A DNA stretch of 64,000 nucleotides from Candidatus Moraniibacteriota bacterium (GTDB taxonomy: Bacteria; Patescibacteriota; Minisyncoccia; Moranbacterales; JAPLXC01), in contig JAPLXC010000007.1 in assembly GCA_026396275.1 (NCBI GenBank), positions 37,084-101,083 on the forward strand, in the 5' to 3' direction. Numbering within the stretch: the first letter of the stretch is position 1; each line of letters begins with the position of its first letter. A program made the translations under genes and the position numbers. Below, piece after piece: positions 1-64,000 of the stretch. The notes under the pieces are model-generated. The model was given only the letters and a program-made list of their open reading frames with translations, was not told where the DNA came from and ran no database searches.

Positions 1-1080
1 GCATTCCTTCATTTGAAGCAGAAAAGGAGAATGGACCGCGGTTCCCTTGCCGTGAAGAACGTTCTCAATAATTTCCTGGCGGTTTGTGCCATAAGCCAGA
101 GCCTTGCGAACATCGTCATTGGCTAGCGCTATGTTCTTGGTCTGATTAAAAAAGACGGCAAAATATCGAGGAATGTTTAATTCATGAATGCGCGTGCTTT
201 TGGACACCTTAATTTCGGAAATTTTCTCCGGAGCAATATTTCCTATTCCTTTTATTTCCTTTTCATTGTAAGCGGAAACTGCGGCATCCTCATCCGGATA
301 GAAATTAAAAGTAATCTTTGAAATGTTGGGCTGGCCTTCGAAATAGTCCTTAAAGGCTGCAAGATTATAAGTCAGAATATTACCACTGGAATCCTTTTGC
401 AAATCAGAAAACTGATAAGGACCGGAACCGATCGGACGAAGATTGTATTCAGCCAGTGAAAATTTTTCCGGAGCAATATTTTCCCAAATATGCTTAGGCA
501 GGATTCCCATTGTTAAGTTGCGAGGAAAGCCGAAGTAGGGGCTGTTCAACGCGAAGGAAAGCGTATAGTCGTCAACCTGGCTAACTTCTACTCCCTGCCA
601 ATTCTGACGAAGAGGACTTTTGTAAGCCGGATCCTGAACAACACTTAAGGTGAAAAAGACGTCGCTCGCGTCCAGCTGCTCCCCGTCATGCCATTTTATG
701 TTTTTCCTTAGATGAACAGTGTGGGTTTTCTGATCAGAAGAAATTTCGTAGCTTTCCGCAAGATTATTAACCAAGTTCCCCTGATTATCGTACTTCAGCA
801 AACCGCTGTATATTAACTGGACCAAATCGGAATCGGCTTCGCTTGTTTGAGAAAGCAGAGGATTTACGTACATCGGCTGTCCCACAACTCCTTCTATATA
901 TTCTCCTCCTTGTTTCGGAACCTCTTGAGTAAGTCGGAAATACCAAGAGCCAATCCAGAAAAAAAGAGAGGTCACAATAATAGTCGCAAGCAACGTAACA
1001 AATGCCTTCTCTCGAAAGCTAAGGGTCTTACTGACATAGAACCAGTTAGAAGGCAGAAGAAATTTAATTTTTTCCTTGAT
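1..1080 (-). CDS. ABC transporter substrate-binding protein, family 5 (peptide/nickel; OppA/DppA-like), 3' end outside window; start codon uncertain
   Basis: Reverse-strand translation gives N-terminal signal/TM segment (AFVTLLATIIVTSLFFWIGSWYF) followed by GGEYIEGVVGQPMYVNPLL, typical of SBP_bac_5 N-terminus; no ATG/GTG found just upstream of the TM so start is unresolved. Confidence 0.55.
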   Translation of the reverse strand, partial: MKEKIKFLLPSNWFYVSKTLSFREKAFVTLLATIIVTSLFFWIGSWYFRLTQEVPKQGGEYIEGVVGQPMYVNPLLSQTSEADSDLVQLIYSGLLKYDNQGNLVNNLAESYEISSDQKTHTVHLRKNIKWHDGEQLDASDVFFTLSVVQDPAYKSPLRQNWQGVEVSQVDDYTLSFALNSPYFGFPRNLTMGILPKHIWENIAPEKFSLAEYNLRPIGSGPYQFSDLQKDSSGNILTYNLAAFKDYFEGQPNISKITFNFYPDEDAAVSAYNEKEIKGIGNIAPEKISEIKVSKSTRIHELNIPRYFAVFFNQTKNIALANDDVRKALAYGTNRQEIIENVLHGKGTAVHSPFLLQMKEC

Positions 1081-1103
1081 GCTAATATGTTTTTTCTAGA
1101 AAA

Positions 1104-1325
1104 TTAAGATCTCGCGAAAAAAACAGTGGCCACTGCCATTGCCAGAAAAAGCACAGATAATACTACCGAGAATTGAAAGAGAAATTTTTCTATTCCCCGT
1201 TTTGTGTAATAGCCCCCGAAATCACCGCCAAATGCCGCGCTTAGCCCCGACCCGCGGTTTTGAAGCAGAATGGAAACCACAAGCATAATCGCTATAACAA
1301 TCTGCGCAATTGTGAGTATTTTCAT
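1104..1325 (-). CDS. secG: preprotein translocase subunit SecG
   Basis: 73 aa, two TM segments, LLQNRGSGLSAAFGG motif characteristic of SecG. Confidence 0.6.
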   Translation of the reverse strand: MKILTIAQIVIAIMLVVSILLQNRGSGLSAAFGGDFGGYYTKRGIEKFLFQFSVVLSVLFLAMAVATVFFARS

Positions 1326-1365
1326 ACAACTAATACCCTATCACAAGTGTGCTGGGAAATCAACC

Positions 1366-2040
1366 TCAAAAAATAATTATTGCTAATTCTCCTTTTATTT
1401 CCCCTTTTTTTTCGCTAAAATACCGCTGTACTTCCTCGATACTTCCCCGGACGATCTCTTCAAACATTTTCGTAAGTTCCCGGCCGACAATTACATTTTT
1501 CTTAGTTTCCATCCGGTTGAGAAGTTCAAGATTTTTGAGCAAGCGGTGAGGCGATTCATAGTATAGTACTGGATGGCGCAAAACGGAAATTTCCCGAAAA
1601 AATGTTTCTCTTCCCTTTTTGTGAGGAGGAAATCCCATAAACGCAAACCGCTGCATATCAATTCCTGCCACGCTTACCAAGGCAGTAAGAGCCGAGGGAC
1701 CCGGAATCGGAATGGATAAAAATCCATCTTTAACCAATTCTCCAACTAACTTATTTCCTGGATCAGAAATTCCGGGAGTGCCGGAGTCCGTTACTAGGGC
1801 AATATTCTTTCCCTGGGTCAGTAAGTCCTTGAGATAATTTTCCCGTTGGCGGGAACTGTGCTGATGATAGGATATCAAGGGTTTTTGTATGTTATAATGG
1901 CGGAGAAGCTTTTGGGTCACGCGCGTGTCCTCGCAGGCAATAAGATCAACATTCTTTAAAACTTCAAGAGCCCTTAAGGTTATATCTTTTAAATTCCCTA
2001 TCGGAGTGGCAATGACGTATAATGTTCCAAAATTGTTCAT
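1366..2040 (-). CDS. rsmI: 16S rRNA (cytidine1402-2'-O)-methyltransferase RsmI (tetrapyrrole methylase family)
   Basis: YVIATPIGNLKDITLRALEVL...LIACEDTR...TDSGTPGISDPG motifs. Confidence 0.85.
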   Translation of the reverse strand: MNNFGTLYVIATPIGNLKDITLRALEVLKNVDLIACEDTRVTQKLLRHYNIQKPLISYHQHSSRQRENYLKDLLTQGKNIALVTDSGTPGISDPGNKLVGELVKDGFLSIPIPGPSALTALVSVAGIDMQRFAFMGFPPHKKGRETFFREISVLRHPVLYYESPHRLLKNLELLNRMETKKNVIVGRELTKMFEEIVRGSIEEVQRYFSEKKGEIKGELAIIIF

Positions 2041-2127
2041 TAAATTATTAACGAGTTAATGTGTTAACGAGTTATTTTTATTAACCCGTTAATTCGTGAA
2101 CCCGTTAACTGGATAATTTTTTAATAT

Positions 2128-2583
2128 ATGCTTTTAGCTACTCACGCTCTTACCGGTGCGATTATCGGGAAAAACATAGCGAGCTCCTGGCTGGTAATTA
2201 TTTTTTCCCTGATACTGCATTACGTTCTGGATATTTTTCGCCACGGGGAATACTTGAACCGAAATTCCCGCTGGATCGAATTCTGGAAAGTGCTGGCCGA
2301 TCTGGCAGTAGGATCTTCAATTCTTGCGCTAGTAATTTATTTTTTAAATCCTCCGGCGGCAGTGACAAAAAATATGCTAATTGGCGCTCTTTTTTCAATG
2401 TTTCCCGACTTTTTCTCCCTTATGTATTTTAAGTTCAATGTCGGATTTCTCAAAAAACTATTTGATTTTCATGTCTGGATCCACCGCTACCCGCCGCTTT
2501 CTCCTGAGAGGGAATGGAATTTAAGAAACGCATTTAATGATATTATCGTTTCAATAACTGCTATTATACTTTTAATAGTTTAA
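2128..2583 (+). CDS. hypothetical membrane protein
   Basis: 151 aa, several hydrophobic helices; divergent from rsmI across a GTTAA-repeat region. Confidence 0.4.
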   Translation: MLLATHALTGAIIGKNIASSWLVIIFSLILHYVLDIFRHGEYLNRNSRWIEFWKVLADLAVGSSILALVIYFLNPPAAVTKNMLIGALFSMFPDFFSLMYFKFNVGFLKKLFDFHVWIHRYPPLSPEREWNLRNAFNDIIVSITAIILLIV

Positions 2584-2652
2584 TGCAAAGTGAAAATCTC
2601 AAATTGCTTTTTATATTGTCATTTTGATTTTTGATATTTGATTTTTGATTTT

Positions 2653-5502
2653 TTATAAATACTTCGCTGTCCAGCTTTTTTTGCATTTCTTTAATTTATC
2701 AGGCGTTCCTTCATAGACAATTTCTCCGCCTTTTTCTCCCCCGTCCGGCCCCAGTTCAATCACCCAATCGGCATTGCGGACAACGTCAAGATTGTGCTCC
2801 ACCACCAGAACCGTGTTGCCTCTTTCCACCAGCGCGTCCAAAACGCTAAGAAGGCGTTTAGTATCATCAAAGTGGAGTCCGACCGTGGGCTCATCCAGAA
2901 TATAAAGAGTTTTTCCGGTAGATTTTCTCGCCAGTTCGGCCGCCAGCTTGATCCGCTGCGCTTCCCCGCCGGAAAGATTGGTGGCGCTTTGGCCCAGCTT
3001 GAGATATCCCAGTCCCACTTTCTCCATTATCTCCAGCTTTTCGGCAATAAGCGGATAATCGCTGAAAAAGTTAAGGGCAAAACTTACATCCATATCCAAC
3101 ACTTCAGCAATATTGAACCCCCTGAACTCAACATCCAGGGTCTTTTTGCTGTACCGAGTGCCATCGCAGGCCTCGCACTTGATGTACATGTCCGGCAAAA
3201 GATACATTTCAATTTTATTCATTCCCTCTCCCTGGCAGACCTCGCAGCGCCCGCCTTTCATATTAAAACTGAACCGGCTGGCGGCGTAACCCCGAGAGCG
3301 AGCTTCTTCCGTTCCGGCAAAGAGGTCGCGAATTTGAGAAAACACACCGGTGTAGGTGGCGGCATTGGAGCGGGGAGTTCTTCCGATCGGGCTCTGATCA
3401 ACACTGATTACTTTATCAATGGCGCTTATTCCCTGTACGTCTTTATGCTTTCCTGGCTCATCTTTGGCCTTATAGAAATAACGGGCAAGAGCTTTAGCTA
3501 GAATATCTTGAACCAGGGTTGATTTTCCCGATCCCGAGACCCCGCAGATAACCACAAATTTTTCCAATGGAATTTTAACATCAATGTTTTTGAGATTGTG
3601 CTCGCTAGCCTTAATGACTTCAAGTGTTTTTTTGCTTCCTTTCCGATAATCTTCTTTTTCGCAGACCTTCTTTCTTCCGACCAAATAAGCAGCGGTAAGA
3701 GTTTTCGATTGGAGAAGTTTATCTAGTGTTCCCTCAAACACTACGGTCCCCCCATTTTCTCCTGCTCCCGGCCCCATATCAATAATCCAGTCGGCGGCGC
3801 GAATGATGTTTTCGTCATGTTCCACAATCAGCAAGGAATTGCCAGCGTCCCGCAGTGACTTCATAGTCGCCACCAATTTGTCGGTATCGCGGTTATGAAG
3901 TCCGATGGATGGCTCGTCTAAAATATAAGTAATTCCCATGAGACGAGAATTTATTTGCGCTGCGAGGCGAATTCTTTGGGCTTCTCCGCCGGAAATCGTC
4001 TGGGCGCTTCGCGCCAAATTCAGATACTCCAAACCGACATTTTCCAGCGACTCTAGTCGTCTTATCATTTCACGAACCAAGGGCTTGGCAATTTTTCTTT
4101 CCCGATTTTCAGCTTTCCACTGATTACTGTTTGCCAAAAAACGCTTAAGCCGCACCATGTCAAGATTTACTACTTCATCAATCGAACGTTCATCAATAAG
4201 AACAGAAAGATACACTTTTCTTAAGCGTTTTCCTTCGCAGATAGGGCACTGCTGGGAAACCATGTACTTTTCCATTTCGGCTTTCAGAAAATCAGATTTC
4301 GTTTCTTGGTATTTTCTCTCCAGGCCGGGAATAACTCCTTCAAATGGGATCAGAACTGAAGAAACTCCTCCTAAATCGTACTCCCTTCGTTCGGCAATCA
4401 GCTCATCCTTGTCTCCAAAAAGAATGATATCCAGATGCTTGGAAGAAAGCTTTTTCACAGGAACATTGACGGAAAAGCCATATATTTTCGCCAAGGATTT
4501 TAAAACGGAGAGATGATTCGTCTGGCTGTTCATTTTTCCTCCGGCTTTGCTCCAGGGCTGAATAGCTCCTTCGGAAAGTGACAGATTTTTATTGGGAATA
4601 ATTAGATCCGGGTTTATCTTGAGCACAAATCCCAATCCGGAACATTGCAGACAGGCCCCTTCCGGGTTGTTAAAAGAAAAGTGGCGAGGAGTGAGTTCCC
4701 GCAGCGCAGTGCCGCACTGCCGGCAAAGAAAGTCCTGATTGTAAGTTTTTTCTTTACTGTTATCAATTACAACAAGAGTTGATCCCTTTCCCAGTTTCAT
4801 AGCCGTTTCAATCGAATCCACGATTCGCTCCCGATCCGGATTTTTTCGGTCAAGGATAATTCTATCGACCACAATCTCGATATCAGCAGGAATTTTATCA
4901 CTGGCAATCAGCAAGGCCTCAGGTGCTCCCATCACTTTTTTGTTAAAGCGCACTCGGGCATAACCGGCTTGTTGAATACCGCGCAGTATCTCTTTGGAAT
5001 TTTTATTTTTGTCCAATGGTTTAGCTAAAATCATAATGTGGCTCCGGTGGGGCAGCGGCAGAATCTCGTCCAGAATTTCCTGATTGCTTTTTTTCTGCAT
5101 CAGCGTTCCGCACTCGGGGCAATGGGGTTTTCCGATTTTGGCAAAAAGAATTCGCAGATAATCGTAAATTTCCGTGAGCGTTCCCACAGTGGAGCGCGGG
5201 CTGCGGCTGATTGACCGCTGATCAATGGCAATGGTGGGGCTCAGGTTCTCGATCTTATCAACATCGGGCTTGACGGAGGCATCCAAAAAATTGCGCGCGT
5301 AAGAAGAAATCCCTTCCATATAGCGGCGATTGCCTTCGGTAAAAATTGTGTCGAAAGCCAAAGAGGATTTTCCCGAACCGGAAAGTCCTGTGATTATTAC
5401 CAGTTTGTCGCGGGGAATGTCGACATCAATATTCTTCAGGTTGTTCACCCGCGCACCCCGAACCAGAATTTTGTCCCTTTGGCTTGAACTTTTTTTTGCC
5501 AT
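2653..5502 (-). CDS. uvrA: excinuclease ABC subunit A
   Basis: 949 aa, two ABC ATPase modules ([26 protein letters not shown]), zinc-finger cysteines, LSGGE signature x2. Confidence 0.95.
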
Positions 5503-6036
5503 TTGAGAGGAAAGTACACCCCCACATCAATTCCAGGAAAACCCGAGATAATTTAAAGTCATAAGTCGAAGCCGCTTATCGGCTTTAGTAATCGATTACT
5601 AAAGGTCTTTATAAGAATTGGTGTGGAGGTAAATAAATCACGCTAATTGTAAATGGTAAAGGATTTTTAGGGATTTGTAAAGACCTGAATTCCGGACATA
5701 GACAAGTTACGTCCAAATAAATAATATTAACCCCGGAGCAAGCTCTGGACTTTATTTGCGCAGTTCCGCTGCAGCTTGAGAGAAGAAGAAAGCAATCGAG
5801 AGCGAATTAGATCAGATGAGACTCAAACTTCAGCAACTTAAAGTCATTTTTGACACGATTACAGTTCCAACTCAGCAATGAGCTACCCGTCCAGGCAGGA
5901 GTAATAAGTTCAAACTTATCTCCTGCTTTTTTATTTCTAAATCAGTTTGTAGTTTACTTTTCTAGCTATGGCTAGAAAAGTAAACTAATCGCGGATTGGA
6001 AGTTATTAATAAAATTAATTATGCTATAATTTCCTT

Positions 6037-6258
6037 ATGAGAACCAAAAAAATCAAAGCTCCTGCCCGCAATGTAACCCATAATAAAAACCAGCAAAAAC
6101 CATTAACTGAAATGGATACTGATGAAATTTTAGAAGCATACGGGCATAGCGTTGCAGGCGGGGAAAAACGCGAGATTAAAAAACGAAAGAAAATGATGGT
6201 TTCCGGCAAAAGCGTGTTTAAAATCAAGGAAATTATTGACAAAAAATCGAAGAACTGA
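6037..6258 (+). CDS. hypothetical lysine-rich small protein
   Basis: 73 aa, TATAAT box about 16 nt upstream; no recognisable family. Confidence 0.3.
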   Translation: MRTKKIKAPARNVTHNKNQQKPLTEMDTDEILEAYGHSVAGGEKREIKKRKKMMVSGKSVFKIKEIIDKKSKN

Positions 6259-6331
6259 TAAGCTTTTATTACAACTTAGAAAGTCCCGATTCGCTTCGCT
6301 CCGATGTTGCGTCGGAGATAAGGCGAAATAA

Positions 6332-6364
6332 TCCATCAAAAGGGCTTTCTTTGGTGGATATTTT
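6332..6364 (+). terminator. hairpin (10-bp stem, 1 mismatch) followed by T-rich tract downstream of 6037..6258
   Basis: atccatcaaaagggctttctttggtggat then attttaata. Confidence 0.4.
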
Positions 6365-6437
6365 AATAACAAAACTTGAAGCTTGAAACGTAAAAATAAA
6401 TTTGTTTCATGTTTTATGTTACATGTTACATGAACTA

Positions 6438-6884
6438 ATGCTCTACGAACTTTGTTACCTCGTCGGTGAATCCAATGAGCCCAAACTGGAAGAAATAAAA
6501 AAGGAAGTGGCAGCTATCGTCACCCAGACAGGAGGCATTTTTCAGGAACCCCAAATTATTGAAAAAAGAAAAATGTCTTATAAAATAAAAGGACAGTTTC
6601 GGGGAACATACGCTGCCCAGCGTTTTGAAATACCGGAAAAAGATTTTTCTGAACAAAAGCCCGGGGAGGCAAATGCTATCCAGGCCATAACCAAAAAGCT
6701 GAATCTTGACCAGAACATCCTTCGCTTTATTATCGTAAAAACCGATGATCTTCCTGAACTTAGGCCGAAGGAAATTGCTCCCAGAGAAAAAGTAGTCGCT
6801 GCACCGGTCAAAAGAAAAGATAAGGAGAAAACCGCGCCGGCTAAAAGCATTGACGAGAAATTAGAGGAAATTTTAAACATATAA
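6438..6884 (+). CDS. rpsF: 30S ribosomal protein S6
   Basis: MLYELCYLV...AAIVTQTGGIF...ILRFIIVKTDD matches bS6; ORF-track start at 6402 lies inside an upstream palindromic repeat, the third ATG (6438) fits the S6 N-terminus. Confidence 0.85.
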   Translation: MLYELCYLVGESNEPKLEEIKKEVAAIVTQTGGIFQEPQIIEKRKMSYKIKGQFRGTYAAQRFEIPEKDFSEQKPGEANAIQAITKKLNLDQNILRFIIVKTDDLPELRPKEIAPREKVVAAPVKRKDKEKTAPAKSIDEKLEEILNI

Positions 6885-6955
6885 TTCACAAAACATGAAA
6901 CATGAAACATGAAACAATTAATGTTACATGTTGTATGCTACATGTTATATGACGT

Positions 6956-7408
6956 ATGAACGTCAACAAAGCAATCTTAGTCGGCCGCTTAACCCGCGAT
7001 CCCGACATCCGCACCACTCAATCCGGACAAACCGTGGTCACGATAGGGCTGGCCACCAACACTTTCTGGACCGACAAAAGCGGCCAGAAACAGGAAAGGA
7101 CAGAATTTCACAATGTTGTTTTGTGGGGACGCCTCGCCGAAATTGCCGGCCAATATCTGACCAAAGGGCAGGAGGCCTATTTTGAAGGTCGTCTTCAAAC
7201 CAGAACCTACACCGGCAAAGACGGCGTGGAGCGAAGAGCAACTGAAATTATCGCCGAGAATATGCAGCTGGGCAGCCGTCCGCGAGGGGAAGGTGTGTCT
7301 CCGTCCTCTGCCGCTGCGGCGCAAAAAAAAGAACTGACTGAAGAAATCCCCACTATCAACCTTGACGAAGAGCAGGGAGAAGTGAAAATTGAGAATGTCC
7401 CGTTTTAA
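6956..7408 (+). CDS. ssb: single-stranded DNA-binding protein
   Basis: MNVNKAILVGRLTRDP...HNVVLWGRLAE OB-fold motifs and acidic C-terminal tail ending NLDEEQGEVKIENVPF. Confidence 0.9.
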   Translation: MNVNKAILVGRLTRDPDIRTTQSGQTVVTIGLATNTFWTDKSGQKQERTEFHNVVLWGRLAEIAGQYLTKGQEAYFEGRLQTRTYTGKDGVERRATEIIAENMQLGSRPRGEGVSPSSAAAAQKKELTEEIPTINLDEEQGEVKIENVPF

Positions 7409-7493
7409 TAACTATCCTCGCATGCGACATATAGCATAAAACACGCAATAATGGAGAATGTTTTATGTTACATATTTCGTGTTACGTGAAAAT

Positions 7494-7700
7494 ATGGAAG
7501 CAAAAATCTGCCACTTTTGCGATCAAAAGATGGATAAAATCGACTATAAAGACGCCTACCTTTTGCGCCGGTTTATGAATTCGCAGGGGAAAATCTATCC
7601 GCCCCGCCGGCACGGAACGTGCTCCAAACACCAGCGAACTCTGGTTCGGGCTATCAAAAGAGCCAGAATTATGGCATTGGTGCCGTTTACAGTTAAGTAA
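7494..7700 (+). CDS. rpsR: 30S ribosomal protein S18
   Basis: MEAKICHFCDQK...YLLRRFMNSQGKI...RAIKRARIMALVPF; true start is the internal ATG at 7494. Confidence 0.9.
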   Translation: MEAKICHFCDQKMDKIDYKDAYLLRRFMNSQGKIYPPRRHGTCSKHQRTLVRAIKRARIMALVPFTVK

Positions 7701-7772
7701 AATCATGAAACATAAAACACGAAACATGTAACAATAAGTTACAAATGTTTTATGTTGTATGCTACATGGAAT

Positions 7773-8330
7773 ATGTTGGGTATTTCTGAAATCAAAACCG
7801 GAAAAAACATTGTCCTAGACGGCGAGCCATACGCTGTGCTTTATCACGAACATTCCAAAATCGGGCGAGCCGGAGCGGTACTGCGCACTAAAATAAAAAA
7901 TCTGGTGACCGGCGCAGTACTTGAAAAAACTTTCCAAGGAGCAGATAAAGTTGAAGAGGCGGACATTAGCAAATCCAAAGCGCAGTATTTATATAGAGAA
8001 GGAAATAGTTATTTTTTTATGGATACTGAAAGTTATGATCAATTTTCATTGCCGGATAAAGTATTGGAAAACGCAGTAAATTACCTCATTGAAGGAACCG
8101 AAGTTACCATTCTCAATTTCAACGAAAATTCCATAAATGCGGAACTGCCGATAAAAATGAAACTGAAAGTTGTCGATGCTCCGCCGGGAATCAAAGGCGA
8201 CACAGCTTCCTCGGGCGGAAAATCAGTAACCGTGGAGACGGGAATGAAAGTAACCACTCCTCTTTTTGTTAAGGCCGGTGATGAAATAATAGTAAACACT
8301 GAAACGGGAGAATATGTCTCCCGGGCATGA
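7773..8330 (+). CDS. efp: elongation factor P (Arg-type loop: SKIGRAGA)
   Basis: KTGKNIVLDGEPYAVL...three-domain length; Arg at the position equivalent to E. coli Lys34. Confidence 0.9.
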   Translation: MLGISEIKTGKNIVLDGEPYAVLYHEHSKIGRAGAVLRTKIKNLVTGAVLEKTFQGADKVEEADISKSKAQYLYREGNSYFFMDTESYDQFSLPDKVLENAVNYLIEGTEVTILNFNENSINAELPIKMKLKVVDAPPGIKGDTASSGGKSVTVETGMKVTTPLFVKAGDEIIVNTETGEYVSRA

Positions 8331-8682
8331 GTTATTCTTTACGAATTACGACGTAAAGTCGCGTGGCGACCACGTCGCTTTACACGAATCAATTACGAAT
8401 ATACTAATTCTTCAATCAGATATTCATATATTTGCCCGCCTGCTGTGAAATTCCTTAAAACTAGTACTGACTCAATAAATTTCTGTTAATAACAAATTTG
8501 TAGAATTTTATTACGGCAGCATTTCGAGCAGGTACGAAATTAATAATTAGTAAACCATTAAAAAAGACGAAGTATGTTACTCCGCCTTTTTTTATTTTCA
8601 AGCGAAGCGAGTGAAATGAAAATTTATTTTCATTTCCGAGCGAGCGCTGAAAAATTTATTTTTTGTCTGGCAGTTCTCGTTT

Positions 8683-8757
8683 TTATATTATCCCTATCTG
8701 GCCGAATAGCGTCATGGCCAAAAGAGGCGTCAGCGCTATAAGCACAGCGAGATTCAT
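8683..8757 (-). CDS. putative 24-aa hydrophobic peptide (MNLAVLIALTPLLAMTLFGQIGII)
   Basis: Strong SD (aaaggaggaa) 6 nt upstream of ATG; lies just downstream of recA terminator; below ORF-track length cutoff. Confidence 0.25.
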   Translation of the reverse strand: MNLAVLIALTPLLAMTLFGQIGII

Positions 8758-8852
8758 TTCCTCCTTTTCTTTCTCCTCCTGCTCCCTCCTTTCGCAATGA
8801 GGGCATTTATCGGTTGTTGGCTCCATAGTATTGGGAATTAATAATTAAAAGC

Positions 8853-8878
8853 AAAAAACGGGCTGCCACCCGTTTTTT
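8853..8878 (-). terminator. rho-independent terminator downstream of recA (A-run/T-run flanked hairpin, potentially bidirectional)
   Basis: aaaaaacgggctgccacccgtttttt. Confidence 0.6.
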
Positions 8879-8933
8879 AAGCTCTTTATAGAGATTATAG
8901 CAGATTTTTAGCAGGTTGTCAATAATGGAACTT

Positions 8934-9941
8934 CTATCCTTTGGCTTTCTGGATAACGCTTTTTTCTACGTCTTTGATAATTTTCGGATTTTCTTTCAGG
9001 AACTGCTTGGCATTTTCCCTTCCGGTCCCCAGTTTTACTCCTTCAAACATATAAGAATTTCCTGTTTTTTTAATTATTTCGTATTTCACTCCGGTATCAA
9101 CCAGATCCCCCGTTTGGGAAATTCCTTCATTATACATAATATCAAATTCGGTTGTTCTGAATGGAGGAGCTACTTTATTTTTCACCACTTTGGCTTTAAC
9201 GCGGTTGCCCACTACTTCATCCCCTTTTTTGATTTGGGCCGAGCGCCTTACTTCGATCCGGACTGATGAATAAAATTTCAGGGCTTGCCCGCCGGTAGTT
9301 GTTTCTGGATTGCCGAACATTATGCCGATCTTCATCCGGATTTGATTAATAAAAATTACAAGTGTATTTGATTTAGCGATAATGGCGGTTAGTTTGCGAA
9401 GGGCTTGGGACATGAGGCGTGCTTGTCTTCCAATGTGCAGGTCACCCATCTCTCCTTCAATTTCAGCCCGCGGGACCAGAGCCGCTACCGAGTCAATCAC
9501 TATCACATCCACCGCGCCGGAACGGACCAGGGTTTCCACGATATCCAACGCCTGCTCTCCGGTATCCGGCTGGGATATCAAAAGATCGTTAATCTCCACT
9601 CCGATCTTTTTCGCGTATTCCGGATCCAGCGCGTGCTCTGCATCAATAAAAGCTGCCGCTCCGTCCGCTTTTTGGGCATTAGCAATAATGTGAAGAGCGA
9701 GAGTTGTTTTTCCCGACGACTCCGGCCCGTAAATTTCAATTACTCGTCCCCGGGGAACTCCCCCGATTCCCAATGCAATATCCAAGGATATTGAGCCGGT
9801 AGGAATGGCTTCCACATCCACTTTGCGGGCGTCACCCAATTTCATAATCATTCCCTCCCCGAATTTTTCCTTAATTTCCTCCATTACCTTGTCAACTTCT
9901 TTTTCCAAGCCCCTATCATGAATTTTTTGTCCTTTTGGCAT
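8934..9941 (-). CDS. recA: recombinase RecA
   Basis: [13 protein letters not shown] Walker A, full-length RecA conservation. Confidence 0.95.
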
Positions 9942-9985
9942 ATGTTTATTGAATAGTTAGATGATTAATTATGTTATTTAGTCCG

Positions 9986-10975
9986 TTAATATTTTGTATT
10001 AGCGTCAAATATAACGTCCCGCACGATTCCCGGATCGTTACTCAAGACCCCGATATCCTTTCCGTTTATTTTCAAATAGGTGTTATTGCCTTTCCCCGAG
10101 GTGATGCTTATTTTTTCATTGGCGGAAAATTTCTGAACGGCTTGAGGCAAAAGCGTTCCGCTAAAAACAACGCTTCCGTCCGCTTCCACTGAAAGCCAGG
10201 TGGAGTTGGGCTGGACCGTAATTTCTACTTCCAGCTTCTTTTCTGTCTGCGATTTATTCTCGCCTCCAGTAGCGGAATTTCCTTCAGCCGGCCCCGCGTA
10301 ATTGGCTTTCACCGAAACGGTGCGGATTGACTCCTTGCGAAATTTGTTTACTGCTTTCACGGTGATCGTGTTAATCCCTTCCTGAAGGCCTATATGTTCA
10401 TTGAATTCTCCATTTTCGCTTACCAGAACCGGCTGGTCGTTTATGAATACTTCCGCGTCCTTTTCCGCGATTCCTTTGACGTTCACAGTATCTCCTTCAA
10501 TAATCTCTCCGTCTGCCGGCTGGACGACAACCAGACGAGGAGTGGCAATGAAAGTATCCACTTCTTTGTAAAGATAGAAAATACCGACTAGTATTACCAG
10601 GATAACAAAACTTATAACCAAAATCCGCGGAGTGATGACCAAGCCGGAAATTTTTATCGGCCCAATGTATTCTTTCTTGCCATCTGTCTTTTTGATATTC
10701 TTTTGGATGCCCTCCTCACGCTCGTAGAGCTTGATTAACGCCTTTTCGCTAACTCCGGTATAAGCGGCGTAGCTTTTCAAAAAACCTTTTACGTAAACAT
10801 CGGCCGGAAGTTTTTCATACTGTCCGTTTTCCAGATATTCCAAATACTTTGCCTGAATCTTGGTATTCTTTGAAATTTCACTCAAACTCAGCCGCCTCTC
10901 ACTTCTGATTTTTTTCATTCGCTCTCCTAAAGTCAGAGAGTCAATCTTTTTTCTAGTAAAGTCACGACGAGCCAT
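9986..10975 (-). CDS. RodZ-like cytoskeleton protein (XRE-type HTH + single TM + C-terminal domain)
   Basis: N-terminal LTLGERMKKIRSERRLSLSEISKNTKIQAKYLEYLENG HTH, central TM helix, extracytoplasmic C-terminus. Confidence 0.55.
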   Translation of the reverse strand: MARRDFTRKKIDSLTLGERMKKIRSERRLSLSEISKNTKIQAKYLEYLENGQYEKLPADVYVKGFLKSYAAYTGVSEKALIKLYEREEGIQKNIKKTDGKKEYIGPIKISGLVITPRILVISFVILVILVGIFYLYKEVDTFIATPRLVVVQPADGEIIEGDTVNVKGIAEKDAEVFINDQPVLVSENGEFNEHIGLQEGINTITVKAVNKFRKESIRTVSVKANYAGPAEGNSATGGENKSQTEKKLEVEITVQPNSTWLSVEADGSVVFSGTLLPQAVQKFSANEKISITSGKGNNTYLKINGKDIGVLSNDPGIVRDVIFDANTKY

Positions 10976-11014
10976 AAAAAAACTTAAAAACGCAAAAATT
11001 AAACCTTAAATTTT

Positions 11015-13324
11015 CTACATTTGCCACCTATTCTGTTCTTCCTCGTTCTCTAAAGAAATGGGATTGTCATGTCCTTCCTTTTTCGCTAAAACTTCCCGCG
11101 GCTTGGCTCCTTCTCCCGATCCCACTACTCCCCGCTCTTCCAGCACATCAATGAGGCGCGCCGCCCGGGCGTAACCGATGCGCAGCCGCCGCTGGAGAAG
11201 AGAGGAGGAGGCCTTCCCAGCTTCAATTACAACGCGTTTGGCTTCTTCATAGAGGTTGTCTTCATAAAGATCACTTGCCGCAACAGTACTAAAGTCAACT
11301 TTCCCGTTTTCCAGAAGGCCTGAATTTTCTTCGCCTGCCTGCCGGCCAGGCAAGCTTTCCAGTTCTTCTTCCTTTATCTCCCACTTTTGACTTTTAATAA
11401 AATTCACCACTTTTTTCACTTCCGCTTCAGACACAAAAACGCCTTGAATGCGGCGCAGTTTGGCGGACTGCGAAGAAAGATAGAGCATGTCGCCATTGCC
11501 CAGCAATTTATCGGCGCCGCCAACATCCAGGATTGTTCGCGAGTCAACTTGAGTGGCTACTTTAAAAGCAATTCGGGTGGTAATATTGGCTTTAATAAGC
11601 CCGGTCAATACTTCCACGCTGGGGCGCTGGGTGGAAACCACCAAATGAATCCCTACCGCCCGCGCCATCTGGGCCAGACGAATAATGGCTCCTTCCACTT
11701 CTTTGCCGTGTGAGGCCATCAAATCCGCTAACTCATCAATAACAATGATAATATAAGGCAGTTTTTCCAATTTTTCTTCGCGGACTTCCTTTGTTTCAGA
11801 ATCAGTGTAAATTATTTTTTGGCCGGATTGGATTTTTTGATTGTAGGAAAGAATATCTTTCGAGCCCGTGTCCTGAAGCAGATGATAGCGATGCTCCATT
11901 TCTCCAATCGCCCATTTGAAGGCACCCAGCACTTTTTTGCTTTCCACGATAACATCGGAAAGAAGATGAGGAATGTCGTTATACAAAGAAAGCTCCACCC
12001 GCTTAGGATCAACCATAATCAGCCGAAGATCATCAGGAGAATTTTGATAAAGAAAAGAAAGGAGAATGGAGTTGATGCACAAACTCTTTCCGGAGCCGGT
12101 GGATCCGGCAATAAGAAGATGCGGCATTCTGTGCAGGTCGGAAAAAATATGGCTGCCACTCACATCTTTCCCCAGAGCAATTGTCAAGTTGGATTTTCGG
12201 GACTTAAAAGCATCGCTTTGAAGAAAATCCTTAAGCCGGACCAAAGCCGGCTGTTTATTGGGAACTTCAATTCCAACAAGTGACTTTCCGGGAATGGGCG
12301 CTTCGATGCGGATAGGATGGGCTGCTAGCGCTAGAGACAGATTATTGCTAAGTGCGGTGATTTTGCTCAATTTTATTCCCACCGCCGGACGAAAACTGTA
12401 CTGGGTGACTGTCGGTCCCACTTGAATGTCGCCCAGTTCCACCTCAATGCCAAAGTGTTTAAGCGTATCCTCGATAATCTGAGCGCGTCTTTTAACATCT
12501 CCGCCGTAGGCCTTGCCTGACTCCGGCTCCAGCAAATCCAGGGGTGGAAACTGCCAGGATCGTTTGTGAGAAGTCGGCTCTTCCATTTTTTTATCGCGGG
12601 AAAGCCAGGGAATTGATTTAATTGAAAACTGGGGTTCAACTTTTTCTTCTTCTTTAATTCCTTCACTCTTGGCTTCTTTTTTCTCTTCTTCCGGACTATC
12701 CACAAATTCTATTCCGGAATCGGCCGCTGGTTGTGAGCTGATGACTTCTTCTTCCTTAATTGTCTTTTCTCTTTTCCAGAAAGCTGACATTCCCCGGAAA
12801 AAACCGGCAATTGAGACATTAAAAGCGATAATAATTCCAATTAGAAAAAGGGCTGCTAAGACAACTGTTCCTGCCGTTACTTCAGAAACTTTAAGCAAAA
12901 GATAGGCCAGGCCGAAACCGACATATCCTCCGCCTTCTCCGTTTTGAGCAAATTTTGCCAATTTTTCCGGATCAAGAAAAAGGTGGAAAAAACCCAGCAA
13001 GGCCAGGAAGGCCACTGCCAATCCCACTAGCTTAGTGACATAAAAGAGTGTTTCTTTGCGAAAAAGGAGAATTATTCCCGCAACAATTAAAACTAAAGGA
13101 GAAAGCCATTTGCCCCAGCCGAAAAGAAGACTGACCATCTTATCAAGGTATTTCCCCAAGGCACCGGCGCTTTCAAAAAAACCCAGGACGAAAATTATCG
13201 CCAGGGCAAACAAAAAAATCGCCACTGCACTGCGCTTGGCATCGCCATGGACATTGCCTTTTTTAGCGTCATCGGACTCCTCTTTGTCCCGTTCTTTCCT
13301 TTCTTTATTCTTTTTTCTTGCCAT
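11015..13324 (-). CDS. ftsK: DNA translocase FtsK/SpoIIIE
   Basis: N-terminal TM helices, GSTGSGKS Walker A, C-terminal gamma wHTH (LYEEAKRVVIEAGKASSSLLQRRLRIGYARAARLID). Confidence 0.9.
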   Translation of the reverse strand: MARKKNKERKERDKEESDDAKKGNVHGDAKRSAVAIFLFALAIIFVLGFFESAGALGKYLDKMVSLLFGWGKWLSPLVLIVAGIILLFRKETLFYVTKLVGLAVAFLALLGFFHLFLDPEKLAKFAQNGEGGGYVGFGLAYLLLKVSEVTAGTVVLAALFLIGIIIAFNVSIAGFFRGMSAFWKREKTIKEEEVISSQPAADSGIEFVDSPEEEKKEAKSEGIKEEEKVEPQFSIKSIPWLSRDKKMEEPTSHKRSWQFPPLDLLEPESGKAYGGDVKRRAQIIEDTLKHFGIEVELGDIQVGPTVTQYSFRPAVGIKLSKITALSNNLSLALAAHPIRIEAPIPGKSLVGIEVPNKQPALVRLKDFLQSDAFKSRKSNLTIALGKDVSGSHIFSDLHRMPHLLIAGSTGSGKSLCINSILLSFLYQNSPDDLRLIMVDPKRVELSLYNDIPHLLSDVIVESKKVLGAFKWAIGEMEHRYHLLQDTGSKDILSYNQKIQSGQKIIYTDSETKEVREEKLEKLPYIIIVIDELADLMASHGKEVEGAIIRLAQMARAVGIHLVVSTQRPSVEVLTGLIKANITTRIAFKVATQVDSRTILDVGGADKLLGNGDMLYLSSQSAKLRRIQGVFVSEAEVKKVVNFIKSQKWEIKEEELESLPGRQAGEENSGLLENGKVDFSTVAASDLYEDNLYEEAKRVVIEAGKASSSLLQRRLRIGYARAARLIDVLEERGVVGSGEGAKPREVLAKKEGHDNPISLENEEEQNRWQM

Positions 13325-13408
13325 ATCGTCTTCATTCTAGCATATAATTTTTAATTTATCCAACTAAAAAGTAAAAAGGGCGACATTTTTTGCCGCCCGG
13401 AAATTAAC

Positions 13409-13771
13409 TTAATCGGTCTTTATTTTTCCCTTTTCTTTTCTTTGCTCTTTTAATTTTTCCACTTTTTTAAGAGCTTCTTTCTCCTTTTCGGTAGTTTTTT
13501 CCCTTTTTATTACTCTGATTTCTCGAACGCTTCCTTTTTCATCCTTCCCGAATAACCTGAATCTAAGTCGAAGATATTTTTTACTTCCTTTCAGAAGCAT
13601 AACGAGATTTTCGTCAATTACCAGCACTCTGTGAATTTTCGTAAAGCCATAAGATACTCCCAGAACAGTGGTTATTACCAGACCAGTTTCAGTTATCACA
13701 TCAGTGATGGTTTTGTTAGTATTGCTGTCTAAGGGCTCAACGTAGTATTCCTTATAAATTTTTCCTGCCAT
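13409..13771 (-). CDS. hypothetical protein
   Basis: 120 aa, Lys/Glu-rich C-terminus; no family recognised. Confidence 0.4.
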   Translation of the reverse strand: MAGKIYKEYYVEPLDSNTNKTITDVITETGLVITTVLGVSYGFTKIHRVLVIDENLVMLLKGSKKYLRLRFRLFGKDEKGSVREIRVIKREKTTEKEKEALKKVEKLKEQRKEKGKIKTD

Positions 13772-13892
13772 TTCAAACCTCGCCTCCTCTATTTTTTAAT
13801 AGTTTTTACAAAGAACGAAACATTATCTTGTTTTAGCACCTCGTAGCCGTTATGTCAACTGCATGGCGGAAGAATTCCAAATATTGCTAATG

Positions 13893-14162
13893 TCATTCCA
13901 TTGCAAAGCCGTCAAATTCTTTCGTGTCCGGCTGGTATTCAAAATCAACTTTTTCCACCCGGGCGAGCGGCGGCCCTTTCCGGCACCACTCCAAGAATTT
14001 CTCAAGTTTAACCTTGCCGCCCTCGGCTTCAATATAGACCGTGCCGTCCGGCTCATTGCGGGCAAAACCGCTGATTCCCAGTTCTTCCGCTTTTTCTCTG
14101 GCTGAATGGCGAAAAAATACCCCCTGCACCCGCCCGTAGATTTTAATCCTCAAATGCCACAT
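13893..14162 (-). CDS. acyP: acylphosphatase
   Basis: IYGRVQGVFFR ... GFARN..DGTV motifs. Confidence 0.8.
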   Translation of the reverse strand: MWHLRIKIYGRVQGVFFRHSAREKAEELGISGFARNEPDGTVYIEAEGGKVKLEKFLEWCRKGPPLARVEKVDFEYQPDTKEFDGFAME

Positions 14163-14249
14163 AACAGTCCGGTATAATTCTTAGCTCCTTTATCTTTGTA
14201 ACACTATACAGCCGTAAACAAAAACCGGTTCAGGAAAGAGCTGGATAAA

Positions 14250-14903
14250 TTATTTTTGACTTTTAATCTTCTTCTGAAACGCGCGGTAGAGAAAGTAAGA
14301 ACCAGCTGTTCCCAAAAGCAGGACGCCGGCGAAAAGAAATATACTCTCGCTAATTAGTATATAACTTGAATAAATAACAAAAATAGCAAACGGCAGTTCA
14401 GCCAAAATCGTAGCCAGCAAGTATTTTTCGAAATCATAGCGGATGATGCCCAAAGTGTAGCTGGCTACTTCAGAAGGAACTGCCAGACGAAAGAAGAAAA
14501 CCAGCCAAAACTGGGATCGCGGAGATATCCGCTCTTTATAGTATTCTATTTTTTCAAAGGAAACGAAGCGCTCGATTAGTTTCTCCCGCGAGTAAGAGCC
14601 GACCAGATAGGCAACGATGCCCCCGATGATCCAGCCGGTAAAAAGAAGCAGGAATGTCAGAAAGTTTCCCCACGCCAGAACGGCTGAAGGAACAAGCGGA
14701 ACACTGCTGAAGGGCGAGAGCAAGACGGAGAAAGCGGAAATCCCGATAAATAAAATTCCTCCGAAGAACTTGTTTTCTTTAAGATAGTCGCCAAGATATC
14801 CTATTGAACTTAAAACGACATTATAAAGATATGAGGAACAAAATATAATCAGAGCCAGGGCGGCCAAAACGGACAGGATTAAAAAAATTTTCTTGCTGTT
14901 CAT
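14250..14903 (-). CDS. TVP38/TMEM64 (DedA-like) family membrane protein
   Basis: 217 aa, 5-6 TM helices, LSPFSSVPLVPSAVLAWG-type DedA core. Confidence 0.45.
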   Translation of the reverse strand: MNSKKIFLILSVLAALALIIFCSSYLYNVVLSSIGYLGDYLKENKFFGGILFIGISAFSVLLSPFSSVPLVPSAVLAWGNFLTFLLLFTGWIIGGIVAYLVGSYSREKLIERFVSFEKIEYYKERISPRSQFWLVFFFRLAVPSEVASYTLGIIRYDFEKYLLATILAELPFAIFVIYSSYILISESIFLFAGVLLLGTAGSYFLYRAFQKKIKSQK

Positions 14904-15039
14904 ATTTGCATTATAACACTAAAAATACTTGTCCGCCCTCTACTCAAAGAGGATAAATTAGGCGGAAAACCCAGCCCCGGAGAAGCTGGAAAACATCACA
15001 TTAATTTACCCACGCACCAGAAAGCCCCGGACGTCAGTC

Positions 15040-15170
15040 CAGGGATGAATGACAAAAGCCCGAAAGGCTTTCGGTACGGGGTTCCGCTCCACGGAACTCC
15101 GAACAGAAAGAAACCACGGGCGTAAGCCCGTGGAGCTTCACTTGACGAATTAATGACAAAGTACTATGCT
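15040..15170 (+). ncRNA. candidate structured RNA / cis-regulatory leader (GC-rich, GNRA-type hairpins) upstream of 15227..15460
   Basis: aaagcccgaaaggcttt hairpin, ccacgggc-gtaa-gcccgtgg GNRA hairpin, and ctccacgg (15087-15094) can alternatively pair with ccgtggag (15128-15135); GC-rich island in AT-rich genome. Confidence 0.35.
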
Positions 15171-15226
15171 ACGCTCATAAACTTGAGCAGTTTCTTAATT
15201 AAAAGAACTCAAAGAGGAGGTAAAAA

Positions 15227-15460
15227 ATGGGATCCGGTCCGGAAAGACATCACAAAATTGATCTCATAGAAGATCTGGAAAAAGTTTACAAAGAGAAAGG
15301 AAGAATTCCGAGAGCTACCGACCTTATGGAAGCTCATCAAAAAGGAAAGTGTGTTTCTTACACCGTGTATTGCCGCAGGTTCGGAAACTTTAAAAATGCC
15401 ATTAGACAATTGGAGAAAAAACTGGGAAGAAACCCTTCCGATCAAGCAAAACTGTTTTAA
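15227..15460 (+). CDS. small protein with homing-endonuclease-associated-repeat-like motif (YCRRFGNFKNAIRQL)
   Basis: Strong SD aggaggt 6 nt upstream; 77 aa. Confidence 0.45.
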   Translation: MGSGPERHHKIDLIEDLEKVYKEKGRIPRATDLMEAHQKGKCVSYTVYCRRFGNFKNAIRQLEKKLGRNPSDQAKLF

Positions 15461-15521
15461 ACGCACTCAAAAAGTAAGATCCCGTCTTAACACAAGGCGG
15501 GATTTCTTTTTTTTGTGAACT

Positions 15522-16181
15522 TTACCTTAAACCAAAAACTTTCTCAAAATCCAGCCACTGGGAAAGCTCCCTTTCATTTTGAACGTAACCCCGAAAATCT
15601 GTTTTTCCGCCTTTGTGAATTCCCAGATGCAGGTGTTTTCTCTCCCCGCTGGTTTCCCGGCTGAAGGGCTCACCCAGAATTGCAATTAGTTCTCCTTTTT
15701 TAACTGGCGCATTAATTTGAGCCGGTGATTTTTGGAGGGAAAGATGACCATAAAGCACTGTTACTGCTTCATTATTTATCGCGCAGGATTCGATTATCAC
15801 GCCCCCATAACCATTTACTTGCCCTTTAAAAATCACTTTCCCGTCGCAAATGGCAAAAACCGGGACATCCTGATTTTCTTCTCCGGCAAATATTTCAAAA
15901 TCCGTCCCGGTGTGAAATCCGGTAAACTTTTCCGGCTGAACCGGAGAATTTTGCGGCGTGACATAAATCCCAAACGGTTTTTTTGTAATTCTTTCCCTAG
16001 CTTTTACTAATGGAATATCCAGTGAAGGAATTTCTTGGCTGGGAGTACTAATTCCGCCCGCGGCCGGACTCGGTCCGGAGGATGGCTCGTTTTTTGAAAT
16101 TTTTTTATTGGCGGAAAAGAAGGAAAAGGCAACCGTCGCCGCCAGCAGGAATATGATGCCGATTGCTAAGTACTTTTTCAT
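15522..16181 (-). CDS. M23 family metallopeptidase (LytM-like)
   Basis: N-terminal TM/signal, HTGTDFEI ... LHLGIHKGG M23 motifs. Confidence 0.8.
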   Translation of the reverse strand: MKKYLAIGIIFLLAATVAFSFFSANKKISKNEPSSGPSPAAGGISTPSQEIPSLDIPLVKARERITKKPFGIYVTPQNSPVQPEKFTGFHTGTDFEIFAGEENQDVPVFAICDGKVIFKGQVNGYGGVIIESCAINNEAVTVLYGHLSLQKSPAQINAPVKKGELIAILGEPFSRETSGERKHLHLGIHKGGKTDFRGYVQNERELSQWLDFEKVFGLR

Positions 16182-16290
16182 TTTCTTGCGAACTTTATGA
16201 AATTTTAGGCATTTCTATCCTATGCTAAAAACCAACTGCGGTCAAAAGAAAAACGGGCAAGGAGTGTAATCCTGCCCGTCAAGGTGAGTG

Positions 16291-16524
16291 CTAGTTTCTC
16301 CCGATGACTAACCTGTATTGTCGTTTGCGGGAGATGTCCTCTTTTTTAAGAAATTTGCTAATTTCTTCATCTTTGATACTGCTGGTCTCGGATATAACGA
16401 ATCCGTTTCGCTTGAGCCCTTTCCGATAACCGGCAGTTCTTTTGGCTTCAATTAGGGAAAAATAGGCTTTCCCTTCTCGGCTAAATATGAACCCGACGTA
16501 ATTTAATGCAACTGATTGTTCCAT
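16291..16524 (-). CDS. hypothetical small protein
   Basis: 77 aa; no family recognised. Confidence 0.3.
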   Translation of the reverse strand: MEQSVALNYVGFIFSREGKAYFSLIEAKRTAGYRKGLKRNGFVISETSSIKDEEISKFLKKEDISRKRQYRLVIGRN

Positions 16525-16631
16525 CTACTCCTCCTTTTTTCGTTAACAAAAGAGCAAATCAAATAATTATACAAAAATCGCGTTTATTGTCAAGATCATA
16601 AGCCCCTACTTGATTTTTTTGCGGAATTTAT

Positions 16632-17258
16632 TTACTGCGTCTTCTTGAACGTAGCCAGAATCTCATCGCAAACGTCGCACTGGTTGGTAAAAATTATTCG
16701 GCATCCTTCATTGCCCTTGGTGATGTAATAAGTGAATATCTTTACGCTTGAATCCCCTGGGGTCTGGTCTTCCGAGAATTTTATTGCCTCCATTCCGTTA
16801 ACTGTCAGTTTTTCATTACTTTTTCCTTCCTGAAGCATAAACTTAACTTCTCCAATGCTATCAAGGTTTCCTTCATAAAGGCAAGTGACGTCAAAGCCAT
16901 ATACTCCCGGCTTCATTTGGTTTTGCGCATATTCCAGTTTCTTGCTTGAGTAATTGTTGAGCGTCACATTGGCCGGCGGTGGAGGACAGCAGCCGTCCTT
17001 GAGGAAGTACCAGTTTTTGGGATATTTTATTTCATAGTTATAACTTTCATTTTTGTAGGTTTGCCAATCCGTATAAAGATCGGCTTGACCTTCTTCAACA
17101 GCTTGATTATCAGACACTTGATCGGCAGCCGGCTGACCAGAAATTTTTGCTCCGTTTTGATTTTGCGTTTGGGTATTTTTCGCGTTTTTGCAACCGGCTA
17201 AAATAAATACAAAACCGACCAGCAAAATAAACATCGGTAAAAATTTAAATTTTTTCAT
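16632..17258 (-). CDS. lipoprotein, hypothetical (lipobox LAGC)
   Basis: MKKFKFLPMFILLVGFVFILAGC signal peptide with lipobox; CCPPPP motif. Confidence 0.5.
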   Translation of the reverse strand: MKKFKFLPMFILLVGFVFILAGCKNAKNTQTQNQNGAKISGQPAADQVSDNQAVEEGQADLYTDWQTYKNESYNYEIKYPKNWYFLKDGCCPPPPANVTLNNYSSKKLEYAQNQMKPGVYGFDVTCLYEGNLDSIGEVKFMLQEGKSNEKLTVNGMEAIKFSEDQTPGDSSVKIFTYYITKGNEGCRIIFTNQCDVCDEILATFKKTQ

Positions 17259-17452
17259 TTAAGTTTTATTATTATAATTACGCTTTTATTCTACCACAAA
17301 AATCATACAACATTCCAACATTCTGCAGAAAATGAGAATGTTTTTAGTATTGCTTGATGACTGCTATAAATTGCGTACGCAATCCATAGCAACTGTTAGG
17401 TTTGATGGCCGAAGCGAGAACGGTTCTCGAGTGATCTCTTTATAGCATTAAA

Positions 17453-17490
17453 AACAGGAGTTAGTCAGCGACTAGCTCCTGTCGAATTCA
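17453..17490 (-). terminator. rho-independent terminator for 17506..17958 (13-bp stem, 3-nt loop, T-run on minus strand)
   Basis: acaggagttagtcagcgactagctcctgt preceded (plus) by taaaaac. Confidence 0.55.
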
Positions 17491-17505
17491 TTTGGTGTTA
17501 ATATT

Positions 17506-17958
17506 TCACCAAACAACCGCCCATAATTCTCCGTCCGTAGAGAAAATGAATTGGTTATATTCTGGCTCTGTTTTTAAGAGGACTCTTTCTAACCAAGGAG
17601 TTTTACATGTTTGTGAAACTTGCTTGATTAAGCTATGCGCTTTTTTATGGTTCGTGCGAAGCGCATGTAGTCTCAAATCGAAACCCAAAGATCCGTCTTT
17701 CATGCGATAGGCTCCACTAGTGCCGAAAAAACCAACATTTGGAATGCCATCGCTCAAGCGCTGTAAAAAAATCCTGACAGCCTCAATATGCTGTGCTGGT
17801 ACTTTCCCTATAAAATTATAGGGCTTTTCATAGTGAAAGAAACGAGTTTTTCTTTTTTTCATCCGTACTCTTTCTATCTTTTTTTTCGGCATTCTTACCT
17901 CCTTTTTTAACATTCTCCGACCAGTTCTTTTAGAACTTGCGTATAAACTTCCAGCCAT
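17506..17958 (-). CDS. hypothetical protein (basic N-terminus; start uncertain)
   Basis: 150 aa ORF; GIPNVGFFGTSGAYRMKDGSLGFDL region; overlaps the upstream small gene so real start is probably an internal Met. Confidence 0.4.
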   Translation of the reverse strand: MAGSLYASSKRTGRRMLKKEVRMPKKKIERVRMKKRKTRFFHYEKPYNFIGKVPAQHIEAVRIFLQRLSDGIPNVGFFGTSGAYRMKDGSLGFDLRLHALRTNHKKAHSLIKQVSQTCKTPWLERVLLKTEPEYNQFIFSTDGELWAVVW

Positions 17959-18044
17959 TTTTCATTAAAATTACCCCCTGTTTCCTTATAATATTCTTCG
18001 GCTTCTCGGTCTGCAATATGTGCGGCTCTTTCAACTATATTATG
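17907..18044 (-). CDS. hypothetical 45-aa protein (GTG start with perfect SD AAGGAGGG)
   Basis: ORF-track 66-aa ORF contains its own SD inside; GTG 5 nt downstream of the SD is the likely start; promoter-like TTGACA-17-TATGTT with a 9-bp perfect palindrome (acatagcat/atgctatgt) in the spacer. Confidence 0.3.
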   Translation of the reverse strand, partial: HNIVERAAHIADREAEEYYKETGGNFNEKWLEVYTQVLKELVGEC

Positions 18045-18183
18045 TGTGTGATGTTTCACTAATTCCCTCCTTCTTTTTTTAATGTTCTGAATAAAATAAC
18101 ATAGCATGAAGCTATGCTATTGTCAATATCTTGCTTAGAGAGATTATCGAGGTTCAACCTCGATAGGAAATACTCTGAAGGGC

Positions 18184-18645
18184 TTATTCCCCTCTTTTGT
18201 ATTTGAAAGAAATATTCGGATAAACTTTAATTAATTTATCAAGAGAATCAGCATCTCCCAATATTCTCAGAACTTCCCCAAATATGTGCTGGTCGCTCAT
18301 TTGACTGTGATGGTATTCCACATCTTCAGGCTTGGCATCGTTACGCAGTGTTATATACAATACGATCTTTGGATCGAGGACATCTTTTGAATCATTTAAT
18401 TTAATCTCTGCGTATCTTGCTATTCCTAATGCCTGTTGTATAGAACTGCTTACTTGCAGATTCTCTCTGTCGAGGGTGCGTGTTTTATTCATCCCATCAA
18501 GGACACTCTGATAATCTTTTTTATTGATAATCCCGCCTAATTCCAAATAGCGTTGATAACTATTTTCGAGGATATCTGCATTTCTTTCTCTTCCTTCGAT
18601 ATCTTGTGTAGCCACGACTTTATTTTCAATAGATTCTCTGCTCAT
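18184..18645 (-). CDS. hypothetical protein
   Basis: 153 aa; no family recognised. Confidence 0.4.
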   Translation of the reverse strand: MSRESIENKVVATQDIEGRERNADILENSYQRYLELGGIINKKDYQSVLDGMNKTRTLDRENLQVSSSIQQALGIARYAEIKLNDSKDVLDPKIVLYITLRNDAKPEDVEYHHSQMSDQHIFGEVLRILGDADSLDKLIKVYPNISFKYKRGE

Positions 18646-18841
18646 ACTTATTTTTTTATAAATAAAAAATAACTTATATATATATTATCACAACCGTTTA
18701 GTGATTATTACTCATCTGCTCCGAACGCTGAACGCCTGTCCGCCTTTGGCGGAAAATCTTTACCCCTTAGTGCCCCGCCACAGCGGGACTACTACTGGGG
18801 TTTCCACCGCCGCCGAATTCCTGCCTGCCGGCAGGCAGGTT

Positions 18842-19423
18842 TTACCCCAAAACAACTTTCAACAGTTCCGGAAATTCTTCTGTTCCCATATCACCCAATG
18901 TATAATGCCCCTTACTCTTAAGCTCAATTATTTTGCCATCTAAAACCTTATGGTAAATTTGAAGGCTTTTTTTGCCATCCTCTTCCTCGTCATCAGCGGT
19001 AAACATGATAATCTCTCCAATCCTATCTTTAATTTTCTCGTCTATTGGATAGACATAGAAAGCTTCCCTAAATTTATCGCCCGCGTCAGGAATTTTCCAG
19101 GGAGCTACCAGTATTAATTTTCTTATTTTCTGTCTTGTTTCACCCAGCCAGCGCACCAAAAAAGCACATCCGCAACTATGTCCAATTAAAATCGTATTTT
19201 CCGTAACTTCATATTTTTCAAATTCTTTTTTGAATTTTTCATAATCCGGCGCCCAGGGTTCAGGCAAAAGCGGAGTTTCTGTCTTTATTCCTTTGGCAAT
19301 TAATTTTTCCTTAATCCACGGAATCCAATGTTTGTCATATGTCCGCGTCTGCGGATCCATTGCTTTCTCTTTGTCCGAGGGACACCCATGAATTATTATG
19401 CAATTTATTTGTGACTGATCCAT
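18842..19423 (-). CDS. alpha/beta hydrolase, YdeN/RBBP9-like serine hydrolase family
   Basis: IIIHGCPS ... LIGHSCGC nucleophile elbow, about 190 aa typical of the family. Confidence 0.6.
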   Translation of the reverse strand: MDQSQINCIIIHGCPSDKEKAMDPQTRTYDKHWIPWIKEKLIAKGIKTETPLLPEPWAPDYEKFKKEFEKYEVTENTILIGHSCGCAFLVRWLGETRQKIRKLILVAPWKIPDAGDKFREAFYVYPIDEKIKDRIGEIIMFTADDEEEDGKKSLQIYHKVLDGKIIELKSKGHYTLGDMGTEEFPELLKVVLG

Positions 19424-19506
19424 ATAATAAAGTTGAGGTAAGCTTGTCCCGTGATCCGCCGCGGATTTTACGGGGTAATTAATTACGTAATTCTGAATAT
19501 TACACT

Positions 19507-19534
19507 ATCCTTAAATTCTCAAGTATTTAAGGAT
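19507..19534. promoter_or_regulatory. 28-bp inverted repeat atccttaaattctcaagtatttaaggat (copy 1, downstream of ArsR gene / upstream side of the hydrolase gene)
   Basis: 10-N8-10 palindrome, exact second copy at 19843..19870. Confidence 0.6.
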
Positions 19535-19538
19535 GGTG

Positions 19539-19844
19539 TTATTCTGTCTGGAATGTTTTTAAGAATCGGACGAACATTTTACCATAAGGCGACAGGGCGT
19601 GCTCCACAAAATTGCCGCGATATTTTTTGTTAATAAGCCCCGCCTGATAAAGTCTTCTGGTATGCTCGCTGATTGTTTTCTCATTGGCTTTCAGTTTTTT
19701 AACTATATTATCAAGTGTAATGTCTTTTTGTTCATCTATTAGTAGCAATATATCAATGCGGTGATGGTTGGCCATTCCTTTCAAGTGCCGCTCCATTTGT
19801 TTTGCCGTTTTGATTTTCCTCATATTAACATTATACACAACCAT
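19539..19844 (-). CDS. ArsR/SmtB family transcriptional regulator
   Basis: RIDILLLIDEQKDITLDNIVKKLKANEKTISEHTRRLYQAGLINKK winged-helix signature. Confidence 0.7.
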   Translation of the reverse strand: MVVYNVNMRKIKTAKQMERHLKGMANHHRIDILLLIDEQKDITLDNIVKKLKANEKTISEHTRRLYQAGLINKKYRGNFVEHALSPYGKMFVRFLKTFQTE

Positions 19845-19870
19845 CCTTAAATTCTCAAGTATTTAAGGAT
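19843..19870. promoter_or_regulatory. 28-bp inverted repeat (copy 2) overlapping ArsR start region: candidate autoregulatory operator
   Basis: Identical to 19507..19534. Confidence 0.6.
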
Positions 19871-20062
19871 AGTTTAGTAGTTAGGTGTTTCTTGAAAACT
19901 CCTATTCAACCCAATCCCAATGCCCAAAGGCAAAATCAAAACTCCGGCAAGGATGATTATAGATTTTTTGGAGATGAACATGAACGAAATTTATTTATTA
20001 TATTTGTGCCAGCGACTTGTCCCGAGTTTATTGAGGGAAGCTGGCGCGCCGCTTTCATATTT

Positions 20063-20434
20063 CTAATTTATCACGCCTCTGCAATTTTTACTGCCGCATT
20101 TGCATTTAAAAGAAACCAAACTACCTTTTCCGTAATCAGAAGTTATTTCCTCACCTTTCTTAATGTCTCTAACGGCGACATCGCAATAGTTTTTTACTCG
20201 CGTGTTTGGTTCGCAAGAATGATTAACAAATTTTTCAGGCGATTGCATTAATAAATATTTATTCCTTCCGGCTTTATAAATATAATGTCTTTGGCCATTT
20301 CTTAACTTTTCAATTTCTGATTTTCCCAAAAATTTTGGGGTCCACTTTAAAACAATTTCGCCTTTCTTGAAATTTCTTGCGGCAAATACACCTTTCTTTT
20401 CGATTTTCGACTTTTTTACTATTATGTTTTTCAT
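20063..20434 (-). CDS. SET domain protein (putative protein lysine methyltransferase)
   Basis: FVNHSCEPNT, GEEITSDYG and post-SET CKCGSKNCRG cysteine cluster. Confidence 0.8.
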   Translation of the reverse strand: MKNIIVKKSKIEKKGVFAARNFKKGEIVLKWTPKFLGKSEIEKLRNGQRHYIYKAGRNKYLLMQSPEKFVNHSCEPNTRVKNYCDVAVRDIKKGEEITSDYGKGSLVSFKCKCGSKNCRGVIN

Positions 20435-20584
20435 TCAAAATTTTTGAGATAAGCTTACCCCGCCTGCCCCGTAGGGAAACTTTGTTTCTCCTTTGGGGTA
20501 GTGAGTCCCTGACTCTACTACTGGGATTATACCACCAAAATAAAAACCGGCCTCATTGCGAGAGCCGGTATAGAAACCGCGAGA

Positions 20585-20869
20585 TTAAAATAGTTTTTCC
20601 TGAATATATTTGATTTTAATGGCTTTTTTCTTTCTCTTTTTCGGCGCGTGACTTTTTTGAATTCGCAGATTGTCTGCTTGTTCAATGGTAGTGCCTTTTC
20701 CGTACTTTCTCGCGGCCATCCTTTTGGCATAAGCGATTGCCATATTTTTCGCCGCCGCTGGAAAATAAGCTTCAAAGATTTTGTTGATAAAGAACTGGTC
20801 GGTTATAAGGATTCCGAGCTTATTGTGCGCTTCAAATCTTCCCGAAGCTTTATAATACTCTGTCTTCAC
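20585..20869 (-). CDS. hypothetical basic protein (GTG start, SD ggagaaagg)
   Basis: 94 aa; C-terminal KKRKKKAIKIKY. Confidence 0.35.
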   Translation of the reverse strand: MKTEYYKASGRFEAHNKLGILITDQFFINKIFEAYFPAAAKNMAIAYAKRMAARKYGKGTTIEQADNLRIQKSHAPKKRKKKAIKIKYIQEKLF

Positions 20870-20891
20870 ATCCTTTCTCCTTTCCTTCTGA

Positions 20892-21389
20892 TTAATTTCT
20901 TGAGCGCCACTCGTTTTCTATGGCCTCTATCTTCGCTTTCTCCTCGCCTAAAATTTGCTTCAGCTTGGTAGGATCATTGGAATAAGTCGGACGTCCGGGA
21001 GTGTTCTCCAGAGTAAACACATTGTCATTATTGGCCGGGAAGGAATCAGCTGCTCCGCCGCCAATAAGAGTGGGGATGCGATTAACAATTCTTAAACCGC
21101 ATTCTGTAGCAACTTTTTCCATAAGATGAGACTTTTCCTTAGGAATGCTTATCATAATCCAGATAATCTCCTCCCACTTAAACGCTTTTAATAAAAACTC
21201 GTCGTTGCTGGGCGTACCGGGGATAAAGTAAGTGTATTCAAGCTTTACTGAGCAGAGCATTACTCCCGGGTGCGGCGGCTTAACCATTCCAACATAATGA
21301 ATATACTTTGAATCCCTGACAAATTTTTTGAGGGATTCATAACTTTTCCCATGATCCATCCTGCCATATCTTTCTCTGCTATTTTCCAT
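20892..21389 (-). CDS. hypothetical protein
   Basis: 165 aa; no family recognised. Confidence 0.4.
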   Translation of the reverse strand: MENSRERYGRMDHGKSYESLKKFVRDSKYIHYVGMVKPPHPGVMLCSVKLEYTYFIPGTPSNDEFLLKAFKWEEIIWIMISIPKEKSHLMEKVATECGLRIVNRIPTLIGGGAADSFPANNDNVFTLENTPGRPTYSNDPTKLKQILGEEKAKIEAIENEWRSRN

Positions 21390-21704
21390 TATCTCCTCCT
21401 TTACAATCCCTCAATGTTTATGGTTTATTGTTAATAAAAAGAACTGGTGCTTAATCTTAGCGCAGTTTACCATTTTGTCAAATAAAAACCAGCCGCTTGG
21501 GGCTGATGGGAAGGTAAGCCTGCCCCGAAGTGAGCCCTGCTCTACTTCTGGGGTTTACCCCGTACCGCCTTACTGGTGCGTGGGTAATTTTTATCCGCCT
21601 TTGGCGGAAATTACGTAATTTTCCAGCCGCCGAATTTCGTGCCAGCAAAGCTGCCGCGCCGCCCAAGATTAATGCAATTTCTCCTAATTTTCTTGTTGGC
21701 CAAG

Positions 21705-22556
21705 TCATAGATTATTTTGCCTTACAATTTCATCGATTCTAGCCTTACTTTTTTTTCTTGTTTCATTTATTTCTTCTTCAAGCTTTTTCATTTCAATAGA
21801 TATTTCATTAGTTAAATTATGAGGATATTTAGCCGCTGCTATCAAATGAACGATTTTAGTAAAAATCGGCTTTTCTTTCATTAATATCCTAGTTTTTACA
21901 ACAATCTTTTTATTTTCACTTTCAAGATCTTCCAAGAAAACTTTTAGCTCTGCTACTTTTTTTATTAAAATCTCAATGTTTATTTTATAAGTTTCAAAAT
22001 CAATATGTTTTTGAATAAATGCTTTTTTTATTTCGCTATAAAATCTATTCGTAGAATTAATCGATCCATTCATTTTATCTACGCTTGTTTCAAAAGAAAA
22101 AACTTCGTTGACTAAATCTAAATTCATTAGATCTACGGATATTTCTTCGTCTAAAGCAAATTCATGTAGAACATTAAAATAAACAAATGGCCTGTTATAT
22201 TCTATTGCGTCTTGGGCAATATTAATGAAATCATCAATTATAAAGATGTTGTCGGAGATGACATTCAAATATCGATTGCAAATTCTTTCAATCTTTACAA
22301 GGGCATTGTAATGCTTAACTTGTCTATCATAAATTCTGGTGAGTGCATCTGCAAGTCTTATAAACAAGAAAGCGAAAAACGCCCCCATGAAAGCACTTAT
22401 TGCGCTGTTGATATATCTGATGTCATTAGAAATGAAGATTTTATTAAAAATAAAAAATCCAAAAACAAATATAAATGAACAAATTAAAGTTAAAAGCAAA
22501 AGTGGATATGTTTTTTTAATACATTCTCTTAATTTTTTTGTTGGCCAGTTATTCAT
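21705..22556 (-). CDS. hypothetical membrane protein with cytoplasmic coiled-coil domain
   Basis: Two N-terminal TM helices then long helical/coiled-coil region; very AT-rich; start overlaps stop of RusA-like gene. Confidence 0.5.
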   Translation of the reverse strand: MNNWPTKKLRECIKKTYPLLLLTLICSFIFVFGFFIFNKIFISNDIRYINSAISAFMGAFFAFLFIRLADALTRIYDRQVKHYNALVKIERICNRYLNVISDNIFIIDDFINIAQDAIEYNRPFVYFNVLHEFALDEEISVDLMNLDLVNEVFSFETSVDKMNGSINSTNRFYSEIKKAFIQKHIDFETYKINIEILIKKVAELKVFLEDLESENKKIVVKTRILMKEKPIFTKIVHLIAAAKYPHNLTNEISIEMKKLEEEINETRKKSKARIDEIVRQNNL

Positions 22557-22557
22557 T

Positions 22558-23022
22558 TTATATCAACCTACTAATCTGCGAGGATATTCTTTTAATGATC
22601 TCTTCGTCCAGTATTTTAACAGATATACGAAAAAAACTTTCTTGTGAATTTATTATAAATGCTTTGTGAGTCCAGAGCATTTTAACTTGGGAGTCATCAA
22701 AATAAACAACCCCTTTAAGTGCATCTAGTATACATTTTGCGCGATTATCTAAATCACATTTTTTATATTCAGTACCTGAATTTATACCATGCACTATTGA
22801 GACAAGGACATTTTTATCTGTTGGAAAAATATTTACATTTTTTAATTCTTTTTTAAGATCTTCTTTTAATTCATTCTCGAATTTATGGGTACTAGCTTTT
22901 TCAATCACAATATTCTTTTCTATTTCACCGTCATACTTATAAGCTATGCTTTTAGATGGTACCAAAGTGTTACCTTGAAGATATACTATTTCTGGATTGA
23001 TAATTTCTTTAAGCTTTCTCAT
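22558..23022 (-). CDS. RusA-family crossover junction endodeoxyribonuclease (Holliday junction resolvase)
   Basis: KKCDLDNRAKCILDALKGVVYFDDSQV matches the RusA catalytic core (D-L-D-N ... LDAL ... DD); start set at internal ATG that overlaps upstream stop (aaaTGAtATG). Confidence 0.7.
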   Translation of the reverse strand: MRKLKEIINPEIVYLQGNTLVPSKSIAYKYDGEIEKNIVIEKASTHKFENELKEDLKKELKNVNIFPTDKNVLVSIVHGINSGTEYKKCDLDNRAKCILDALKGVVYFDDSQVKMLWTHKAFIINSQESFFRISVKILDEEIIKRISSQISRLI

Positions 23023-23023
23023 A

Positions 23024-23191
23024 TCATTTTTTCTTTTTCGCCAAAAATTCAACTCTCACGGATTTTGGAATAAATTTTTTTGCTCTAAAACTTACCTCCT
23101 CGCCCTTTCTAGTATAAAAAATAACTTTTACAGGTTTAGAAACTATCTTAGTCGCTTTAAACGAAATATGTTGTCTTGCTTGTTTTGGCAT
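23024..23191 (-). CDS. small basic protein (55 aa) translationally coupled to RusA-like gene
   Basis: MPKQARQHISFKATKIVSKPVKVIFYTRKGEEVSFRAKKF...; stop 1 nt before RusA ATG. Confidence 0.35.
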   Translation of the reverse strand: MPKQARQHISFKATKIVSKPVKVIFYTRKGEEVSFRAKKFIPKSVRVEFLAKKKK

Positions 23192-23349
23192 AAATTTTAT
23201 CTTAATCAAAAATAAATACTATTAATCTCCTTCATAATTTTATCCGTCTCAACCAGCACGCACTCGGCTTAAATTTTTTCTAGATTTCTCCTAAAGTTGT
23301 TTTTTTATTTCTTGTTCATAGAAAATTATATCTTCTTCATTTTCAAGAG

Positions 23350-23514
23350 CCTTTTTCAATTTCTTGAGATTCCTCGCTAAATTCTCCTACATCCTCACCA
23401 AATTCAACTTTTTGGCCATCCTCAATAAAACCATCATTTTTATCTTTCTCTTCTTGTTTTTCAGAATTCTCATCTTCAAGATCATTTTCTTGATCAATTC
23501 TCATATATTTCACA
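23350..23514 (-). CDS. small highly acidic protein (54 aa), unannotated
   Basis: MRIDQENDLEDENSEKQEEKDKNDGFIEDGQKVEFGEDVGEFSEESQEIEKGS; 15 nt downstream of the preceding membrane gene; below ORF-track cutoff. Confidence 0.3.
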
Positions 23515-23528
23515 AAGATATTATTAGC

Positions 23529-24002
23529 TTAGATTGATAAAACTAACAGTACGACACCTGCAATTAGAAAAATAATTGAAAATTTAAACCACAGAGCAAG
23601 TTCTGAAGATATTTTTTCATTATTAGTGATATCTGTTTCTAATTTTTTATTGAATTTCATTACTAATTTTTCATGAGGCCACTCGAAGCTTTTTTCTATT
23701 AGTTCTTTTAATTTTGGTCCTTGACTATATTTTTTTGACCAAATTGAACAAACAGCAAACAACAAAGAGACAGCAACTAGAAAAAAAGATTTTTTTTGAA
23801 AGCCACTAAGACATGAACTCTTACTGATTAGAAATCCCAATAAAGCAACATCTGCCACAATAATCCAATTAAGCTTATTATTAAGATAATCTATGGCTTT
23901 TTGTTGGCTATTGGAAAATTCTACAATTTTTTCATGAACAAAAAGTGTCTTGTGTAGATCGTCTTTGCTATTATTCTCTTTTTCTTCATTGTTATCCACC
24001 AT
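23529..24002 (-). CDS. hypothetical membrane protein
   Basis: 157 aa, hydrophilic N-terminus then 3-4 TM helices; AT-rich. Confidence 0.5.
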   Translation of the reverse strand: MVDNNEEKENNSKDDLHKTLFVHEKIVEFSNSQQKAIDYLNNKLNWIIVADVALLGFLISKSSCLSGFQKKSFFLVAVSLLFAVCSIWSKKYSQGPKLKELIEKSFEWPHEKLVMKFNKKLETDITNNEKISSELALWFKFSIIFLIAGVVLLVLSI

Positions 24003-24341
24003 ATTCGTTATTCTTTAAATTTAATCTATTGGCAGTCAGCGCTTATATTTCAAAATTTTAATAACTTTTTGAATCGTCTTTTCCAGATTTTTTTGAATTT
24101 CATGCTCCCGCCGCTGAATTTTCCGCCTGATATACTAATTACAGGCAGGCTGTAAATTTTGCGATAGCAATAAATACAGCCTGGTTGGGATTTATTGAGA
24201 GTGGAATACTGTACAAACCCCGGCGAGGATGATTGAAAGTTTTTTAAAATAAACGCGGGCGAAATTTGGGTTTTTTGGATTATGTAACATATGTAATTTT
24301 TCCATCAAAGTTGTATTTTTAATTTCTCTCTCTCATAATTT

Positions 24342-25622
24342 TTAATAGTCAATGTAAAACTTAGTTATTCCGAACCCCTTGTCGTCATCAAACATACCAA
24401 ACTCCCATGGATGTGATGGGTATACCTGTATATTGTTATCTTTTCGTTCAATAAATTTAAAATCACGGGGTGACTGCATGAGAAAATCTTTCTCTTCGCC
24501 GCCTGATGTAAATTGCCTTTCATAAATCGAAAGGGCATTGCACAACATTGCAAAAAGAAATGAACAGAAAATATTACCTCTCGTAATAACTCCCCTCTCT
24601 TTAAAATCATTAAAATATTTCCTGTCTGACTTATTATCAATTTTGAAATACTTTGCTGCCTCTATGCACAATGTAACTCGGAAATCCGGCTCAAGCCCAT
24701 CATCTACCTGATTTTTGTATATAAGATCGGCTTTCCTGATTATTAACTTCAAAAGTCGCATATTTGTCTCCACTCTTTCTACAAACAATCCTTCAAGAAA
24801 ACTAATTATTTGACTCTTTCTGTTTGCACCGGTCCAAACCAATTTATTATTATCCTGTCTATTGAATGAGCCTGTGAATAAATTATTACGAAAAATTTCA
24901 TCAACGAATTTATCAAGCTTTACCTTTTCAGGTTGAAAAAAGTCGAAATAATCAATGCACTTTAAATACGACTCTAAATTTTTATAGTAGTTCTCATTGG
25001 CTATAGGAACAATAACCACAAACTTTTTCTTAAAGCTGTAGGAGTGCAAAAATTGTTTCAATGTTTCCAGAAAAAACACACCCGCATCTCCTGACCTATC
25101 TATATCTTCAACAATAATAAACAGATTGCTATCAGCTTTTTCTACCTGCTCTTTTAAAATTTTCTGTATCTCATCAACTCTTCTTGCTGGAGACGTTTCG
25201 AAAAAATGATTTATGCCTTCAAGAACTGCAAATCCTGGTATTCTAGAAATAGTTTTAATTAATGTTTTTTTATCCTCATTTTGTGTTCCCTGAATTTTTT
25301 TCTCTGTTTCTGCAAAATCTTTCGGACTTATTTCCTTTGAAAAATCTAAAATAAACCCCTCCCACAAATCTTTCCTGTCTGGATATTTCCAAGCATCAAA
25401 CTCTATCCACTTTTCACCGCTTCCTCGCTCGTTCATAACTCGATTTATCATAGTGCTTTTCCCGCTTCCAAAGGGCCCAACCAAAGCAATGATTGAGGAA
25501 GTGGGAAGGGAATCTATTTTCTTAGCAAAACTGGCAACAATGTCAGAAAAACCTAGTAGATCATTGACCTTGCTATGTTCTTTTAATAATTCGTGATTTT
25601 TTACGAAACCTTGATTAGCCAT
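24342..25622 (-). CDS. KAP family P-loop NTPase
   Basis: LVGPFGSGKSTMINRV Walker A, WKYP, LFIIVEDIDRSGD Walker B-like; 426 aa; candidate sigma70 promoter TTGCAA-17-TAATAT about 35 nt upstream. Confidence 0.7.
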   Translation of the reverse strand: MANQGFVKNHELLKEHSKVNDLLGFSDIVASFAKKIDSLPTSSIIALVGPFGSGKSTMINRVMNERGSGEKWIEFDAWKYPDRKDLWEGFILDFSKEISPKDFAETEKKIQGTQNEDKKTLIKTISRIPGFAVLEGINHFFETSPARRVDEIQKILKEQVEKADSNLFIIVEDIDRSGDAGVFFLETLKQFLHSYSFKKKFVVIVPIANENYYKNLESYLKCIDYFDFFQPEKVKLDKFVDEIFRNNLFTGSFNRQDNNKLVWTGANRKSQIISFLEGLFVERVETNMRLLKLIIRKADLIYKNQVDDGLEPDFRVTLCIEAAKYFKIDNKSDRKYFNDFKERGVITRGNIFCSFLFAMLCNALSIYERQFTSGGEEKDFLMQSPRDFKFIERKDNNIQVYPSHPWEFGMFDDDKGFGITKFYIDY

Positions 25623-25745
25623 ATGATTCTATTAAACTCCCATCTCTCCGCTCATTAACTTTGGCAAAAGCAAATTGCAGAGAAATCATATCTTATATTA
25701 ATATCCACAGGGCATATTTGCAAGTATGGTATAATTAATTTAGGA

Positions 25746-25788
25746 AGAGGGCGAATATCTATCTTTTGGATAAAATATTCGCCCCTCT
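25746..25788 (-). terminator. strong hairpin terminator (13-bp perfect stem) downstream of 25790..26107
   Basis: agagggcgaatat ctatcttttggataaa atattcgcccctct. Confidence 0.55.
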
Positions 25789-25789
25789 T

Positions 25790-26107
25790 TTACTTAATCC
25801 CGCATGGGGGATTCTTCTTATTTCGGATGTCTTTTTCAATCTTCAATCGATCTTCTAGAGAATACTTATCGGTTGGCATCCATTTAACTGCGACAGAATA
25901 ACCACCGTGTTTATCCCAACATGGTTTTCTTTCATGTGTCAGCAACCTCGTTCCCGTTTCACCGGATTGTCCAACATCAATAACTGAGTATATCACATTG
26001 AGGATTACGTAAATTGCAGCTCTATCAATCTTAATCTTACCAATTTTATAAGGTCCATCGAAATTATAACCTGCGATTGTAACCATTGGACTTAATTTTC
26101 TAGCCAA
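25790..26107 (-). CDS. hypothetical protein, possible GIY-YIG-like nuclease fold
   Basis: AAIYVILNVIYSVIDVGQSGETGTRLLTHE resembles GIY...YIG...R..H pattern; weak. Confidence 0.35.
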   Translation of the reverse strand: MARKLSPMVTIAGYNFDGPYKIGKIKIDRAAIYVILNVIYSVIDVGQSGETGTRLLTHERKPCWDKHGGYSVAVKWMPTDKYSLEDRLKIEKDIRNKKNPPCGIK

Positions 26108-26238
26108 CTTTTCGGCTGGATTAATAATTATTTAAACCTTAGGGAAATACCGACCTATTTCCCATAGGCACCTGTGGATAACTTGACCTTGTTTAGGTTT
26201 TCTTTAGGTATTATAATATAAGTAGTAAAAAAGTCAAT

Positions 26239-27771
26239 ATGATCTCAAAAAGATTATCAAAAAAACAAAAGGAAGTTCTTGATTTTATTACCGCTTTTCA
26301 ACAAAAGCGCGAGTATTCCCCTTCCCTAGAAGAAATCGCTAAACATTTCAATATTGCAATTCCCACTGCTCACCAACATGTGCAGGTATTAAAAAGAAAA
26401 GGATTTATAAGCGCAAGAAAGGGGGAAAAACGATCTATCTCAGTAAAAGAAAAAGCTTCAATGGTACAAGTCCCGCTGCTTGGTGTTATTACTGCTGGCC
26501 AGCCGATTGAAGCGATAGAAAATAAAGAGACAATTGCTGTACCACAAAATAAACTCTCCCATTCCGGAGAATTTTATGCTTTACGAGTTTTGGGCAATAG
26601 CATGATTGATGAAAATATAAAAGACGGCGATATTGTTTTAGTAAAAAAACAAGAAGTTGCAGAAAATGGACAAAAAGTCGTTGCTTTAATTGATAACTAT
26701 GAAGCAACACTGAAAAAATTTTATAAGGAAAGAGGACACATTCGGTTGCAACCAGCTAATAAGAACATTGAACCAATAATTATAAAAAGGGATAGAGAAC
26801 TAACTATTCAGGGCATTGTAATAGATGTAATTAAAAATGAAGAGGAATTGCAAGCGGAAGAAATTTTAACTGCAGGAAAGGTTAAAAGACACTTAAAACT
26901 TCCTCTTAATAAAATTATTTTAGGAGACGCTGTTAGAGAATTAAGAAAATTACCGGATGAAAGTTGCGATATTATTATTATCGACCCGCCTTATAATATC
27001 GGAAAGGATTTCGGAAATAATATTGATAAAAGAGAATTAAGCGAATATATTGAATGGAGCAAAAAATGGATTAATGAATCTATAAGAGTAATGAAATCAA
27101 CTGGTACAATGTTTATTTACGGATTTAGTGAAATTTTAGCGTACTTGTCAGTTGAAATTCCTATAAATAAGCGATGGCTCATTTGGCACTATACTAACAA
27201 AAATGTTGCATCTTTAAATTTTTGGCAAAGAAGCCACGAAGCAATTATTTGCGCCTGGAAAGAAAAACCAATTTTCAACCGGGACGAAGTGAGAGAGCCA
27301 TATACTGAAGGATTTCTAAACGGCGCCGCTGGAAAAGTACGTAAAGGAACTATGGGAAGATTCAGCCGAGGTGGACAAGAAACTGTTTATAATGCACACG
27401 AAGGTGGCGCGTTACCAAGAGACGTTATAAAAATACCCGCTCTAGCAGGAGGAGCGGGAATGGTTGAAAGGTGGTTTTTATGCAAAACATGCAATGACGT
27501 TTTTGAGCCACGTGAATTAAAAAAACACCAAAATCATGAGATTATAAAACATCCGACACAAAAACCCTTGGAACTTTCAAAAAAACTTATAAAATCAGCC
27601 TCCTCAAGCAAAGAAGGCGTTATTTTGGTACCATTCGTCGGCAGCGGTTCAGAATGCGTCGCAGCCAAAGAACTTGGTAAAAATTATCTTGGTTTTGAAT
27701 TAAACCCAGATTATGTAAAGTTGGCCGAAGAGTGGTTAAAATCTACAAAGACTGCTCCTAAGTTATTTTAA
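26239..27771 (+). CDS. LexA-like repressor (wHTH + S24 peptidase) fused to N6/N4 DNA methyltransferase (beta class, DPPY then FxGxG)
   Basis: N-term: KQKEVLDFI...VPLLGVITAGQP (Ala-Gly site), GNSM catalytic Ser, VVALIDNYEATLKKF catalytic Lys; C-term: IIIDPPYNIGKDF (motif IV) and VPFVGSGSECVAAKELGKNYLGFEL (motif I). Confidence 0.85.
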   Translation: MISKRLSKKQKEVLDFITAFQQKREYSPSLEEIAKHFNIAIPTAHQHVQVLKRKGFISARKGEKRSISVKEKASMVQVPLLGVITAGQPIEAIENKETIAVPQNKLSHSGEFYALRVLGNSMIDENIKDGDIVLVKKQEVAENGQKVVALIDNYEATLKKFYKERGHIRLQPANKNIEPIIIKRDRELTIQGIVIDVIKNEEELQAEEILTAGKVKRHLKLPLNKIILGDAVRELRKLPDESCDIIIIDPPYNIGKDFGNNIDKRELSEYIEWSKKWINESIRVMKSTGTMFIYGFSEILAYLSVEIPINKRWLIWHYTNKNVASLNFWQRSHEAIICAWKEKPIFNRDEVREPYTEGFLNGAAGKVRKGTMGRFSRGGQETVYNAHEGGALPRDVIKIPALAGGAGMVERWFLCKTCNDVFEPRELKKHQNHEIIKHPTQKPLELSKKLIKSASSSKEGVILVPFVGSGSECVAAKELGKNYLGFELNPDYVKLAEEWLKSTKTAPKLF

Positions 27772-28470
27772 TTTTGAATCAATTTCTTCTTTCTTTTGTT
27801 CAAAAATGTAGGGCTCAAAAATAACAAAGCCATTCGAGAATACACGAAGCATTTTTGTGTCTAGATAGTTTTTCTTAAAAGTAAGATATGATTTTAAAAA
27901 TCCCGTCCCTCTTTTCTTTTTAGGATGCAAAATGGTTTTAAGATCAGGTACTTCATAGCGGATTGGAATTGTTATGCCCGGAATCGGCTCTTTCGGCTTA
28001 TGACTACGCCCCATTACACCACTATTTGATTTCTTCTTTACATCATAATTAATAACTAATTCCCTATATTGTACCTGAATGTCAGCCCCTTTATGATCAA
28101 GTTCCTCTGACATATTGACCGTATTTTTTCCAAATACTGACTCGGCAACATATCCTGCATGCATTTGAGTAATAAGCCCTGCCCATGTCCTATATATACG
28201 CGCCTCGATTCCTTTCTTAAAACAACTAGGACACATCCCAATTTTCTTTCGAAACTCGCTGAGTTTTTTTCTATTTTCCCTTCTATAAATATCATAGAAG
28301 GCGTTAAAATCAACAAAGTTCTTTTCATCCCAGTAAATTCGATATAACAGCTTAATAGCTTGAATATTCTTTGGCAGATTCATTTCCACTATTTTAATAG
28401 AACTATACTTTTCTCTGTAAGCACTTAGGTTAACTGTTTTCAAAAAATCACTAAATTTTTGTAGATACAT
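27763..28470 (-). CDS. putative restriction endonuclease partner (PD-(D/E)xK-like), convergent and overlapping with methyltransferase gene
   Basis: GADIQVQYRELVINYDVKKK fits D-x(n)-D-x-K; convergent 9-nt overlap with MTase 3' end as in many type II RM pairs; assignment is inferential. Confidence 0.4.
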   Translation of the reverse strand: MYLQKFSDFLKTVNLSAYREKYSSIKIVEMNLPKNIQAIKLLYRIYWDEKNFVDFNAFYDIYRRENRKKLSEFRKKIGMCPSCFKKGIEARIYRTWAGLITQMHAGYVAESVFGKNTVNMSEELDHKGADIQVQYRELVINYDVKKKSNSGVMGRSHKPKEPIPGITIPIRYEVPDLKTILHPKKKRGTGFLKSYLTFKKNYLDTKMLRVFSNGFVIFEPYIFEQKKEEIDSKLK

Positions 28471-28514
28471 ATATTTAACAAATAATTTACTTTTTCCAAT
28501 CTTTTAAATATTTC

Positions 28515-29108
28515 TTACAAATTTTTGATTTCCTCTACGATTTCCGGGAAGTGTTCTTGGTTGAAATGCTGGCGGTCTTCAAAAATATGCGCTTTAACAC
28601 TTGGTAAATCTTTCTTATATCTTTCAACTTCATTAAAAGGCACAATTGGATCATCCTTGCTTTGATACAAATGAATTATTGGGCATTGCTTTTCAACTCC
28701 TTCGAGCGATTTTTTAAAAACAAAATCACTAATCTCATGGGTTTCTGAATGTGGCGGAGCTACCAAAAAAAGAGCTTTTATTTTTTTAGGAAATTCGTTT
28801 TCAGATAAATATTTAACCAGAAAGATGCCTCCTTGCGAATGTCCGATTAAAATCGGTTCACTTTCCATAAATGGAAACATTCTTTTAAACCATATTTTCC
28901 ATTCCTCATACCTGGCATTATTTGAATTGGGCATACGGGGCGCAAGCACTTGGAATTCTCCTCCCAATTCCGATTGCAGGTGAATTTTCCAATCTTTTTT
29001 GGGCAGAAATGATTCAATCGTTACTTCCTGATTTTTAAGATCATCCAAAAATTTTTTGTACGAATCAAACGAACTTCCGCCATGTATAATAATAACTTGT
29101 TGTTTCAT
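28515..29108 (-). CDS. alpha/beta hydrolase, YdeN/RBBP9-like (second, divergent paralog)
   Basis: VIIIHGGSS ... LIGHSQGG. Confidence 0.6.
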   Translation of the reverse strand: MKQQVIIIHGGSSFDSYKKFLDDLKNQEVTIESFLPKKDWKIHLQSELGGEFQVLAPRMPNSNNARYEEWKIWFKRMFPFMESEPILIGHSQGGIFLVKYLSENEFPKKIKALFLVAPPHSETHEISDFVFKKSLEGVEKQCPIIHLYQSKDDPIVPFNEVERYKKDLPSVKAHIFEDRQHFNQEHFPEIVEEIKNL

Positions 29109-29273
29109 ACTGTAAATTTTTTACTTTCTCTAATCCCATCCTTCGCCATAAAGCTTCCACCGACGCCAAGGCTTTGGCGGACAAGTCGGAAGGACATGCC
29201 TAATTATTTACTTCTATAATCTCTAATCACCCCGTAAAATCCGCGGCGGATAACGGGGCAAGCCAACCCTCCC

Positions 29274-29293
29274 CCCAGTTAAATAATACTTCC
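29274..29293 (+). repeat. 20-nt direct repeat cccagttaaataatacttcc (copy 1)
   Basis: Exact second copy at 29905..29924; the pair brackets gene 29327..29806. Confidence 0.7.
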
Positions 29294-29326
29294 GCAAATT
29301 AGCGGGACAGGCATTCAGGGTAAAAT

Positions 29327-29806
29327 CTAAATTTGCCGGGTTTTCAGATTTTGATACTCTAAGTAAGTTAATGTTACGACAAAAATGTCCAAAATGGTTA
29401 AGACAATCAGCCAGGCAGAATGAGAAATTGAATAGCGATACATCTGGTAGAAAATAAATATTCCAAATACGGCGATTGCGAGCGGATAAGCCCACAATTT
29501 TTTTCTAAAAAGGGCGGCAATCAGAAATATTTTTATGAGCCCGTGGCTCAAGAGGAACAAACCTCCAAAAATTTGGCTGCTCACGGAAAAGCCGCGGGCC
29601 GCGTGAACCAGAAAATTGGCAAAGAGGTCTTTCGGATCCTCGCTTAATTCGTTTTGAGTAAGGAGTCTTACCAAATAGTTAAGGGTTTCAGGGCGAATGA
29701 AAAACAGCAGTATTCCGCCGATAATTTCCAAAATTCCATTCAGCCCTTTAAGAAGGATGCCGACCCGAAACGTGTCATGGATTACCTTGGCATACATTTT
29801 ATCCAT
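29327..29806 (-). CDS. hypothetical membrane protein (DUF2127-like)
   Basis: 159 aa, 4 TM helices. Confidence 0.45.
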   Translation of the reverse strand: MDKMYAKVIHDTFRVGILLKGLNGILEIIGGILLFFIRPETLNYLVRLLTQNELSEDPKDLFANFLVHAARGFSVSSQIFGGLFLLSHGLIKIFLIAALFRKKLWAYPLAIAVFGIFIFYQMYRYSISHSAWLIVLTILDIFVVTLTYLEYQNLKTRQI

Positions 29807-29904
29807 GAATAAAGTATAAATTCTTTACCGCAAAAACACCAGCCACTAACCACTTCCCAACATCGTACGCCAAGAAATAAAAACTAAGGGGCAGGCGGGG
29901 TAAA

Positions 29905-29924
29905 CCCAGTTAAATAATACTTCC
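29905..29924 (+). repeat. 20-nt direct repeat cccagttaaataatacttcc (copy 2)
   Basis: See 29274..29293. Confidence 0.7.
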
Positions 29925-29926
29925 TT

Positions 29927-31105
29927 TTATTTTTCAAACAATTTTAAGTATCCAGAAAACACAAATAACCGGTTTCTTTTAAATCCGGTGATTTCTTTAA
30001 AAATCCCGATCTTTTCAAATTGTTTGACCAGCGTGCTTGCTGAAGGATGAGTTATTTGTAATCTTTTAGCTATCTGTTTAGTGTTTAAGATGGGCTGAGA
30101 ATACAAATGTTTCAGCAGTTCTTGTCCTATTTTTGCTCTTTTACCAAGAGACATAATTTTTTGTTCGGATTGATGTCTAAGAGCAATAATTTTTTCAAAC
30201 GTCAATTTGCCGTTTTTTGCCGTTTCCGCAACACCAACCAAAAAAAACTTGATCCAGTGTTCCAAGTCATTTGAAGTTCTCACAACGGTAAGCGCATCGT
30301 AATAAGCACCTTTGTTTCTTTCAAAGAAATCCGATAAATATAGCGTTGGTTTTGAGAGAATCCTCTGTGACACAAGATAGAGAGTAATAAGTAATCGGCC
30401 AATGCGACCATTGCCATCTAAAAATGGATGTATGGTTTCAAATTGATAATGACTAATAGCAATCTTAATCAGGTGAGGCATATCAATTTTCTTATTATGC
30501 CAAAACTTTTCTAAGTCGCTAAGCAAATACGGCATTTCATTGGGATGCGGCGGAATGAATACGGCGTCTTTCAATGTTGCGCCGCCAATCCAGTTTTGAC
30601 TGGTGCGTATTTCTCCGGAATCTTTATGTTTGCCGCGAACACCAGTTAATAAAATCTTATGAGTATCTTTAAGAAGTCGCATTGAAAGCGGAAGTTTTTC
30701 TAATTCAGCAATTGCATAATCCATTGCCTTTGTATAATTTTGAACTTCTGCCCAATCATCTCTTCTTTCGGGATTGATTTCTTCTTTAGGTAAAAGCGCC
30801 TCATCCATTCCCGTTTTAGTCCCTTCAATTCTACTGGACGTTGTTGCCTCTTTGAAAACATGCATGCGGATAAAAAAATCCACATCAGGCACAAGTAAAG
30901 AATAAGCATTCAATTCTCCCAGGTATCGTGTCGCTTCTTCAAGCAATACGTCAATCTTAGGGTCCAACCATTTAAAAGCCACATTGATCAGAGACGGGGA
31001 AAAACTTTTATATTCATATTGCTGTTTATATACGCCTGACTTAAATGTTGTATTTTTCATAATAATTGACTTTACATAAGAATATTTATATTTAAAGTTT
31101 AGCAC
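29927..31105 (-). CDS. Fic family protein (Fic/DOC domain with C-terminal winged helix)
   Basis: [14 protein letters not shown] Fic motif. Confidence 0.85.
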
Positions 31106-31344
31106 CTAACTTTACATATGTCAATTCATGTTAAAAGTTGGATTGTGGATAAAAGCGGGCAACCGCCTGCCTGCCCGCTTCGCAGTGAGGCGACCAGGCC
31201 TCGTAAAATTGACACCATAACGGGGTAAACAATCCATATCAGACGCTATATTATCCGGTAAAATCACGTGTTCAAAATACCAAACTATATCACCTAGTAA
31301 TTGCGGGTAATTACGAATTTTATGACGCCTTCTTTACGAATCTA

Positions 31345-31722
31345 TCAAAAATCATCCTCGCTTTTTTCATGAAAATATTTAAACCTCAATTCGCTGTAGC
31401 GCGGGTCGCTGACTATCTTATTAATTTTTTTTGATGTGTGTTTAATCTGAACATACAAGTCGCGCAATTCTTTTTCCATAGCCGCGATGAGATTTTTGCC
31501 GGTTTTCAGTTCAACGTAATTAAGCTTTTTTCTCATTTCAAAATCGGCCTGCTCCTTTTTTACCCTTTCAAGAATCCGCTTCTTTTCCGTATACTCTTTT
31601 TTGAGCGCAAGATACGCGCCGATCTCCATTTTTACGGCCTCTAGCTCCTCACGAAATTCCTCGTCGCCTTTTTCGCTTTTTTCACCAGCCGGAAACTGGA
31701 AATTTTCTAATTTTTGAGCCAT
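31345..31722 (-). CDS. hypothetical helical protein (downstream of AbrB/MazE-like gene)
   Basis: 125 aa, charged coiled-coil-like. Confidence 0.4.
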   Translation of the reverse strand: MAQKLENFQFPAGEKSEKGDEEFREELEAVKMEIGAYLALKKEYTEKKRILERVKKEQADFEMRKKLNYVELKTGKNLIAAMEKELRDLYVQIKHTSKKINKIVSDPRYSELRFKYFHEKSEDDF

Positions 31723-31749
31723 AAATTTACTTCTTCCAATCTTTAATCA

Positions 31750-31785
31750 CAATCCTGCCTCTAAACGCGCAATAATCGCGCAAGA
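31750..31785. promoter_or_regulatory. three direct CGCGCAA repeats at 11-nt spacing (iteron-like)
   Basis: aacgcgcaataatcgcgcaagaaatcgcgcaatag. Confidence 0.4.
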
Positions 31786-31799
31786 AATCGCGCAATAGT

Positions 31800-31976
31800 T
31801 TATCTATTTTTATTCCTATAATCCCTAATAACAATTCCTCCCTTAATCCTTTTCACCCTCACTCGCTGTTTTTCCTTCCAGCCGAGCGCATCGGTCATCT
31901 CTTTAGGTAAAGTCGTGGCCAAGCTCGTTTTGCCCAGCCGCACCAATTTTCTCGTGTTTTTGTCCTTTAATTTCAT
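31800..31976 (-). CDS. AbrB/MazE/SpoVT-family DNA-binding protein (antitoxin-like), 58 aa, unannotated
   Basis: MKLKDKNTRKLVRLGKTSLATTLPKEMTDALGWKEKQRVRVKRIKGGIVIRDYRNKNR: swapped-hairpin signature (VRLGKT.L..P......LG...G..V.V); palindrome atatacttaagtatat in its leader. Confidence 0.55.
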   Translation of the reverse strand: MKLKDKNTRKLVRLGKTSLATTLPKEMTDALGWKEKQRVRVKRIKGGIVIRDYRNKNR

Positions 31977-31982
31977 AGGCGA

Positions 31983-31998
31983 ATATACTTAAGTATAT
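31983..31998. promoter_or_regulatory. perfect 16-bp palindrome atatacttaagtatat between promoter and AbrB-like start: candidate operator
   Basis: Seen directly. Confidence 0.5.
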
Positions 31999-32016
31999 AC
32001 TTGGGTATATACCTCC

Positions 32017-32052
32017 ATCCTACGCCAAAAAGGCCTGGAAATCAAATAAAAA
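32017..32052 (-). promoter_or_regulatory. 36-nt exact repeat containing sigma70-like promoter on minus strand (TTGATT-17-TAGGAT), copy 1
   Basis: atcctacgccaaaaaggcctggaaatcaaataaaaa; identical copy at 32536..32571. Confidence 0.5.
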
Positions 32053-32137
32053 ACGGCGGGAGTTTGCGCCGTGAAAATCGGTTTGCCCGCGCCTCTTTTT
32101 TTCAAACAAAAACCCTGCCTCAATAATTGGGCAGGGC

Positions 32138-32365
32138 TTAGATGTTCATCCAGTGTTTCAGCAGGTACATATTTTCTTTAATTGAAATAGCAAGATAAAA
32201 CAGTAGAAAAGCTATGAGTATGGCAGTGTAATAAATCTCTTTGCGCTTTCGTGCCGCGGCATCAATCCGGCAACCCGTCTCAATGGCAAAAATACCCAGG
32301 CCGCAAATGACGACTTTGCCAAAGATGACGCCTCCCAATCCCCACAGTTCGTAATAAATTCCCAA
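32138..32365 (-). CDS. possible small membrane protein (TTG start; weak)
   Basis: 75 aa with two hydrophobic segments; no ATG start; downstream of second promoter copy. Confidence 0.2.
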   Translation of the reverse strand: MGIYYELWGLGGVIFGKVVICGLGIFAIETGCRIDAAARKRKEIYYTAILIAFLLFYLAISIKENMYLLKHWMNI

Positions 32366-32392
32366 GACAGGGCCCTTTTCTGCCGCTCCTCC

Positions 32393-32473
32393 TCATCCTG
32401 ACTGAATGACTAAAACAGTATAAACCAGATCAACAAAACAAAGCAGCAAGAAACACATCGCCAATCTACTCAC
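32393..32473 (-). CDS. possible 26-aa hydrophobic peptide (GTG start, strong SD aaaggaggtgg)
   Basis: MSRLAMCFLLLCFVDLVYTVLVIQSG; SD 5 nt upstream of GTG. Confidence 0.25.
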   Translation of the reverse strand: MSRLAMCFLLLCFVDLVYTVLVIQSG

Positions 32474-32535
32474 CTAAACCACCTCCTTTAAAGAACTGTC
32501 CTTTTATTCATCTTAGCTTCTTTTCAGACACTTAT

Positions 32536-32571
32536 ATCCTACGCCAAAAAGGCCTGGAAATCAAATAAAAA
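32536..32571 (-). promoter_or_regulatory. 36-nt exact repeat / promoter copy 2
   Basis: Identical to 32017..32052. Confidence 0.5.
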
Positions 32572-32634
32572 GCAGATGCTAATTATTTTTATTGTGATAA
32601 AAAAATACCCTAAACACCATGCTGGCATTTAGGG

Positions 32635-33219
32635 TTAAAAGAGGGTTAATATTTTTCTAAAAAAGGACTTTTTTTCTTTGGCAGTTCTCTGCCCTTCTTT
32701 TTTAACATCAACAATCTGCCCATATCCGATTTCTTTGAAATAAGCGATAGCCGTGGACTGGCCTAATATGCCATGAACCATCCTTTCCCTTGCTACACAG
32801 TATTTTGATTTAACTGTGCCAATGAAATTATTGGCACTTATTTTCCGGGAAAATTCTAAGGAAAATTCATTGTTGAACACAGTAAGCAAGGCTTCGATAT
32901 ATGCCAATAAGTAGGAACTACTATCGAAAGAAATCCCGTTTTTCGCAATTAAGTTTCTCTGCTCCAAGGATAACCCCATCTCTTCTAGATATGATATTAT
33001 CTCTTCTTTGTCCTGATCTGATATTTTGCAATCCCCGCTCATGATTGGAAAATCGAAACGCACAGACACATTGCATTCAAAAACAATGAGTCTGATCTCC
33101 TGTTTACCTATCCGCTTTGATAATTTCACTAAGTTGAACTGCATGGCATTCCTCCTTTCATAAAAAATTTCAAATAACTGCTGAAAACAGAATATATCAC
33201 AGTTTTTATTTTTTGTCAA
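32635..33219 (-). CDS. hypothetical protein
   Basis: 194 aa (likely starts at internal MQFNLVKL); hairpin terminator ccctaaa...tttaggg downstream. Confidence 0.4.
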   Translation of the reverse strand: MTKNKNCDIFCFQQLFEIFYERRNAMQFNLVKLSKRIGKQEIRLIVFECNVSVRFDFPIMSGDCKISDQDKEEIISYLEEMGLSLEQRNLIAKNGISFDSSSYLLAYIEALLTVFNNEFSLEFSRKISANNFIGTVKSKYCVARERMVHGILGQSTAIAYFKEIGYGQIVDVKKEGQRTAKEKKSFFRKILTLF

Positions 33220-33386
33220 TCAAAAGCACCGTCCGAATTTGCATCACGATTTGGACTTTTTATATTTTTATCCTAAGCTAAAAGTTTTTCTTTAATGAAA
33301 TTGGAAAAAAGATTTAAAAATAAAAAGAGAGATCGGCCGATCTCTCTAAAGGATAAAAGAATAAATGGAAGAATTACCCCGGAAAA

Positions 33387-36300
33387 TTAGGGTGATTTTT
33401 TTCGAAATCCGGTTCCGGCGGGAATGAGCCGTCCGATGATGACGTTTTCTTTCAACCCCCGCAACCGGTCTTCCTTGCCGATAACCGCGGCGTTGATGAG
33501 AACGCGCGCCGTTTCTTGAAAAGACGCCGCCGAAAGAAATGATTCAGTGGAAAGTGCCACTTTGGTAATGCCCATAATTATCTGTTCGCCTTTGGCTGCT
33601 GCGCCTCCGGTTTTCTTTATTTCCCTGTTGGCCTCTTCAAACTGATCTTTTTCCACAATGTCTCCCGGCAGCAGTTCAGTGTCTCCCGGGTCAAGAATTT
33701 TAATCCGACTCAACATCTGGCGGATGATAACCTCAATGTGCTTGTCGTTAATTCCTTCACCCTGGGAAGCATAAATTTCCTGAATTTCCCGGGTGATATA
33801 GCGCTGCACCTCTTCTCTTCCCAGCAGGTGGTAAAGTTTCTTAAGATCAATATTTCCCGCGTTGATCAAGGCGCCTTTGGCAATTGCCTGCCCTTTCTTC
33901 ACTAAAAGAGTTAACTCCGCCGGCACCGCATATTCCCGAATATCTTTTTTCTTGCCCTCGGTCTCGATTATAACAGTTATGGTTTTGTGATTTTTATTGT
34001 TAATATCCGCCACCTTTCCGTCCACTTCGGAAATAAGGCCTTCTCCCTTGGGCGGGCGGGCTTCAAATATTTCCTCCACCCGGGGAAGACCCTGGGTGAT
34101 GTCGGTTCCGGCCACTCCCCCGATATGGAAGGTTCTCATAGTGAGCTGGGTTCCCGGTTCTCCAATAGCCTGGGCGGCCACAATTCCGACGGCCTGGCCC
34201 AAGTGGACTACTTCATTTCTTCCCAGATCAATGCCGTAACATTTCTGGCATACTCCGCGCTTCGTCTTGCAGGTTATCACGCTGCGAATTTTCACCTTTT
34301 CAATATTAAGGCCTTCGATTTTTTTGGCATCTTCGCGGCTAATCAGGATATCTTTCCCGACAATTACTTTTTTGCCTTTGGGATCAGTGATGTCCTCAAT
34401 GGTCACTCTTCCCTCAACGCGGGCGGCAAAACTTTGCCCGATTTTATCGGAATCGGCTTTGTAAAGATAAGATCCTTCTTTGTCTTTGCAATCCTCTTCC
34501 CGGACAATCACGTCTTGAGCCACATCCACCAGGCGGCGGGTGAGATATCCGGCGGTGGAAGTACGGAGAGCCGTGTCGGCCATTCCCTTCCGGGCGCCGT
34601 GGGTGGAAATAAAATATTCAAGCACGTTGAATCCTTCTTTGAAAGAACTCTTCACGGGAAGTTCAATGGTCTCCCCGGTGGGACCGGCCACCAATCCTTT
34701 CATTCCCGTCATCTGCACTACCACCGATTCGCTTCCCCGGGCCTTGGAATGGATCATGAAATGAACCGCCCCTTCTTTATCCAGAGAATTACGAACCGCT
34801 TCCGCGATTTTATTCTTGGCTTCGTTCCAGACCTCGATCACCCGGTTCTTTCTTTCTTCTTCAGTCAGCAGTCCCATATTGTACTGCTGATTAATCGTTG
34901 CCACACTTTGCTCGGCCTGAGCCAGCACTGCTTTTTTCTCTTCCGGAACTTTCAAATCATCCATTCCCCAGCTGATGCCGGAACAGGTAACTGCCTGGAA
35001 GCCCAGATTTTTAATCCGGTCAATGTAATAAGCCGTTTTTTCCTGCCCAATTTCCTGGAGTAATCTAGCCACCAATCCCTTAAGTTCTTTCTTGGTCATT
35101 TCCTCATTAATGAAGCGCAACTGTTCGGGAAGGGCGTCGTTCAGGAGAACTCTGCCCACCGTTGTTTCAATAATCTTTTCGTTGAGCAACAGTTTTACTT
35201 GAGCATTAACTCTTACTATTCCCAGCTGATAAGCGTGAATGGCTTCTTCTTCCGAAGAGAATGCTTTTCCTTCTCCCTTTACGCCTTTTTTAATATGAGT
35301 GAGGTAATAAATTCCCAGTACCACATCCTGGGAAGGAACGGTGATGGGCTCACCGGTAGCGGGCTTAAGCAAGTTTTTAGTTGAAAGCATTATCTGGGAA
35401 CTTTCTTCCCGGGCCTGATCGGTAAGAGGAACGTGAACGGCCATTTGGTCGCCGTCAAAGTCAGCATTAAAGGCGGCGCACACCATCGGATGAATCTGAA
35501 TGGCTTTCCCTTCAATGAGCACCGGCTGGAAGGCCTGGATGGAAAGGCGGTGCAGAGTCGGCGCCCGGTTGAGGAGCACGTAGTGGCGTTCGATAATCTC
35601 ATCCAGAATTTCATAGGCCTCTTCGGCTTCAGCGTCCACCATTCTCCCGGCGGTGCGGACGTTGTGAGCGTATTCTTTTTCAATGAGTTGGTTAATGATA
35701 AATGGTTTGAATAGTTCAAGGGCCATTTTTTTCGGCAGCCCGGCTTGATGCAGTTTGAGCTGCGGTCCTACTATAATCACGCTCCGACCGGAGTAATCAA
35801 CTCTTTTTCCCAGTAGGTTCTGGCGAAAGCGTCCCTGTTTGCCTTTGAGAGAATCCGCCAGTGACCGGAGTGGCCGGCGCTGTCCGGTGGAGGCAGCCAC
35901 AGCCATCTGGCGCCGGCGGGCGCTATTGTCAAAAAGAGCGTCTACTGCTTCCTGCAGCATCCGTTTTTCATTGCGGGTAATTACTTCCGGAGCTCCCAAG
36001 TCAATGAGTTTTTTGAGACGATTGTTACGGTTGATAATCCGCCGGTAGAGATCGTTAAGGTCGGAAGTGGCAAAGCGGCCGCCATCAAGTGCAACCATTG
36101 GGCGAAGGTCGGGAGGAATGACTGGAATAACAATTGGCAGCATCCATTCAAGACGCAGTTTGGCTTTTTTAAACCCTTGAAAAAGTTTCAAGCGTTTGAG
36201 AAATTTTTTCCGATCGGTTATCTCTTCAGATTCCAACTCTTTCTTGAGGCGCTGGATCTGATCATCAACATTCATTTTCTCCAGAACCCGGCGGACAGCT

Positions 36301-36977
36301 TCAGCTCCAATGCCGGCGGAAAACACCTGGCCAAAACGGCTGGAAAGATTGAAATACTCCAGCTCCGAAAGAATCTGAAGGGAATGAAGACCCCTGAGCT
36401 CCTCCCGGGCGGAGCGGTAAATTTCTTTTAGCTCCTCCAAAAGTTTTTCGGGTGATCCGTCTTGAGTTAATTTTCCGCTCTTAATCTCTTTTTGCTTGGC
36501 TTTGTACTCATTGTCCAGCTGTTCCAGAGCCCGGGTGCGAGCCCCCTCGTCTAATTCCATAATTAGGTAGGCAGAAAAGTAGACAACTTTTTCAATATCC
36601 TGAAGCGATATTCCCAGAGCCAGTCCTATCTTGGAAGGAACCCCCCGCAAAAACCAGATATGCGAAACCGGAACAGCCAGCTTGATATGGCCCATCCGCT
36701 CTCGGCGCACAATCGAACGGGTTACTTCCACGCCGCACTTATCGCAGACAATGCCTTTATAGCGGATGCGTTTGTATTTGCCGCAATAACATTCCCAGTC
36801 CTTCGAAGGACCGAAAATCTTTTCGCAAAACAGTCCGTCCTTTTCATACCGCTGGGTGCGGTAATTGATGGTCTCTGGCTTGGTTACTTCTCCGTGAGAC
36901 CAGGTCAATATTTTGTCGGGACTGGCCAGTTTCAGCTGAACGCTGTTAAAATCGCTTACTCTGATAATGTTTTCCAT
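33387..36977 (-). CDS. rpoC: DNA-directed RNA polymerase subunit beta'
   Basis: [14 protein letters not shown] catalytic motif, zinc-binding Cys cluster at N-terminus, 1196 aa. Confidence 0.97.
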
Positions 36978-37044
36978 AAATTATAGAATATATTAAGGTA
37001 TATTTTTCAGTGGTATCTTTTTCATTCTTGAATAATAGGCTGTT

Positions 37045-40000
37045 TTATTTCTTTTCCTTTTTGGCGATACCCTTTTCTTCCGCATTTACTAATTCCACAT
37101 CCAGGCATAATCCTTTCAGCTCATTGACCAGCACCTGAAAGGAAGCTGGAATGTTTGGGCTTTTGATTCTTTCTCCTTTGATAATCGACTCATAGGCCTT
37201 TGACCTTCCCAGAACATCATCTGATTTGATAGTGAGCATTTCCTGGAGAGTATAGGCCGCGCCGTAACCTTCGAGCGCCCACACTTCCATTTCCCCGAAC
37301 CGCTGGCCGCCGAATTGGGCTTTACCTCCCAAGGGCTGCTGGGTAATGAGCGAATAAGGGCCAATGGAGCGCATATGAATTTTGTCTTCTACCAAGTGAT
37401 TGAGTTTCATAATATACATTATGCCTACCGTTGATTCGCTGTCAAAATATTCCCCGGTCTTTCCGTTAATAAGAAGGATTTTTCCGTTTTCCGGCAGTCC
37501 GGCTTTACGCAGCTCCTCTTTGATGGTTTCTTCCGGCACTCCATCAAGAGATGGACTGGCGGCTTTATAACCCAGTTTCAGAGCTGCCCAGCCAAGATGG
37601 GTTTCCAGGATCTGGCCGATATTCATCCGGCTGACTACTCCCAAGGGATTAAGGATAACATCCACGGGAGTTCCGTCAGGAAGATAGGGCATGTCTTCCA
37701 CTGGAGCAATGCGGGAAATCACTCCCTTGTTGCCATGGCGCCCGGCCAGTTTATCACCGACGGAAACCTTGCGCAGCTGCGCCACCGAAACCTGAATTTG
37801 TTTGATGACGCCGGTGGAAAGTTTGTCGCCCTGATCGCGCGAGAGTATCCTGATGTCCACCACTTTTCCGTGTTCGCCGTGAGGGAGATAAAGAGAAGAA
37901 TCCTTGACATCTTTTGACTTTTCACCAAAAATTGCTCGGAGCAGCCGCTCTTCGGGGGTAAGATCGCCCTCTCCTTTGGGAGTAATCTTCCCGACTAAAA
38001 TATCCCCGGATGATGCTTCAGCGCCGATGCAGATAATTCCTGTTTCATCCAAATCCTTCAAGCGCTCCTCGCCGATGTTGGGAATATCGCGAGTGATAAT
38101 TTCCGGACCCAGTTTTGTGTCGCGCACGTCAATGGAAAAATCCTCAATGTGAATTGAACTATAACGGTCATTCTGAAGCAATCTTTCGGAAATAATAATA
38201 GCATCCTCAAAGTTATAGCCCTCCCAGGGAAGAAGAGCCACCAGCACATTTTGTCCCAAGGCCAGCTCTCCGTGATCAGTGGCGGCTCCATCAGCTAGAA
38301 GCTGTCCCTTTTTCACTCTTTCACCTTTTCCTGCCCGGGGAATTTGACTCATACTGGTAAAAGCATTGGACTTGAGGAAATTCTGCAAACGGTATTCCCG
38401 CTTTATGTAGTCCTTTTTGACTCCCGAGGGCGCTTTTTCCTTGACGATGATATGATTGGCATCCACTTCCACTATTTCGCCTTCCTCCGCTGCCAATACC
38501 ACTTGTCCGGAATCAGCGGCCGCCTTGTCTTCAATCCCCGTTCCGACAATCGGCGACTCCGGTACGACGCAGGGAACAGCTTGGCGCTGCATATTGGATC
38601 CCATCAGCGCCCGGTTGGCATCATCGTGCTCCAGAAAAGGAATGAGAGCTGTAGCGATTGAAACGCATTGCTTGGCGGAAACATCAATATAGTTCAGCTT
38701 TTTCGCTTCAGTCATTTCCGGGTGGCCTTTGACTCTCGCTTCCACAAATTCACCAATAATGTTACGGTGATCATCTAGTTTTATCCCGGCGTGGGCAATA
38801 ATATTGCGGTCTTCCACCACGGCATTGAGATACTCAATTTCGTCAGTGACGAAAGGTTTTACTTTAATGGTTTTGCTAGAGGTCTTAGAGATTTTTTTAG
38901 CCAGTTCTTCATTAATAAAGTCACCGGCTTTGCCTGCTTCTTTAATCTCTTGGTTCAAAATTCTGTTCGCAAGCGCTTCCGGCTTATTTTCCACTTCTTG
39001 AGCAATTATAATATAAGGCGTCTCCAGAAAACCATACTCGTTAATTCGGGCATAAGTAGCCATATGCCCCACCAGCCCGATGTTTGGGCCTTCCGGCGTT
39101 TCCACCGGACAGATTCTTCCATAGTGGGAATGATGAACATCCCGAACTTCAAATCCGGCTCGTTCCCGCGTAAGGCCTCCCGGACCCATGGCACTCATCC
39201 GGCGCTTATGTTCCAGTTCTGCCAGAGGATTAACCTGATCCATAAATTGGGATAATTGGGAGCTGGAGAAAAATTCTTTAATGGCGGCAGCCACCGGCCG
39301 GGAGTTAATAAGCTGGCCGGGAACCACAGTGGCGATATCGCAAGTACTCATCCGGTCCTTAATATTGCGCGCCATTCGAGCCAGGCCCACCCGCAGTTTG
39401 TTCTGGACCAGTTCGCCCATGCTCCGGATTCTCCTGTTTCCCAGATGATCTATATCATCTTCCTTCGCCAAGGGATTATTATTAAGACGAATAATTTCTT
39501 TGATAATCAAAATAAAATCCTCCACTCTCAGGACCCTGTTTTCTTCATTGTCTGGCCGATCGACGTTGAGCCGCTGATTGAGCCGGTAGCGTCCCACGCT
39601 TCCAAAATCATATTTTTCAAAATCGAAAAACATTGAATCAACCATTTGTTTGGCGTTCTCTTCTGTCGCCAGATCCCCTGGGCGAATCCTTTTGTAAACT
39701 TCCTTATATCCCTCCTTCTGATTTTTGGCAGTGTCCCGGCTGATGGTCACTTCGAGGTAGCGAACTTCTCCGTTATCTACATCAGAAAACTGGCGAATCA
39801 ATTCCTCGTCGCTTCCAAAACCAAAAGCGCGCAGCAGTGAAGTAACCGGCACTTTTCTTTTGCGGTCAATTTTTACAGATATCATTCCTTCGAGATCCGT
39901 ATCAATTTCAAGCCAGGCTCCCCGATTGGGAATAATTTTGCCACCGAACAATTTCTTTCCTTTCTGATATTCCATGGTGAAAAAGACACCGGGACTTCTG

Positions 40001-40458
40001 ATCATCTGGCTGACAACAACGCGCTCCACTCCGTTGATTACAAATGTTCCCCGATCTGTCATCACCGGAAAGTCCCCGAGATAAATTTCCTGCTCTTTCA
40101 CTTCACCGGTTTTTTTAACGGTGAGTCGGGCCTTGACCCGAAATGGCGCTTCATAAGAAATATTTTTGTTCTTGGCTGTCAGCTCGTCGCATTTTGGCTC
40201 ATCGAGGTAGTAGTCGCCCAGCTTCAATTCCAAATCTTTCCCCGTAAAATCTTGGATGGGGTTTATTTCGTCCAGCAGCTCTTTGAATCCTTTTTCTAAA
40301 AACCAGCGACAGGAACTGACTTGGGCTTCAATCAGATTAGGCAACGATACCATTAAATGTTTCTTGAAGAATTTTCTCCGAGAAAGCGAAGAAGAAGGAC
40401 CAAAAGTGTCCTTGATTTTTAAGACCTTCTGGTTTGTAAACATAAAAACAACTCTCAC
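37045..40458 (-). CDS. rpoB: DNA-directed RNA polymerase subunit beta (true start probably internal Met near 40443)
   Basis: Full-length RpoB conservation (SLPNLIEAQ..., GDKLAGRHGNKG, etc.). Confidence 0.97.
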   Translation of the reverse strand: MRVVFMFTNQKVLKIKDTFGPSSSLSRRKFFKKHLMVSLPNLIEAQVSSCRWFLEKGFKELLDEINPIQDFTGKDLELKLGDYYLDEPKCDELTAKNKNISYEAPFRVKARLTVKKTGEVKEQEIYLGDFPVMTDRGTFVINGVERVVVSQMIRSPGVFFTMEYQKGKKLFGGKIIPNRGAWLEIDTDLEGMISVKIDRKRKVPVTSLLRAFGFGSDEELIRQFSDVDNGEVRYLEVTISRDTAKNQKEGYKEVYKRIRPGDLATEENAKQMVDSMFFDFEKYDFGSVGRYRLNQRLNVDRPDNEENRVLRVEDFILIIKEIIRLNNNPLAKEDDIDHLGNRRIRSMGELVQNKLRVGLARMARNIKDRMSTCDIATVVPGQLINSRPVAAAIKEFFSSSQLSQFMDQVNPLAELEHKRRMSAMGPGGLTRERAGFEVRDVHHSHYGRICPVETPEGPNIGLVGHMATYARINEYGFLETPYIIIAQEVENKPEALANRILNQEIKEAGKAGDFINEELAKKISKTSSKTIKVKPFVTDEIEYLNAVVEDRNIIAHAGIKLDDHRNIIGEFVEARVKGHPEMTEAKKLNYIDVSAKQCVSIATALIPFLEHDDANRALMGSNMQRQAVPCVVPESPIVGTGIEDKAAADSGQVVLAAEEGEIVEVDANHIIVKEKAPSGVKKDYIKREYRLQNFLKSNAFTSMSQIPRAGKGERVKKGQLLADGAATDHGELALGQNVLVALLPWEGYNFEDAIIISERLLQNDRYSSIHIEDFSIDVRDTKLGPEIITRDIPNIGEERLKDLDETGIICIGAEASSGDILVGKITPKGEGDLTPEERLLRAIFGEKSKDVKDSSLYLPHGEHGKVVDIRILSRDQGDKLSTGVIKQIQVSVAQLRKVSVGDKLAGRHGNKGVISRIAPVEDMPYLPDGTPVDVILNPLGVVSRMNIGQILETHLGWAALKLGYKAASPSLDGVPEETIKEELRKAGLPENGKILLINGKTGEYFDSESTVGIMYIMKLNHLVEDKIHMRSIGPYSLITQQPLGGKAQFGGQRFGEMEVWALEGYGAAYTLQEMLTIKSDDVLGRSKAYESIIKGERIKSPNIPASFQVLVNELKGLCLDVELVNAEEKGIAKKEKK

Positions 40459-40775
40459 GAAAATCCTCCCGTTCCGTTTATTTTCTTGAAAACGGGAATG
40501 ATTGCAATGAGATTAAGTAAAGATGTATTTAATTTTTATTGATAGTGAGTATCAAAAGTATCTTGACAAGTATTCTCTTATTATACATGCCTTGGAAAAT
40601 AATGCAAGAAGTAAAGCACTTTTCTTTTACCTTTGGTATAGGAACGATTGTATCATTTCTGCCTGCCTATGTCAAATATGGCTTTAAATAGGCATAATTT
40701 AAAAATCGCGCGTTTACCGGCTGCCTGGTTTCCTGTTCGGGTCTTCTTTTTTCTCTGTCAAGTTATTGACAGTTT

Positions 40776-41057
40776 TTACACGTTTTTGGTTTTGTTTTTT
40801 GTTGCAAAGTTATAGGCCCTGGTTACTGCTTGGGCGATGCGGGAGGTGGTAAAACTTTTGGGAGTATCGGTTTGGACAATAACTTTCTTAATATCTCGCG
40901 GGATTAATTTATTTTTCTTTAACAACTTATCGATTTCTGGGAGCAGTTTTTCGGAAAGATTATAATTCTCGGTAAAAGACAGCCGGCTCAATGTTTTTTT
41001 TCCGTAATATAATTGGATGCTAACCTTTTTATCTTTTATTTTAATTAAAAGCCTCAT
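40776..41057 (-). CDS. short TsaB/YeaZ-like protein (N-terminal domain only)
   Basis: IKDKKVSIQLYYGKK ... DIKKVIVQTDTPKSFTTSRIAQAVTRAYNFA resembles TsaB GPGSFTGLRIG region; 93 aa. Confidence 0.35.
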   Translation of the reverse strand: MRLLIKIKDKKVSIQLYYGKKTLSRLSFTENYNLSEKLLPEIDKLLKKNKLIPRDIKKVIVQTDTPKSFTTSRIAQAVTRAYNFATKNKTKNV

Positions 41058-41398
41058 TTGCTTTCCGGTTTGATTTTCTTAAATTCATATTCGGCGATTT
41101 CATCAGCAAGACCTTTTAATTTTTCAAGAGAACATTTTTCTGTAACCTTGTTCCAGGCCTCTTTGGAAGAAGGATTTTCAATCCCGTTCTGCTCGGCCAG
41201 TTTTTCAATGATTTTGAATTTCATATTAGAAAAAAAGGCGTCTGTGAATTGGTCTTTATCCGCGCTTCCCTCTAATACTCTTTCAAACAAAGCGGTGACA
41301 GCATCGTAATTGTCATAAACAACTGAATTCATTATTTTCTTCAACCTTAAATCTCCCGTCCGATTGATATCTTCAACGCTAAATTTTTCCTTTTCCAT
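41054..41398 (-). CDS. hypothetical protein
   Basis: 114 aa acidic helical protein. Confidence 0.4.
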   Translation of the reverse strand: MEKEKFSVEDINRTGDLRLKKIMNSVVYDNYDAVTALFERVLEGSADKDQFTDAFFSNMKFKIIEKLAEQNGIENPSSKEAWNKVTEKCSLEKLKGLADEIAEYEFKKIKPESK

Positions 41399-41434
41399 TT
41401 TTTGAGTTGTTAATGATTATGTAACTTACACGCT

Positions 41435-41522
41435 TGATGTCATTCCGGCCCCTGAGCCGGAATCTAGAATAAAAATAAGGATTATCTACTGGATTCCTGG
41501 TCAAGCCAGGAATGACATCGAG
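41435..41522. other. nested inverted-repeat element (11-bp outer stem gatgtcattcc/ggaatgacatc enclosing two 8-bp hairpins)
   Basis: cgatgtcattccggcccctgagccggaatc ... ggattcctggtcaagccaggaatgacatcg. Confidence 0.5.
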
Positions 41523-41547
41523 GGACATTAAATGAACTTTGTGTTTA

Positions 41548-42318
41548 TCAGTTTACTCTATCCCACTCAAAATTCCAAGGATCGGATTTTCTTCCGGATG
41601 CAATCTGATTATGTCCCAGGACATATTTAATTTTATATTTACTACGTAGATATCTCAGTAGATAATTAAGGGAATCATACTGATCATCCGTGAATTTTCC
41701 GCTTTCTTTATTCATCAGCTCAATTCCGATGGAAAAATTGTTGACATCGGTTCTTCCGTCCGGCACTTTGCTTTCTCCCGCGTGGTAGGCAATATTGTTT
41801 TCTGAAACCAGACGATAAATATTTCCCTGGCGGTCAATCAAATAGTGCGACGCCACTCTATACTGCTTGTATTCTTTCAGCAGTCCAGCTAAATCATAAG
41901 GATTTGATCCTAGTGCGTCATAGGAAGAATGGATCACTAGGGTATCAATGGAACGGCTGGCGGACTGCTGATAGCCCCAAGAAACATAGCGAGAAATAAT
42001 AACCGGATTTTCCGTTGTTTTTTTCTTTTCTTCCGGCACTGAATTATTCCCGCCTTTTGGCTGTTGGAATGAGACACTTTCTGATAAAGAATTATCATCA
42101 TCTGGTATTTGAGATACGGCTGGATCGTTTTGCGCTGATTGTTCTTCCGGGGCTTCCGTCTTGCTTCTTTCATTTTCCGGCACAGCCCGGAATTCTTGCT
42201 TGTCCGCTGAAAACCAGGACGTTTGAGTAGCAGCAATATAAATCACCGCTCCTAAGAGCGCGATAAAAACACTGCTAATCAAAAAATTTCTTTTATTTGA
42301 ATTAAAATAACGCATCAC
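41548..42318 (-). CDS. N-acetylmuramoyl-L-alanine amidase (Amidase_2/PGRP-like) with N-terminal TM anchor
   Basis: IDTLVIHSSYD ... NIAYHAGES motifs. Confidence 0.7.
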   Translation of the reverse strand: MMRYFNSNKRNFLISSVFIALLGAVIYIAATQTSWFSADKQEFRAVPENERSKTEAPEEQSAQNDPAVSQIPDDDNSLSESVSFQQPKGGNNSVPEEKKKTTENPVIISRYVSWGYQQSASRSIDTLVIHSSYDALGSNPYDLAGLLKEYKQYRVASHYLIDRQGNIYRLVSENNIAYHAGESKVPDGRTDVNNFSIGIELMNKESGKFTDDQYDSLNYLLRYLRSKYKIKYVLGHNQIASGRKSDPWNFEWDRVN

Positions 42319-42333
42319 GAATTATTCTAATAC

Positions 42334-43545
42334 TTACCTGTATGTCCCGCGCAGAATTTTATTAATGGCCTCCTCGTCCTTGCAGCGGTAATTGTGGTCG
42401 GGCGAATAAAAATGTTTATCGGGGCCATAACAGCCGTTATTTTCTTTATTCAGCACCGCCAGAAACGGCATAAGAAATCCCATTTTCCGGGAAGAAAAAA
42501 ATTGGTGCAAATTGCTAAGTGTCTTGGCGCGGGTGTTCCTGTCCATTCGGGCGAATATTCCCATATCATCCCATGGCAGACCGCTCCAATCAAGGTGTAA
42601 AATCACGTCATTGGCCCGAAGACGAAAATTATCATGCCACAGTAAAGCCCAGCATCCGCCCTTGCCGCTCAAGCACGGGCCGTTTTCAATTTGACCCTGC
42701 GAATCAATGCCAATACCGCCTTCAATATAGTCAAAAAGCCGCAAATATCTTTCATCAGTGATGCTGTTGGTCTGGGCGCCGATTATAATATCTATACCTA
42801 ATTCATTAGCGTACCGTCGCATTTCACCTAAAACTTTTTCAATATCAGCGGTGTTGCCGCCGGGACGCTCGTCCTGAAGCATAATCTGGCCGAAGAGAAA
42901 CCCTTGAATTCCCAGATTCATCGCCTGACGGGTAATGGAACGGAGGTATCGGCGATACTCCGGCTTTTGAACGCTCGGGATGCAAGTGTGATCGCCCCAC
43001 CGGTTTTCCGATCCCTCCCGGCACATCTGGGAAAAGCCGTAGTCCTTGCCGGTCAGCGGGTCATCATATTCGCCCTTGGCGGAAATGGCTTCTGCCAGAA
43101 ACATTCCGTAGACCATCGGGCGTTTTTCCACTTTCTGCATAATTTCGCTCGCTTTTTCAAAATCCGGCTGATCAAGCCAGGTTTCCAGCGCCCGATGAAG
43201 ATAAGTGCATTCGGAACGGTTGATCAATTTAACCATTTGCTTTGTTTTTCCGCCATACTCTGACAAAAAACCATCAGCCACGCAACCTTTGCTTTTTACC
43301 AGATCCATAGAAATCGGCCCCGGGATATAGCGCCAAGCGGGGGGCTTCGGGGTAGGCGCCGGCTTGGATTGGGGTCGAAACTGAACTATTTCAGTGCTCA
43401 TTTCATTTTTCACCCGTGATGCCTTGCCGACAAGAAACCAGGCGGCAGCGCCAGCCAAAATTATAACCATCGCCAAGGCCACTAGCGGCGGCACGCGCCT
43501 CTTCCAAATTTCCTGTTTTTCATTTGTCCGTAAATCAATGTACAT
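42334..43545 (-). CDS. hypothetical membrane-anchored protein
   Basis: 403 aa, one N-terminal TM, higher GC than neighbours. Confidence 0.45.
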   Translation of the reverse strand: MYIDLRTNEKQEIWKRRVPPLVALAMVIILAGAAAWFLVGKASRVKNEMSTEIVQFRPQSKPAPTPKPPAWRYIPGPISMDLVKSKGCVADGFLSEYGGKTKQMVKLINRSECTYLHRALETWLDQPDFEKASEIMQKVEKRPMVYGMFLAEAISAKGEYDDPLTGKDYGFSQMCREGSENRWGDHTCIPSVQKPEYRRYLRSITRQAMNLGIQGFLFGQIMLQDERPGGNTADIEKVLGEMRRYANELGIDIIIGAQTNSITDERYLRLFDYIEGGIGIDSQGQIENGPCLSGKGGCWALLWHDNFRLRANDVILHLDWSGLPWDDMGIFARMDRNTRAKTLSNLHQFFSSRKMGFLMPFLAVLNKENNGCYGPDKHFYSPDHNYRCKDEEAINKILRGTYR

Positions 43546-43577
43546 AACACCCTATAATTATATACCAAAAATCAAAA

Positions 43578-43606
43578 AAATCCTTTCGGAGGATTTTTAC
43601 GGATGG
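43578..43606 (-). terminator. A/T-flanked hairpin terminator downstream of tRNA-Gly
   Basis: aaaaaaatcctttcggaggattttt. Confidence 0.5.
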
Positions 43607-43623
43607 AAAATATCTTCAGGATG

Positions 43624-43695
43624 AGCGAGTGATGGGAGTCGAACCCACGTCTTCAGCTTGGAAAGCTGACATAATAGCCGTTATACTACACTCGC
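43624..43695 (-). tRNA. tRNA-Gly (anticodon UCC)
   Basis: 7-bp acceptor GCGAGTG/CACTCGC, anticodon stem TCAGC/GCTGA with loop TTTCCAA, T-arm GTGGGTTCGACTCCCAT. Confidence 0.85.
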
Positions 43696-43780
43696 ATTTC
43701 GGCAGGCGGGGAAAGGAGCCGTACTATCATTATACTAATTCCGCTTTTCATTTTGTCCAAAGTATACATATAATATAACT

Positions 43781-44227
43781 ATGGCTACCCTTGCCGTCAA
43801 TAAGCGCGCCCATTTTGATTACGAAATTTCGGATAAATTCGAAGCGGGTTTGGTTTTGACTGGCCAGGAAGTGAAGTCCGCCAAGACCGGTCATATTTCG
43901 CTCAAGGGCAGTTTTGTGACAGTTCACGGCAACGAGTTATATCTTACCAACGCTAATATCCCTCCCTATCGGCATGCGGGCGACGTGAAAAATTACGACC
44001 CGACAAGATCCCGAAAACTGCTGCTCAAAAGGACGGAAATCAAATCACTTATCGGAAAAGCCCGCGTTTCCGGCTTGACGCTGGTGCCGATTCGTGTGTA
44101 TACTAAGAAGCGACTCGTGAAACTGGAATTCGGCGTCGGACGCGGGAAGAAAGAATTTGATAAAAGAGAAAAGATTGCCAAGAGAGAAGTAAAAAGAAGA
44201 ATGGAAAGGGAACTTAAAAATTTCTAA
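43781..44227 (+). CDS. smpB: SsrA-binding protein SmpB
   Basis: VLTGQEVKS...KGSFV ... conserved SmpB core, basic C-terminal tail. Confidence 0.9.
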   Translation: MATLAVNKRAHFDYEISDKFEAGLVLTGQEVKSAKTGHISLKGSFVTVHGNELYLTNANIPPYRHAGDVKNYDPTRSRKLLLKRTEIKSLIGKARVSGLTLVPIRVYTKKRLVKLEFGVGRGKKEFDKREKIAKREVKRRMERELKNF

Positions 44228-44282
44228 TTAACCTAGTGTATTAGACATTCCCGCTCGCGGCGCAAAGTGTAGCGATGCGGGC

Positions 44283-44681
44283 GGGGTTGTCTAGCTTCGA
44301 CATTTTGCACTTTAAAAAATTTGCAAACCGATTATGACAGTCATATCGTTAAACTGCCTGTCAAAATTATAAGTGCAAACTTATACTCAAAAGTAAAGGC
44401 CAGCATCGCGCAAGCGTTTGCTCCGGCTTTTGCTACCGCTTTGGCTTAATTTAAGCTTTAGCCATCGGACTATTGACTCCTTATAAATAGCAACCGGTGC
44501 CAACCATAAGGATAGCCCGCCTGATATTTTCTAAGTTAAGCGGGCAAAATTAAATTAGAAATAGATTAAAAAGATTTTGCTTGTTTATTACTTTTTAGTC
44601 AAAATAAATAAACCGGCTAAGTTTGTAGAAAATTTTTTAAAAGCAACAATGGACGCGAGTGCAATTCTCGCCAACTCCACC
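44283..44681 (+). ncRNA. ssrA: putative tmRNA (SsrA), ~399 nt, tag ORF ...AQAFAPAFATALA*
   Basis: 5' GGGGTTGtctagCTTCGAC resembles tmRNA 5' acceptor/D-loop; 3' GGACGCGAGtgcaattCTCGCcaactccACC = T-arm + complementary acceptor strand (one G-U) + ACC; in-frame gcg caa gcg ttt gct ccg gct ttt gct acc gct ttg gct taa at 44408..44449; adjacent to smpB. Confidence 0.65.
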
Positions 44682-44682
44682 T

Positions 44683-45228
44683 ATGCGCAGACGCTACGGG
44701 TTTCGACCCAAACCAAAACCAATTTCCCCCCAGCACCGGGCCAACGAACGCATCCGCGCCTGGAAGGTGCTGGTTATTGACGAAACCGGAAAAAACCTTG
44801 GGGAGATGGATACTCAAGAAGCGCTGGCTCTTGCCCGCGAGCGGGAGCTTGATTTGGTCGAGGTCTTTCCTAAAGCCGATCCGCCTGTCTGCCGCTTAAT
44901 GGACTTCGGAAAATTCCAGTATCAACAATCAAAACAGGACCGGCTGGCTAAAGCCAAGCAAAAGAAAGTGGAACTCAAAGGAATCCGGATAGGACTGCGC
45001 ACCGACGAGCATGATTTAACTTTCAAAAGAAATCAGGCGGAAAAATTCCTTAACAAGGGAAGCAAAATAAAAATAGAAATTCTGTTAAGAGGAAGGGAAA
45101 AAGCTCACCCGAATTTAGCCAGAGAGAGTTTGCTTAAGTTCATCAAACAAATTCAGACCCCTCATCGGATTGAAGAGGAAATAAAACGCTTTCCGGAGGG
45201 ATTCAATACAATTATCGCTCCGGAATAA
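44683..45228 (+). CDS. infC: translation initiation factor IF-3 (alternative ATT start at 44722 possible)
   Basis: ANERIRAWKVLVIDETGKNLG ... IF3 N- and C-domain conservation; ORF-track start 44659 would lie inside the tmRNA. Confidence 0.85.
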   Translation: MRRRYGFRPKPKPISPQHRANERIRAWKVLVIDETGKNLGEMDTQEALALARERELDLVEVFPKADPPVCRLMDFGKFQYQQSKQDRLAKAKQKKVELKGIRIGLRTDEHDLTFKRNQAEKFLNKGSKIKIEILLRGREKAHPNLARESLLKFIKQIQTPHRIEEEIKRFPEGFNTIIAPE

Positions 45229-45319
45229 GCCATAAAACACGTAACATGAAACATGTAACACAGTAAAGTCGTTAAACGGAAAAATCAAATGTTATATGTT
45301 TTATGTTTCATGAATAATT
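45229..45319 (+). repeat. ~90-nt palindromic intergenic element (catgaaacatgtaaca ... tgtta(t/c)atgtt...tttcatg), copy A, abutting rpmI start
   Basis: Near-identical copy at 45518..45617; shorter relatives upstream of rpsF, ssb, rpsR, efp. Confidence 0.7.
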
Positions 45320-45517
45320 ATGCCTAAACTAAAGACCAATAAAGCAGTTTCAAAGAAAATAAGGGTGACCGGAAGGGGGAAAGCCATGAGGCGCTATACC
45401 AAGCAAAATCATTTTAATTCCCGCGAAACGGGAAAGTTCAAGCGTTTCAAAAGAAAAGATCAGCGGCTTTCTGAATATGACGAAAAGAATGTTTTAAGAG
45501 CCCTGCCATACAATTAA
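45320..45517 (+). CDS. rpmI: 50S ribosomal protein L35
   Basis: MPKLKTNKAVSKKIRVTGRGK... typical bL35. Confidence 0.9.
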   Translation: MPKLKTNKAVSKKIRVTGRGKAMRRYTKQNHFNSRETGKFKRFKRKDQRLSEYDEKNVLRALPYN

Positions 45518-45617
45518 AAATCATGAAACACTTAACATGAAACATGTAACAAAGTAAAGTCGTTAAACGGAAAAACCAAATGTTACATGTTATGTGTTTT
45601 ATGCTCCATGAATAATT
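45518..45617 (+). repeat. ~90-nt palindromic intergenic element, copy B, abutting rplT start
   Basis: Shares loop agtaaagtcgttaaacggaaaaa(t/c)caaa with copy A. Confidence 0.7.
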
Positions 45618-45965
45618 ATGACTAGAATCAAACGCGGCGTTGCCGCTTCAAAACGAAGAAAAAAAGTCTTAAAAATGGCCAAAGGTTTCCGCTGGCGCCG
45701 AAAATCACACTACCAGGCGGCTAAAGAAGCGCTGCTCAAAGCCGGAAAATATGCCTATCGTGACCGTCGGGCTAAAAAAAGAACGGCAAGATCGCTTTGG
45801 ATTCTGCGTCTCAATAATGCCGTGCGCAACTTCGGCCTCACCTACCGGGAATTTATTAAAATCGCCGGGAGCAAAAAAATTCAGCTGGACCGCAAGGTAT
45901 TGTCCCAGCTGGCTGTTGAACATCCTGCTGTTTTTAAAAAGTTGATTGAAGAGATAAAAAAGTAA
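45618..45965 (+). CDS. rplT: 50S ribosomal protein L20
   Basis: MTRIKRGVAASKRRKKVLK...RDRRAKKR typical bL20. Confidence 0.9.
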   Translation: MTRIKRGVAASKRRKKVLKMAKGFRWRRKSHYQAAKEALLKAGKYAYRDRRAKKRTARSLWILRLNNAVRNFGLTYREFIKIAGSKKIQLDRKVLSQLAVEHPAVFKKLIEEIKK

Positions 45966-46424
45966 TTATTCCGATTTGGAAAAACTTCCTGCTTCTGCAG
46001 GAAGTTTTTTGTTTCGCCAATTCCGCCACAATAAAAAAAGATTCCAAATTACCAGACCGGCCAATATTCCCAGCGCGTCAATTCCAACATCCAGAATTTT
46101 TCCTTCTCTTCCAGCCACAAAGACCTGATGAATTTCATCTGAAATAGCATAGAGAAGTGAAGCAAAAAATGCCCAATGGTATAATTCGGTCTTTTGGTAA
46201 AAATAATGCATCCTAAAAATACGCAGCCAAAAAACTGCTAAAATGACATATTCAAAAAAATGAGCCCCTTTGCGCTGGGCGTAAAACCAGAAGTCGCGGC
46301 TTCCTGCGTCAGCTGATCCGGAAAGAGAAGAAAAATAAAAAATGATCCCCATCCAGAGTAGAAGGGGTAAATAATAATATAATACCAATCGTCTTTTGTT
46401 ATTTAATAGTGCGTTTTGTTTCAT
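45966..46424 (-). CDS. VanZ-like family membrane protein
   Basis: 4 TM helices; HFFEY ... SDEIHQVFVAGREGKILDVGID pattern. Confidence 0.5.
   Translation of the reverse strand: MKQNALLNNKRRLVLYYYLPLLLWMGIIFYFSSLSGSADAGSRDFWFYAQRKGAHFFEYVILAVFWLRIFRMHYFYQKTELYHWAFFASLLYAISDEIHQVFVAGREGKILDVGIDALGILAGLVIWNLFLLWRNWRNKKLPAEAGSFSKSE
45981..46012 (+). terminator. rho-independent terminator after rplT
   Basis: aaaaacttcctgcttctgcaggaagtttttt (8-bp perfect stem, T6). Confidence 0.7.
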
Positions 46425-46602
46425 TGCTCATTCGCAAAATCAATTCCCTGGTTAAATTATACAGGGCGTAAAAAGGAAGCCAGACCCAAAGAATTCTTCT
46501 TAGCCATTTCTCGATAAAAGGATTGGTTCCGCTCATGAAAAAATCAACCAGAAGAAGGACTATAATGATTAATATTGCTATTAGGATAATTAGTGCGGTC
46601 AT
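46399..46602 (-). CDS. small membrane protein, hypothetical
   Basis: 67 aa, two TM helices. Confidence 0.3.
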   Translation of the reverse strand: MTALIILIAILIIIVLLLVDFFMSGTNPFIEKWLRRILWVWLPFYALYNLTRELILRMSNETKRTIK

Positions 46603-46606
46603 AAGA

Positions 46607-47329
46607 TTATTTTATATTATCACTGCTGTTTATTTCATAAATAACGTCCTTTTTTTCTACCACTATTCTCCATTTTTTCTCCTTGGCAATTTTGGTAAGG
46701 TTGTGATTGGGATTAAAAGCAATGGGATGCTCCACCATTTCCAGAAAGCTCACATCTGACTCCGTGTCTCCTATTCCGTAGGAATCCTGCCAGCCGAAAT
46801 TATTCTCAAAAATATATTGCTTGATCACCTGGCCTTTGTTGCGGGTGGGCTCAAAAACCACTCGTCCGGTGTATCTGCCTTGCTTATCGATTTCATAAAC
46901 ACTGCCGAATACCGCGCCAAAATTCAGATGGCGGCGATTGTACTCCTCAACAACCTCCAGGGGCGACCCGGATACAGCTATAATGTGATAATTTTTATTC
47001 TTAAGCTGGCTGATTAGATTTTCAGCAAATATATAGGTGCGATTTTCATGAAACGGCACCACGATCCGGCTGGCTTCCTCCACATCCAATTTCCGGCAAC
47101 CTTTGATATACCGGGAGTAAAGATCAACCAGGGCTTGACGATAGGTCTCATAAGTTCCTTTATGTTCCAGCCAGTCAGTGTATAAGTCAACTAATTGATC
47201 ACGGACCTTATGGGGAAAAATCTTCATCCAGGCCAGCTCATTAATCAATTCAAAATGGAGGTTTTTGCGGAAAATTGTCCCGTCAATGTCAAAAACGGCA
47301 ACTTTATTTTTTTCTTTCATATTTTTCAC
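46607..47329 (-). CDS. HAD-IB family hydrolase (phosphoserine phosphatase-like)
   Basis: VAVFDIDGTIF motif I; about 240 aa. Confidence 0.6.
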   Translation of the reverse strand: MKNMKEKNKVAVFDIDGTIFRKNLHFELINELAWMKIFPHKVRDQLVDLYTDWLEHKGTYETYRQALVDLYSRYIKGCRKLDVEEASRIVVPFHENRTYIFAENLISQLKNKNYHIIAVSGSPLEVVEEYNRRHLNFGAVFGSVYEIDKQGRYTGRVVFEPTRNKGQVIKQYIFENNFGWQDSYGIGDTESDVSFLEMVEHPIAFNPNHNLTKIAKEKKWRIVVEKKDVIYEINSSDNIK

Positions 47330-47840
47330 CTGATTTTTTCTCTAGTGAGTCACGAATTGAAAATCCAACAATTCCCAAAGCGACGGCCACGTTGAGGGAC
47401 TCTTTTTTTCCCCGCATCGGAATTTCAATAATTTTATCGCAGATTTTTAAAATTCTTTTATCAATTCCCAGCGGCTCGTTTCCCACTACGAGAACCAGGG
47501 AAATCCGCGGCTGAAATTTTTCGTAACTAATGCTTTTTTCGTCTTGCTCTATAGCTGCGATGAAGTGTCCTTTCTTTTTAAGCTTTTTTATAAGCGCCGA
47601 GATGTTGCTTACTTTTTCCTAGTGAATGTACTTTTCTGCTCCCAAGGCGGTCTTGGCAATCATTTTTCGGGCTTGGCTGTGATAGAGCGCCTTGCCAGCC
47701 GAGGGGGATGGAGTATAACCGGAGAGATAAATCCTGCTTGTTCCCATTCCGTCAGCCGTGCGAAATATGGCTCCGACGTTGTAGGCACTGCGAATATTGT
47801 GGGCGATGATGTAAACCTCTTCTCCGGCTGGATGTTTCAT
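47304..47840 (-). pseudogene. SpoU/TrmH-family RNA 2'-O-methyltransferase, interrupted by a frameshift between ~47490 and 47619 (pseudogene or sequencing error)
   Basis: N-terminal piece VYIIAHNIRSAYNVGAIFRTADGMG (ORF 47619..47999) and C-terminal piece NEPLGIDKRILKICDKIIEIPMRGKKESLNVAVALGI (ORF 47304..47486) are in different frames. Confidence 0.55.
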
Positions 47841-48072
47841 AGTTTTTTTATGAACCTCCGCAAGCTTACGCATTCGGTATTTTCTGAATCTTTGGCGGAG
47901 TGAAATCCGCCGAAGCAGAAGATGCATCTTCGCATTATCCCCTGGCTCACGCCCGAGGTCTTCTGCGAAGGCGGATAAAAACAGAATTTTCAAGAACAAG
48001 AGAAACGCAGAAAATTATTTTCTCGTTGAAGTAATTAATGAGATAATTTGGTAAATTATCATGCTTAAAAAA

Positions 48073-48261
48073 TTAGGCACCTGGAGCTTGACGCTCGCCA
48101 AAATAAAGCGCGTATACTGCTAAAGCAATGGCTATAAGTATCCACTGCGTGCCGGCCAGCCAGAGATTAATCTGAAAAACGGAAACAACAGTTGCGGCGA
48201 CCAGCGCCACGACTGAAAGCCAAAAAGCGATTGTCGCAAAAGTTTTTGTGTTCTGCATCAT
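48073..48261 (-). CDS. small membrane protein, hypothetical
   Basis: 62 aa, 2 TM; SD gaaaggaggtg. Confidence 0.35.
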   Translation of the reverse strand: MMQNTKTFATIAFWLSVVALVAATVVSVFQINLWLAGTQWILIAIALAVYALYFGERQAPGA

Positions 48262-48481
48262 TTTTCACCTCCTTTCGCGAATTTTATCAAAATTTATAAT
48301 TTTGTTATAAAATTCAGCGTCCCGCTTCTTTTCTTTAATCAATCTATTTATTGCCACAATTTCAGGCGTAGCCGTTCCGCGCCTCTGATATGGAACGCCC
48401 TAAGCTTATTTCGGAAAAGAGGCAGGACTTGTCATATATTCCTTCCTCTATTTTACCACATATTTGCTCTTTTGGTAGTTA

Positions 48482-49282
48482 TCAACTTTGCCCGTCAATT
48501 ACGATCATGGCTTTTCTGCCCTCATTAATCTTGTTCTTGTCTCCCGGAAAATCGTGAATGGCATTATACAAAACATCAATTGGATAGCGGTATCCTTCCC
48601 CTTTTCTTGTTCCCGGATCATTAGTGATAATTTTGTCACCGCTGTATCCCACTAGAACAAGATTGTGATACAAGGGTCCCGGTTGAGTATAATAAGGATT
48701 GCCCAAAAGCCGGCCGGCCGCCGGCACGATGATGGGATTCCCCTTGGCCAGTTCTTTTTTAATTTCCCCTTTACTAAAATCGTAAATTACTCTCAAGTTT
48801 TTAATTCCGTAAAAATCTTCCGCTAACTTTACTATCTCACCGACATTGCTGTCTTTATAATCGCCATATTTTTCTATTTGAAATTTTATCAATTCCTGAA
48901 CCTCCTTTTCAGCTATCTCTTTATTTAATTTCTCTCCCTGAAAATAATAGGCCAACATCAAAAGCGATGCTTCTTCACAGGCCTCCTCGTGCCGTATATC
49001 CCAAACCGCAAAAGGGGCTTGGGAAGTAAAGGGAACTTTAATAAAAATTTTTTCGGGAAGCGTTTTTTCTTCCTTAATAGATCCTGCTGGTTCTGCAGTT
49101 ACTGCCTTTTCTTCCGGCTGGCTAACATCTGCACCCGGGCTTTTAACAATATCCTTAAATTCCTCCAAATACGTTTTTGGAGCTTTACTGCTCCGCAACA
49201 AAAAATATCTGCCGGCAAACAGTGCCGCCAGAACAACTAAAACGACTATTCCCGAAATATAAATTTTTTTCCGGCTAAACAT
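48482..49282 (-). CDS. C39-like (YvpB-like) peptidase domain protein, membrane-anchored
   Basis: N-terminal TM; Q...EEACEEASLLMLAYY ... YHNLVLVGY ... D pattern. Confidence 0.5.
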   Translation of the reverse strand: MFSRKKIYISGIVVLVVLAALFAGRYFLLRSSKAPKTYLEEFKDIVKSPGADVSQPEEKAVTAEPAGSIKEEKTLPEKIFIKVPFTSQAPFAVWDIRHEEACEEASLLMLAYYFQGEKLNKEIAEKEVQELIKFQIEKYGDYKDSNVGEIVKLAEDFYGIKNLRVIYDFSKGEIKKELAKGNPIIVPAAGRLLGNPYYTQPGPLYHNLVLVGYSGDKIITNDPGTRKGEGYRYPIDVLYNAIHDFPGDKNKINEGRKAMIVIDGQS

Positions 49283-49288
49283 AATTTA

Positions 49289-50428
49289 TCAATTGTGGAC
49301 AACTACCGGCGTTCCGATCTCGGCCCAATTATAAACAAATTGCGCCGGCCCGACTCCCAGCCGGACACAGCCATGGGAAACGGGAGTCCCCAGATGGGCT
49401 GCTCCTTCCTTGAAACCGCCCGGCCATTCCGGGAGTTCATGAATTCCGAAATCGCCTGACGGTACCAACGCCATCCAATAGGGCATAAAGAGGCCGTATT
49501 TTTTTGACCAAGCGCGGGGAAATTTATTGGAAATATGGAAAGTTCCCTGAGGAGTGCCCATTCCCCGCTTCCCCGATGAAATGAGAAAAGCGTCCACTAA
49601 TTTCCCGTTTTCAAAAATGGTCATTACTTGGCTTTCCACATTCAGGTCAATGTATTTTCCCTCTTTAATTTTCGGATCGGAAAATCTCCTGGCTTGCTCT
49701 AGCCGCAGATTAAGGTCTTTTTCCCAGGTGGCGGGAGGAAATGGTTTGGTTTCAAACCAAGTCGTGTAGATCTTCTGATATCGGCTTTCGCTTTCATCCT
49801 TATGGCGAACCATAATTTCTACGTCGTAGCGCTGGCCTCGCTGAAAACCATTTTTCGAAAGAAAGTCAACTTTCTTTTTTTCCAGATCCAGCTGATTGAC
49901 AAGATTTTCGGCAGGATTAATAACAACTTTAACGCGGAAGTCCTCAATTGATTTGCTAAAAACAGCAGTCATTGGATCCTCGATATCAAAAATAACATCT
50001 CTTTCTCCCATCTTTGGATAAAATTCTGATACTCGGGGATAAGCGACTGTCCGAAAGGTAAGGCGTTCATTAATTTCAGTAAGCATTATGCTTATTCCCC
50101 CAGAGATAGTAATGTTGTATTCTTGCTCGGGCTTCCAGGAATCAAAAGGAGTGATAACTAAGGATTTATTTCCATTCAGCCAATGAAAGTTGACTTCCTC
50201 CTTTGGACTTATTGTCACAACACTGCTAGTTCGCTCCACTATCATTGGCTCTGAAAAGTTCAACTGCAGCGCCTCTCTGGGCGTGATGTCGCGATCTGAT
50301 TCCAACTGGACATCAACCCGAAAGACCTGCGGATAGGCGCGGACACTGTAAACAATCCCCAGTACTCCGGCGATAAAAATAATTGCGGCTAAGATATGAT
50401 GTATTTTGTGTTTTAATTTTTCGTCCAT
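49289..50428 (-). CDS. L,D-transpeptidase (YkuD domain) with N-terminal TM and Ig-like region
   Basis: C-terminal GTPVSHGCVRL catalytic motif. Confidence 0.75.
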   Translation of the reverse strand: MDEKLKHKIHHILAAIIFIAGVLGIVYSVRAYPQVFRVDVQLESDRDITPREALQLNFSEPMIVERTSSVVTISPKEEVNFHWLNGNKSLVITPFDSWKPEQEYNITISGGISIMLTEINERLTFRTVAYPRVSEFYPKMGERDVIFDIEDPMTAVFSKSIEDFRVKVVINPAENLVNQLDLEKKKVDFLSKNGFQRGQRYDVEIMVRHKDESESRYQKIYTTWFETKPFPPATWEKDLNLRLEQARRFSDPKIKEGKYIDLNVESQVMTIFENGKLVDAFLISSGKRGMGTPQGTFHISNKFPRAWSKKYGLFMPYWMALVPSGDFGIHELPEWPGGFKEGAAHLGTPVSHGCVRLGVGPAQFVYNWAEIGTPVVVHN

Positions 50429-50481
50429 TATTTAAAAAAGAAAAGGGTGATGTTTCACCCTTTTAGTATAACATTAATTTT

Positions 50482-50646
50482 TCAATTTATTAATTTGTCT
50501 TCACTGCAAGGACAGTTCGGATGATGTTCTTGATCATCACCTTTTCCGCAGCCGGAACAAATTCCCTTTCCATTATTATTTTCGACAATTCCCTCTTTTT
50601 TTTTCTTTGCATTCAATTTTTCTATTGCTTCTACTATATCTGCCAT
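50482..50646 (-). CDS. small Cys-rich (CxxC...CxC) zinc-ribbon-like protein, 54 aa, unannotated
   Basis: MADIVEAIEKLNAKKKKEGIVENNNGKGICSGCGKGDDQEHHPNCPCSEDKLIN; SD AAGGAGG 5 nt upstream; contains an A9 homopolymer in codons for KKKK. Confidence 0.5.
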   Translation of the reverse strand: MADIVEAIEKLNAKKKKEGIVENNNGKGICSGCGKGDDQEHHPNCPCSEDKLIN

Positions 50647-50720
50647 AACTACCTCCTTAAATTTATTTCAAAAAAAGAACTGTTTATAATCAATTCGTTA
50701 ATCTTATTATAGCTCACATT

Positions 50721-51731
50721 TCATTTGGAAAAAAGTCCCTTGGCTTCCTCCCAAACCTGCGGATAATTTTTCTTTTCTTTCAGCCAATACCACCACTCGG
50801 CTCCCCAGAGATAAATCGGCGAAAATCCCGTCTTTTCGGCAAATTCCACGTTGCTCCGGAGCTTTTCGGCGTTCATCGACTCAAGTTGCTCCTCCAGCGG
50901 CTGATCCACTGTCCAGCCGTCCAGCCAGGGCTCTCCCTGAAGCTCAACGATCATAATATTTTCCTGCCCGGCGAAAGTTTTGATCAGCCAGTATTTAAAT
51001 TTAAAAAAATTGGGTCCAATGGGATAATCAAAGGCGATTCCCAGTTTTCCGCTTACCACTGAACGGTATAAAGTCGTTCCAAAAACATCGGCTCGCTTAG
51101 CTGCCTGGATCCACAAGCTCAATTCCCCGCTATCAGTGACAATAACCGGCCGGCTGGAATCCAGGTTTCGAACAAGAGCTAGCTCTTCATCAAGAAGTTT
51201 CACATCCAGCGGGGGGCAAATGCCAAAAGGAAGAAACGGTTCATTCTCTACTTGCCAATAAGTAACAGTGGGATTATTTTTATACCGCTTAACAACTACT
51301 TCAATGTATTCCAGTAATTCCTGCTTCTTAATTCCTAATTCCTGATTCCTAATCCATTCGGGCTCGTGGCATTCCGGCCAGCGGGGAACTTTTTGTCCGA
51401 TTATTAAAATTACATCAACTTTTCTCTTTTCGGCCTCTGTCAACTGCCAGTCAATTTCAGAAAAATCAAAATAATCCGGATGCGGTTCAACGAAATCCCA
51501 GTATAAAGGAAGGCGAATGTGCCGCGCTTTCAAATCGTCCAGTAATGCCAGATACGCCTCCTTTTCGTCAAGGCCAATGGCTCTCGCGTAACGGGAGGAA
51601 TAAGTGACTCCCAGTTCCGGTTTTTGGAAAGAACTTTTTACGGGAAGATTGAAATAAATCAAAAGAAGGCCGGTAAAAAGAAACAATAGTCCGCAAGTTA
51701 TGACAATGACCTGAATAATTTTTCTAATCAT
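50721..51731 (-). CDS. glycoside hydrolase, clan GH-A (cellulase/beta-galactosidase-like), membrane-anchored
   Basis: WQVENEP acid/base motif and downstream IVELQGEPW nucleophile-like Glu. Confidence 0.5.
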   Translation of the reverse strand: MIRKIIQVIVITCGLLFLFTGLLLIYFNLPVKSSFQKPELGVTYSSRYARAIGLDEKEAYLALLDDLKARHIRLPLYWDFVEPHPDYFDFSEIDWQLTEAEKRKVDVILIIGQKVPRWPECHEPEWIRNQELGIKKQELLEYIEVVVKRYKNNPTVTYWQVENEPFLPFGICPPLDVKLLDEELALVRNLDSSRPVIVTDSGELSLWIQAAKRADVFGTTLYRSVVSGKLGIAFDYPIGPNFFKFKYWLIKTFAGQENIMIVELQGEPWLDGWTVDQPLEEQLESMNAEKLRSNVEFAEKTGFSPIYLWGAEWWYWLKEKKNYPQVWEEAKGLFSK

Positions 51732-51736
51732 TTCTT

Positions 51737-52690
51737 TTATGGCTTTAACAGTAAGCTCTCAATGGAAACTAGCGAAGAAACAAGCGCTACACCGATGGCA
51801 ATAATGATAATCGCTCCAATTTTCTGTGCCCAGTCCCAGAACAGCAATTTTTCCGAAAACACTTTGGGGTGCCAAGTGGCTGCCAGCGTCGCCAAGATCA
51901 AAACGAAGACATATTGAGAGGAAACAAGCGCGTTAATCAGCGTGGCGCTTCCCAGCGACAGCGCGTAGTTAAAAAGAATGGAACTCGTTCCGCCAATTAG
52001 TTTATTGATTATAACTAACGCTCCCGTTCGGTATTGCGTATGGGTGGGACGACGAAATCCTCTTAAGCTGCCGATAATATCTTTTCTCCATTTTGGAATT
52101 ATAAAAAATCCGGCGATAGCAACGGCTGACCCGAATCGCGTCCAAATGAAGCCGTTGAAAAAGGCCTGCTCATTATAGACGACCTTAAAAAGCAAATAGG
52201 CAACCGCCAGAACTACTCCCGACAGCAATGCGTAGTAAAACCCCGAGAAAAATTTTTTCCTGCCAAGCTGCAAAGGCAAATCGAAAGAAATTAAAAGCCC
52301 TCCGAAAATTAAGAGGACTGCTCCGATTAGCTGGACGCTGTTCAGCTTTTCCTGAAAAAAAACAATGGAAAAAAGATATACGGCCAGCGGGGTAACCGCG
52401 CCAATCACCGTCGCCACCCGGCTGGCCTCCGCTTTTTGGATGGCAAAATAAAGGGCCAGAATCCCGAAAGTAAAAAGCGCTCCAGACGTTAAACTGATGA
52501 CAATTTGATAACCGGAAGGAAGTGAAAATCCAAAAGGAGCAAAAATCAGCGCACCTAGTCCTAAAAGACCGATGTAAAAAGAGTACACCGGCGGGGAGGA
52601 AATTCTTTTCGAGCCCAGGATGAATTTATCAAGAATTACCGCCAGTGCGCTAAGAAAGTAAGATGTGAGGGCGATGGATAACCAAGTCAT
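51737..52690 (-). CDS. EamA/DMT family transporter
   Basis: 317 aa, ~10 TM helices in two repeats. Confidence 0.55.
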   Translation of the reverse strand: MTWLSIALTSYFLSALAVILDKFILGSKRISSPPVYSFYIGLLGLGALIFAPFGFSLPSGYQIVISLTSGALFTFGILALYFAIQKAEASRVATVIGAVTPLAVYLFSIVFFQEKLNSVQLIGAVLLIFGGLLISFDLPLQLGRKKFFSGFYYALLSGVVLAVAYLLFKVVYNEQAFFNGFIWTRFGSAVAIAGFFIIPKWRKDIIGSLRGFRRPTHTQYRTGALVIINKLIGGTSSILFNYALSLGSATLINALVSSQYVFVLILATLAATWHPKVFSEKLLFWDWAQKIGAIIIIAIGVALVSSLVSIESLLLKP

Positions 52691-52752
52691 TCACATTGTG
52701 TCACTGCGAGGAGTCCCGCCGTTCGGCGGGATAAACTCCGCGACATGACCAT

Positions 52753-54051
52753 TTAACTTTTAGATTCCTCGGCTTCCTGCCTCGCCGGCGGGCGGGCACT
52801 CGGAATGACATTCGTTATTAAGCCGTTATTTTTTATTATCTCTTCATACGCGTAAAAGCTTTTCCTCGGCTTCCGTTCCAGCGTTTGGTAATCAATTTCA
52901 ACAAGACCGAAACGCGGCCAAAAACCCTTGTCCCATTCGAAATTATCCATCAGCGACCAGTAGAAATAACCGCGCACATCCGCCCCTTCGTCAATAGCTT
53001 TTTTAATCCACTGCAGATGATTTTTGATAAAATCAGCACGCTTTTCGTCTGCGTCCGCCAACCCGTTTTCCGTCACATAGATCGGCAAATTATATTCCTT
53101 AAGCCATTTTAACACATGGTACAAACCTTCCGGATATATTTCCCAGTTAAGATCATTCACGGGCTTGTCACCTAATCGAATCTTTCTGGGAAATTTGAAA
53201 CGATTATGAAAATAATACTGAACAGTAAGAAAATCATTGTATCCTTTCGTAAGATTAAGCATTCGCTTATTGACAAAGTAAAGGCCAACAGCCACGCTCA
53301 ATTTGTCCAGCCAGGAATTTTTGCGATAAGGCTCAAAAGAATGGAGAGCATTGGCAAATCCCACTCTAGCATCTTTAGAAATTAAACGAATTATTTTATA
53401 TGCTTCAATGTGAGCCCGAGCAAAGTTTCCATATAATTTCCAAGCGACAATAAGGTTTTTCTTTTGCGGCGGCCAATTCCCAATGCAGTAAGAGGCAGCT
53501 ATTACTGATGTCGGCTCATTTAACGTGATCCAAAATTTCACGCTCTCCCCTAAATTTTTGACGACATATTGAGCATAACGGGAAAAAAAGAAAGGAAATT
53601 TTTTGCTTTCGCATCCTCCTTTTTCTTCCAGCCATAAAGGGTTGGTCCAGTGCCAAAGAGTGGCAAACGGCTCGATATTTCTTTTGCGAAGGGCCAGAAT
53701 AACTTTCCGGTAATGTTCAATTTCTTTCTCATTGAATTTTCCCTCCTCTGGTTCAATCCTTGACCACTCAATGGAGAAACGATGAGCGTTGTGTCCGCTG
53801 GATTGCGCTAAATCGAAATCCTCTTCATAGCGGTTGTAATGATCGCAGGCCCGGCCGGAAATATAGTTTTCCGGGTTAAACATTTCCGGAAATTTTTCTT
53901 TTTGCCAATCCTGCCATTTATCTTTAGCTTCTTTAGCTAGACGCCCGGCGTTCTCCCTTTCCCACTGCGACCAATTATTAACATTATTTCCTTCTACCTG
54001 ATGAGCCGACGTCGCCGCTCCCCAAAAAAAGTCCTTTGGAAATTGTTTCAT
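52753..54051 (-). CDS. glycoside hydrolase family 1 (beta-glucosidase)
   Basis: FPKDFFWGAATSAHQVEG, TLNEP, YVTENG signatures. Confidence 0.85.
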   Translation of the reverse strand: MKQFPKDFFWGAATSAHQVEGNNVNNWSQWERENAGRLAKEAKDKWQDWQKEKFPEMFNPENYISGRACDHYNRYEEDFDLAQSSGHNAHRFSIEWSRIEPEEGKFNEKEIEHYRKVILALRKRNIEPFATLWHWTNPLWLEEKGGCESKKFPFFFSRYAQYVVKNLGESVKFWITLNEPTSVIAASYCIGNWPPQKKNLIVAWKLYGNFARAHIEAYKIIRLISKDARVGFANALHSFEPYRKNSWLDKLSVAVGLYFVNKRMLNLTKGYNDFLTVQYYFHNRFKFPRKIRLGDKPVNDLNWEIYPEGLYHVLKWLKEYNLPIYVTENGLADADEKRADFIKNHLQWIKKAIDEGADVRGYFYWSLMDNFEWDKGFWPRFGLVEIDYQTLERKPRKSFYAYEEIIKNNGLITNVIPSARPPARQEAEESKS

Positions 54052-54160
54052 AAGCCTATTTTACAACAATTACCCAATATAAAAAAGCGGCATCTCTGCC
54101 GCTATTTTAAGTTTTGCATTTTCAACTGTAATTTTGCGCTTTTCGCTTTGAACTTTTAAT

Positions 54161-54892
54161 TTATTTATAAGCAATCTGATTGTAATAGCCGCTTACGTCG
54201 CTAATCCATTTCTTCACGCTTCCAGGATCATGCCCAGCGCAACTGGCACCGCATTTCCAGATCACCATCTTTTCCGGAGTGTTCAGTTTCCGGCTGACAA
54301 AAAACTGAAGCCGCTGGGCAACTGCTTCCACGCCTTCTTTGGGACTGGCAAAACATCCGTAGCCCAGTGCTGTTCCCCGACTGCCGCTGCCTTTGTATCC
54401 CCAGTAGTTGTAACAATTTTGTCCATCTTTTGAGGGGGTATGCTCGCCCCATCCGCTTTCCTTCTTAGCAATTCCCACCAGAAGGCCAGCTATCACCCGA
54501 TCATATTCACTGATAAAGGGCACCATTTCCCGAATAGGATAATTTCCTACCAGCTGGTAGAGCTCTTCCTCCAGTTGCTGTTTTTCCAAGTTGCCGATTT
54601 TATTCTTAAGGCCGCAATTGGAAATATCCTTCCTTTTTTCCTTCCAAGGATCATTTCGCAGCAACTGGTTAGGTAAATCAGAAAGAAAACCGGCTTGCTC
54701 AAGGGAAATAACGCTTTCCTTATGTATCTGGATATAAAGGCGCGGGAACGCTTCTCCGCTTCTTAGCCAAAAAAAACAACCTAATACTAAGATTAGGGTC
54801 GTTAAGAGAATAATATCAGTTGATTGATGCTGGTTATTCTTCTCTCGCCTCCAGGAAATCAGCTTTTTCAGCCGATCCGTAAAAACACCCAT
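54161..54892 (-). CDS. hypothetical membrane-anchored protein, possible glucosaminidase-like domain (paralog 1)
   Basis: LLVGIAKKESGWG ... NYWGYKG ... KMVIWKCGASC; paralogous to 55002..56087. Confidence 0.4.
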   Translation of the reverse strand: MGVFTDRLKKLISWRREKNNQHQSTDIILLTTLILVLGCFFWLRSGEAFPRLYIQIHKESVISLEQAGFLSDLPNQLLRNDPWKEKRKDISNCGLKNKIGNLEKQQLEEELYQLVGNYPIREMVPFISEYDRVIAGLLVGIAKKESGWGEHTPSKDGQNCYNYWGYKGSGSRGTALGYGCFASPKEGVEAVAQRLQFFVSRKLNTPEKMVIWKCGASCAGHDPGSVKKWISDVSGYYNQIAYK

Positions 54893-55001
54893 ACCTTGAA
54901 TTCAATGCTTAAGTCCTCCTGAAAAACACGCTTCCTATCCTAGCATTAAAGGGAGTCGGGCGTCAAGAAAAATATGATTTTTTGGCTTCATAAAGCTTAA
55001 T

Positions 55002-56087
55002 TTAGTTGTTAAGTTTCTCAAAATACATGCTTACGTCACTAATCCACTTGCGTACCGCTGCTACATCGTCCTTGTCGCAGGCCGAGCCGCATTTCCAGAT
55101 AACCATCTTAGTCGGCGTATTCAATTTTTTATTTTTAATAAGCCATTCCAGCCGCTTGGCAACTGTGTCCACTGCGTCTTTCGGACTATTAAAGCAAGTG
55201 TGCCCGCCGGTGCCCATCAGGCGGCGCTGTTCCCGATAACCCCAGTAATTATAACAGTCCTGGCCGGCAAGTAACGGCACATGCACTCCCCAACTGCTTT
55301 CTTTTCTGGCAATGCCAATAAGAAAAGCCGCCACTATCCGGTCTTTTTTTACAATATAGGGAATCATTTTTTCTATCGGGTAGCCCTTAACCATTTTTCT
55401 TATTTCTTTTTCAAATTCCTCTTTTTTGGCACTTTCCAAGTCCCTGATAAGATTGGCAATGTATTCACCGTTTTCCTCTCCGCTTATATCAAAGCCGGCT
55501 GAATTTAGCACTAATGTTTCTTCTCCCAGCACTAAGCCAGTTGTTCCACTGGGATCCTGATATTGCGCCGCCTGGCTTACATCCCGGGCCGAAGCACTCA
55601 GTCCCAGATAGTGATAAATAAGCGCCATGGAAATCATTCCCAAAAGAACAGCGCTAATAATTGACATATTCCAGATTTGAGCTAGCGGCCACCGGCTGGC
55701 AATAAAAACTGGACGGCCGGAAACTGCCTCGCGAAGCGCTTGACGATGCTTGGCAAAAGTTTTGTAAAGAATATCTCCCGATTTCGGCCTGCCAGGTTGA
55801 TAACTTTTCAAAATCCTCCGGTTCAAACTGTCTAAGCCCTTTATCACTTTATTGAAAATGACACCGCTTTCCATCAGTTTTTTCTCCTTGGGGGTTATAT
55901 ACAGTTTGGAGTCCTCGGTAAAAAAACACTCCATCCTCCGGCTGCGGGAAAATAGAGTGGATTTTATTTTTCCGGACTGAAAATTTTGAATTACTTTTTG
56001 GGTTCCGGGGAAGGGAATAAAATAAACGGCTTCTTTTTCAATTGAAGCGCTGTCAAAAAAATATCTTTCTTGCCTGTTTTTGTTCAT
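55002..56087 (-). CDS. hypothetical membrane-anchored protein (paralog 2, longer N-terminus)
   Basis: FLIGIARKESSWG ... NYWGYRE ... KMVIWKCGSAC. Confidence 0.4.
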   Translation of the reverse strand: MNKNRQERYFFDSASIEKEAVYFIPFPGTQKVIQNFQSGKIKSTLFSRSRRMECFFTEDSKLYITPKEKKLMESGVIFNKVIKGLDSLNRRILKSYQPGRPKSGDILYKTFAKHRQALREAVSGRPVFIASRWPLAQIWNMSIISAVLLGMISMALIYHYLGLSASARDVSQAAQYQDPSGTTGLVLGEETLVLNSAGFDISGEENGEYIANLIRDLESAKKEEFEKEIRKMVKGYPIEKMIPYIVKKDRIVAAFLIGIARKESSWGVHVPLLAGQDCYNYWGYREQRRLMGTGGHTCFNSPKDAVDTVAKRLEWLIKNKKLNTPTKMVIWKCGSACDKDDVAAVRKWISDVSMYFEKLNN

Positions 56088-56117
56088 CTGCGGATAAAAT
56101 GTAAATAATAGGATTTT

Positions 56118-56549
56118 CTACGGTATTTCCGCTTCTTTCTTAAAAAAATCAACCACATCTGGCGTTCCGATAAGACACTTTCCCTGGGCGTAAAGAAACG
56201 GGACGCCAACTTTGCTTTTGTCCAGTCCGCATTCTTCCGCCCGCTGTTCCAGTTCTGCCGCGTTTTCCCGGTTGTGCCAGACCTCTTTTTTGGAAAAACT
56301 GACTTTCTCGGCGATTTTATTTTCCTCAAGAAATTTAACGACTTCCTGGCAATGAGAGCATTCCTGGCCGTAATAGTAAACGATTCCGTTCGCAGGAGAT
56401 GCTGGTGCTTCGGCCTTTTTTGGCTGATTGATACCCCAAATAATCAATCCGCCAATTATCAAAAGGGTTACTCCCGCAATCGGAAGCACCCCTTTTTTCT
56501 TAAAAAGCGCGAAAAAACTCGGATTCTTTATTTTTTCCATTTTTTTCAC
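56118..56549 (-). CDS. membrane-anchored glutaredoxin/thioredoxin-like protein
   Basis: N-terminal TM, CSHC active-site motif. Confidence 0.55.
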   Translation of the reverse strand: MKKMEKIKNPSFFALFKKKGVLPIAGVTLLIIGGLIIWGINQPKKAEAPASPANGIVYYYGQECSHCQEVVKFLEENKIAEKVSFSKKEVWHNRENAAELEQRAEECGLDKSKVGVPFLYAQGKCLIGTPDVVDFFKKEAEIP

Positions 56550-56550
56550 T

Positions 56551-59346
56551 TTACGGCGCTACTTCTTTCCAGCTTGGACCGCAGTTCTTGGTCCCGGGGC
56601 AAACGGAGTTGCCGCAACTGTCATTGCAATTAGTGCCCTTGCAAATACTAGCTTCGCAGCCGGTGTTGCAAACACACACGGGGAGAGATGAAACATTGAC
56701 TGTGAAATTTACCGTATAGCCGCTACTGGCGGAGGATCTCATACTCACTCCTTCGGAGCCGGGATTATCAGCTGTTAAAACTTTAGGATTAGTGCCAGAC
56801 AAACTAACCGCGTTGTTAGGAGTATTATTGTCGCTCCAGAAGACAAGATTGGAATAGGTAATATCCCCGCTTGCATCGTCACACGCCGATGAGAGATTAT
56901 GGCAGGCCTTCAGATTTAAAGTTTGACCAACTGTCATAGTTCTGGAAGACTCATTGGCAATTAAAATTCCACTGTCGCAGGCATTCACGCACAATTTTGT
57001 GGTAGATGATTGGTACTGAATGGGAACATGAGCGATGGTTTTGATATAATTTGCCGCCTTATTTAAACGACCGTATGCCATAAGATAAGCGTAAAGATTG
57101 CCATTGGAAAAACTACCGGGAGCGGTTCCTTTATCGCCGGATCCGGGAAAGGAAAGAAACGTTATGTCATAGATGAAATAATCATTAGAAGAAGGACCCG
57201 GAGGAACAGACGGAAAAGTATAGTAATTAACCGCTGAAAGCGAGGAAGGACTGACGATTCCTGATTCACTGCTTCCGTAAGGTTCAACTGTATAGCTGAA
57301 CTGCTCACTGGAAATGCTGAACTGCAAGTTGTCCAGATTAGTAGCAGAGCCGTTTTCACAGACATTATTGGACAACATCCCGCTGAATGTTATCGGATTG
57401 CCCGCCCCGAACGAAGAATTGGGAACTGGATTTCCCCATTCCGTCAGATATAAACCTTCGGGGACACCAGAACTAGAATTATAATAATAAAAATCCATCA
57501 CGACTTGCGAAGAGCGAGCTGGCAACACAGTGTGGGATATTCCCGCTGTCATATAGCATCCGGGACTGGCTTCTATATAATCAATAGAACCGAAATAAAT
57601 ATAGCGACTGTCTCCGCTAAATTGTCCTTGGCTTCCAGTGTTAAGCATGGGCTGAATCTCGTTAAACGAGGAATGAACTGTTTTAGGAAGCATAACATAA
57701 TTTACATTTTTTAAAATTTCAAATATTCTGCAGCTATCACTGGGGGCAAAGGGGAAGGTGATAGGAGAATCAGTTATTATGAAGTGCCCCTCATCGCCAT
57801 TCCGATCTCCTTTCAAGCGCAGTCCGAAATAGTCCGGGGTGTATTCCGCCTGGAAGCAGGGATTGTCTCCATAATCCTTTATTGAGTTATCTGTACAACC
57901 TTTACCGCCACCAGGATAATCCTGCGATTGAACCTCCGGAGAAAATCCAAGCAGTACTGCCGAAGCCAAGGCCAGGGTTCCGATAAAAACGAAGATTAAC
58001 ATAACATTCTGCCTTTTTCTGATCTTCCAGATTACCAAAGCACTGATAATTAGCACTAAAACAAGTGCCCCAACGGCGGCGATTTTTCCTGCCGTCATTT
58101 TTCCTTTGGCTTTTTCAACTTCAACTGGAGCTGATTTAGGTCCTTCCAGTAAGGAGGATAAATCAGAGGGATTGAGTTTGACTGAATAACTGTCCAGAGT
58201 TGAGTTATCCTTTGATATTTTCGCTTCAGCGCTTAAAACCGCGGCCAGTTTTTCTGGTTTCACATTAGAAAGATCAATAGCCACATTTTCCGTGAAAGTT
58301 CCGGAGAGCCGGATATCTTTTTTAGCCGAGCTAAGAATTTCCCCGCCATTCTTGATGTCAACAGACAGCGTTCCGGTTCCGGCATTGGACATATCCGCCG
58401 GCCCGGCGTAACTCACAGCGAAAGTTAATGCTTTCTTTCCAATTTCCCCTTGAGAGGAAGCCAGTGAAACACTTAGTATTTTAGCGCTCACTCCTTTCAC
58501 TACCCAGCGGAAATAGACCTCATTGGAAACAGCTTCATTTGTTTGGAGATCAATGATCTGGATTCTGGCTAAATACGATCCTCCCGGCTTATCTATTTGA
58601 GGAAGAACGATGGTTAAATTGCTTTTGCCAGCTGAAACAGCTAAATCTTGAGTTTCTTCTTTTAATTTTTCCAGTAAGGTATCGCGGTAATAAACCTGAG
58701 TTTTTATTTTGACATTTTTGAGATCAGTTTTATTCTCTACCGTAAAAGCGGCTTCTATCTTGTCTCCCTTATCAACACTTACTCCTTCAATGGGAGAGCC
58801 GGCGGCCGTTCCGTTCGCCAGCAATTTAGTATCGGAAATGGAAAGATATTTCCCGCTGGCGTCAGTCACCGTAATTTTGGCGCTTTTCCAACTGGCCATC
58901 GTGCCAGATGATCGGAATGCTTCGATTAGGAACAGGTGTTCGCCGGATTGGAGATTAAGGGGAACAACGTAACTAAAATTAATATTCTTTTCCCCTAGGA
59001 TGCCAAGGGAAATAAAATCTGGAGATATTTGAGTATCAATAGGAACACGGGGTGTGTTGTCAATATACCCTTTCCCTGTGTCTCCGGCTGGCTTCTCAAA
59101 GAGCCGCATTTTGTAGCGCAAATCAGAAACAATTTGGCCGCTGTTATTTACCAGCGTAAAGCTTCCCGTCAGTTTTTCTCCCGCCTTAACAGTACCGCTG
59201 CCTAATTTAATATCCTTGATTTGAATTTCCGTAGGACTGGCATTCATCCCGCTGTTTCCCGTCTGGGCCGAAGCTAGGAAGGGAATCAGCCCCAAAAACA
59301 GGAATGGCGCTAAGGCAAAAAGATAAACTTTTTTGTTTTTCCGCAT
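56551..59346 (-). CDS. large secreted/surface protein with internal TM segments and Cys-rich C-terminus
   Basis: Signal peptide, 931 aa, C-terminal CVCNTGCEASICKGTNCNDSCGNSVCPGTKNC. Confidence 0.5.
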   Translation of the reverse strand: MRKNKKVYLFALAPFLFLGLIPFLASAQTGNSGMNASPTEIQIKDIKLGSGTVKAGEKLTGSFTLVNNSGQIVSDLRYKMRLFEKPAGDTGKGYIDNTPRVPIDTQISPDFISLGILGEKNINFSYVVPLNLQSGEHLFLIEAFRSSGTMASWKSAKITVTDASGKYLSISDTKLLANGTAAGSPIEGVSVDKGDKIEAAFTVENKTDLKNVKIKTQVYYRDTLLEKLKEETQDLAVSAGKSNLTIVLPQIDKPGGSYLARIQIIDLQTNEAVSNEVYFRWVVKGVSAKILSVSLASSQGEIGKKALTFAVSYAGPADMSNAGTGTLSVDIKNGGEILSSAKKDIRLSGTFTENVAIDLSNVKPEKLAAVLSAEAKISKDNSTLDSYSVKLNPSDLSSLLEGPKSAPVEVEKAKGKMTAGKIAAVGALVLVLIISALVIWKIRKRQNVMLIFVFIGTLALASAVLLGFSPEVQSQDYPGGGKGCTDNSIKDYGDNPCFQAEYTPDYFGLRLKGDRNGDEGHFIITDSPITFPFAPSDSCRIFEILKNVNYVMLPKTVHSSFNEIQPMLNTGSQGQFSGDSRYIYFGSIDYIEASPGCYMTAGISHTVLPARSSQVVMDFYYYNSSSGVPEGLYLTEWGNPVPNSSFGAGNPITFSGMLSNNVCENGSATNLDNLQFSISSEQFSYTVEPYGSSESGIVSPSSLSAVNYYTFPSVPPGPSSNDYFIYDITFLSFPGSGDKGTAPGSFSNGNLYAYLMAYGRLNKAANYIKTIAHVPIQYQSSTTKLCVNACDSGILIANESSRTMTVGQTLNLKACHNLSSACDDASGDITYSNLVFWSDNNTPNNAVSLSGTNPKVLTADNPGSEGVSMRSSASSGYTVNFTVNVSSLPVCVCNTGCEASICKGTNCNDSCGNSVCPGTKNCGPSWKEVAP

Positions 59347-59386
59347 ATGTTTTTTGTTTACGCTTTAGTTAGTTAACTGCTTGAAA

Positions 59387-60238
59387 TTATACCATATTTT
59401 TCCTCCTTAACAAAAAGGTAGCTGTGGATAAAATAATTAGCGCTATTGATAATATTTGCCCCAGCGTAAGCCAATTATTTGCCAAAATTGCTCCTTTCTC
59501 CGGCTCGCGGAAAAATTCTATAAAAAATCTAAAAAAACCGTAGCCGAAAAGATATAACATAAAGCATGGAACATGGAACACTTTATTTTTATATTTTATT
59601 CCATTTCTCAATGCCCAAAGAATGGCAAACAGCACTATTCCCTCCAGAAATGCTTCATAAAGTTGCGAAGGGTGGCGCAGCAGTCCCAGTCCATCAGCCG
59701 GAAAGTACATTCCCCACGGCAGATTTGTCGGCACGCCATAGAGCTCGCCGTTTAAGAAATTTCCTATCCGACCGAAAAAGTAGCCGGCGGGAACGGCGGG
59801 AATGACAAAATCGGCCAGCTGCCAAAAATTAAGATTATTTCTTTTGGCGAACACAAGGCCGGCAATTATCACTCCGACAAGCCCGCCAAAGTAGCTCATT
59901 CCGTAAAAACCGGTATACTCAAAGCCCGCAATCTGCAATCCGTAACCCTCTATGCTAAACGGCAAAAAAATTTCCAAAGGATGTTGAAGATAATACGGCA
60001 AACCATAAAAAATAACATAGCCCAGCCGCGCGCCAATAAGTAATCCTATAATCAAATAAATCATTAAATCCGGAATGGAAATTTTATTTGGCGACTCTTT
60101 TATTCTATATTTAAGTAATAAATACACTGTCAGGAAACCCGCTAAATACATAATTGAGTACCACTTAACAGAAAAAGATCCGATTGAAAAAACAATCGGA
60201 TTGATGTGTTCAGGAATATGTTGATACCATTCAAGCAT
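59387..60238 (-). CDS. lgt: prolipoprotein diacylglyceryl transferase
   Basis: GRIGNFLNGELYG signature, multi-TM. Confidence 0.85.
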   Translation of the reverse strand: MLEWYQHIPEHINPIVFSIGSFSVKWYSIMYLAGFLTVYLLLKYRIKESPNKISIPDLMIYLIIGLLIGARLGYVIFYGLPYYLQHPLEIFLPFSIEGYGLQIAGFEYTGFYGMSYFGGLVGVIIAGLVFAKRNNLNFWQLADFVIPAVPAGYFFGRIGNFLNGELYGVPTNLPWGMYFPADGLGLLRHPSQLYEAFLEGIVLFAILWALRNGIKYKNKVFHVPCFMLYLFGYGFFRFFIEFFREPEKGAILANNWLTLGQILSIALIILSTATFLLRRKNMV

Positions 60239-61391
60239 TATAGTCCTTTAATTGCCCTTTAAACTCAATCGCGTAAATCTCCCAAAGGGTGAGAAAAAGC
60301 GCCATGATAATGGGACCGATGAGAAAACCGGGAAGGCCAAAAACCGCCAGTCCTCCCAAAGTGGCGAAAAAAACCAAAAGAGGATGCATTTGAGTGTCAC
60401 GCCCCACTAACTTGGGCCGGAGCAGGTTGTCAATGGTGGAAATAATTCCTAATCCCACCGCTAAAATTAAAATTCCCTGCCAAACATTGCCCAAAAGAAT
60501 CATAATAACGCCGGCTGGAAACCAAACGACGGCCGGACCCACCATCGGAACGAAGGAAAAAATCAGCATCAGCACCGTCCAAACAACCGGTGAAGAAACA
60601 CCAGCCGCCGCCAAAGTAATGCCCCCGATAGTTGCCTGAATAATGCCAATAACCAGCGACCCTTTGAGCGTAGCCCGGGTAATGGAAACAAATTTATCAA
60701 TGAGCAGTTTTTCGTGAACATCCCGCAAAGGACTAAGTTGCGTAATTTTCCGAACTAACTTACCTCCGTCAGTTAAAAAGTAAAAAAGAGTAAAAAACAT
60801 TACGAAGGTCCAAAAAATAAAATGGACTGCGCCTTGGTAGGTTTTTTGAATGATATTCAGCGCTCCTTGGCTGATGTTTTTGAGAGAATCAATTGTTTCT
60901 TTCTGCTGGAAAAGTTTCTCCAGTTCAAAATTTTGAACGAGGGGAAGATTTCTAAAATACTGCAATCCCTTATTCAGTTGTTCGGGAAAGACCGTTTCCC
61001 CGGCGGAGATGTCTTTTACTAAAGAAGCGACTTCATTGGCTACCAGCCCCAAAATTACAAAGAAAGGGGTGACGATTACTATTATTACCAAAAGAGAAGT
61101 AAGCAAAGCGCTCACGCCGGAGCGATTCCCGGTAATTTTGAGGAAAAAGCGGTGGGGTTTTTGAAAAATGACGGCTAAAATCGCCGCTGTTAAAACAGCC
61201 GTGAGAAACGGCTGGAAAAGAAAAAAAGCGATCGCGCTCACTAAAACGAGAACAAGAAAGAAAAAATATACATTAAAATTGCGAAGTTCCATTCGTTTTG
61301 AAATAAAACCGGCATCTGCTAAAATTATATCATAGAGAAAACTAATATCAAATTTAAGAAAAATGGAGCACCAGAAAATTTCAGTGGTCAT
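60231..61391 (-). CDS. AI-2E family transporter (PerM/UPF0118)
   Basis: 8 TM topology and length; start likely internal MELRNFNVYFF. Confidence 0.55.
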   Translation of the reverse strand: MTTEIFWCSIFLKFDISFLYDIILADAGFISKRMELRNFNVYFFFLVLVLVSAIAFFLFQPFLTAVLTAAILAVIFQKPHRFFLKITGNRSGVSALLTSLLVIIVIVTPFFVILGLVANEVASLVKDISAGETVFPEQLNKGLQYFRNLPLVQNFELEKLFQQKETIDSLKNISQGALNIIQKTYQGAVHFIFWTFVMFFTLFYFLTDGGKLVRKITQLSPLRDVHEKLLIDKFVSITRATLKGSLVIGIIQATIGGITLAAAGVSSPVVWTVLMLIFSFVPMVGPAVVWFPAGVIMILLGNVWQGILILAVGLGIISTIDNLLRPKLVGRDTQMHPLLVFFATLGGLAVFGLPGFLIGPIIMALFLTLWEIYAIEFKGQLKDYNA

Positions 61392-62121
61392 TCCCTGCTT
61401 TAACGAGGGAAAGACGATTTATCAAAATATCAAAAAAATAAGCGAATACCTTGTCCAGAACTTTTCCGATTTTGAAATTATCGTTGTCAACGACGGCAGT
61501 ACTGACAATACTCTTTCAGAATTGCGCATCGTCAAGCAGGAAGTGCCGCTCAAAATCATCAATAACGAGCAAAATGAAGGTAAGGGCAAGGCAGTGAGAG
61601 ACGGAATTTTGGCGAGCAGCAATGAGATTGTGATGTTTCTGGACGCTGATCTGGCTATTCCTATCGAGGAACTGGGAAAGTTTATGGAAGAATTAAAAAA
61701 AGGCAACGACATTGTCATTGCTTCCCGCTTTATTCCCGGTCTTAAAATTTTAAGGCCGGTCTTGTGGTATCGCAAAATAATGGAAAGAATATTTAGAGCC
61801 CTGCGAATGATAATGCTCAATTCCTGGAAAGTCAAAGACACCCAGTGCGGCTTCAAGGTTTTTCGGAAAGAAGTCGCTCAACGGATATTTTCTATGGCGA
61901 CTATCAACCGTTTTGCTTTTGACGCGGAAATAATCTTTGTCGCCAAAAAATTCGGCTACCAAATAAAGGAATTGCCAATTTCTCTTCAAAATCCGCCGAA
62001 AAGCCATGTCAGAATTTTCCGCGATTCTATCAATATGTTTTTTTCCCTCATAAAAATCCGCTTTAACGACTTAAACGGAATATACAAATGGAAACAGAAA
62101 GTAATTACCGAAAAAAACTAA
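61363..62121 (+). CDS. glycosyltransferase family 2 (dolichyl-phosphate glycosyltransferase-like)
   Basis: ISVVIPCFNE ... VVNDGSTDNT ... DAD motifs. Confidence 0.8.
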   Translation: MEHQKISVVIPCFNEGKTIYQNIKKISEYLVQNFSDFEIIVVNDGSTDNTLSELRIVKQEVPLKIINNEQNEGKGKAVRDGILASSNEIVMFLDADLAIPIEELGKFMEELKKGNDIVIASRFIPGLKILRPVLWYRKIMERIFRALRMIMLNSWKVKDTQCGFKVFRKEVAQRIFSMATINRFAFDAEIIFVAKKFGYQIKELPISLQNPPKSHVRIFRDSINMFFSLIKIRFNDLNGIYKWKQKVITEKN

Positions 62122-62780
62122 TCGTCTCGGCTGACGATTTTGGCCTAAGTGGCAGGGCAAATGAAAATATTTTGAAATTAGCCAGGCTCGGAAAAATTGA
62201 CCGGGTCTCTATTTTAATTAACGGATTTGTTTTAATGGAAGATATTAAAGAGCTCCAGAAAAGTAATGTTAAGATTGATTTGCATCTCACTTTTCCGGAA
62301 GGAATAAGAAAAAGAAGGGGAATAATTCGCCGTTCTTTCGTGTTTCTTTCCAAATACGCTCTTCACAAGTCAAGCGTTTCGGTTCTCGAAAAAGAATGGC
62401 GAAAACAGATTGACTTGTTTTTTGAAAATTACGGCCGCGCGCCTGACGGCCTGAACTCGCACGAATACATTCACTTTTTTCCCGCCTATTTTAAGATAGC
62501 TGCCGGCCTTTGCGAAAAATATAACATTCCATACCTGCGCTTCGGAAAAAAAGGCGTGATAAAAAACAGCAGCGCCGTTTCCAGAATACTAGGCATCCTT
62601 TGCGAAAAAAACAAGCGTGCCTTTTCAGCTTCGGGATTGCTGACTTCGGATTACCTGATCAGTCTTGACTGGATAAAGGACGCGCAAAAATTAAAAAACT
62701 CCTTCCCGAAAGGAACAATTGAAATTGTTTGCCATCCGCAAAGAGAAAAAGAATTTAAAATAATTAGACAGAATTTCTAA
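62088..62780 (+). CDS. ChbG/YdjC family carbohydrate deacetylase
   Basis: LIVSADDFGLS ... HLTF ... HEYIHFFP motifs. Confidence 0.7.
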   Translation: METESNYRKKLIVSADDFGLSGRANENILKLARLGKIDRVSILINGFVLMEDIKELQKSNVKIDLHLTFPEGIRKRRGIIRRSFVFLSKYALHKSSVSVLEKEWRKQIDLFFENYGRAPDGLNSHEYIHFFPAYFKIAAGLCEKYNIPYLRFGKKGVIKNSSAVSRILGILCEKNKRAFSASGLLTSDYLISLDWIKDAQKLKNSFPKGTIEIVCHPQREKEFKIIRQNF

Positions 62781-62823
62781 GCCAGCCAACGCCTGTGATC
62801 CCCGCTAAACTTTCATTCACTTC

Positions 62824-63393
62824 CTATTCCTTGCAGCAATCCATTATCTTTTCAATGATATTTCCCAATTTTCCCCAGAGGGTGATTTTTTTTCCGCCGG
62901 ATGGAGAATCATCTCTCGGAACTATCACTTCCAAATTTTCTTCCTTATTTTCTGCCTCGCTTTCTATGTCTTTAACTCCCAACAAATCAAGATTTAATCC
63001 CCAGAAAATATTCCAGAGAGTATAGGCCTTGTCAAATAATTCTCTGGCCTCTTTTTCTTCACCCACGCCTAACTTTTTCGTTCCAACCTCAATAAAACGC
63101 ATCGCCGCCGCCAGCAGGTGCTTGGAAATGCACCATACCTCTCCTTTGGTATTTTTGACAATCTTCGCCAGCATTTCTTTGCGCATTTCTCTTACTTCCC
63201 CGAGAAGCTGCAAAAAATTATCGTCTTTTGTTTTTTGATAGGTAAAGTAAAAATGTTCTTCCAGTGAAATCAAATTCATTACTCCGATTCCCAAGTCCTC
63301 TTTGGAGGAAAGATCAAGCTCATGGCTTTTTTCCTTCAGAACTTTTATTCTGTCAAGAAGGTTACGAACTTTTTCTTCATTATGAGTAGTCAT
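62824..63393 (-). CDS. hypothetical protein
   Basis: 189 aa; no family recognised. Confidence 0.4.
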   Translation of the reverse strand: MTTHNEEKVRNLLDRIKVLKEKSHELDLSSKEDLGIGVMNLISLEEHFYFTYQKTKDDNFLQLLGEVREMRKEMLAKIVKNTKGEVWCISKHLLAAAMRFIEVGTKKLGVGEEKEARELFDKAYTLWNIFWGLNLDLLGVKDIESEAENKEENLEVIVPRDDSPSGGKKITLWGKLGNIIEKIMDCCKE

Positions 63394-63410
63394 AAAAATC
63401 TAATAAAAAA

Positions 63411-63845
63411 TTAAAGCATCCAATAAAATACAGCACTTATCGCCAGCAGTCCAGCTAAAGGAATAATAATACGCTGGTAATGAAAATATATCTGGCCGTT
63501 ATGGCGGGAAATAGCAAAATCATTTATCTTAGCAATGAGGAAAAGCATCACGGCTCCCGCCAAAGAGCCGGCAATTACCCTAGGAAGTCCCAAAATAATA
63601 ACAGAGGAATCCCAAGAAAGCTGCCTATAGATTGGGAAAAAGGAAATAAGCCAAGTTGCCAGCAGAATAAGCCAAAAACTGAAAGGGAAACCCTTCCCTT
63701 TTTTAATTAAAAATTTATTAAGGACAACCGAAAATGACACGATGAGGGCTCCAATCCACAAGCCCAGAATAAATTCATCAACTCCCAGCAGACGAGCCAG
63801 TCCCAGACCACCGGCTATTCCTACCGGGCAAAGAGGGCCGCACAT
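63411..63845 (-). CDS. hypothetical membrane protein
   Basis: 144 aa, 4 TM helices. Confidence 0.45.
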   Translation of the reverse strand: MCGPLCPVGIAGGLGLARLLGVDEFILGLWIGALIVSFSVVLNKFLIKKGKGFPFSFWLILLATWLISFFPIYRQLSWDSSVIILGLPRVIAGSLAGAVMLFLIAKINDFAISRHNGQIYFHYQRIIIPLAGLLAISAVFYWML

Positions 63846-64000
63846 ACAGCATTATGTGAATTTTAACTTTTACAACTGTTTTATTATACTCTGTTTTTAG
63901 AGTTTAGAAAAGCGATCGCTTCCCAACCAGTCGCTTTTCTAAATCATGTCTTCAATTATTCCCGTCAGTCGGAAAATGCCAAATACGCTGGAATGAAAAA

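Follow-up and report, generated by a model that had tools for sequence, protein, structure and literature searches.

Why would the methyltransferase of a restriction–modification (RM) system carry a complete LexA repressor, and does this tie the system to DNA damage? In any RM system, methylation has to outpace cleavage, and the means known to secure this are, to our knowledge, C proteins, methyltransferases with a simple fused HTH, antisense RNAs, and, for type I nucleases, proteolysis. If the methyltransferase itself contained a self-cleaving LexA, the DNA-damage state of the cell would be read directly, which would add a new solution to these. The question is raised by a pair of genes, M (methyltransferase) and R (endonuclease), in a 64-kb stretch of DNA that was analyzed as a whole and is called the window below. 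The pair and the parts of M are as follows.

26239..27771, plus strand: LexA–methyltransferase fusion gene, an ORF of 510 aa
26248..26433, plus strand: LexA winged-helix DNA-binding domain, residues 4-65 (Pfam PF01726 LexA_DNA_bind, 7e-13)
26473..26823, plus strand: S24 peptidase/dimerisation domain, residues 79-195 (Pfam Peptidase_S24, 1e-30)
26494..26499, plus strand: Ala86-Gly87, the predicted self-cleavage bond, aligned with E. coli Ala84-Gly85
26599-26601 and 26713-26715, plus strand: codons of Ser121 and Lys159 in the S24 domain
26833..26907, plus strand: linker, about residues 199-223 (...IKNEEELQAEE...), of low model confidence; the end of the shared cassette
26908..27768, plus strand: beta-class N6/N4 DNA methyltransferase module (DPPY at nt 26983-26994, FVGSGS at nt 27634-27651)
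27763..28470, minus strand: gene of the 235-aa TaqI-family type II restriction endonuclease, running toward M, with a 9-nt 3' overlap

The two ORFs, their convergent orientation, and the 9-nt overlap are as described in the first-pass annotation, which had also proposed a LexA joined in frame to an N6/N4 methyltransferase. Pfam and NCBIfam profile searches agree on the latter: the fusion scores 174.8 bits against the lexA equivalog TIGR00498 (cutoff 110.95; model positions 2-201 of 203), and N6_N4_Mtase (PF01555) covers residues 244-498 (5e-37). A winged helix and, in the S24 domain, the Ala-Gly bond and Ser/Lys dyad expected of a LexA are all present, as had been claimed. The corresponding motifs are TAGQP at 85, GNSM at 119 (Ser121), and TLKKF at 157 (Lys159), and alignment to E. 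coli LexA equates Ala86-Gly87, Ser121, and Lys159 with Ala84-Gly85, Ser119, and Lys156. The solved LexA structures matched are those of T. maritima (3k2z) and E. coli, and the recognition helix reads ...PTAHQHV..., with Gln46. Unlike a stand-alone LexA of ~200 aa, the protein has 510 aa and bears a methyltransferase at its C-terminus. Here, the catalytic motif DPPY (at 249) lies N-terminal to the SAM-binding motif FxGxG (FVGSGS, at 466), with the target-recognition region between the two, which gives the beta-class motif order that had been suggested; the module also matches the PADLOC MTase_II model (7e-51), and its best solved-structure matches include M.MboIIA, M.RsrI, and CcrM. Judged by these matches, the 510-aa protein is a complete LexA followed by a beta-class N6/N4 DNA methyltransferase, and its LexA part is apparently full-length and self-cleaving. 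The first internal Met of the translation does not occur before about residue 285, hence, the methyltransferase is never made apart from LexA. The predicted structure (mean pLDDT 60.7, pTM 0.45; linker residues 201-214 with pLDDT below 50) is a low-confidence model with an unreliable target-recognition region (296-409), and confirms only the predicted domain order and the disordered linker.

The chance that an assembly error or a frameshift has joined separate lexA and methyltransferase genes is negligible. The ORF is uninterrupted in more than 120 independent clusters (90% identity) of 505-517-aa proteins, each with the three domains and aligning at 72-79% identity with 99% coverage; these come from many studies, the fusion is present in about 50 species-representative genomes, and one uninterrupted copy lies on a 921-kb contig. 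Nothing was found in favour of an artefact, and the fusion is a true one, as first proposed.

The convergent ORF had been taken for a possible restriction enzyme, and the 235-aa protein indeed matches Pfam RE_TaqI (PF09573; 3.6e-36, 125.2 bits, cutoff 26.1) over model positions 1-219 of 229, as well as the PADLOC type II REase model; a sequence search against solved structures gave no match for it. The nuclease motif, earlier given as D-x13-D-V-K, is correct in its residues and one position too long in its spacing: it is D130-x12-D143-V144-K145, with D130, V144, and K145 at least 95% conserved among 35 homologues. As the convergent ORF is a genuine RE_TaqI member, the locus is a type II RM pair, in which an endonuclease gene adjoins a gene for a methyltransferase with both the SAM-binding and the catalytic motif. 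The TaqI-like R is convergent with the fusion in 35 loci, and the 9-nt overlap is kept in 29/35. In the TaqI system (R.TaqI/M.TaqI, TCGA), the endonuclease likewise belongs to RE_TaqI, whereas the methyltransferases differ, M.TaqI being gamma-class with a TaqI_C domain and the partner of the 235-aa endonuclease being beta-class (DPPY before FxGxG). We infer that M and R share one specificity; in the 64-kb window, TCGA has an observed/expected ratio of 0.70, the lowest of the 4-mer palindromes, yet is no outlier. No plus-strand terminator-like site is seen between the M stop codon and position 28843. A C-protein-type HTH gene upstream of and co-oriented with R is absent from the window, the gene upstream of R being a serine hydrolase (28515-29108). 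A 72-aa HTH_3 (C-protein-like) gene lies directly upstream of the TaqI-like R in 16/35 related loci; this gene had been missed in the first-pass annotation, as had the wider occurrence of the fusion described below. Neighbouring defence genes at the locus encode SoFic and a KAP NTPase with weak similarity to PifA.

Compared across protein databases, the fusion at 26239-27771 is one instance of a general LexA–DNA methyltransferase architecture. Among 1.84 billion representative proteins, its closest LexA relatives (378-890 aa long) are nearly all fused to DNA methyltransferases, and six Pfam methyltransferase models are found among the fusions, i.e., beta-class N6_N4, Eco57I/TaqI-type, D12, N6_Mtase, MmeI-type, and C-5. 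The partner nucleases of other variants, in the loci examined, are of the EcoO109I family or His-Me finger nucleases; such recurrence on several methyltransferase families with different nucleases argues that the fusion is selected rather than accidental. LexA modules that are 92-93% identical precede methyltransferase modules that are only 30-39% identical, and homology between such loci is confined to a ~0.7-kb unit of promoter, LexA, and linker. In addition to a full LexA and the conserved linker behind it, the cassette thus delimited includes a DnaA-box-like element and a promoter whose operator is a direct repeat. Stand-alone ~200-aa relatives (L062, L065, and L066) have the same promoter and operator as well. 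In IMG/VR, only two distant partial matches to the fusion were found, hence, it is not evidently phage-borne.

Across 42 aligned close homologues, A86, G87, S121, and K159 never vary, and neither do their equivalents in 43 fusion representatives (50%-identity clusters, several Pfam methyltransferase families). This bears on a reading which we regard as rather improbable, namely that the LexA module is a stable dimeric autorepressor that replaces a C protein, remains uncleaved in the cell, and is unconnected with DNA damage. HTH-fused methyltransferases that regulate themselves without cleavage are known (the work on SsoII and EcoRII is cited in a review of RM regulation), and many relatives of the fusion already own a C-like gene for the control of R. 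One locus (L050), the sole S24-deleted variant among the loci, has kept the winged helix and the methyltransferase, hence, autoregulation without cleavage is viable. On the other hand, a plain HTH would suffice for autorepression, yet it is a complete LexA that recurs, and the invariance of Ala-Gly, Ser, and Lys across 43 clusters more than 50% diverged would hardly be expected unless cleavage were selected for.

The control region upstream of M contains the following elements.

26137..26168, no strand assigned: imperfect inverted repeat (CCTTAGGGAAATA-N6-TATTTCCCATAGG) with 13-nt arms, 85% complementary, and a 6-nt gap
26173..26181, plus strand: TGTGGATAA, resembling a DnaA box, immediately 5' of the promoter and within the conserved cassette
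26189..26194, plus strand: inferred -35 hexamer TTGTTT, from positional alignment with homologous promoters
26192..26208, plus strand: candidate LexA operator, a direct repeat (TTTAGG-N5-TTTAGG) of 11-bp period that lies between -35 and -10
26212..26217, plus strand: -10 hexamer TATAAT of the fusion promoter, read from the sequence and conserved in homologous loci

Homologous promoters read TTGAyT-17 nt-TATAAT. The -35 hexamer of the window is weak and matches the consensus at 3/6 positions only, hence, the fusion promoter was not flagged by the promoter scan; a second candidate, TTGACC, lies at 26183-26188, near the inferred -35. The DnaA-box-like element TGTGGATAA has 61 copies in 744 kb of loci, with about 9 expected; a period-11 repeat comes after 38/61 copies, and about 42 copies, by our reading of the list, are found at lexA or lexA–methyltransferase promoters. 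It is invariant across loci, while the operator and the recognition helix vary.

The exact TTTAGG-N5-TTTAGG repeat occurs once in the 64-kb window. At the same promoter position, homologous loci carry TTCTA, TTCGG, or CTCGG repeats, and almost every locus has a period-11 direct repeat between its -35 and -10; of exact TTCTA-N6-TTCTA, 44/46 copies in 744 kb are at these promoters (about 4 expected in total). Residues at position 46 of the recognition helix covary with the half-site: Phe and Tyr go with TTCTA in 42/43 cases, and Glu and Gln with TTCGG, CTCGG, or TTAGG in 12/12, both counts not being phylogenetically independent; P0058/L157 is an additional case. This covariation offers a ready-made candidate specificity code. 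The LexA operator of the fusion is likely this putative 11-bp-period direct repeat, so that the protein, as expected of an autoregulated LexA, has a predicted site in its own promoter, supported by comparison of loci. The inverted repeat, which the first-pass annotation considered a candidate operator, does exist, at 26137-26168 and not at 26153-26186, and its left arm includes a third TTAGG half-site; it is absent from homologous promoters and was rejected in favour of the direct repeat. Further operator copies upstream of R, C-like genes, or neighbouring genes were not found within 6 kb in 74 loci. The whole system is small, with two genes and a 60-bp control region. Direct repeats are known as LexA boxes elsewhere, e.g., GTTC-N7-GTTC of Alphaproteobacteria, and a paper citing the study of the Patescibacteria SOS network refers to it for LexA lineages with evolved direct-repeat motifs.

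These features could also belong to a genuine, possibly the only, SOS master repressor of the organism, acting on a genome-wide regulon, with an RM pair inserted in frame behind lexA and the methyltransferase as a passenger. Two repair genes of the window bear on this.

2653-5502: uvrA
8934-9941: recA

The TTAGG-type repeat is found upstream of neither gene, nor of the ftsK operon, in the 64-kb window, where the fusion promoter alone has the exact operator; control of repair genes through the same box, as expected of a LexA, is not seen in these 64 kb of genome. No second LexA is encoded in the window, and the species-representative scan contained no genomes with two matches; both are what a sole LexA would give. 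The TIGR00498 equivalog cutoff, passed over the full model length, and the promoter and operator shared with the stand-alone relatives L062, L065, and L066 point in the same direction. So does a TTCTA-type operator with a TTATCCACA box upstream of recA in two metagenomic loci (L106 and L108), which indicates that this LexA clade may be a general SOS repressor in some genomes. Such an operator is present, however, at only 2/75 Patescibacteria-like recA promoters, recA and uvrA are both absent from the fusion loci, and no operator is found near other genes within 6 kb in the 74 loci. The promoter–LexA–linker unit, moreover, occurs in unrelated contexts and before unrelated methyltransferases, as a mobile cassette would and a housekeeping locus would not. 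We therefore consider a master repressor with a passenger methyltransferase unlikely. RecA-stimulated cleavage, and with it SOS coupling, is a prediction from the conserved cleavage machinery and the recA gene of the window.

With somewhat more confidence than doubt, we read M as an autorepressed methyltransferase gene that is de-repressed by RecA-stimulated self-cleavage, giving a damage-induced shift toward protection. The winged helix of the fusion would bind TTTAGG-N5-TTTAGG between -35 and -10 of its own promoter, so that the enzyme would repress its own synthesis once enough has accumulated; in SsoII-type methyltransferases, this is the task of the fused helix-turn-helix domain. Given the intact Ala-Gly bond, the Ser/Lys dyad, and the presence of recA, damage-triggered self-cleavage is expected: upon DNA damage, RecA filaments on single-stranded DNA would stimulate cleavage between the DNA-binding domain and the S24–methyltransferase part, repression would be lifted, and methyltransferase output would rise. 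As M runs head-on into R without a terminator, stronger transcription of M should interfere with the expression of R, and the M:R ratio would move toward M. The net effect would be a built-in restriction alleviation, by which self-restriction is limited once unmethylated DNA has appeared or the chromosome has already been cut by R.

Alternatively, cleavage could make the S24–methyltransferase fragment unstable, with the opposite outcome, i.e., less methylation. In the extreme form of this, a suicide switch, RecA-triggered cleavage after damage or phage infection would expose degradation signals, the fragment would be lost, methylation would lapse, and the endonuclease would kill the cell, as in abortive infection. 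Cleavage would leave ...ITA (in most relatives, ...IAA) at the end of the N-terminal fragment, which we take to resemble the end by which ClpX recognises cleaved E. coli LexA, and the locus lies among defence genes (the KAP NTPase with its weak similarity to PifA, and SoFic). De-repression, however, would simultaneously raise the synthesis of new fusion protein, the methyltransferase-bearing fragment has no sign of a degradation signal, and killing would take long, as methyl groups already in place are lost only by dilution through replication. Such a switch is very unlikely.

Beyond this locus, the data admit a broader reading, which we hold as plausible and yet somewhat more doubtful than not: that Patescibacteria have repeatedly attached a portable damage-sensing cassette to the methyltransferases of many RM systems, that RecA-triggered cleavage resets the balance of modification and restriction, and that in some genomes the cassette may double as the SOS repressor. 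If true, this cassette would make the SOS sensor and an RM system one physical unit. The presence of the LexA cassette on many unrelated Patescibacteria methyltransferases suggests a previously undescribed way to tie RM to DNA damage. A full-text search, whose coverage stopped short of the 2017 work of Sanchez-Osuna, Barbe, and Erill, the central study of the SOS network in Patescibacteria, returned no published account of a LexA–methyltransferase fusion; a paper on "LexA-like plus methyltransferase" was rejected as a precedent, dealing with separate phage repressor genes. LexA annotations in Patescibacteria need another reading: genes labelled "transcriptional repressor LexA" are mostly RM methyltransferases, which affects both SOS-regulon reconstructions and defence-system censuses.

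Among known systems, the fusion shares with M.SsoII/M.Ecl18kI, M.EcoRII, M.MspI, and M.ScrFIA an N-terminal DNA-binding module on an RM methyltransferase, its own promoter as the predicted target, and the logic of self-limiting M expression. The likeness is one of logic only, the LexA domain being probably not homologous to the N-terminal region of SsoII. The module here is a complete LexA with a predicted self-cleaving S24 domain in place of a simple HTH, the operator is a direct repeat of 11-bp period, M and R are convergent and overlapping where theirs are divergent, and the cassette occurs on methyltransferases of six Pfam models. In the C-protein RM systems (PvuII, BamHI, AhdI, Esp1396I), a dedicated small transcription factor times R versus M. 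The 16/35 related loci with the 72-aa HTH_3 gene before R resemble them, whereas the window has no such gene; the LexA module would control M, not R, and is a covalent part of M.

Canonical LexA (E. coli, T. maritima) has the same cleavage bond and Ser/Lys dyad and an operator in its own promoter, and the direct-repeat LexA of Alphaproteobacteria (GTTC-N7-GTTC) has, similar to the fusion, an 11-bp-spaced box. In contrast to canonical LexA, the fusion bears a ~300-aa DNA methyltransferase at its C-terminus, lacks its operator at recA and uvrA of the window, and travels as a cassette with RM genes. A damage signal also tunes the output of defence systems or toxins in other cases: CapH/CapP controls CBASS, type I restriction is alleviated by a ClpXP-dependent route, and symE and tisB are repressed by LexA. 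These rely on separate regulators or on proteolysis of a nuclease subunit, whereas here the sensor would sit in the methyltransferase polypeptide itself. A review of RM and toxin–antitoxin systems mentions LexA control only for the latter.

One further element overlaps the fusion promoter.

26210..26237, minus strand: sigma-70-like promoter TTGACT-16-TATAAT, 11/12 matches in the promoter scan

The -10 of this promoter shares positions with the forward -10, and its -35 lies directly next to the fusion start codon. In related loci, AGTCAA is found at most 30 nt from the fusion ATG in 24/64, and in all of these (24/24) a reverse-strand -10 is matched as well.

The fusion (a LexA–methyltransferase protein whose methyltransferase gene is here called M) and the convergent endonuclease gene R are made up of the following elements:

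26239–27771, + strand: fusion ORF, 510 aa, uninterrupted (ORF translation)
fusion residues 4–65: LexA_DNA_bind (Pfam, 7e-13)
fusion residues 79–195: Peptidase_S24 (Pfam, 1e-30)
fusion residues 244–498: N6_N4_Mtase (Pfam, 5e-37)
27763–28470, − strand: R ORF, 235 aa, convergent with the fusion (ORF translation)

The first-pass annotation had described a complete LexA joined in frame to a beta-class methyltransferase, and both parts of this description are confirmed. In addition to the three Pfam domains, the protein passes the NCBIfam lexA equivalog (174.8 bits, cutoff 110.95, model positions 2–201 of 203). Its first 205 residues can be aligned over their full length with the solved LexA of Thermotoga maritima (3k2z, 7e-36) and with that of E. 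coli, where Ala84–Gly85, Ser119, and Lys156 correspond to Ala86–Gly87, Ser121, and Lys159 of the fusion, so that the cleavage site and the catalytic residues are retained. The methyltransferase part has the beta-class motif order, DPPY (residue 249) ahead of FVGSGS (residue 466), and finds M.MboIIA, M.RsrI, and CcrM among its best sequence matches to solved structures. The translation contains no Met from the end of the LexA part to about residue 285, hence the methyltransferase can be produced as a fusion only. The structure model has low confidence (mean pLDDT 60.7) and contributes the domain order alone. In every feature that could be compared by sequence, the N-terminal half is like canonical LexA; it differs in not being a stand-alone protein and in having no link to repair genes within the 64-kb window.

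Among 5.8 billion protein clusters searched, more than 120 are of 505–517-aa three-domain proteins (72–79% identity, 99% coverage) from the Moran-, Nealson-, Falkow-, Jorgensen-, and Pacebacteria lineages of Patescibacteria, and genomes scanned at one per species give about 50 full-length copies; the pair with R is also seen on a 921-kb contig. These clusters, genomes, and the long contig rule out an assembly or frameshift artefact, or a one-off. Public databases label the proteins either “transcriptional repressor LexA” or “site-specific DNA-methyltransferase.”

R, formerly a putative PD-(D/E)xK nuclease, proves to belong to the family of TaqI restriction endonucleases (PF09573, 3.6e-36, model positions 1–219 of 229), and also matches the PADLOC type II REase model. 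Its motif residues are D130, D143, V144, and K145; across 35 homologues, conservation is 95% or higher at D130, V144, and K145. The two genes overlap tail to tail at their 3′ ends by 9 nt; a convergent TaqI-like gene adjoins the fusion in 35 of the about 50 copies, with an identical overlap in 29 of these 35. Judged by sequence, the fusion and R are a type II RM pair. Downstream of the fusion, through the convergent R, no plus-strand terminator-like site is seen until 28843.

Directly upstream of the TaqI-like gene, 16 of the 35 loci carry a 72-aa HTH_3 (XRE-type) gene (L020 3334–3552, L010 8212–8430, and 14 other loci), which resembles the gene of a classical controller (C) protein for R. This gene is not found in the window, where a serine hydrolase gene (28515–29108), in the same orientation as R, occupies the position; R may be co-transcribed with it. 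The hydrolase is one of two Ser_hydrolase (PF06821) paralogues 9 kb apart, the other lying at 18842–19423.

The control region of the fusion contains:

26173–26181: TGTGGATAA(C), matching the consensus DnaA box, upstream of the −35 element
26189–26194: −35 element, weak TTGTTT (alignment to homologous promoters)
26192–26208: direct repeat TTTAGG-N5-TTTAGG with an 11-bp period, the candidate operator
26212–26217: −10 element TATAAT, conserved in homologous promoters

The order conserved in homologous promoters is TGTGGATAA(C), −35 TTGAyT, a direct repeat with an 11-bp period, and −10 TATAAT. By locus, the repeat is of the TTCTA, TTCGG, CTCGG, or TTAGG type, the two copies always varying in concert, and its type tracks one residue of the recognition helix, at position 46 of the window protein. 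Loci with Phe or Tyr at this position have TTCTA in 42 of 43 cases, and those with Glu or Gln have TTCGG, CTCGG, or TTAGG in 12 of 12; the window itself has Gln46 with TTAGG. The cases counted are not independent of one another by phylogeny, yet they segregate completely. An independent case is P0058 on L157, which pairs ...SEH... with TTCGGG. The exact TTCTA-N6-TTCTA occurs at 46 sites in 744 kb of loci, 44 of them at lexA(-MTase) promoters, with about 4 expected in total. These correlations indicate that the operator co-evolves with the DNA-reading helix of the LexA part, and we take the operator to be the direct repeat rather than an inverted one. The inverted repeat earlier suggested for this role is present, at 26137–26168, but is missing from homologous promoters and was rejected. 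Location of the direct repeat inside the promoter implies autorepression. Direct-repeat boxes of the same spacing are established for LexA of Alphaproteobacteria, and a Patescibacteria study is referenced, in a paper citing it, for LexA lineages with evolved direct-repeat motifs.

Nearly every lexA(-MTase) promoter of loci L001–L067 has TGTGGATAA(C) immediately before its −35 element (TGTGGATAA: 61 copies in 744 kb vs. about 9 expected); further copies in the window are at 31144–31152, upstream of the SoFic gene, and at 59423–59431. Since it is invariant while the operator and the recognition helix vary, it is probably bound by a different, conserved factor, perhaps DnaA. On the − strand, a near-consensus promoter, TTGACT-16-TATAAT (26210–26237), overlaps with the −10 of the forward promoter and adjoins the start codon of the fusion; its AGTCAA element is seen in 24 of 64 loci, all 24 with a matching reverse −10, and a divergent or antisense transcript across the operator may start from it.

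We also compared the LexA module by itself with 1.84 billion representative proteins. Among the closest 46 representatives (at least 46% identity), 36 are 378–890 aa long with LexA at residues 2–200, the others being of 201–348 aa; ordinary LexA proteins of about 200 aa form the majority only below about 48% identity. LexA_DNA_bind and Peptidase_S24 are present in all 43 long representatives scanned, and the C-terminal matches are exclusively to DNA methyltransferase families:

C-terminal families among the 43 long LexA-fusion representatives (counts overlap, some proteins matching more than one family)
N6_N4_Mtase: 30
Eco57I-type: 7, two with a TaqI_C domain
D12/Dam-type: 5
N6_Mtase: 5
MmeI-type: 4
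C-5 cytosine methylase: 2

The earlier interpretation as a possible SOS-coupled RM module holds in part, and was understated; LexA joins several methyltransferase families. Behind LexA modules 92–93% identical, the methyltransferase modules may be only 30–39% identical; homology between such loci runs from about 60–100 nt upstream of the start codon to the linker (conserved as ...IKNEEELQAEE...), the flanks being unrelated. Being confined to promoter, LexA, and linker, it points to a mobile unit that is a cassette of about 0.7 kb. Among the species-representative loci, variant fusions adjoin an EcoO109I-family enzyme (L059), His-Me finger/endonuclease VII-type proteins (L055, L057), or unannotated convergent ORFs (L054, L058). 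The latter are also seen in four loci where an ORF of about 205–217 aa replaces the TaqI-like gene beside the same methyltransferase module, about 80% identical (L012 7544–8197, L026 7523–8149, L031 7522–8136, L041 7554–8201); those of L012, L026, and L041 have no Pfam match, and the four may represent a different endonuclease family with the same site. At L051 (5995–7566) the M–R module is unfused, keeping the 9-nt overlap and having no LexA, so the LexA part is an addition to an RM module that already existed; M is preceded there by a 138-aa ORF whose C-terminal sequence is winged-helix-like by eye.

The Ala–Gly bond, Ser, and Lys are invariant in all 43 long representatives, and the cleavage apparatus is, by alignment, intact and strongly conserved. 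The LexA part might instead be a stable repressor that is never cleaved; in one natural variant, L050 (6001–7167), the S24 domain is deleted and the winged helix is joined straight to the methyltransferase.

The fusion could also be a plain SOS repressor with a methyltransferase passenger. Two repair genes are in the window:

8934–9941: recA
2653–5502: uvrA

The TTAGG-type repeat is absent upstream of recA, uvrA, and the ftsK–rodZ–recA operon of the window; the 64 kb contain a single exact copy of the operator, at the fusion promoter, and encode no second LexA. Of 75 related metagenomic recA promoters, two have a TTCTA-type box, with TTATCCACA and a reversed repeat TAGAAC-N5-TAGAAC (L106 3868–3927, L108 3832–3895), hence some organisms seem to have recA under the control of this LexA clade. 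In the studied genome, the fusion gene is the sole operator target visible in 64 kb, and this, together with cassette mobility, speaks for an RM-dedicated circuit rather than an ordinary SOS master regulator. Arrays of TAGAAC/GTTCTA or TTCGG units spaced by 7–8 bp, LexA half-site-like and without the 11-bp period, lie upstream of recA in L112, L141, L146, and L149. About 100 nt upstream of uvrA is a 22-nt perfect palindrome, CTTTAGTAATCGATTACTAAAG (5583–5604), unique in the window, which has TCGA at its centre and TTTAG half-sites similar to that of LexA.

In the most likely mechanism, a fusion dimer on the repeat would limit its own synthesis. RecA filaments would stimulate cleavage at Ala86–Gly87, parting the DNA-binding domain from the S24–methyltransferase; the freed promoter would raise methyltransferase output, and stronger transcription into R would interfere with its expression. 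The net result would be a damage-induced tilt to protection, helpful when repair synthesis leaves unmethylated sites or the endonuclease starts cutting the host chromosome. Alternatively, cleavage might destabilize the methyltransferase and act as a suicide switch.

Nearest in logic are SsoII, EcoRII, and other methyltransferases that repress their own promoters via a fused DNA-binding region, and C-protein control of R. A review of RM regulation covers both, and names LexA only for toxin–antitoxin genes; full-text literature searches, which did not cover the 2017 comparative analysis of the SOS network in Patescibacteria, returned no description of a LexA–methyltransferase fusion. We rate the locus as an RM system with a putative self-regulating methyltransferase, the regulator being a complete, predicted self-cleaving LexA on a portable cassette. 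The design, which recurs on several methyltransferase families, would couple RM balance directly to DNA damage; for testing it, two genes and a 60-bp control region suffice.

The fusion is not contained in IMG/VR viral contigs. Upstream of its promoter is a divergent 105-aa ORF with a TTG start (25790–26107, − strand), having no Pfam, NCBIfam, or PADLOC match and lying in a flank not conserved at other loci. The RM pair is within a low-GC stretch (0.29–0.38 at 22–32 kb vs. about 0.42 elsewhere), whose other genes (22000–32000) include a RusA-like gene, a KAP-family NTPase (weakly PifA-like), and a SoFic homologue. The pair is a few kilobases from rpoB and rpoC. On the 921-kb contig of a related genome (L157 7600–12300), the pair is again near rpoB/rpoC, with Abi_alpha and NUDIX genes, and the low-GC region beside rpoB/rpoC may be a defence-island hotspot.

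Follow-up and report, generated by a model that had tools for sequence, protein, structure and literature searches.

Integron cassettes and the pdif modules of Acinetobacter each consist of one promoterless gene between short conserved sites, within accessory-gene arrays. The attC site, at the 3' end of an integron cassette, is an imperfect palindrome (R''-L''...L'-R') of 57 to 141 nt, the integron core consensus is GTTRRRY, and an intI integrase gene and attI are expected close to the array. The XerC/D dif-like (pdif) site is 28 bp long, with two 11-bp partially palindromic arms around a 6- to 8-bp center, and occurs in alternating orientation. Direct repeats around a gene may also be the attL and attR boundaries of an integrase island or the target site duplication (TSD) of a transposon, insertion sequence (IS), or MITE, and REP/BIME-like modules and microhomology-bounded gene indels in defense and accessory islands provide two further points of comparison. 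An integrase island encodes a tyrosine or serine integrase within or next to itself, its vacant attB site has one copy of the core, and that core frequently coincides with the 3' end of a tRNA or tmRNA; a transposon has terminal inverted repeats immediately within the TSD and either a transposase or a family of nonautonomous copies. Here, we compare these systems with a locus at which two exact copies of a 20-mer lie on either side of one predicted membrane-protein gene, immediately downstream of a gene of the SoFic defense family.

The DNA analyzed is a stretch of 64 kb (here referred to as the window) from a 121.7-kb contig of a Candidatus Moranbacteria (CPR) MAG, and proteins identical to three of its ORFs are deposited under that name. 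A preliminary description had reported exact 20-nt direct repeats, unexpected by chance, that bracket a single membrane-protein gene, and our analysis bears out each of these points. The 20-mer CCCAGTTAAATAATACTTCC occurs exactly twice in the window, both times on the plus strand (Table 1), and its edges are sharp, the adjoining bases differing immediately on either side of both copies. The 611 nt between the copies comprise a single minus-strand ORF with a full-length Pfam match to DUF2127, flanked by 33 nt at its 3' end and 98 nt at its 5' end. No third copy with three or fewer mismatches is present in the window, where the next-best sites have at least five. Dinucleotide shuffles matched the 20-mer in none of 100 cases, and in mononucleotide shuffles (n = 20) exact direct repeats no more than 4 kb apart had maximum lengths of 13 to 18 nt. 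The pair is one of about 10 short exact repeats of at least 17 nt in the window, nearly all of them intergenic. The 20-mer is AT-rich, with no hairpin, no internal dyad, and no internal repeat, and a reading as a LexA box was dropped because it has no dyad. Extension of the repeat into its flanks was also considered and rejected (P = 0.12 and P = 0.22), and neither the likeness of the 16-mer “S” (Table 1) to “S-prime” nor that of the GCYTGCCCC-TTA stretches was significant. For searches, a query sequence for repeat-bearing loci of this SoFic clade is GGAAGTNTTATTTAANTGG.

Table 1. Positions (window coordinates) of the repeat copies, the flanking genes, and the intergenic elements around them
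Feature	Position	Strand	Sequence	Description
Repeat copy R1	29274..29293	+	minus-strand (gene-sense) reading GGAAGTATTATTTAACTGGG	L014 counterpart 19/20 identical; 33 nt downstream of DUF2127 stop, 166 nt upstream of hydrolase start
Repeat copy R2	29905..29924	+	L014 counterpart GGAAGTGTTATTTAATTGGG	L014 counterpart 18/20 identical; begins 2 nt past SoFic stop codon, 98 nt upstream of DUF2127 start
Left half of L014 spacer	29896..29904	-	TTTACCCCG	L014 form TTTACTCCG
Right half of L014 spacer	29294..29302	-	CTAATTTGC	L014 form TTAAATTGC
Window-only segment (vs L014)	29306..29895	-		590 bp: 5' leader, DUF2127 ORF, tail of about 20 nt
DUF2127 predicted membrane protein gene	29327..29806	-		159 aa, Pfam PF09900
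SoFic module	29927..31154	-		Gene 29927-31060 (377 aa) and 94-nt promoter region
Ser_hydrolase (alpha/beta hydrolase)	28515..29108	-		Missing in L014; directly after SoFic in L019 (50% aa identity)
TaqI-like type II restriction endonuclease	27763..28470	-		L014 homolog comes directly after SoFic
LexA-domain/MTase fusion	26239-27771	+		Convergent with TaqI-like endonuclease
GC-rich 16-mer “S”	29888..29903	-	TTACCCCGCCTGCCCC	Spans left breakpoint; second exact copy at 20455-20470 (+)
45-nt GC-rich hairpin module	29224..29268	-	core CCCGTTATCCGCCGCGGATTTTACGGGG	Second copy at 19437-19481, 89% identical, opposite orientation
Leader motif	29109..29137	-	GGGATTAGAGAAAGTAAAAAATTTACAGT	Just upstream of hydrolase start

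Outside the window, the 20-mer is as rare as chance predicts. Exact copies were found in two unrelated genomes among 596 Gb of GTDB representative genomes and on two contigs of JGI metagenomes, one of which is the same Ignavibacteriaceae sequence, while IMG/VR held no exact copy and only chance 18-mer matches. All matches in public collections are accounted for by the Ignavibacteriaceae contig (twice), a Duganella genome, and one further locus (L004), and these counts agree with the chance expectation for a 20-mer. The L004 match (26 nt, inside a GT4 glycosyltransferase coding sequence) was judged to be fortuitous (extension probability roughly 0.01 to 0.03), and tblastx found no glycosyltransferase remnant in the window. 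The repeat is missing from 11 of the 12 SoFic loci L007 to L018, with L014 as the exception, and is absent from the flank after SoFic in L019 and L020. We therefore rejected a widespread promoter/terminator motif, an identity of the 20-mer that the preliminary description had itself set against its reading, together with a REP-type motif: beyond the pair, no window copy exists at four or fewer mismatches, and the matches at other loci are at chance level. The observed 20-nt repeat is a true, nonchance, resident feature of the noncoding DNA 3' of SoFic.

Like an integrase island, the locus presents an exact, sharp-edged direct repeat around one gene; however, there is no integrase in the 64 kb and no tRNA target, and a related locus without the gene (L014, described below) keeps two copies of the repeat. 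Pfam searches of gene-like ORFs of at least 90 aa in the window recovered no integrase, transposase, or site-specific recombinase; only RecA and a RusA-like resolvase appeared among recombination-related matches, and the sole tRNA (43623-43695) and the tmRNA (44283-44682) lie about 14 kb from the repeat. Transposons, IS, and MITEs with TSDs differ from the locus, which has neither inverted repeats nor a transposase, and a TSD of 20 bp (or of 36 bp, for a nearby pair) would be atypical in length. Specifically, no terminal inverted repeats were found at the inner ends of the repeat pair, and no copies of the insert ends were found elsewhere in the window except for the 16-mer at 20455-20470. Integron cassettes differ in that the window contains no attC-like fold or intI; the two repeat-bearing intergenic regions fold no better than shuffled sequences (z = +1.52 and -1.00), Rfam gave no match in the island at gathering or relaxed thresholds, and a literature search on integrons in Patescibacteria returned nothing relevant. 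Unlike in a pdif module, only 20 nt are shared here, in direct copies with unrelated flanks, and by inspection a second arm is found at neither copy.

The surrounding intergenic DNA does resemble REP/BIME-like modules, as it is a mosaic of short GC-rich hairpin modules in either orientation, but the 20-mer is AT-rich and hairpin-less, with two copies in 64 kb and none in unrelated genomes beyond chance. The locus behaves like an ordinary microhomology-bounded gene indel of accessory/defense islands. It shares with such indels a foreign gene that is present or absent between 93%-identical flanks, 3 to 5 nt of breakpoint sharing, the lack of a mobility gene, and a low-GC island setting with SoFic, type II restriction-modification (R-M), a KAP/PifA-like NTPase, and a MazE-like antitoxin, and it differs from them in that the indel falls between two copies of an exact 20-mer. 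What survives of the att-type or target-duplication boundaries proposed in the preliminary description is the exact, sharp-edged repeat and the foreign gene, but not an integrase, transposase, terminal inverted repeat, tRNA, attC fold, or single-copy empty site.

The repeat sits in a low-GC defense/accessory island (GC of 0.37, compared with 0.43 in the core) downstream of rpoC, which extends from about position 13 kb of the window to the rpoC stop at 33387. The neighboring genes (SoFic, DUF2127, Ser_hydrolase, and the TaqI-like endonuclease) are all on the minus strand, and other island genes encode a MazE-like antitoxin, a KAP/PifA-like NTPase, and a RusA-like protein. The SoFic protein matches the PADLOC profile PDLC03963 (3.1e-118; residues 16 to 376 on profile positions 5 to 359 of 361) and contains Pfam Fic_N and Fic domains and a C-terminal winged helix-turn-helix (HTH_13/MarR/SoFic-like_C matches). 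We assign the gene to the SoFic single-gene defense family, with a predicted role in defense, at the family level only because its NCBIfam equivalog score of 175 is below the cutoff of 550. The protein keeps 85 to 95% amino acid identity in many CPR lineages and, beyond them, in a Nitrospirota genome. In L007 to L013, L015 and L016, and L020 and L021, DNA homology begins 94 nt before the start codon (79 nt in L020 and L021), ends precisely with the stop codon, and gives way to different genes; in L019 it continues for 4 nt past the stop codon, and the genes that follow SoFic are also different in L017 and L018. These patterns suggest that SoFic is a promiscuously transferred defense gene. Phage and plasmid collections returned matches to the conserved Fic core only, and IMG/VR returned Fic relatives at 50% identity only. 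No homolog of the hydrolase above 71% amino acid identity was found in a search for hydrolase homologs, so its flanks are not informative.

The intergenic DNA of the island is a mosaic of short modules that recur within the window. The 45-nt hairpin module lies upstream of each of two Ser_hydrolase paralogs, a 17-mer hairpin occurs at 18739 and 21594, and the leader motif, which has related copies at 28480-28501 (ahead of the TaqI-like endonuclease gene) and 31720-31741, is found upstream of three genes. About 2 kb from the 20-nt pair, a stretch of 36 nt also occurs as two exact direct copies (32017-32052 and 32536-32571), between which lies a 483-bp segment of higher GC with a small membrane ORF (DUF5658-like) that contains an in-frame TGA; a search for relatives of this locus found none. 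This pair around another small gene hints at a recurrent repeat-generating process. Elsewhere in the same genome, palindromic repeats lie on both sides of a MarR-like gene.

The gene between the 20-nt copies matches PF09900 with an E value of 1.9e-33 (116 bits against a cutoff of 24.3; residues 13 to 151 on profile positions 2 to 140 of 140). An identical protein (P0001) is annotated in a Candidatus Moranbacteria MAG and was deposited from a 121.7-kb contig. The closest other homologs are 79% and 76% identical at the amino acid level and occur in unrelated, non-CPR-looking contexts, and the DNA of two loci (L005 and L006) matches at 81% nucleotide identity in a region confined to window positions 29326-29814. 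In L005, the GC content of the DUF2127 gene is well below that of its flanks. Given these unrelated contexts and the low GC relative to the flanks in L005, the DUF2127 lineage moves between phyla, and the gene, foreign by its sequence relationships, behaves as a horizontally acquired unit that is present or absent as a single gene. Composition was rejected as a marker of the insert, since its GC of 0.41 is intermediate between those of the island (0.37) and the core genome (0.43). A literature search on DUF2127 returned nothing relevant.

DUF2127 is lacking in both related SoFic loci found, L014 and L019. The former (Logan SRR22387966, 1857 bp) is the sole SoFic locus that still matches the window past the stop codon, and its order is SoFic TAA, AA, GGAAGTGTTATTTAATTGGG, TTTACTCCGTTAAATTGC, GGAAGTATTATTTAACTGG, a GC-rich element, the leader motif GGGGATTGGGGAAAGTAAAAAATTT, and the start of the TaqI-like endonuclease. 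By blastn, L014 positions 110-1358 align without gaps to window positions 31144-29896 at 92.9% identity, spanning SoFic, R2, and the next 9 nt, and L014 positions 1356-1386 align to window positions 29305-29275 at 93.5%, spanning 9 nt and R1; the two alignments overlap by 3 nt. Both repeat copies are therefore present in L014, separated by 18 nt with no gene between them, and the repeat pair predates the split of the window and L014 lineages. The arrangement is no simple tandem duplication, as the spacer does not recur after R1. The R2 counterpart in L014 (R2') has two substitutions, one of them within a -10-like hexamer. In the window, CTAATTTGC and the first bases of R1 form a small hairpin, followed by TATTATTT. 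The breakpoints of the 590-bp window-only segment are ambiguous by 3 to 5 nt because CCG/CCCGC stands at both ends (29896-29900 and 29302-29306); the shared bases are CCG by the alignment and CCCGC by the window sequence. The 20-mers are not the junctions of the DUF2127 presence/absence event; the breakpoints lie inside the pair.

In L019, SoFic (89% nucleotide identity) is followed by 147 nt and then by the orthologous hydrolase, with no DUF2127 and no 20-mer. The spacer after SoFic contains a 31-nt perfect palindrome that resembles the 20-mer only marginally (P = 0.02, for one locus out of six tested). L014 lacks the hydrolase and has one leader motif, compared with two that flank the hydrolase in the window. 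The single-copy empty site foreseen in the preliminary description was not found in these relatives: L014 has both copies and L019 has neither. The cassette-like architecture claimed there can be retained insofar as DUF2127 acts as a single-gene presence/absence unit, but no recombination system or single-copy empty site accompanies it.

The explanation that we favor, and regard as probable with some reserve, combines a resident repeat pair with presence/absence of DUF2127 by illegitimate recombination inside the pair. The polymorphism would have arisen through microhomology-type recombination at CCG/CCCGC, inside the 18-nt spacer. Its direction is not polarized because a search for an outgroup carrying the repeat found none, the only repeat-bearing relative being L014, one short contig of about 1.9 kb. 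Insertion, as a capture of foreign DUF2127 in the window lineage, is slightly favored over loss in the L014 lineage. On the side of insertion are the foreignness of the gene, its absence from both relatives, and the need for a deletion to end within 9 nt of each repeat. On the side of deletion are the nontandem arrangement in L014, the contiguous copy of S at 20455-20470, and the position of both endpoints in GC-rich stretches. Since the two repeats 18 nt apart do not amount to a plain tandem duplication, they have the look of a duplication that encloses something, and a contiguous S is more readily explained by a deletion in L014 than by a junction that is chimeric by chance. Under the deletion reading, a 20-bp target duplication at the arrival of the gene could be the origin of the pair.

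That possibility can be taken further. A tentative alternative, to which we give less than even standing, has two steps. A 611-bp one-gene segment would first have entered 3' of SoFic and duplicated 20 bp of its target, whether through staggered-break repair, through template switching, or as a small circle that carried the 20-mer and integrated by a single crossover. In the L014 lineage, 590 bp between the CCCGC stretches would then have been deleted, so that 9 nt survive on either side. The identity of the copies (20/20), their sharp edges, and the nontandem arrangement in L014 would all follow, and the left junction looks native rather than chimeric because the 16-mer S is contiguous elsewhere in the window. 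The CCCGC at both endpoints of the presumed deletion points the same way, since the 611 nt contain just four instances of CCCG, as do the exact 36-nt pair around another small gene 2 kb away and the two leader-motif copies around the hydrolase where L014 has one. However, searches for a recombinase, inverted repeats, or an att-like structure found none of them, no relative shows an empty site with a single copy, and DUF2127 is absent from L014 and L019 alike. Moreover, the deletion must end no more than 9 nt from each repeat, bypassing a longer 7-nt repeat (TTTACCC), and we know of no transposition chemistry that target duplications of 20 and 36 bp would fit.

A more speculative extension, which we consider improbable, is that this CPR genome captures single promoterless genes without a dedicated recombinase, duplicating 20 to 36 bp of the target each time. 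DUF2127 with its 20-nt pair, the DUF5658-like gene with its 36-nt pair, and perhaps the hydrolase with its leader-motif pair would be three products, and the L014 form would have come about later by deletion. Template switching could account for such captures, as could the integration of small circles by a single crossover at short homologies, and the duplicated stretch would carry promoter/terminator pieces, such that the incoming gene and the resident downstream gene might both be expressed. We keep the idea of recurrent insertion at this low level mainly because of the second exact pair of 36 nt. If true, recurrent insertions with 20- to 36-bp duplications and no recombinase would be an undescribed gene-capture route in organisms poor in classical mobile elements.

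The repeat may also have a function in expression. In gene-sense orientation it reads GGAAG-TATTAT-TTAACTGGG, in which TATTAT is -10-like. The L014 spacer together with the R1 counterpart was called as a sigma-70-like promoter (TTTACT-17-TATTAT) and as a terminator-like hairpin with a T-rich tail. In R2 of the window, TATTAT lies 16 nt after a TTGTTT in the 3' end of SoFic and about 100 nt upstream of DUF2127, and R1 follows the small hairpin after the DUF2127 stop. With its -10-like TATTAT and a T-rich run after a hairpin, the 20-mer is probably part of a promoter/terminator between SoFic and the next gene, as consensus scans tentatively suggest, and this predicted role would account for the retention of both copies. 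The duplicated regulatory site that the preliminary description offered as its second reading gains from the promoter/terminator-like call in L014 but loses from the consensus scan of the window, where the repeat copies were not called as promoter or terminator; it remains tentative.

A stricter form of the regulatory reading is that the 20-mer is a cis-regulatory protein-binding site, two copies of which are kept by selection with the gene lying between two operators; candidate binders, by domain content, are the winged-helix C-terminal domain of SoFic and the LexA-domain methyltransferase of the adjacent R-M system. We think this unlikely. In favor of the reading, neither copy is less conserved between the window and L014 than the 93%-identical DNA around it, SoFic has a C-terminal helix-turn-helix, the MarR-like gene of the same genome is flanked by palindromic repeats, and the 31-nt palindrome of L019, related to the 20-mer at P = 0.02, occupies the same post-SoFic position. 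Nonetheless, the 20-mer has no internal dyad or repeat, it is missing after SoFic in L007, L008, L015, L017, and L020, and the spacing of the copies shifts from 38 to 631 nt with neither copy lost. The two substitutions in R2', including the one in the -10-like hexamer, also count against a conserved operator.

Two last readings are very improbable. An integron-like cassette array with the 20-mer within attC sites would suit the co-oriented neighboring genes and their cassette-like functions, and GTTAAAT inside the 20-mer fits the core consensus, but there is no IntI or tyrosine recombinase in 64 kb, the intergenic regions have no imperfect-palindrome attC fold (z of about +1.5 and -1.0), the heptamer is changed in R2' (ATTAAAT), and the indel breakpoints lie away from it. 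An assembly artifact, in which a foreign DUF2127 fragment was threaded in at a shared 20-nt overlap, is suggested by the similarity of the ORF to genes from other phyla and by the equality of 20 with k - 1 for k = 21, a commonly used first k-mer size, but can be dismissed because the 9 nt next to the inner edge of each repeat have their native counterparts in the L014 spacer and the foreign junction shares 3 to 5 nt, while a 20-mer on both sides requires a real molecule with two copies or a circle, and the identical protein was deposited from a 121.7-kb contig.

The preferred reading, a resident repeat with a gene indel inside it, makes this locus a cautionary case: an exact direct repeat around one gene mimics a mobile cassette, yet the repeat was in place before the gene polymorphism arose. 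Comparison with one relative places the real breakpoints at a microhomology of only a few bases. The locus also shows how a defense island is assembled in a reduced CPR genome, where a SoFic gene conserved at 85 to 95% stands beside type II R-M that differs between relatives, and where single genes come and go between the reused intergenic modules of the island.

Presence or absence of the Ser_hydrolase gene in the low-GC defence/accessory island is a second gene-sized indel with short repeats as its bounds. Three island genes have their start codons 5 to 10 nt downstream of a leader motif, two copies of which flank the hydrolase gene in the window; a single copy is found in L014, the closest relative, which lacks the hydrolase. 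Coordinates of this and the other features described here are collected in the table.

Features of the island and of the translation-related region (window positions unless a locus is named)
Feature	Positions	Strand	Details
LexA-like module and N6/N4 DNA methyltransferase fusion	26239-27771	+	
Leader motif	28480-28501, 29109-29137, 31720-31741; L014 1418-1445		GATTRGRRAAAGTAAAWWATTT
SoFic-type defence-gene module (Fic)	29927-31154		loci L007-L021 compared
Second exact direct repeat, 36 nt	32017-32052, 32536-32571		ATCCTACGCCAAAAAGGCCTGGAAATCAAATAAAAA
Small membrane ORF	32138-32470	-	within segment 32053-32535
GC-rich hairpin modules	29224-29268 and 19437-19481; 18739-18755 and 21594-21610; 20455-20470		
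Palindrome, 28-34 nt	19504-19537, 19840-19873		ATCCTTAAATTCTCAAGTATTTAAGGAT
Perfect palindrome, 31 nt	L019 1281-1311		CCCAGTATTACAATAATATTGTAATACTGGG
Direct repeat, 82 nt, 90% identical	45231-45312, 45522-45603		between infC and rplT

The SoFic protein is 85 to 95% identical in many CPR lineages and in one Nitrospirota genome, and in most of the other loci compared, DNA homology ends exactly at the SoFic stop codon. In three relatives, the next gene after SoFic encodes a type II restriction enzyme, whose type varies (TaqI-like in L014, EcoRI-like in L017 and L018). The TaqI-like endonuclease gene of the window is convergent with the gene for the methyltransferase fusion, in which the LexA-like module is complete, with both a DNA-binding domain and an S24 peptidase; this fusion is an unusual architecture for a restriction-modification methylase.

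Between the copies of the 36-nt repeat is a 483-bp segment of higher GC, which has an unknown ORF (32635-33219) on one side and a MazE-like gene (31800-31976) on the other. On our reading of the sequence, the 36-mer contains TTGATT-17-TAGGAT in the gene sense, and at its downstream copy (32017-32052), the first 10 nt form the T-run of a terminator hairpin. The small membrane ORF within the segment carries an in-frame TGA (...VIQSG*GGAAEKGPVLGIYYELW...). Its read-through form has a weak DUF5658 match (E = 0.0017) that spans the stop, and its homologues are only distant 103-aa proteins, with the alignment starting from residue 37. Either the ORF is a pseudogene or it comes from a TGA-recoding lineage.

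The island reuses GC-rich hairpin modules across several of its intergenic regions, with no fixed orientation to the genes. Two Ser_hydrolase paralogues, only distantly related to one another, each have a copy of one 45-nt hairpin upstream. The 28- to 34-nt palindrome occurs on either side of a MarR/ArsR-like gene (101 aa, 19539-19844) and is probably this regulator's operator, with a duplicate upstream of the gene that follows. In L019, a second relative, the 31-nt palindrome occupies the loop of a GC hairpin and is flanked on both sides by GGGTCAA; the same hairpin is present without interruption in the next intergenic region of that contig, and the palindrome looks like a tiny palindromic insertion.

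Outside the island, CATGAAACATGTAACA-type motifs occur both in the 82-nt repeat and in the intergenic DNA surrounding rpsF, ssb, and efp (6355-7775). Judged from sequence, translation-related genes seem to have this regulatory motif in common.

Follow-up and report, generated by a model that had tools for sequence, protein, structure and literature searches.

A 58-residue AbrB-fold protein with phased promoter boxes in a Patescibacteria genome: a probable autoregulated regulator ahead of variable genes

The controller (C) proteins of restriction-modification systems, among them C.PvuII, C.AhdI, C.Esp1396I and C.Kpn2I, are Xre-type helix-turn-helix dimers. MraZ, the AbrB-superfamily regulator of the dcw cluster, binds phased direct repeats in its own promoter; it consists of two fused AbrB-like domains (~150 aa), its repeats have a period of ~10 bp, and its gene keeps a fixed mraZ-rsmH-ftsL context. 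The AbrB/MazE fold recurs in the type II antitoxins MazE, VapB and PrlF, small proteins encoded by the first of two genes behind an autoregulatory operator, and in minimal domains standing alone, such as the archaeal chromatin protein Sso7c4 of ~56 aa (PMC3159460) and C56 of pSSVi. One further system bears on the present locus through a neighbouring gene: SoFic, a single-gene anti-phage defence, is toxic in E. coli and is counteracted by a small adjacent protein, AS1, of 47 aa (PMC12249575).

A sequence-only reading had proposed that a small AbrB/MazE-like ORF and the 125-aa gene that follows it form a candidate non-canonical toxin-antitoxin pair. In the window, by which we mean the whole 64-kb stretch of DNA analysed, the ORF is placed as follows.

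31800..31976 (coding sequence including the stop codon), minus strand: predicted minimal AbrB/MazE-fold DNA-binding protein of 58 aa, PF04014

Its translation (MKLKDKNTRKLVRLGKTSLATTLPKEMTDALGWKEKQRVRVKRIKGGIVIRDYRNKNR, 58 aa) matched the PF04014 MazE_antitoxin profile HMM over residues 15-55 with 33.3 bits, above the curated gathering score of 24.7 (E 4.7e-8), which bears out the proposed AbrB/MazE likeness; TIGR01439 scored 19.1, below its cut-off of 28.3. The gene had also been called unannotated, a description that holds for an ORF track starting at 60 aa and fails for NCBI, where an identical protein from a Candidatus Moranbacteria MAG is named 'AbrB/MazE/SpoVT family DNA-binding domain-containing protein'. 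We recovered 101 homologs with identities of 57-84%. The AF2 model (pLDDT 70) is ordered b-b-a-b-b (E7-14, E17-24, H25-31, E36-44, E47-52) and presents the b1-b2-a1-b3-b4 half-barrel topology of AbrB/MazE/SpoVT proteins. Foldseek, given a monomer model of an obligate dimer, returned as best matches MazE (2mrn, 1ub4, 1mvf), the AbrB N-terminal domain (2k1n, 1yfb) and VapB (3zvk), with C56 (7xi6) also present, at non-significant E-values of 0.35-3 and TM-scores of ~0.5. Comparison of PDB chains with the AbrB-family profile gave nothing at E <= 0.01, and spurious matches alone at E <= 10. The gene is real, had been annotated before, and belongs to a large Patescibacteria family of tiny DNA-binding proteins with the AbrB fold.

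This family comprises 361 tblastn-confirmed loci in species genomes, with two to three copies in single MAGs. Its proteins, 55-60 aa long, are very small, basic and highly conserved, and share a conserved basic N-terminal arm of 12 residues (MKLKDKNTRKxx). The window's protein resembles other PF04014 domains in its HMM match, its b-b-a-b-b topology, its small size and basic character, and in the palindromic or repeated operator-like sequence that its own promoter carries. The family departs from them in being a bare domain plus the basic arm, in being multi-copy and largely confined to Patescibacteria MAGs, and in a profile that finds no detectable sequence similarity to solved structures. Within the 64 kb there is no second intact copy, only two short 3' relics.

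The regulatory features assigned to the gene lie directly upstream of it.

32053..32072, minus strand: terminator-like hairpin with T-run of the preceding transcription unit, found by a terminator scan, isolating the AbrB promoter
32040..32045, minus strand: predicted -35-like hexamer TTGATT of the AbrB-gene promoter, aligned with TTTGC(T/C), a block conserved among the promoters of paralogs
32017..32022, minus strand: predicted -10-like hexamer TAGGAT in the block GGCGTAGGAT, which aligns column for column with GGCGTAAAAT
31981..32012, minus strand: putative operator of three GTATATAC boxes with a 12-nt period, assigned from the sequence repeats and the family-wide phasing

A second hairpin upstream of this promoter occupies 32110-32139. 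The two hexamers are separated by 17 nt, and paralogs keep this promoter block immediately before their boxes, with GGCGTAAAAT aligned to the window's -10 block at L013, L018, L027, L038, L040 and L048. The boxes begin 3 nt past the -10 and finish 5 nt ahead of the ATG; those at 32005-32012 and 31993-32000 are exact copies of GTATATAC, and the third, at 31981-31988, reads GTATATTC. The palindromic operator-like element earlier noticed in this leader was confirmed as a perfect 16-bp palindrome (ATATACTTAAGTATAT, 31983-31998), and it forms part of the three-box array. An overlapping copy with two mismatches lies at 31995-32010, when ~0.29 matches with up to three mismatches would be expected in the whole window. 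The two exact copies of GTATATAC in the operator are the only ones in the 64 kb, and no further cluster of such boxes was found there. With transcription predicted to start near 32010, the boxes would cover the start and nearly the whole 5'UTR.

Comparable arrays are a property of the family. At least two phased copies of an 8-mer were present in 56 of 75 family upstream regions and at least three in 14, nearly all with a period of 12, against 8/69 and 12/75 in the control regions, none of which had three or more; TACTTAC occurred in 29 of 74 family upstream regions and in no control region. Boxes of the GTATATAC type also precede the closest homologs (L011/L004, L017, L019, L021, L030 and L057) and are almost absent from the rest of those loci; over seven loci outside the window, they were essentially restricted to the stretch ahead of the AbrB homolog. 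Most paralogs carry non-palindromic direct repeats (AATACTTAC, TTCAGTAA and others) and keep the 12-nt period; box classes include GTATATAC, AATACTTAC, TTACGTAA and GTTAAGTAAC. When tabulated against protein subclass, box type gave a near-diagonal table (chi-square p 5e-20; 0 of 20000 permutations) in which the classes were set post hoc and shared descent is uncorrected. At the level of sequence, box type is shown to co-vary with protein subclass across the family.

These cognate phased boxes at each paralog's promoter lead us to infer that the 58-aa protein binds DNA as a swapped-hairpin homodimer. Its dimers would occupy the boxes on one face of the helix and repress transcription of its own gene; proteins of the family most likely switch off their own promoters through three evenly spaced boxes. 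The protein would thereby resemble MraZ, also of the AbrB superfamily and with phased repeats in its own promoter, but it is single-domain, its period is 12 bp, and its neighbours (rpoC, a Fic gene and unknown genes) offer no dcw context. Three phased boxes directly past a -10 are likewise tandem boxes at a gene's own promoter, as in C-protein autoregulation, and autoregulation here is predicted. Small size and predicted autoregulation are shared with C-protein genes, as is the position directly upstream of a co-oriented endonuclease gene in homologs L011, L048, L050, L051, L070 and L071. Unlike C proteins, the family has the AbrB fold, many of its members precede genes unrelated to restriction-modification, and no restriction-modification gene is present in this window, where the 125-aa gene and SoFic follow the 58-aa gene.

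The window's own proteins had no exact match in the contig index, and gene context was drawn from the homolog loci. The 60 co-oriented downstream genes included endonucleases (MvaI/BcnI, two DpnI, Bsp6I, three of MmeI type, one of Eco57I type and three ResIII/HsdR), methyltransferases (four N6_N4, as well as EcoRI, C5 and D12 MTases), and Fic, RadC and MazG-like genes. Many were non-defence genes (YbeY, Ser hydrolase, PEMT-like, MFS transporter and many unknowns), and their products ranged from unknowns of 75 aa to type IIG restriction enzymes of 900 aa. No restriction-modification family was among those listed for 51 upstream neighbours, and none of the downstream genes examined at the 60 loci belonged to PemK, PIN, YhaV or similar canonical toxin families. 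In six homologs a restriction gene follows closely, with gaps of 1 nt (L011, MvaI/BcnI), 29 nt (L050, DpnI), 27 nt (L071, Bsp6I) and 4 nt (L048, MmeI; L051, HsdR/ResIII; L070, Eco57I-type). L011/L004 is the closest homolog (79% identity, the same boxes, also downstream of rpoC); it stands 1 nt ahead of the MvaI/BcnI endonuclease gene, beside which lies a convergent methyltransferase gene. The small AbrB gene would on this evidence be a portable leader and regulator ahead of interchangeable cargo, most often restriction endonucleases and DNA methyltransferases, with SoFic, RadC and MazG-like genes as further cargo. Its logic would resemble that of C proteins with a different fold, and would include no antitoxin role.

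Between the 58-aa gene and the next terminator-like hairpin the window holds four features.

31766..31795, minus strand: triple box TTGCGCG-N5-TTGCGCG-N4-TTGCGCG (three CGCGCAA on the plus strand), beginning 4 nt past the AbrB stop codon
31727..31762, minus strand: relic RGRIVIKDWKK*, the last 11 codons and stop of a second AbrB-family gene, matching the family C-terminal consensus RGGILIKDWKK
31345..31722, minus strand: gene for a 125-aa three-helix coiled-coil protein of unassigned function (AF2; no family match)
31158..31171, minus strand: terminator-like hairpin GCGGGCA...TGCCCGC followed by TTTTAT, found by a terminator scan and conserved in L003

The repeats had been described as three CGCGCAA iterons at 11-nt phasing. 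Three exact copies are indeed present (31766, 31777 and 31789), at spacings of 11 and then 12 nt and so not uniform. Across the window CGCGCAA is not enriched (9 found, 8.9 expected), and the clustering is the non-random part. The triple box turned up in 110 metagenome stretches where a rough estimate predicts ~0.5, and also in one viral contig and in L087 and L089. In 57 of 90 unique contexts a SoFic-like gene of ~351 aa begins 13-70 nt downstream of it, and in 37 of those 57 the third box lies 17 nt upstream of a good -10; an AbrB-family gene was nearby in only 3 of the 90. The proposed tie between the repeats and the AbrB gene is contradicted by these contexts, in which they are promoter boxes of SoFic-like genes. 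Two other origins were tried and rejected. A role as operators of the AbrB protein is opposed by the same contexts and by the three nearby paralogs, which fall into different specificity classes. A role as RNA hairpin, terminator or attenuator is opposed by the 101-nt intergenic RNA, whose folding does not improve on that of its shuffles (z +0.67), and by the terminator scan, which was negative. With the hairpin reading dropped, a promoter-module origin is preferred: by its sequence contexts, the window's triple box is a copy of the promoter/operator element of SoFic-like Fic genes that has been displaced. The relic ends 4 nt ahead of the ATG of the 125-aa gene, and L003 retains DWKK* at the same position. 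The spacer would be a recombination mosaic, in which a displaced triple TTGCGCG module was joined to the relic of a destroyed AbrB-family gene that would once have preceded the 125-aa gene.

The spacer between the 58-aa and 125-aa genes, which share a strand, measures 77 nt. A transcript from the AbrB promoter would read through it into the 125-aa gene and end at the hairpin at 31158-31171, so that the two genes are probably co-transcribed and the latter would be cargo under AbrB-gene control. The 125-aa protein is helical, as had been proposed: AF2 (pLDDT 78) predicts helices at 20-63, 69-104 and 107-122 in a three-helix coiled coil. Searches of Pfam, NCBIfam, PHROGs and PADLOC gave no match that passed a cut-off, and Foldseek against the PDB gave generic coiled-coil matches only (E >= 0.28); the earlier remark that it has no recognisable toxin fold agrees with all five. 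Only eight relatives were found among 1.84 billion cluster representatives, and the family has an invariant D-P-R (DPRY motif).

The Fic gene lies 0.66 kb downstream of the 58-aa gene.

29927..31105, minus strand: SoFic-type Fic AMP-transferase gene (Pfam Fic_N and Fic; PADLOC SoFic 3.4e-118)
31124..31096, minus strand: SoFic promoter TTGACA-17-TAAACT, found by a promoter scan

Its 392-aa ORF is a full-length SoFic match, with the true start probably the ATG at 31060. Fic_N (1e-23) and Fic (1.9e-19) were found by Pfam, with HTH_13, MarR and SoFic-like_C below cut-off only, a layout in keeping with the SoFic plan of a Fic_N and Fic core plus a C-terminal wHTH; the motif HPFx(D/E)GNGRxxR and an intramolecular inhibitory motif (TSSRIEGT) are present. 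The SoFic promoter carries two ATGTAAAGT repeats and no GTATATAC boxes. The triple box, the usual promoter element of the related ~351-aa SoFic-like subfamily, here stands apart from every Fic start codon and lies ahead of the 125-aa gene instead.

Several features invite the toxin-antitoxin model, in which an AbrB-like antitoxin and a novel 125-aa helical toxin would form a type II pair: the small AbrB/MazE-fold gene comes first with a second small gene 77 nt on, a palindromic operator sits at the promoter, homologs carry the JGI automated names 'antitoxin component of MazEF / YhaV-PrlF', and the relic places a former AbrB-family gene 4 nt upstream of the 125-aa gene. The model is unsupported, and we judge it highly improbable, because the protein lacks a toxin-binding tail and 125-aa homologs remain intact where the AbrB gene has decayed. 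The domain match stops at residue 55 of 58, and the three residues that follow leave the protein without a C-terminal segment to neutralise a toxin; MazE and VapB chains of solved structure that Foldseek matched run to 67-78 residues. Homologs of the 125-aa protein at L001, L003 and L090 have no intact upstream AbrB gene, and in L003 a 129-aa homolog is intact beside an AbrB relic, the reverse of the pattern that a toxin could tolerate. The pairing does not recur outside this window (0 of 79 other AbrB-family loci), the 58-aa family has no conserved toxin partner, its cargo is highly diverse and includes large enzymes, and the 125-aa protein matches no toxin family or fold. The latter is predicted to be a lineage-specific three-helix coiled coil from a tiny family, and no toxin neutralised by the AbrB protein; the fallback offered earlier, that the AbrB-like protein is an orphan regulator, comes close to what the evidence supports. 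Alternatively, SoFic could be the toxic effector of a three-gene abortive-infection unit, with the AbrB-like protein, the 125-aa protein or both as regulator or antidote. SoFic toxicity countered by AS1, the PADLOC match, the origin of the triple box as a SoFic-type promoter element, an AbrB-family gene 17 nt upstream of a SoFic gene in L026 and SoFic homologs no more than 0.6 kb from an AbrB-family gene in L040 and L050 all lend this some weight. It is nevertheless unlikely: a terminator-like hairpin and a separate strong promoter free of GTATATAC boxes intervene between the 125-aa gene and SoFic, SoFic is deleted in L003 with the 129-aa gene kept, L001 and L090 have no adjacent Fic gene, AS1 is encoded on the downstream and not the upstream side of SoFic and has no relation in size, and SoFic already has its own inhibitory motif.

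Two further alternatives concern the boxes and the family. The self-complementary GUAUAUAC repeats of the 5'UTR might form an RNA hairpin controlling translation or stability of the AbrB mRNA, with CGCGCAA as a terminator or attenuator. The leader RNA does fold at -9.7 kcal/mol, its shuffles at -5.55 on average (z -1.84; 9 of 200 shuffles as good), and the interval from the last box to the ATG contains no Shine-Dalgarno sequence. Most paralog boxes, however, are non-palindromic and unable to pair mutually, and still keep the 12-nt period; we favour DNA recognition because that period is about one helical turn and box type tracks the predicted DNA-contacting hairpin residues. As the CGCGCAA RNA is no better than its shuffles and the triple box acts elsewhere as a -35 region, control at the RNA level seems to us quite unlikely. 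The family might instead consist of general nucleoid-associated proteins or regulators of global reach, with B. subtilis AbrB and archaeal Sso7c4 as models, its place before variable genes being incidental. Very small, basic, highly conserved proteins in several copies per reduced genome would suit such a role, and Sso7c4 and C56 are likewise minimal ~56-aa domains alone; these, however, belong to archaeal chromatin or plasmids, and phased operators specific to single paralogs are not known for them. Here each paralog has cognate boxes at its own promoter that are essentially absent from the surrounding 6 kb, and restriction-modification genes lie downstream and not upstream, a directional bias that makes this reading very unlikely.

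The explanation that we consider probable is an autoregulated mini-AbrB regulator ahead of variable cargo, next to a mosaic spacer, with no toxin-antitoxin pair. The comparison with C proteins may fit only part of the family, many of whose cargo genes are non-defence. More tentatively, the family of 55-60-aa AbrB-fold proteins may be a generalised Patescibacteria counterpart of C proteins: a portable cassette of promoter, two to four paralog-specific boxes phased at 12 bp and mini-repressor gene, recombined ahead of newly acquired and potentially harmful genes (endonucleases, type IIG and type I enzymes, SoFic, RadC, MazG-like) whose expression it would time or cap, with its specificity re-programmed by a few residues of the first beta-hairpin. 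The window, which holds an intact copy together with two 3' relics and a SoFic promoter module that would have been captured, would then be a cassette exchange caught in the act. A search of a limited literature library found no paper on an AbrB-fold C-protein analog or on the mini-AbrB family in Patescibacteria.

For the window itself the result is mostly corrective: a candidate novel toxin is removed, and the palindrome, the iterons and the small ORF are put down to ordinary mechanisms. The TTGCGCGAT triple-box promoter of SoFic-like genes offers a testable entry to the transcriptional control of abortive-infection toxins. The family pattern is the more interesting part. In Patescibacteria, whose genomes are tiny and whose recognised transcription factors are few, it amounts to an abundant, multi-copy set of predicted minimal repressors in which protein classes can be read against operator classes, strongly tied in one direction to restriction-modification and defence genes. 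If confirmed, it would show that the controller protein problem, namely the safe establishment of a lethal gene after horizontal transfer, has been solved with a second kind of structure. It would also provide a compact natural toolkit of orthogonal repressor/operator pairs and a way into the gene regulation of an uncultivated phylum.

The sequence-only reading had proposed a candidate non-canonical toxin-antitoxin (TA) pair, consisting of a 58-aa AbrB/MazE-like ORF and a downstream 125-aa gene; its observation is confirmed and its interpretation is partly supported, the AbrB fold and the operator holding up but not the TA pairing. The window derives from a Candidatus Moranbacteria (Patescibacteria) MAG, and the features of the locus follow one another along the minus strand.

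Layout of the locus, in reading direction
32110-32139 and 32053-32072, minus: two terminator-like hairpins
between these hairpins and the boxes, minus: promoter-like stretch
32012-32005, minus: operator box 1, GTATATAC
32000-31993, minus: operator box 2, GTATATAC
31988-31981, minus: operator box 3, GTATATTC
31976-31800, minus: 58-aa ORF
between the 58-aa and 125-aa ORFs, minus: 77-nt spacer with three TTGCGCG repeats (CGCGCAA on the plus strand)
31762-31727, minus: AbrB-family 3' relic RGRIVIKDWKK*, its frame ending 4 nt before the 125-aa ATG
31722-31345, minus: 125-aa ORF
31171-31158, minus: terminator-like hairpin
31105/31060-29927, minus: Fic gene with its own promoter

The AbrB/MazE fold claimed for the 58-aa ORF is borne out by a PF04014 (MazE_antitoxin/AbrB) match that scores 33.3 bits where the curated cut-off stands at 24.7. 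Its AF2 model (pLDDT 70) shows the b-b-a-b-b order of a swapped-hairpin half-barrel, and Foldseek ranks MazE, AbrB-N and VapB highest. Their E-values do not reach significance, which is no surprise when an obligate dimer is searched as a single 58-residue chain; a family profile searched against PDB sequences found no match. The ORF is, however, not unannotated: NCBI already lists the identical protein as 'AbrB/MazE/SpoVT family DNA-binding domain-containing protein', and the gene is an ordinary member of a known superfamily. Homologs of 55-60 aa fill 101 clusters in a word-indexed protein search (57-84% identity; consensus MKLKDKNTRKITRVGKTSLAVTLPKEM..ELGWREKQKV.VKR.RGG..IRDWKK), and when one genome per GTDB species was scanned, tblastn confirmed 361 loci, nearly all with Patescibacteria-type labels and some present as two or three copies within single MAGs. 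Family proteins comprise the domain and a conserved basic N-terminal arm, and stop 1-5 residues beyond the last strand. Locus-level comparisons used the best 80 of the 361 loci.

The palindrome previously noted in the leader is present and perfect over 16 bp (31983-31998), with an overlapping copy bearing 2 mismatches 12 nt away, but it makes up one third of a predicted operator of phased boxes, a feature characteristic of the family. Counting 8-mers that recur every 10-13 nt (12 in nearly all cases), with 1 mismatch allowed, we found at least two copies in 56 of 75 family upstream regions, against 8/69 control regions and 12/75 shuffled sequences; three or four copies occurred in 14 of the 75, and three or more in no control. 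TACTTAC was likewise found in 29/74 family upstream regions and 0 control regions. Exact GTATATAC occurs in the 64-kb window only as boxes 1 and 2, and in seven other loci of this class the boxes are essentially limited to the region upstream of the homolog itself. Aligned paralog upstream regions share a sigma-70-like promoter (a TTTGC(T/C) block, a 17-nt spacer and GGCGTAAAAT), the first box following GGCGTAAAAT by 3-13 nt, and TTGATT-17-TAGGAT of the window occupies the same columns. The boxes therefore reach across the predicted start of transcription and take up nearly all of the 5'UTR; 5 nt separate the last of them from the ATG.

Box sequences differ among paralogs (GTATATAC, AATAC(T/G/A)TA, TTACGTAA, GTTAAGTAAC-like) and track the first-hairpin residues of the protein. 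The GTATATAC box accompanies RKL(L/V/M/Q)..GKTSL proteins in 8/9 cases, ATACnTA the RKIT..GKTSL proteins in 16/20, TTACGTAA the G(G/K)(K/Q/R)S proteins in 11 of the 13 having a classifiable box, and a TTAAGTAA-like box the G-R-x-G-x-S insertion class in 6/6. For this association chi-square p is 5e-20, and the observed diagonal was matched in 0/20000 permutations; as classes were set after inspection and relatedness was uncontrolled, it supports recognition of box by protein rather than proving it.

At sixty loci the family gene is followed by a gene in the same orientation whose start lies no more than 160 nt away, and many of the gaps are 1-30 nt. This cargo includes endonucleases (MvaI/BcnI, DpnI (2), Bsp6I), further restriction enzymes (MmeI-type (3), Eco57I-type, ResIII/HsdR (3)) and methyltransferases (N6_N4 (4); EcoRI, C5 and D12), together with Fic/SoFic, RadC (2), MazG-like (2), patatin, the housekeeping-looking YbeY, Ser hydrolase, PEMT-like enzyme and MFS transporter, and many unknowns. 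Restriction-modification was absent from the families listed for 51 upstream neighbours, taken as control, which include RhuM (3), Fic (3), ArsR (2) and single housekeeping genes. The closest relative with context (L004/L011, 79% identical) carries the same three GTATATAC boxes and is followed after 1 nt by the gene for an MvaI/BcnI endonuclease; a LexA-fused methyltransferase is convergent. This arrangement resembles that of restriction-modification controller (C) protein systems, whereas C proteins are helix-turn-helix proteins and the family protein has an AbrB fold; our literature search found no paper on an AbrB-fold controller of this architecture.

Both in the window and at this closest homolog, rpoC lies on the same strand 1.4-3.8 kb upstream of the family gene (window 33387-36977; L004 1-166), the intervening small ORFs being otherwise unrelated; in Moranbacteria, variable or defence genes may tend to accumulate beside the rpoBC operon. 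A second candidate 3' relic, GVIRDYRSK* (29204-29233, minus; tblastn E-value only 1.5), lies about 95 nt upstream of a Ser-hydrolase gene (28515-29108), and at L027 a homologous Ser-hydrolase gene is preceded, at a distance of 4 nt, by an intact family member. Adjoining this relic, at about 29243-29275, is a hairpin, ccccgttatccgccgcggattttacgggg, similar to the hairpin CCCCGTTAAAT...ATTTAACGGGG that recurs between genes at several Patescibacteria loci (L004/L011, L024, L061, L089/L119), sometimes separates operator boxes from the AbrB start codon (L004/L011) and could represent a small mobile or REP-like element. Elsewhere in the window, Rfam detects a full-length tmRNA (44283-44682, plus; 146.5 bits), while ARAGORN reports tRNA-Gly (43623-43695) only and no tmRNA.

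The three CGCGCAA repeats of the spacer stand as described, except that their phasing is 11 and 12 nt rather than a uniform 11. The heptamer is not enriched across the window (9 found, 8.9 expected); the three copies fall inside 30 nt. Their form, TTGCGCGAT-N3-TTGCGCGAT-N2-TTGCG(C/T)G, recurs from the window (31766-31795) in L087, L089 and L092-L202, and at L087 and L089 it follows AbrB-family genes of different paralogs and precedes Fic genes. The pattern TTGCGCGANNNNTTGCGCGANNNTTGCG gave 110 exact matches in a metagenome collection and 1 in a viral collection, with about 0.5 expected by chance on a rough estimate. A ~351-aa SoFic-like gene (MFNPKYKLTNKIV...; Pfam Fic; PADLOC SoFic 2e-57; C-terminal wHTH) follows within 13-70 nt (median 28) in 57 of 90 unique contexts, and an AbrB-family gene is nearby in only 3, which identifies the triple box as a predicted promoter/operator module of SoFic-like genes. 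In 37 of the 57 a good -10 follows the third box at exactly 17 nt, so that this box would serve as -35; we infer that the wHTH of the Fic protein itself binds the module.

In the window and in L087/L132-type copies the module lacks both the -10 and the Fic gene and abuts an AbrB relic. RGRIVIKDWKK* corresponds to the family C-terminal consensus, marking a relic of a second AbrB-family gene. At L145 (oriented, 10-150) an AbrB-like ORF (MAERKSVHKLKKASAYSFSLTIPKEIVEKYKWR...) is truncated after ...KWR, exactly where the triple box and SoFic-like gene begin, suggesting insertion of the module into AbrB-family genes, or recombination with them. Given this truncated gene and the module remnant beside a relic in the window, the spacer is a recombination mosaic.

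The 125-aa protein ('hypothetical protein NT136_02340' in NCBI) matched no family above any cut-off, and its AF2 model of three helices (pLDDT 78) resembles generic coiled coils only, in agreement with the earlier view that it has no recognisable toxin fold. Its close homologs number three, and a collection of 1.84 billion cluster representatives holds only eight relatives, with an invariant D-P-R (DPRY) near the C-terminus. No homolog occurs at 79 genome-scan family loci (L011-L089) or seven context loci (L004-L010). Upstream of its homologs lie a 92-aa unknown gene and terminator (L001), a decayed region (L003) or a 525-aa protein (L090); L003 retains DWKK* at the relic position, L001 less. 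The gene was thus formerly cargo of a family member, a leader gene that has since decayed in relatives. The sole recurring neighbour found for these homologs is a convergent downstream YkuD (L,D-transpeptidase) gene, in three independent contexts (L001, L002, L090/L091), with TspO between in L001 and L002.

That the 125-aa gene stays intact where the leader has decayed is hard to square with a toxin restrained by that leader. Since the 58-aa protein also lacks a C-terminal tail and family cargo is promiscuous, the pairing of an AbrB-like antitoxin with a 125-aa toxin is, within the reach of sequence analysis, refuted, and we consider it very improbable. Were any partner in the island dangerous, SoFic might be named instead, as a small protein encoded downstream counters the toxicity that SoFic shows in E. 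coli (PMC12249575), but we give this a low probability. The window Fic gene is a full-length PADLOC SoFic match (3.4e-118), only 27% identical to the 351-aa type, likely starting at ATG 31060 rather than the ORF-tool GTG at 31105. Its promoter, unlike the triple-box module, is TTGACA-17-TAAACT and carries two ATGTAAAGT repeats at a spacing of 40 nt (31069-31117, minus), conserved in L003 (660-720). There (L003 575-821 against window 31040-31270) the SoFic gene is deleted, while the terminator, promoter and first 14 nt of coding sequence (ATGAAAAATACAAC) remain, now upstream of the 129-aa homolog, which shows that the island rearranges rapidly. For the self-complementary boxes of the window copy, a role at the RNA level is possible, the leader RNA folding with a z of -1.84 against shuffles, but it cannot account for those paralogs whose direct repeats are non-palindromic.

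Negative autoregulation is the simplest reading: the 58-aa protein would bind the boxes across the predicted transcription start and so repress its own gene. Our functional statements draw on sequence and comparative context, from which we infer box binding, repression and co-transcription with the 125-aa gene. The organisation of the family, bare-domain repressors with paralog-specific 12-bp-phased boxes in a leader position before restriction-modification or defence cargo, appears undescribed, and its members are best classed as putative autoregulated AbrB-type repressors that would be functional analogues of C proteins.
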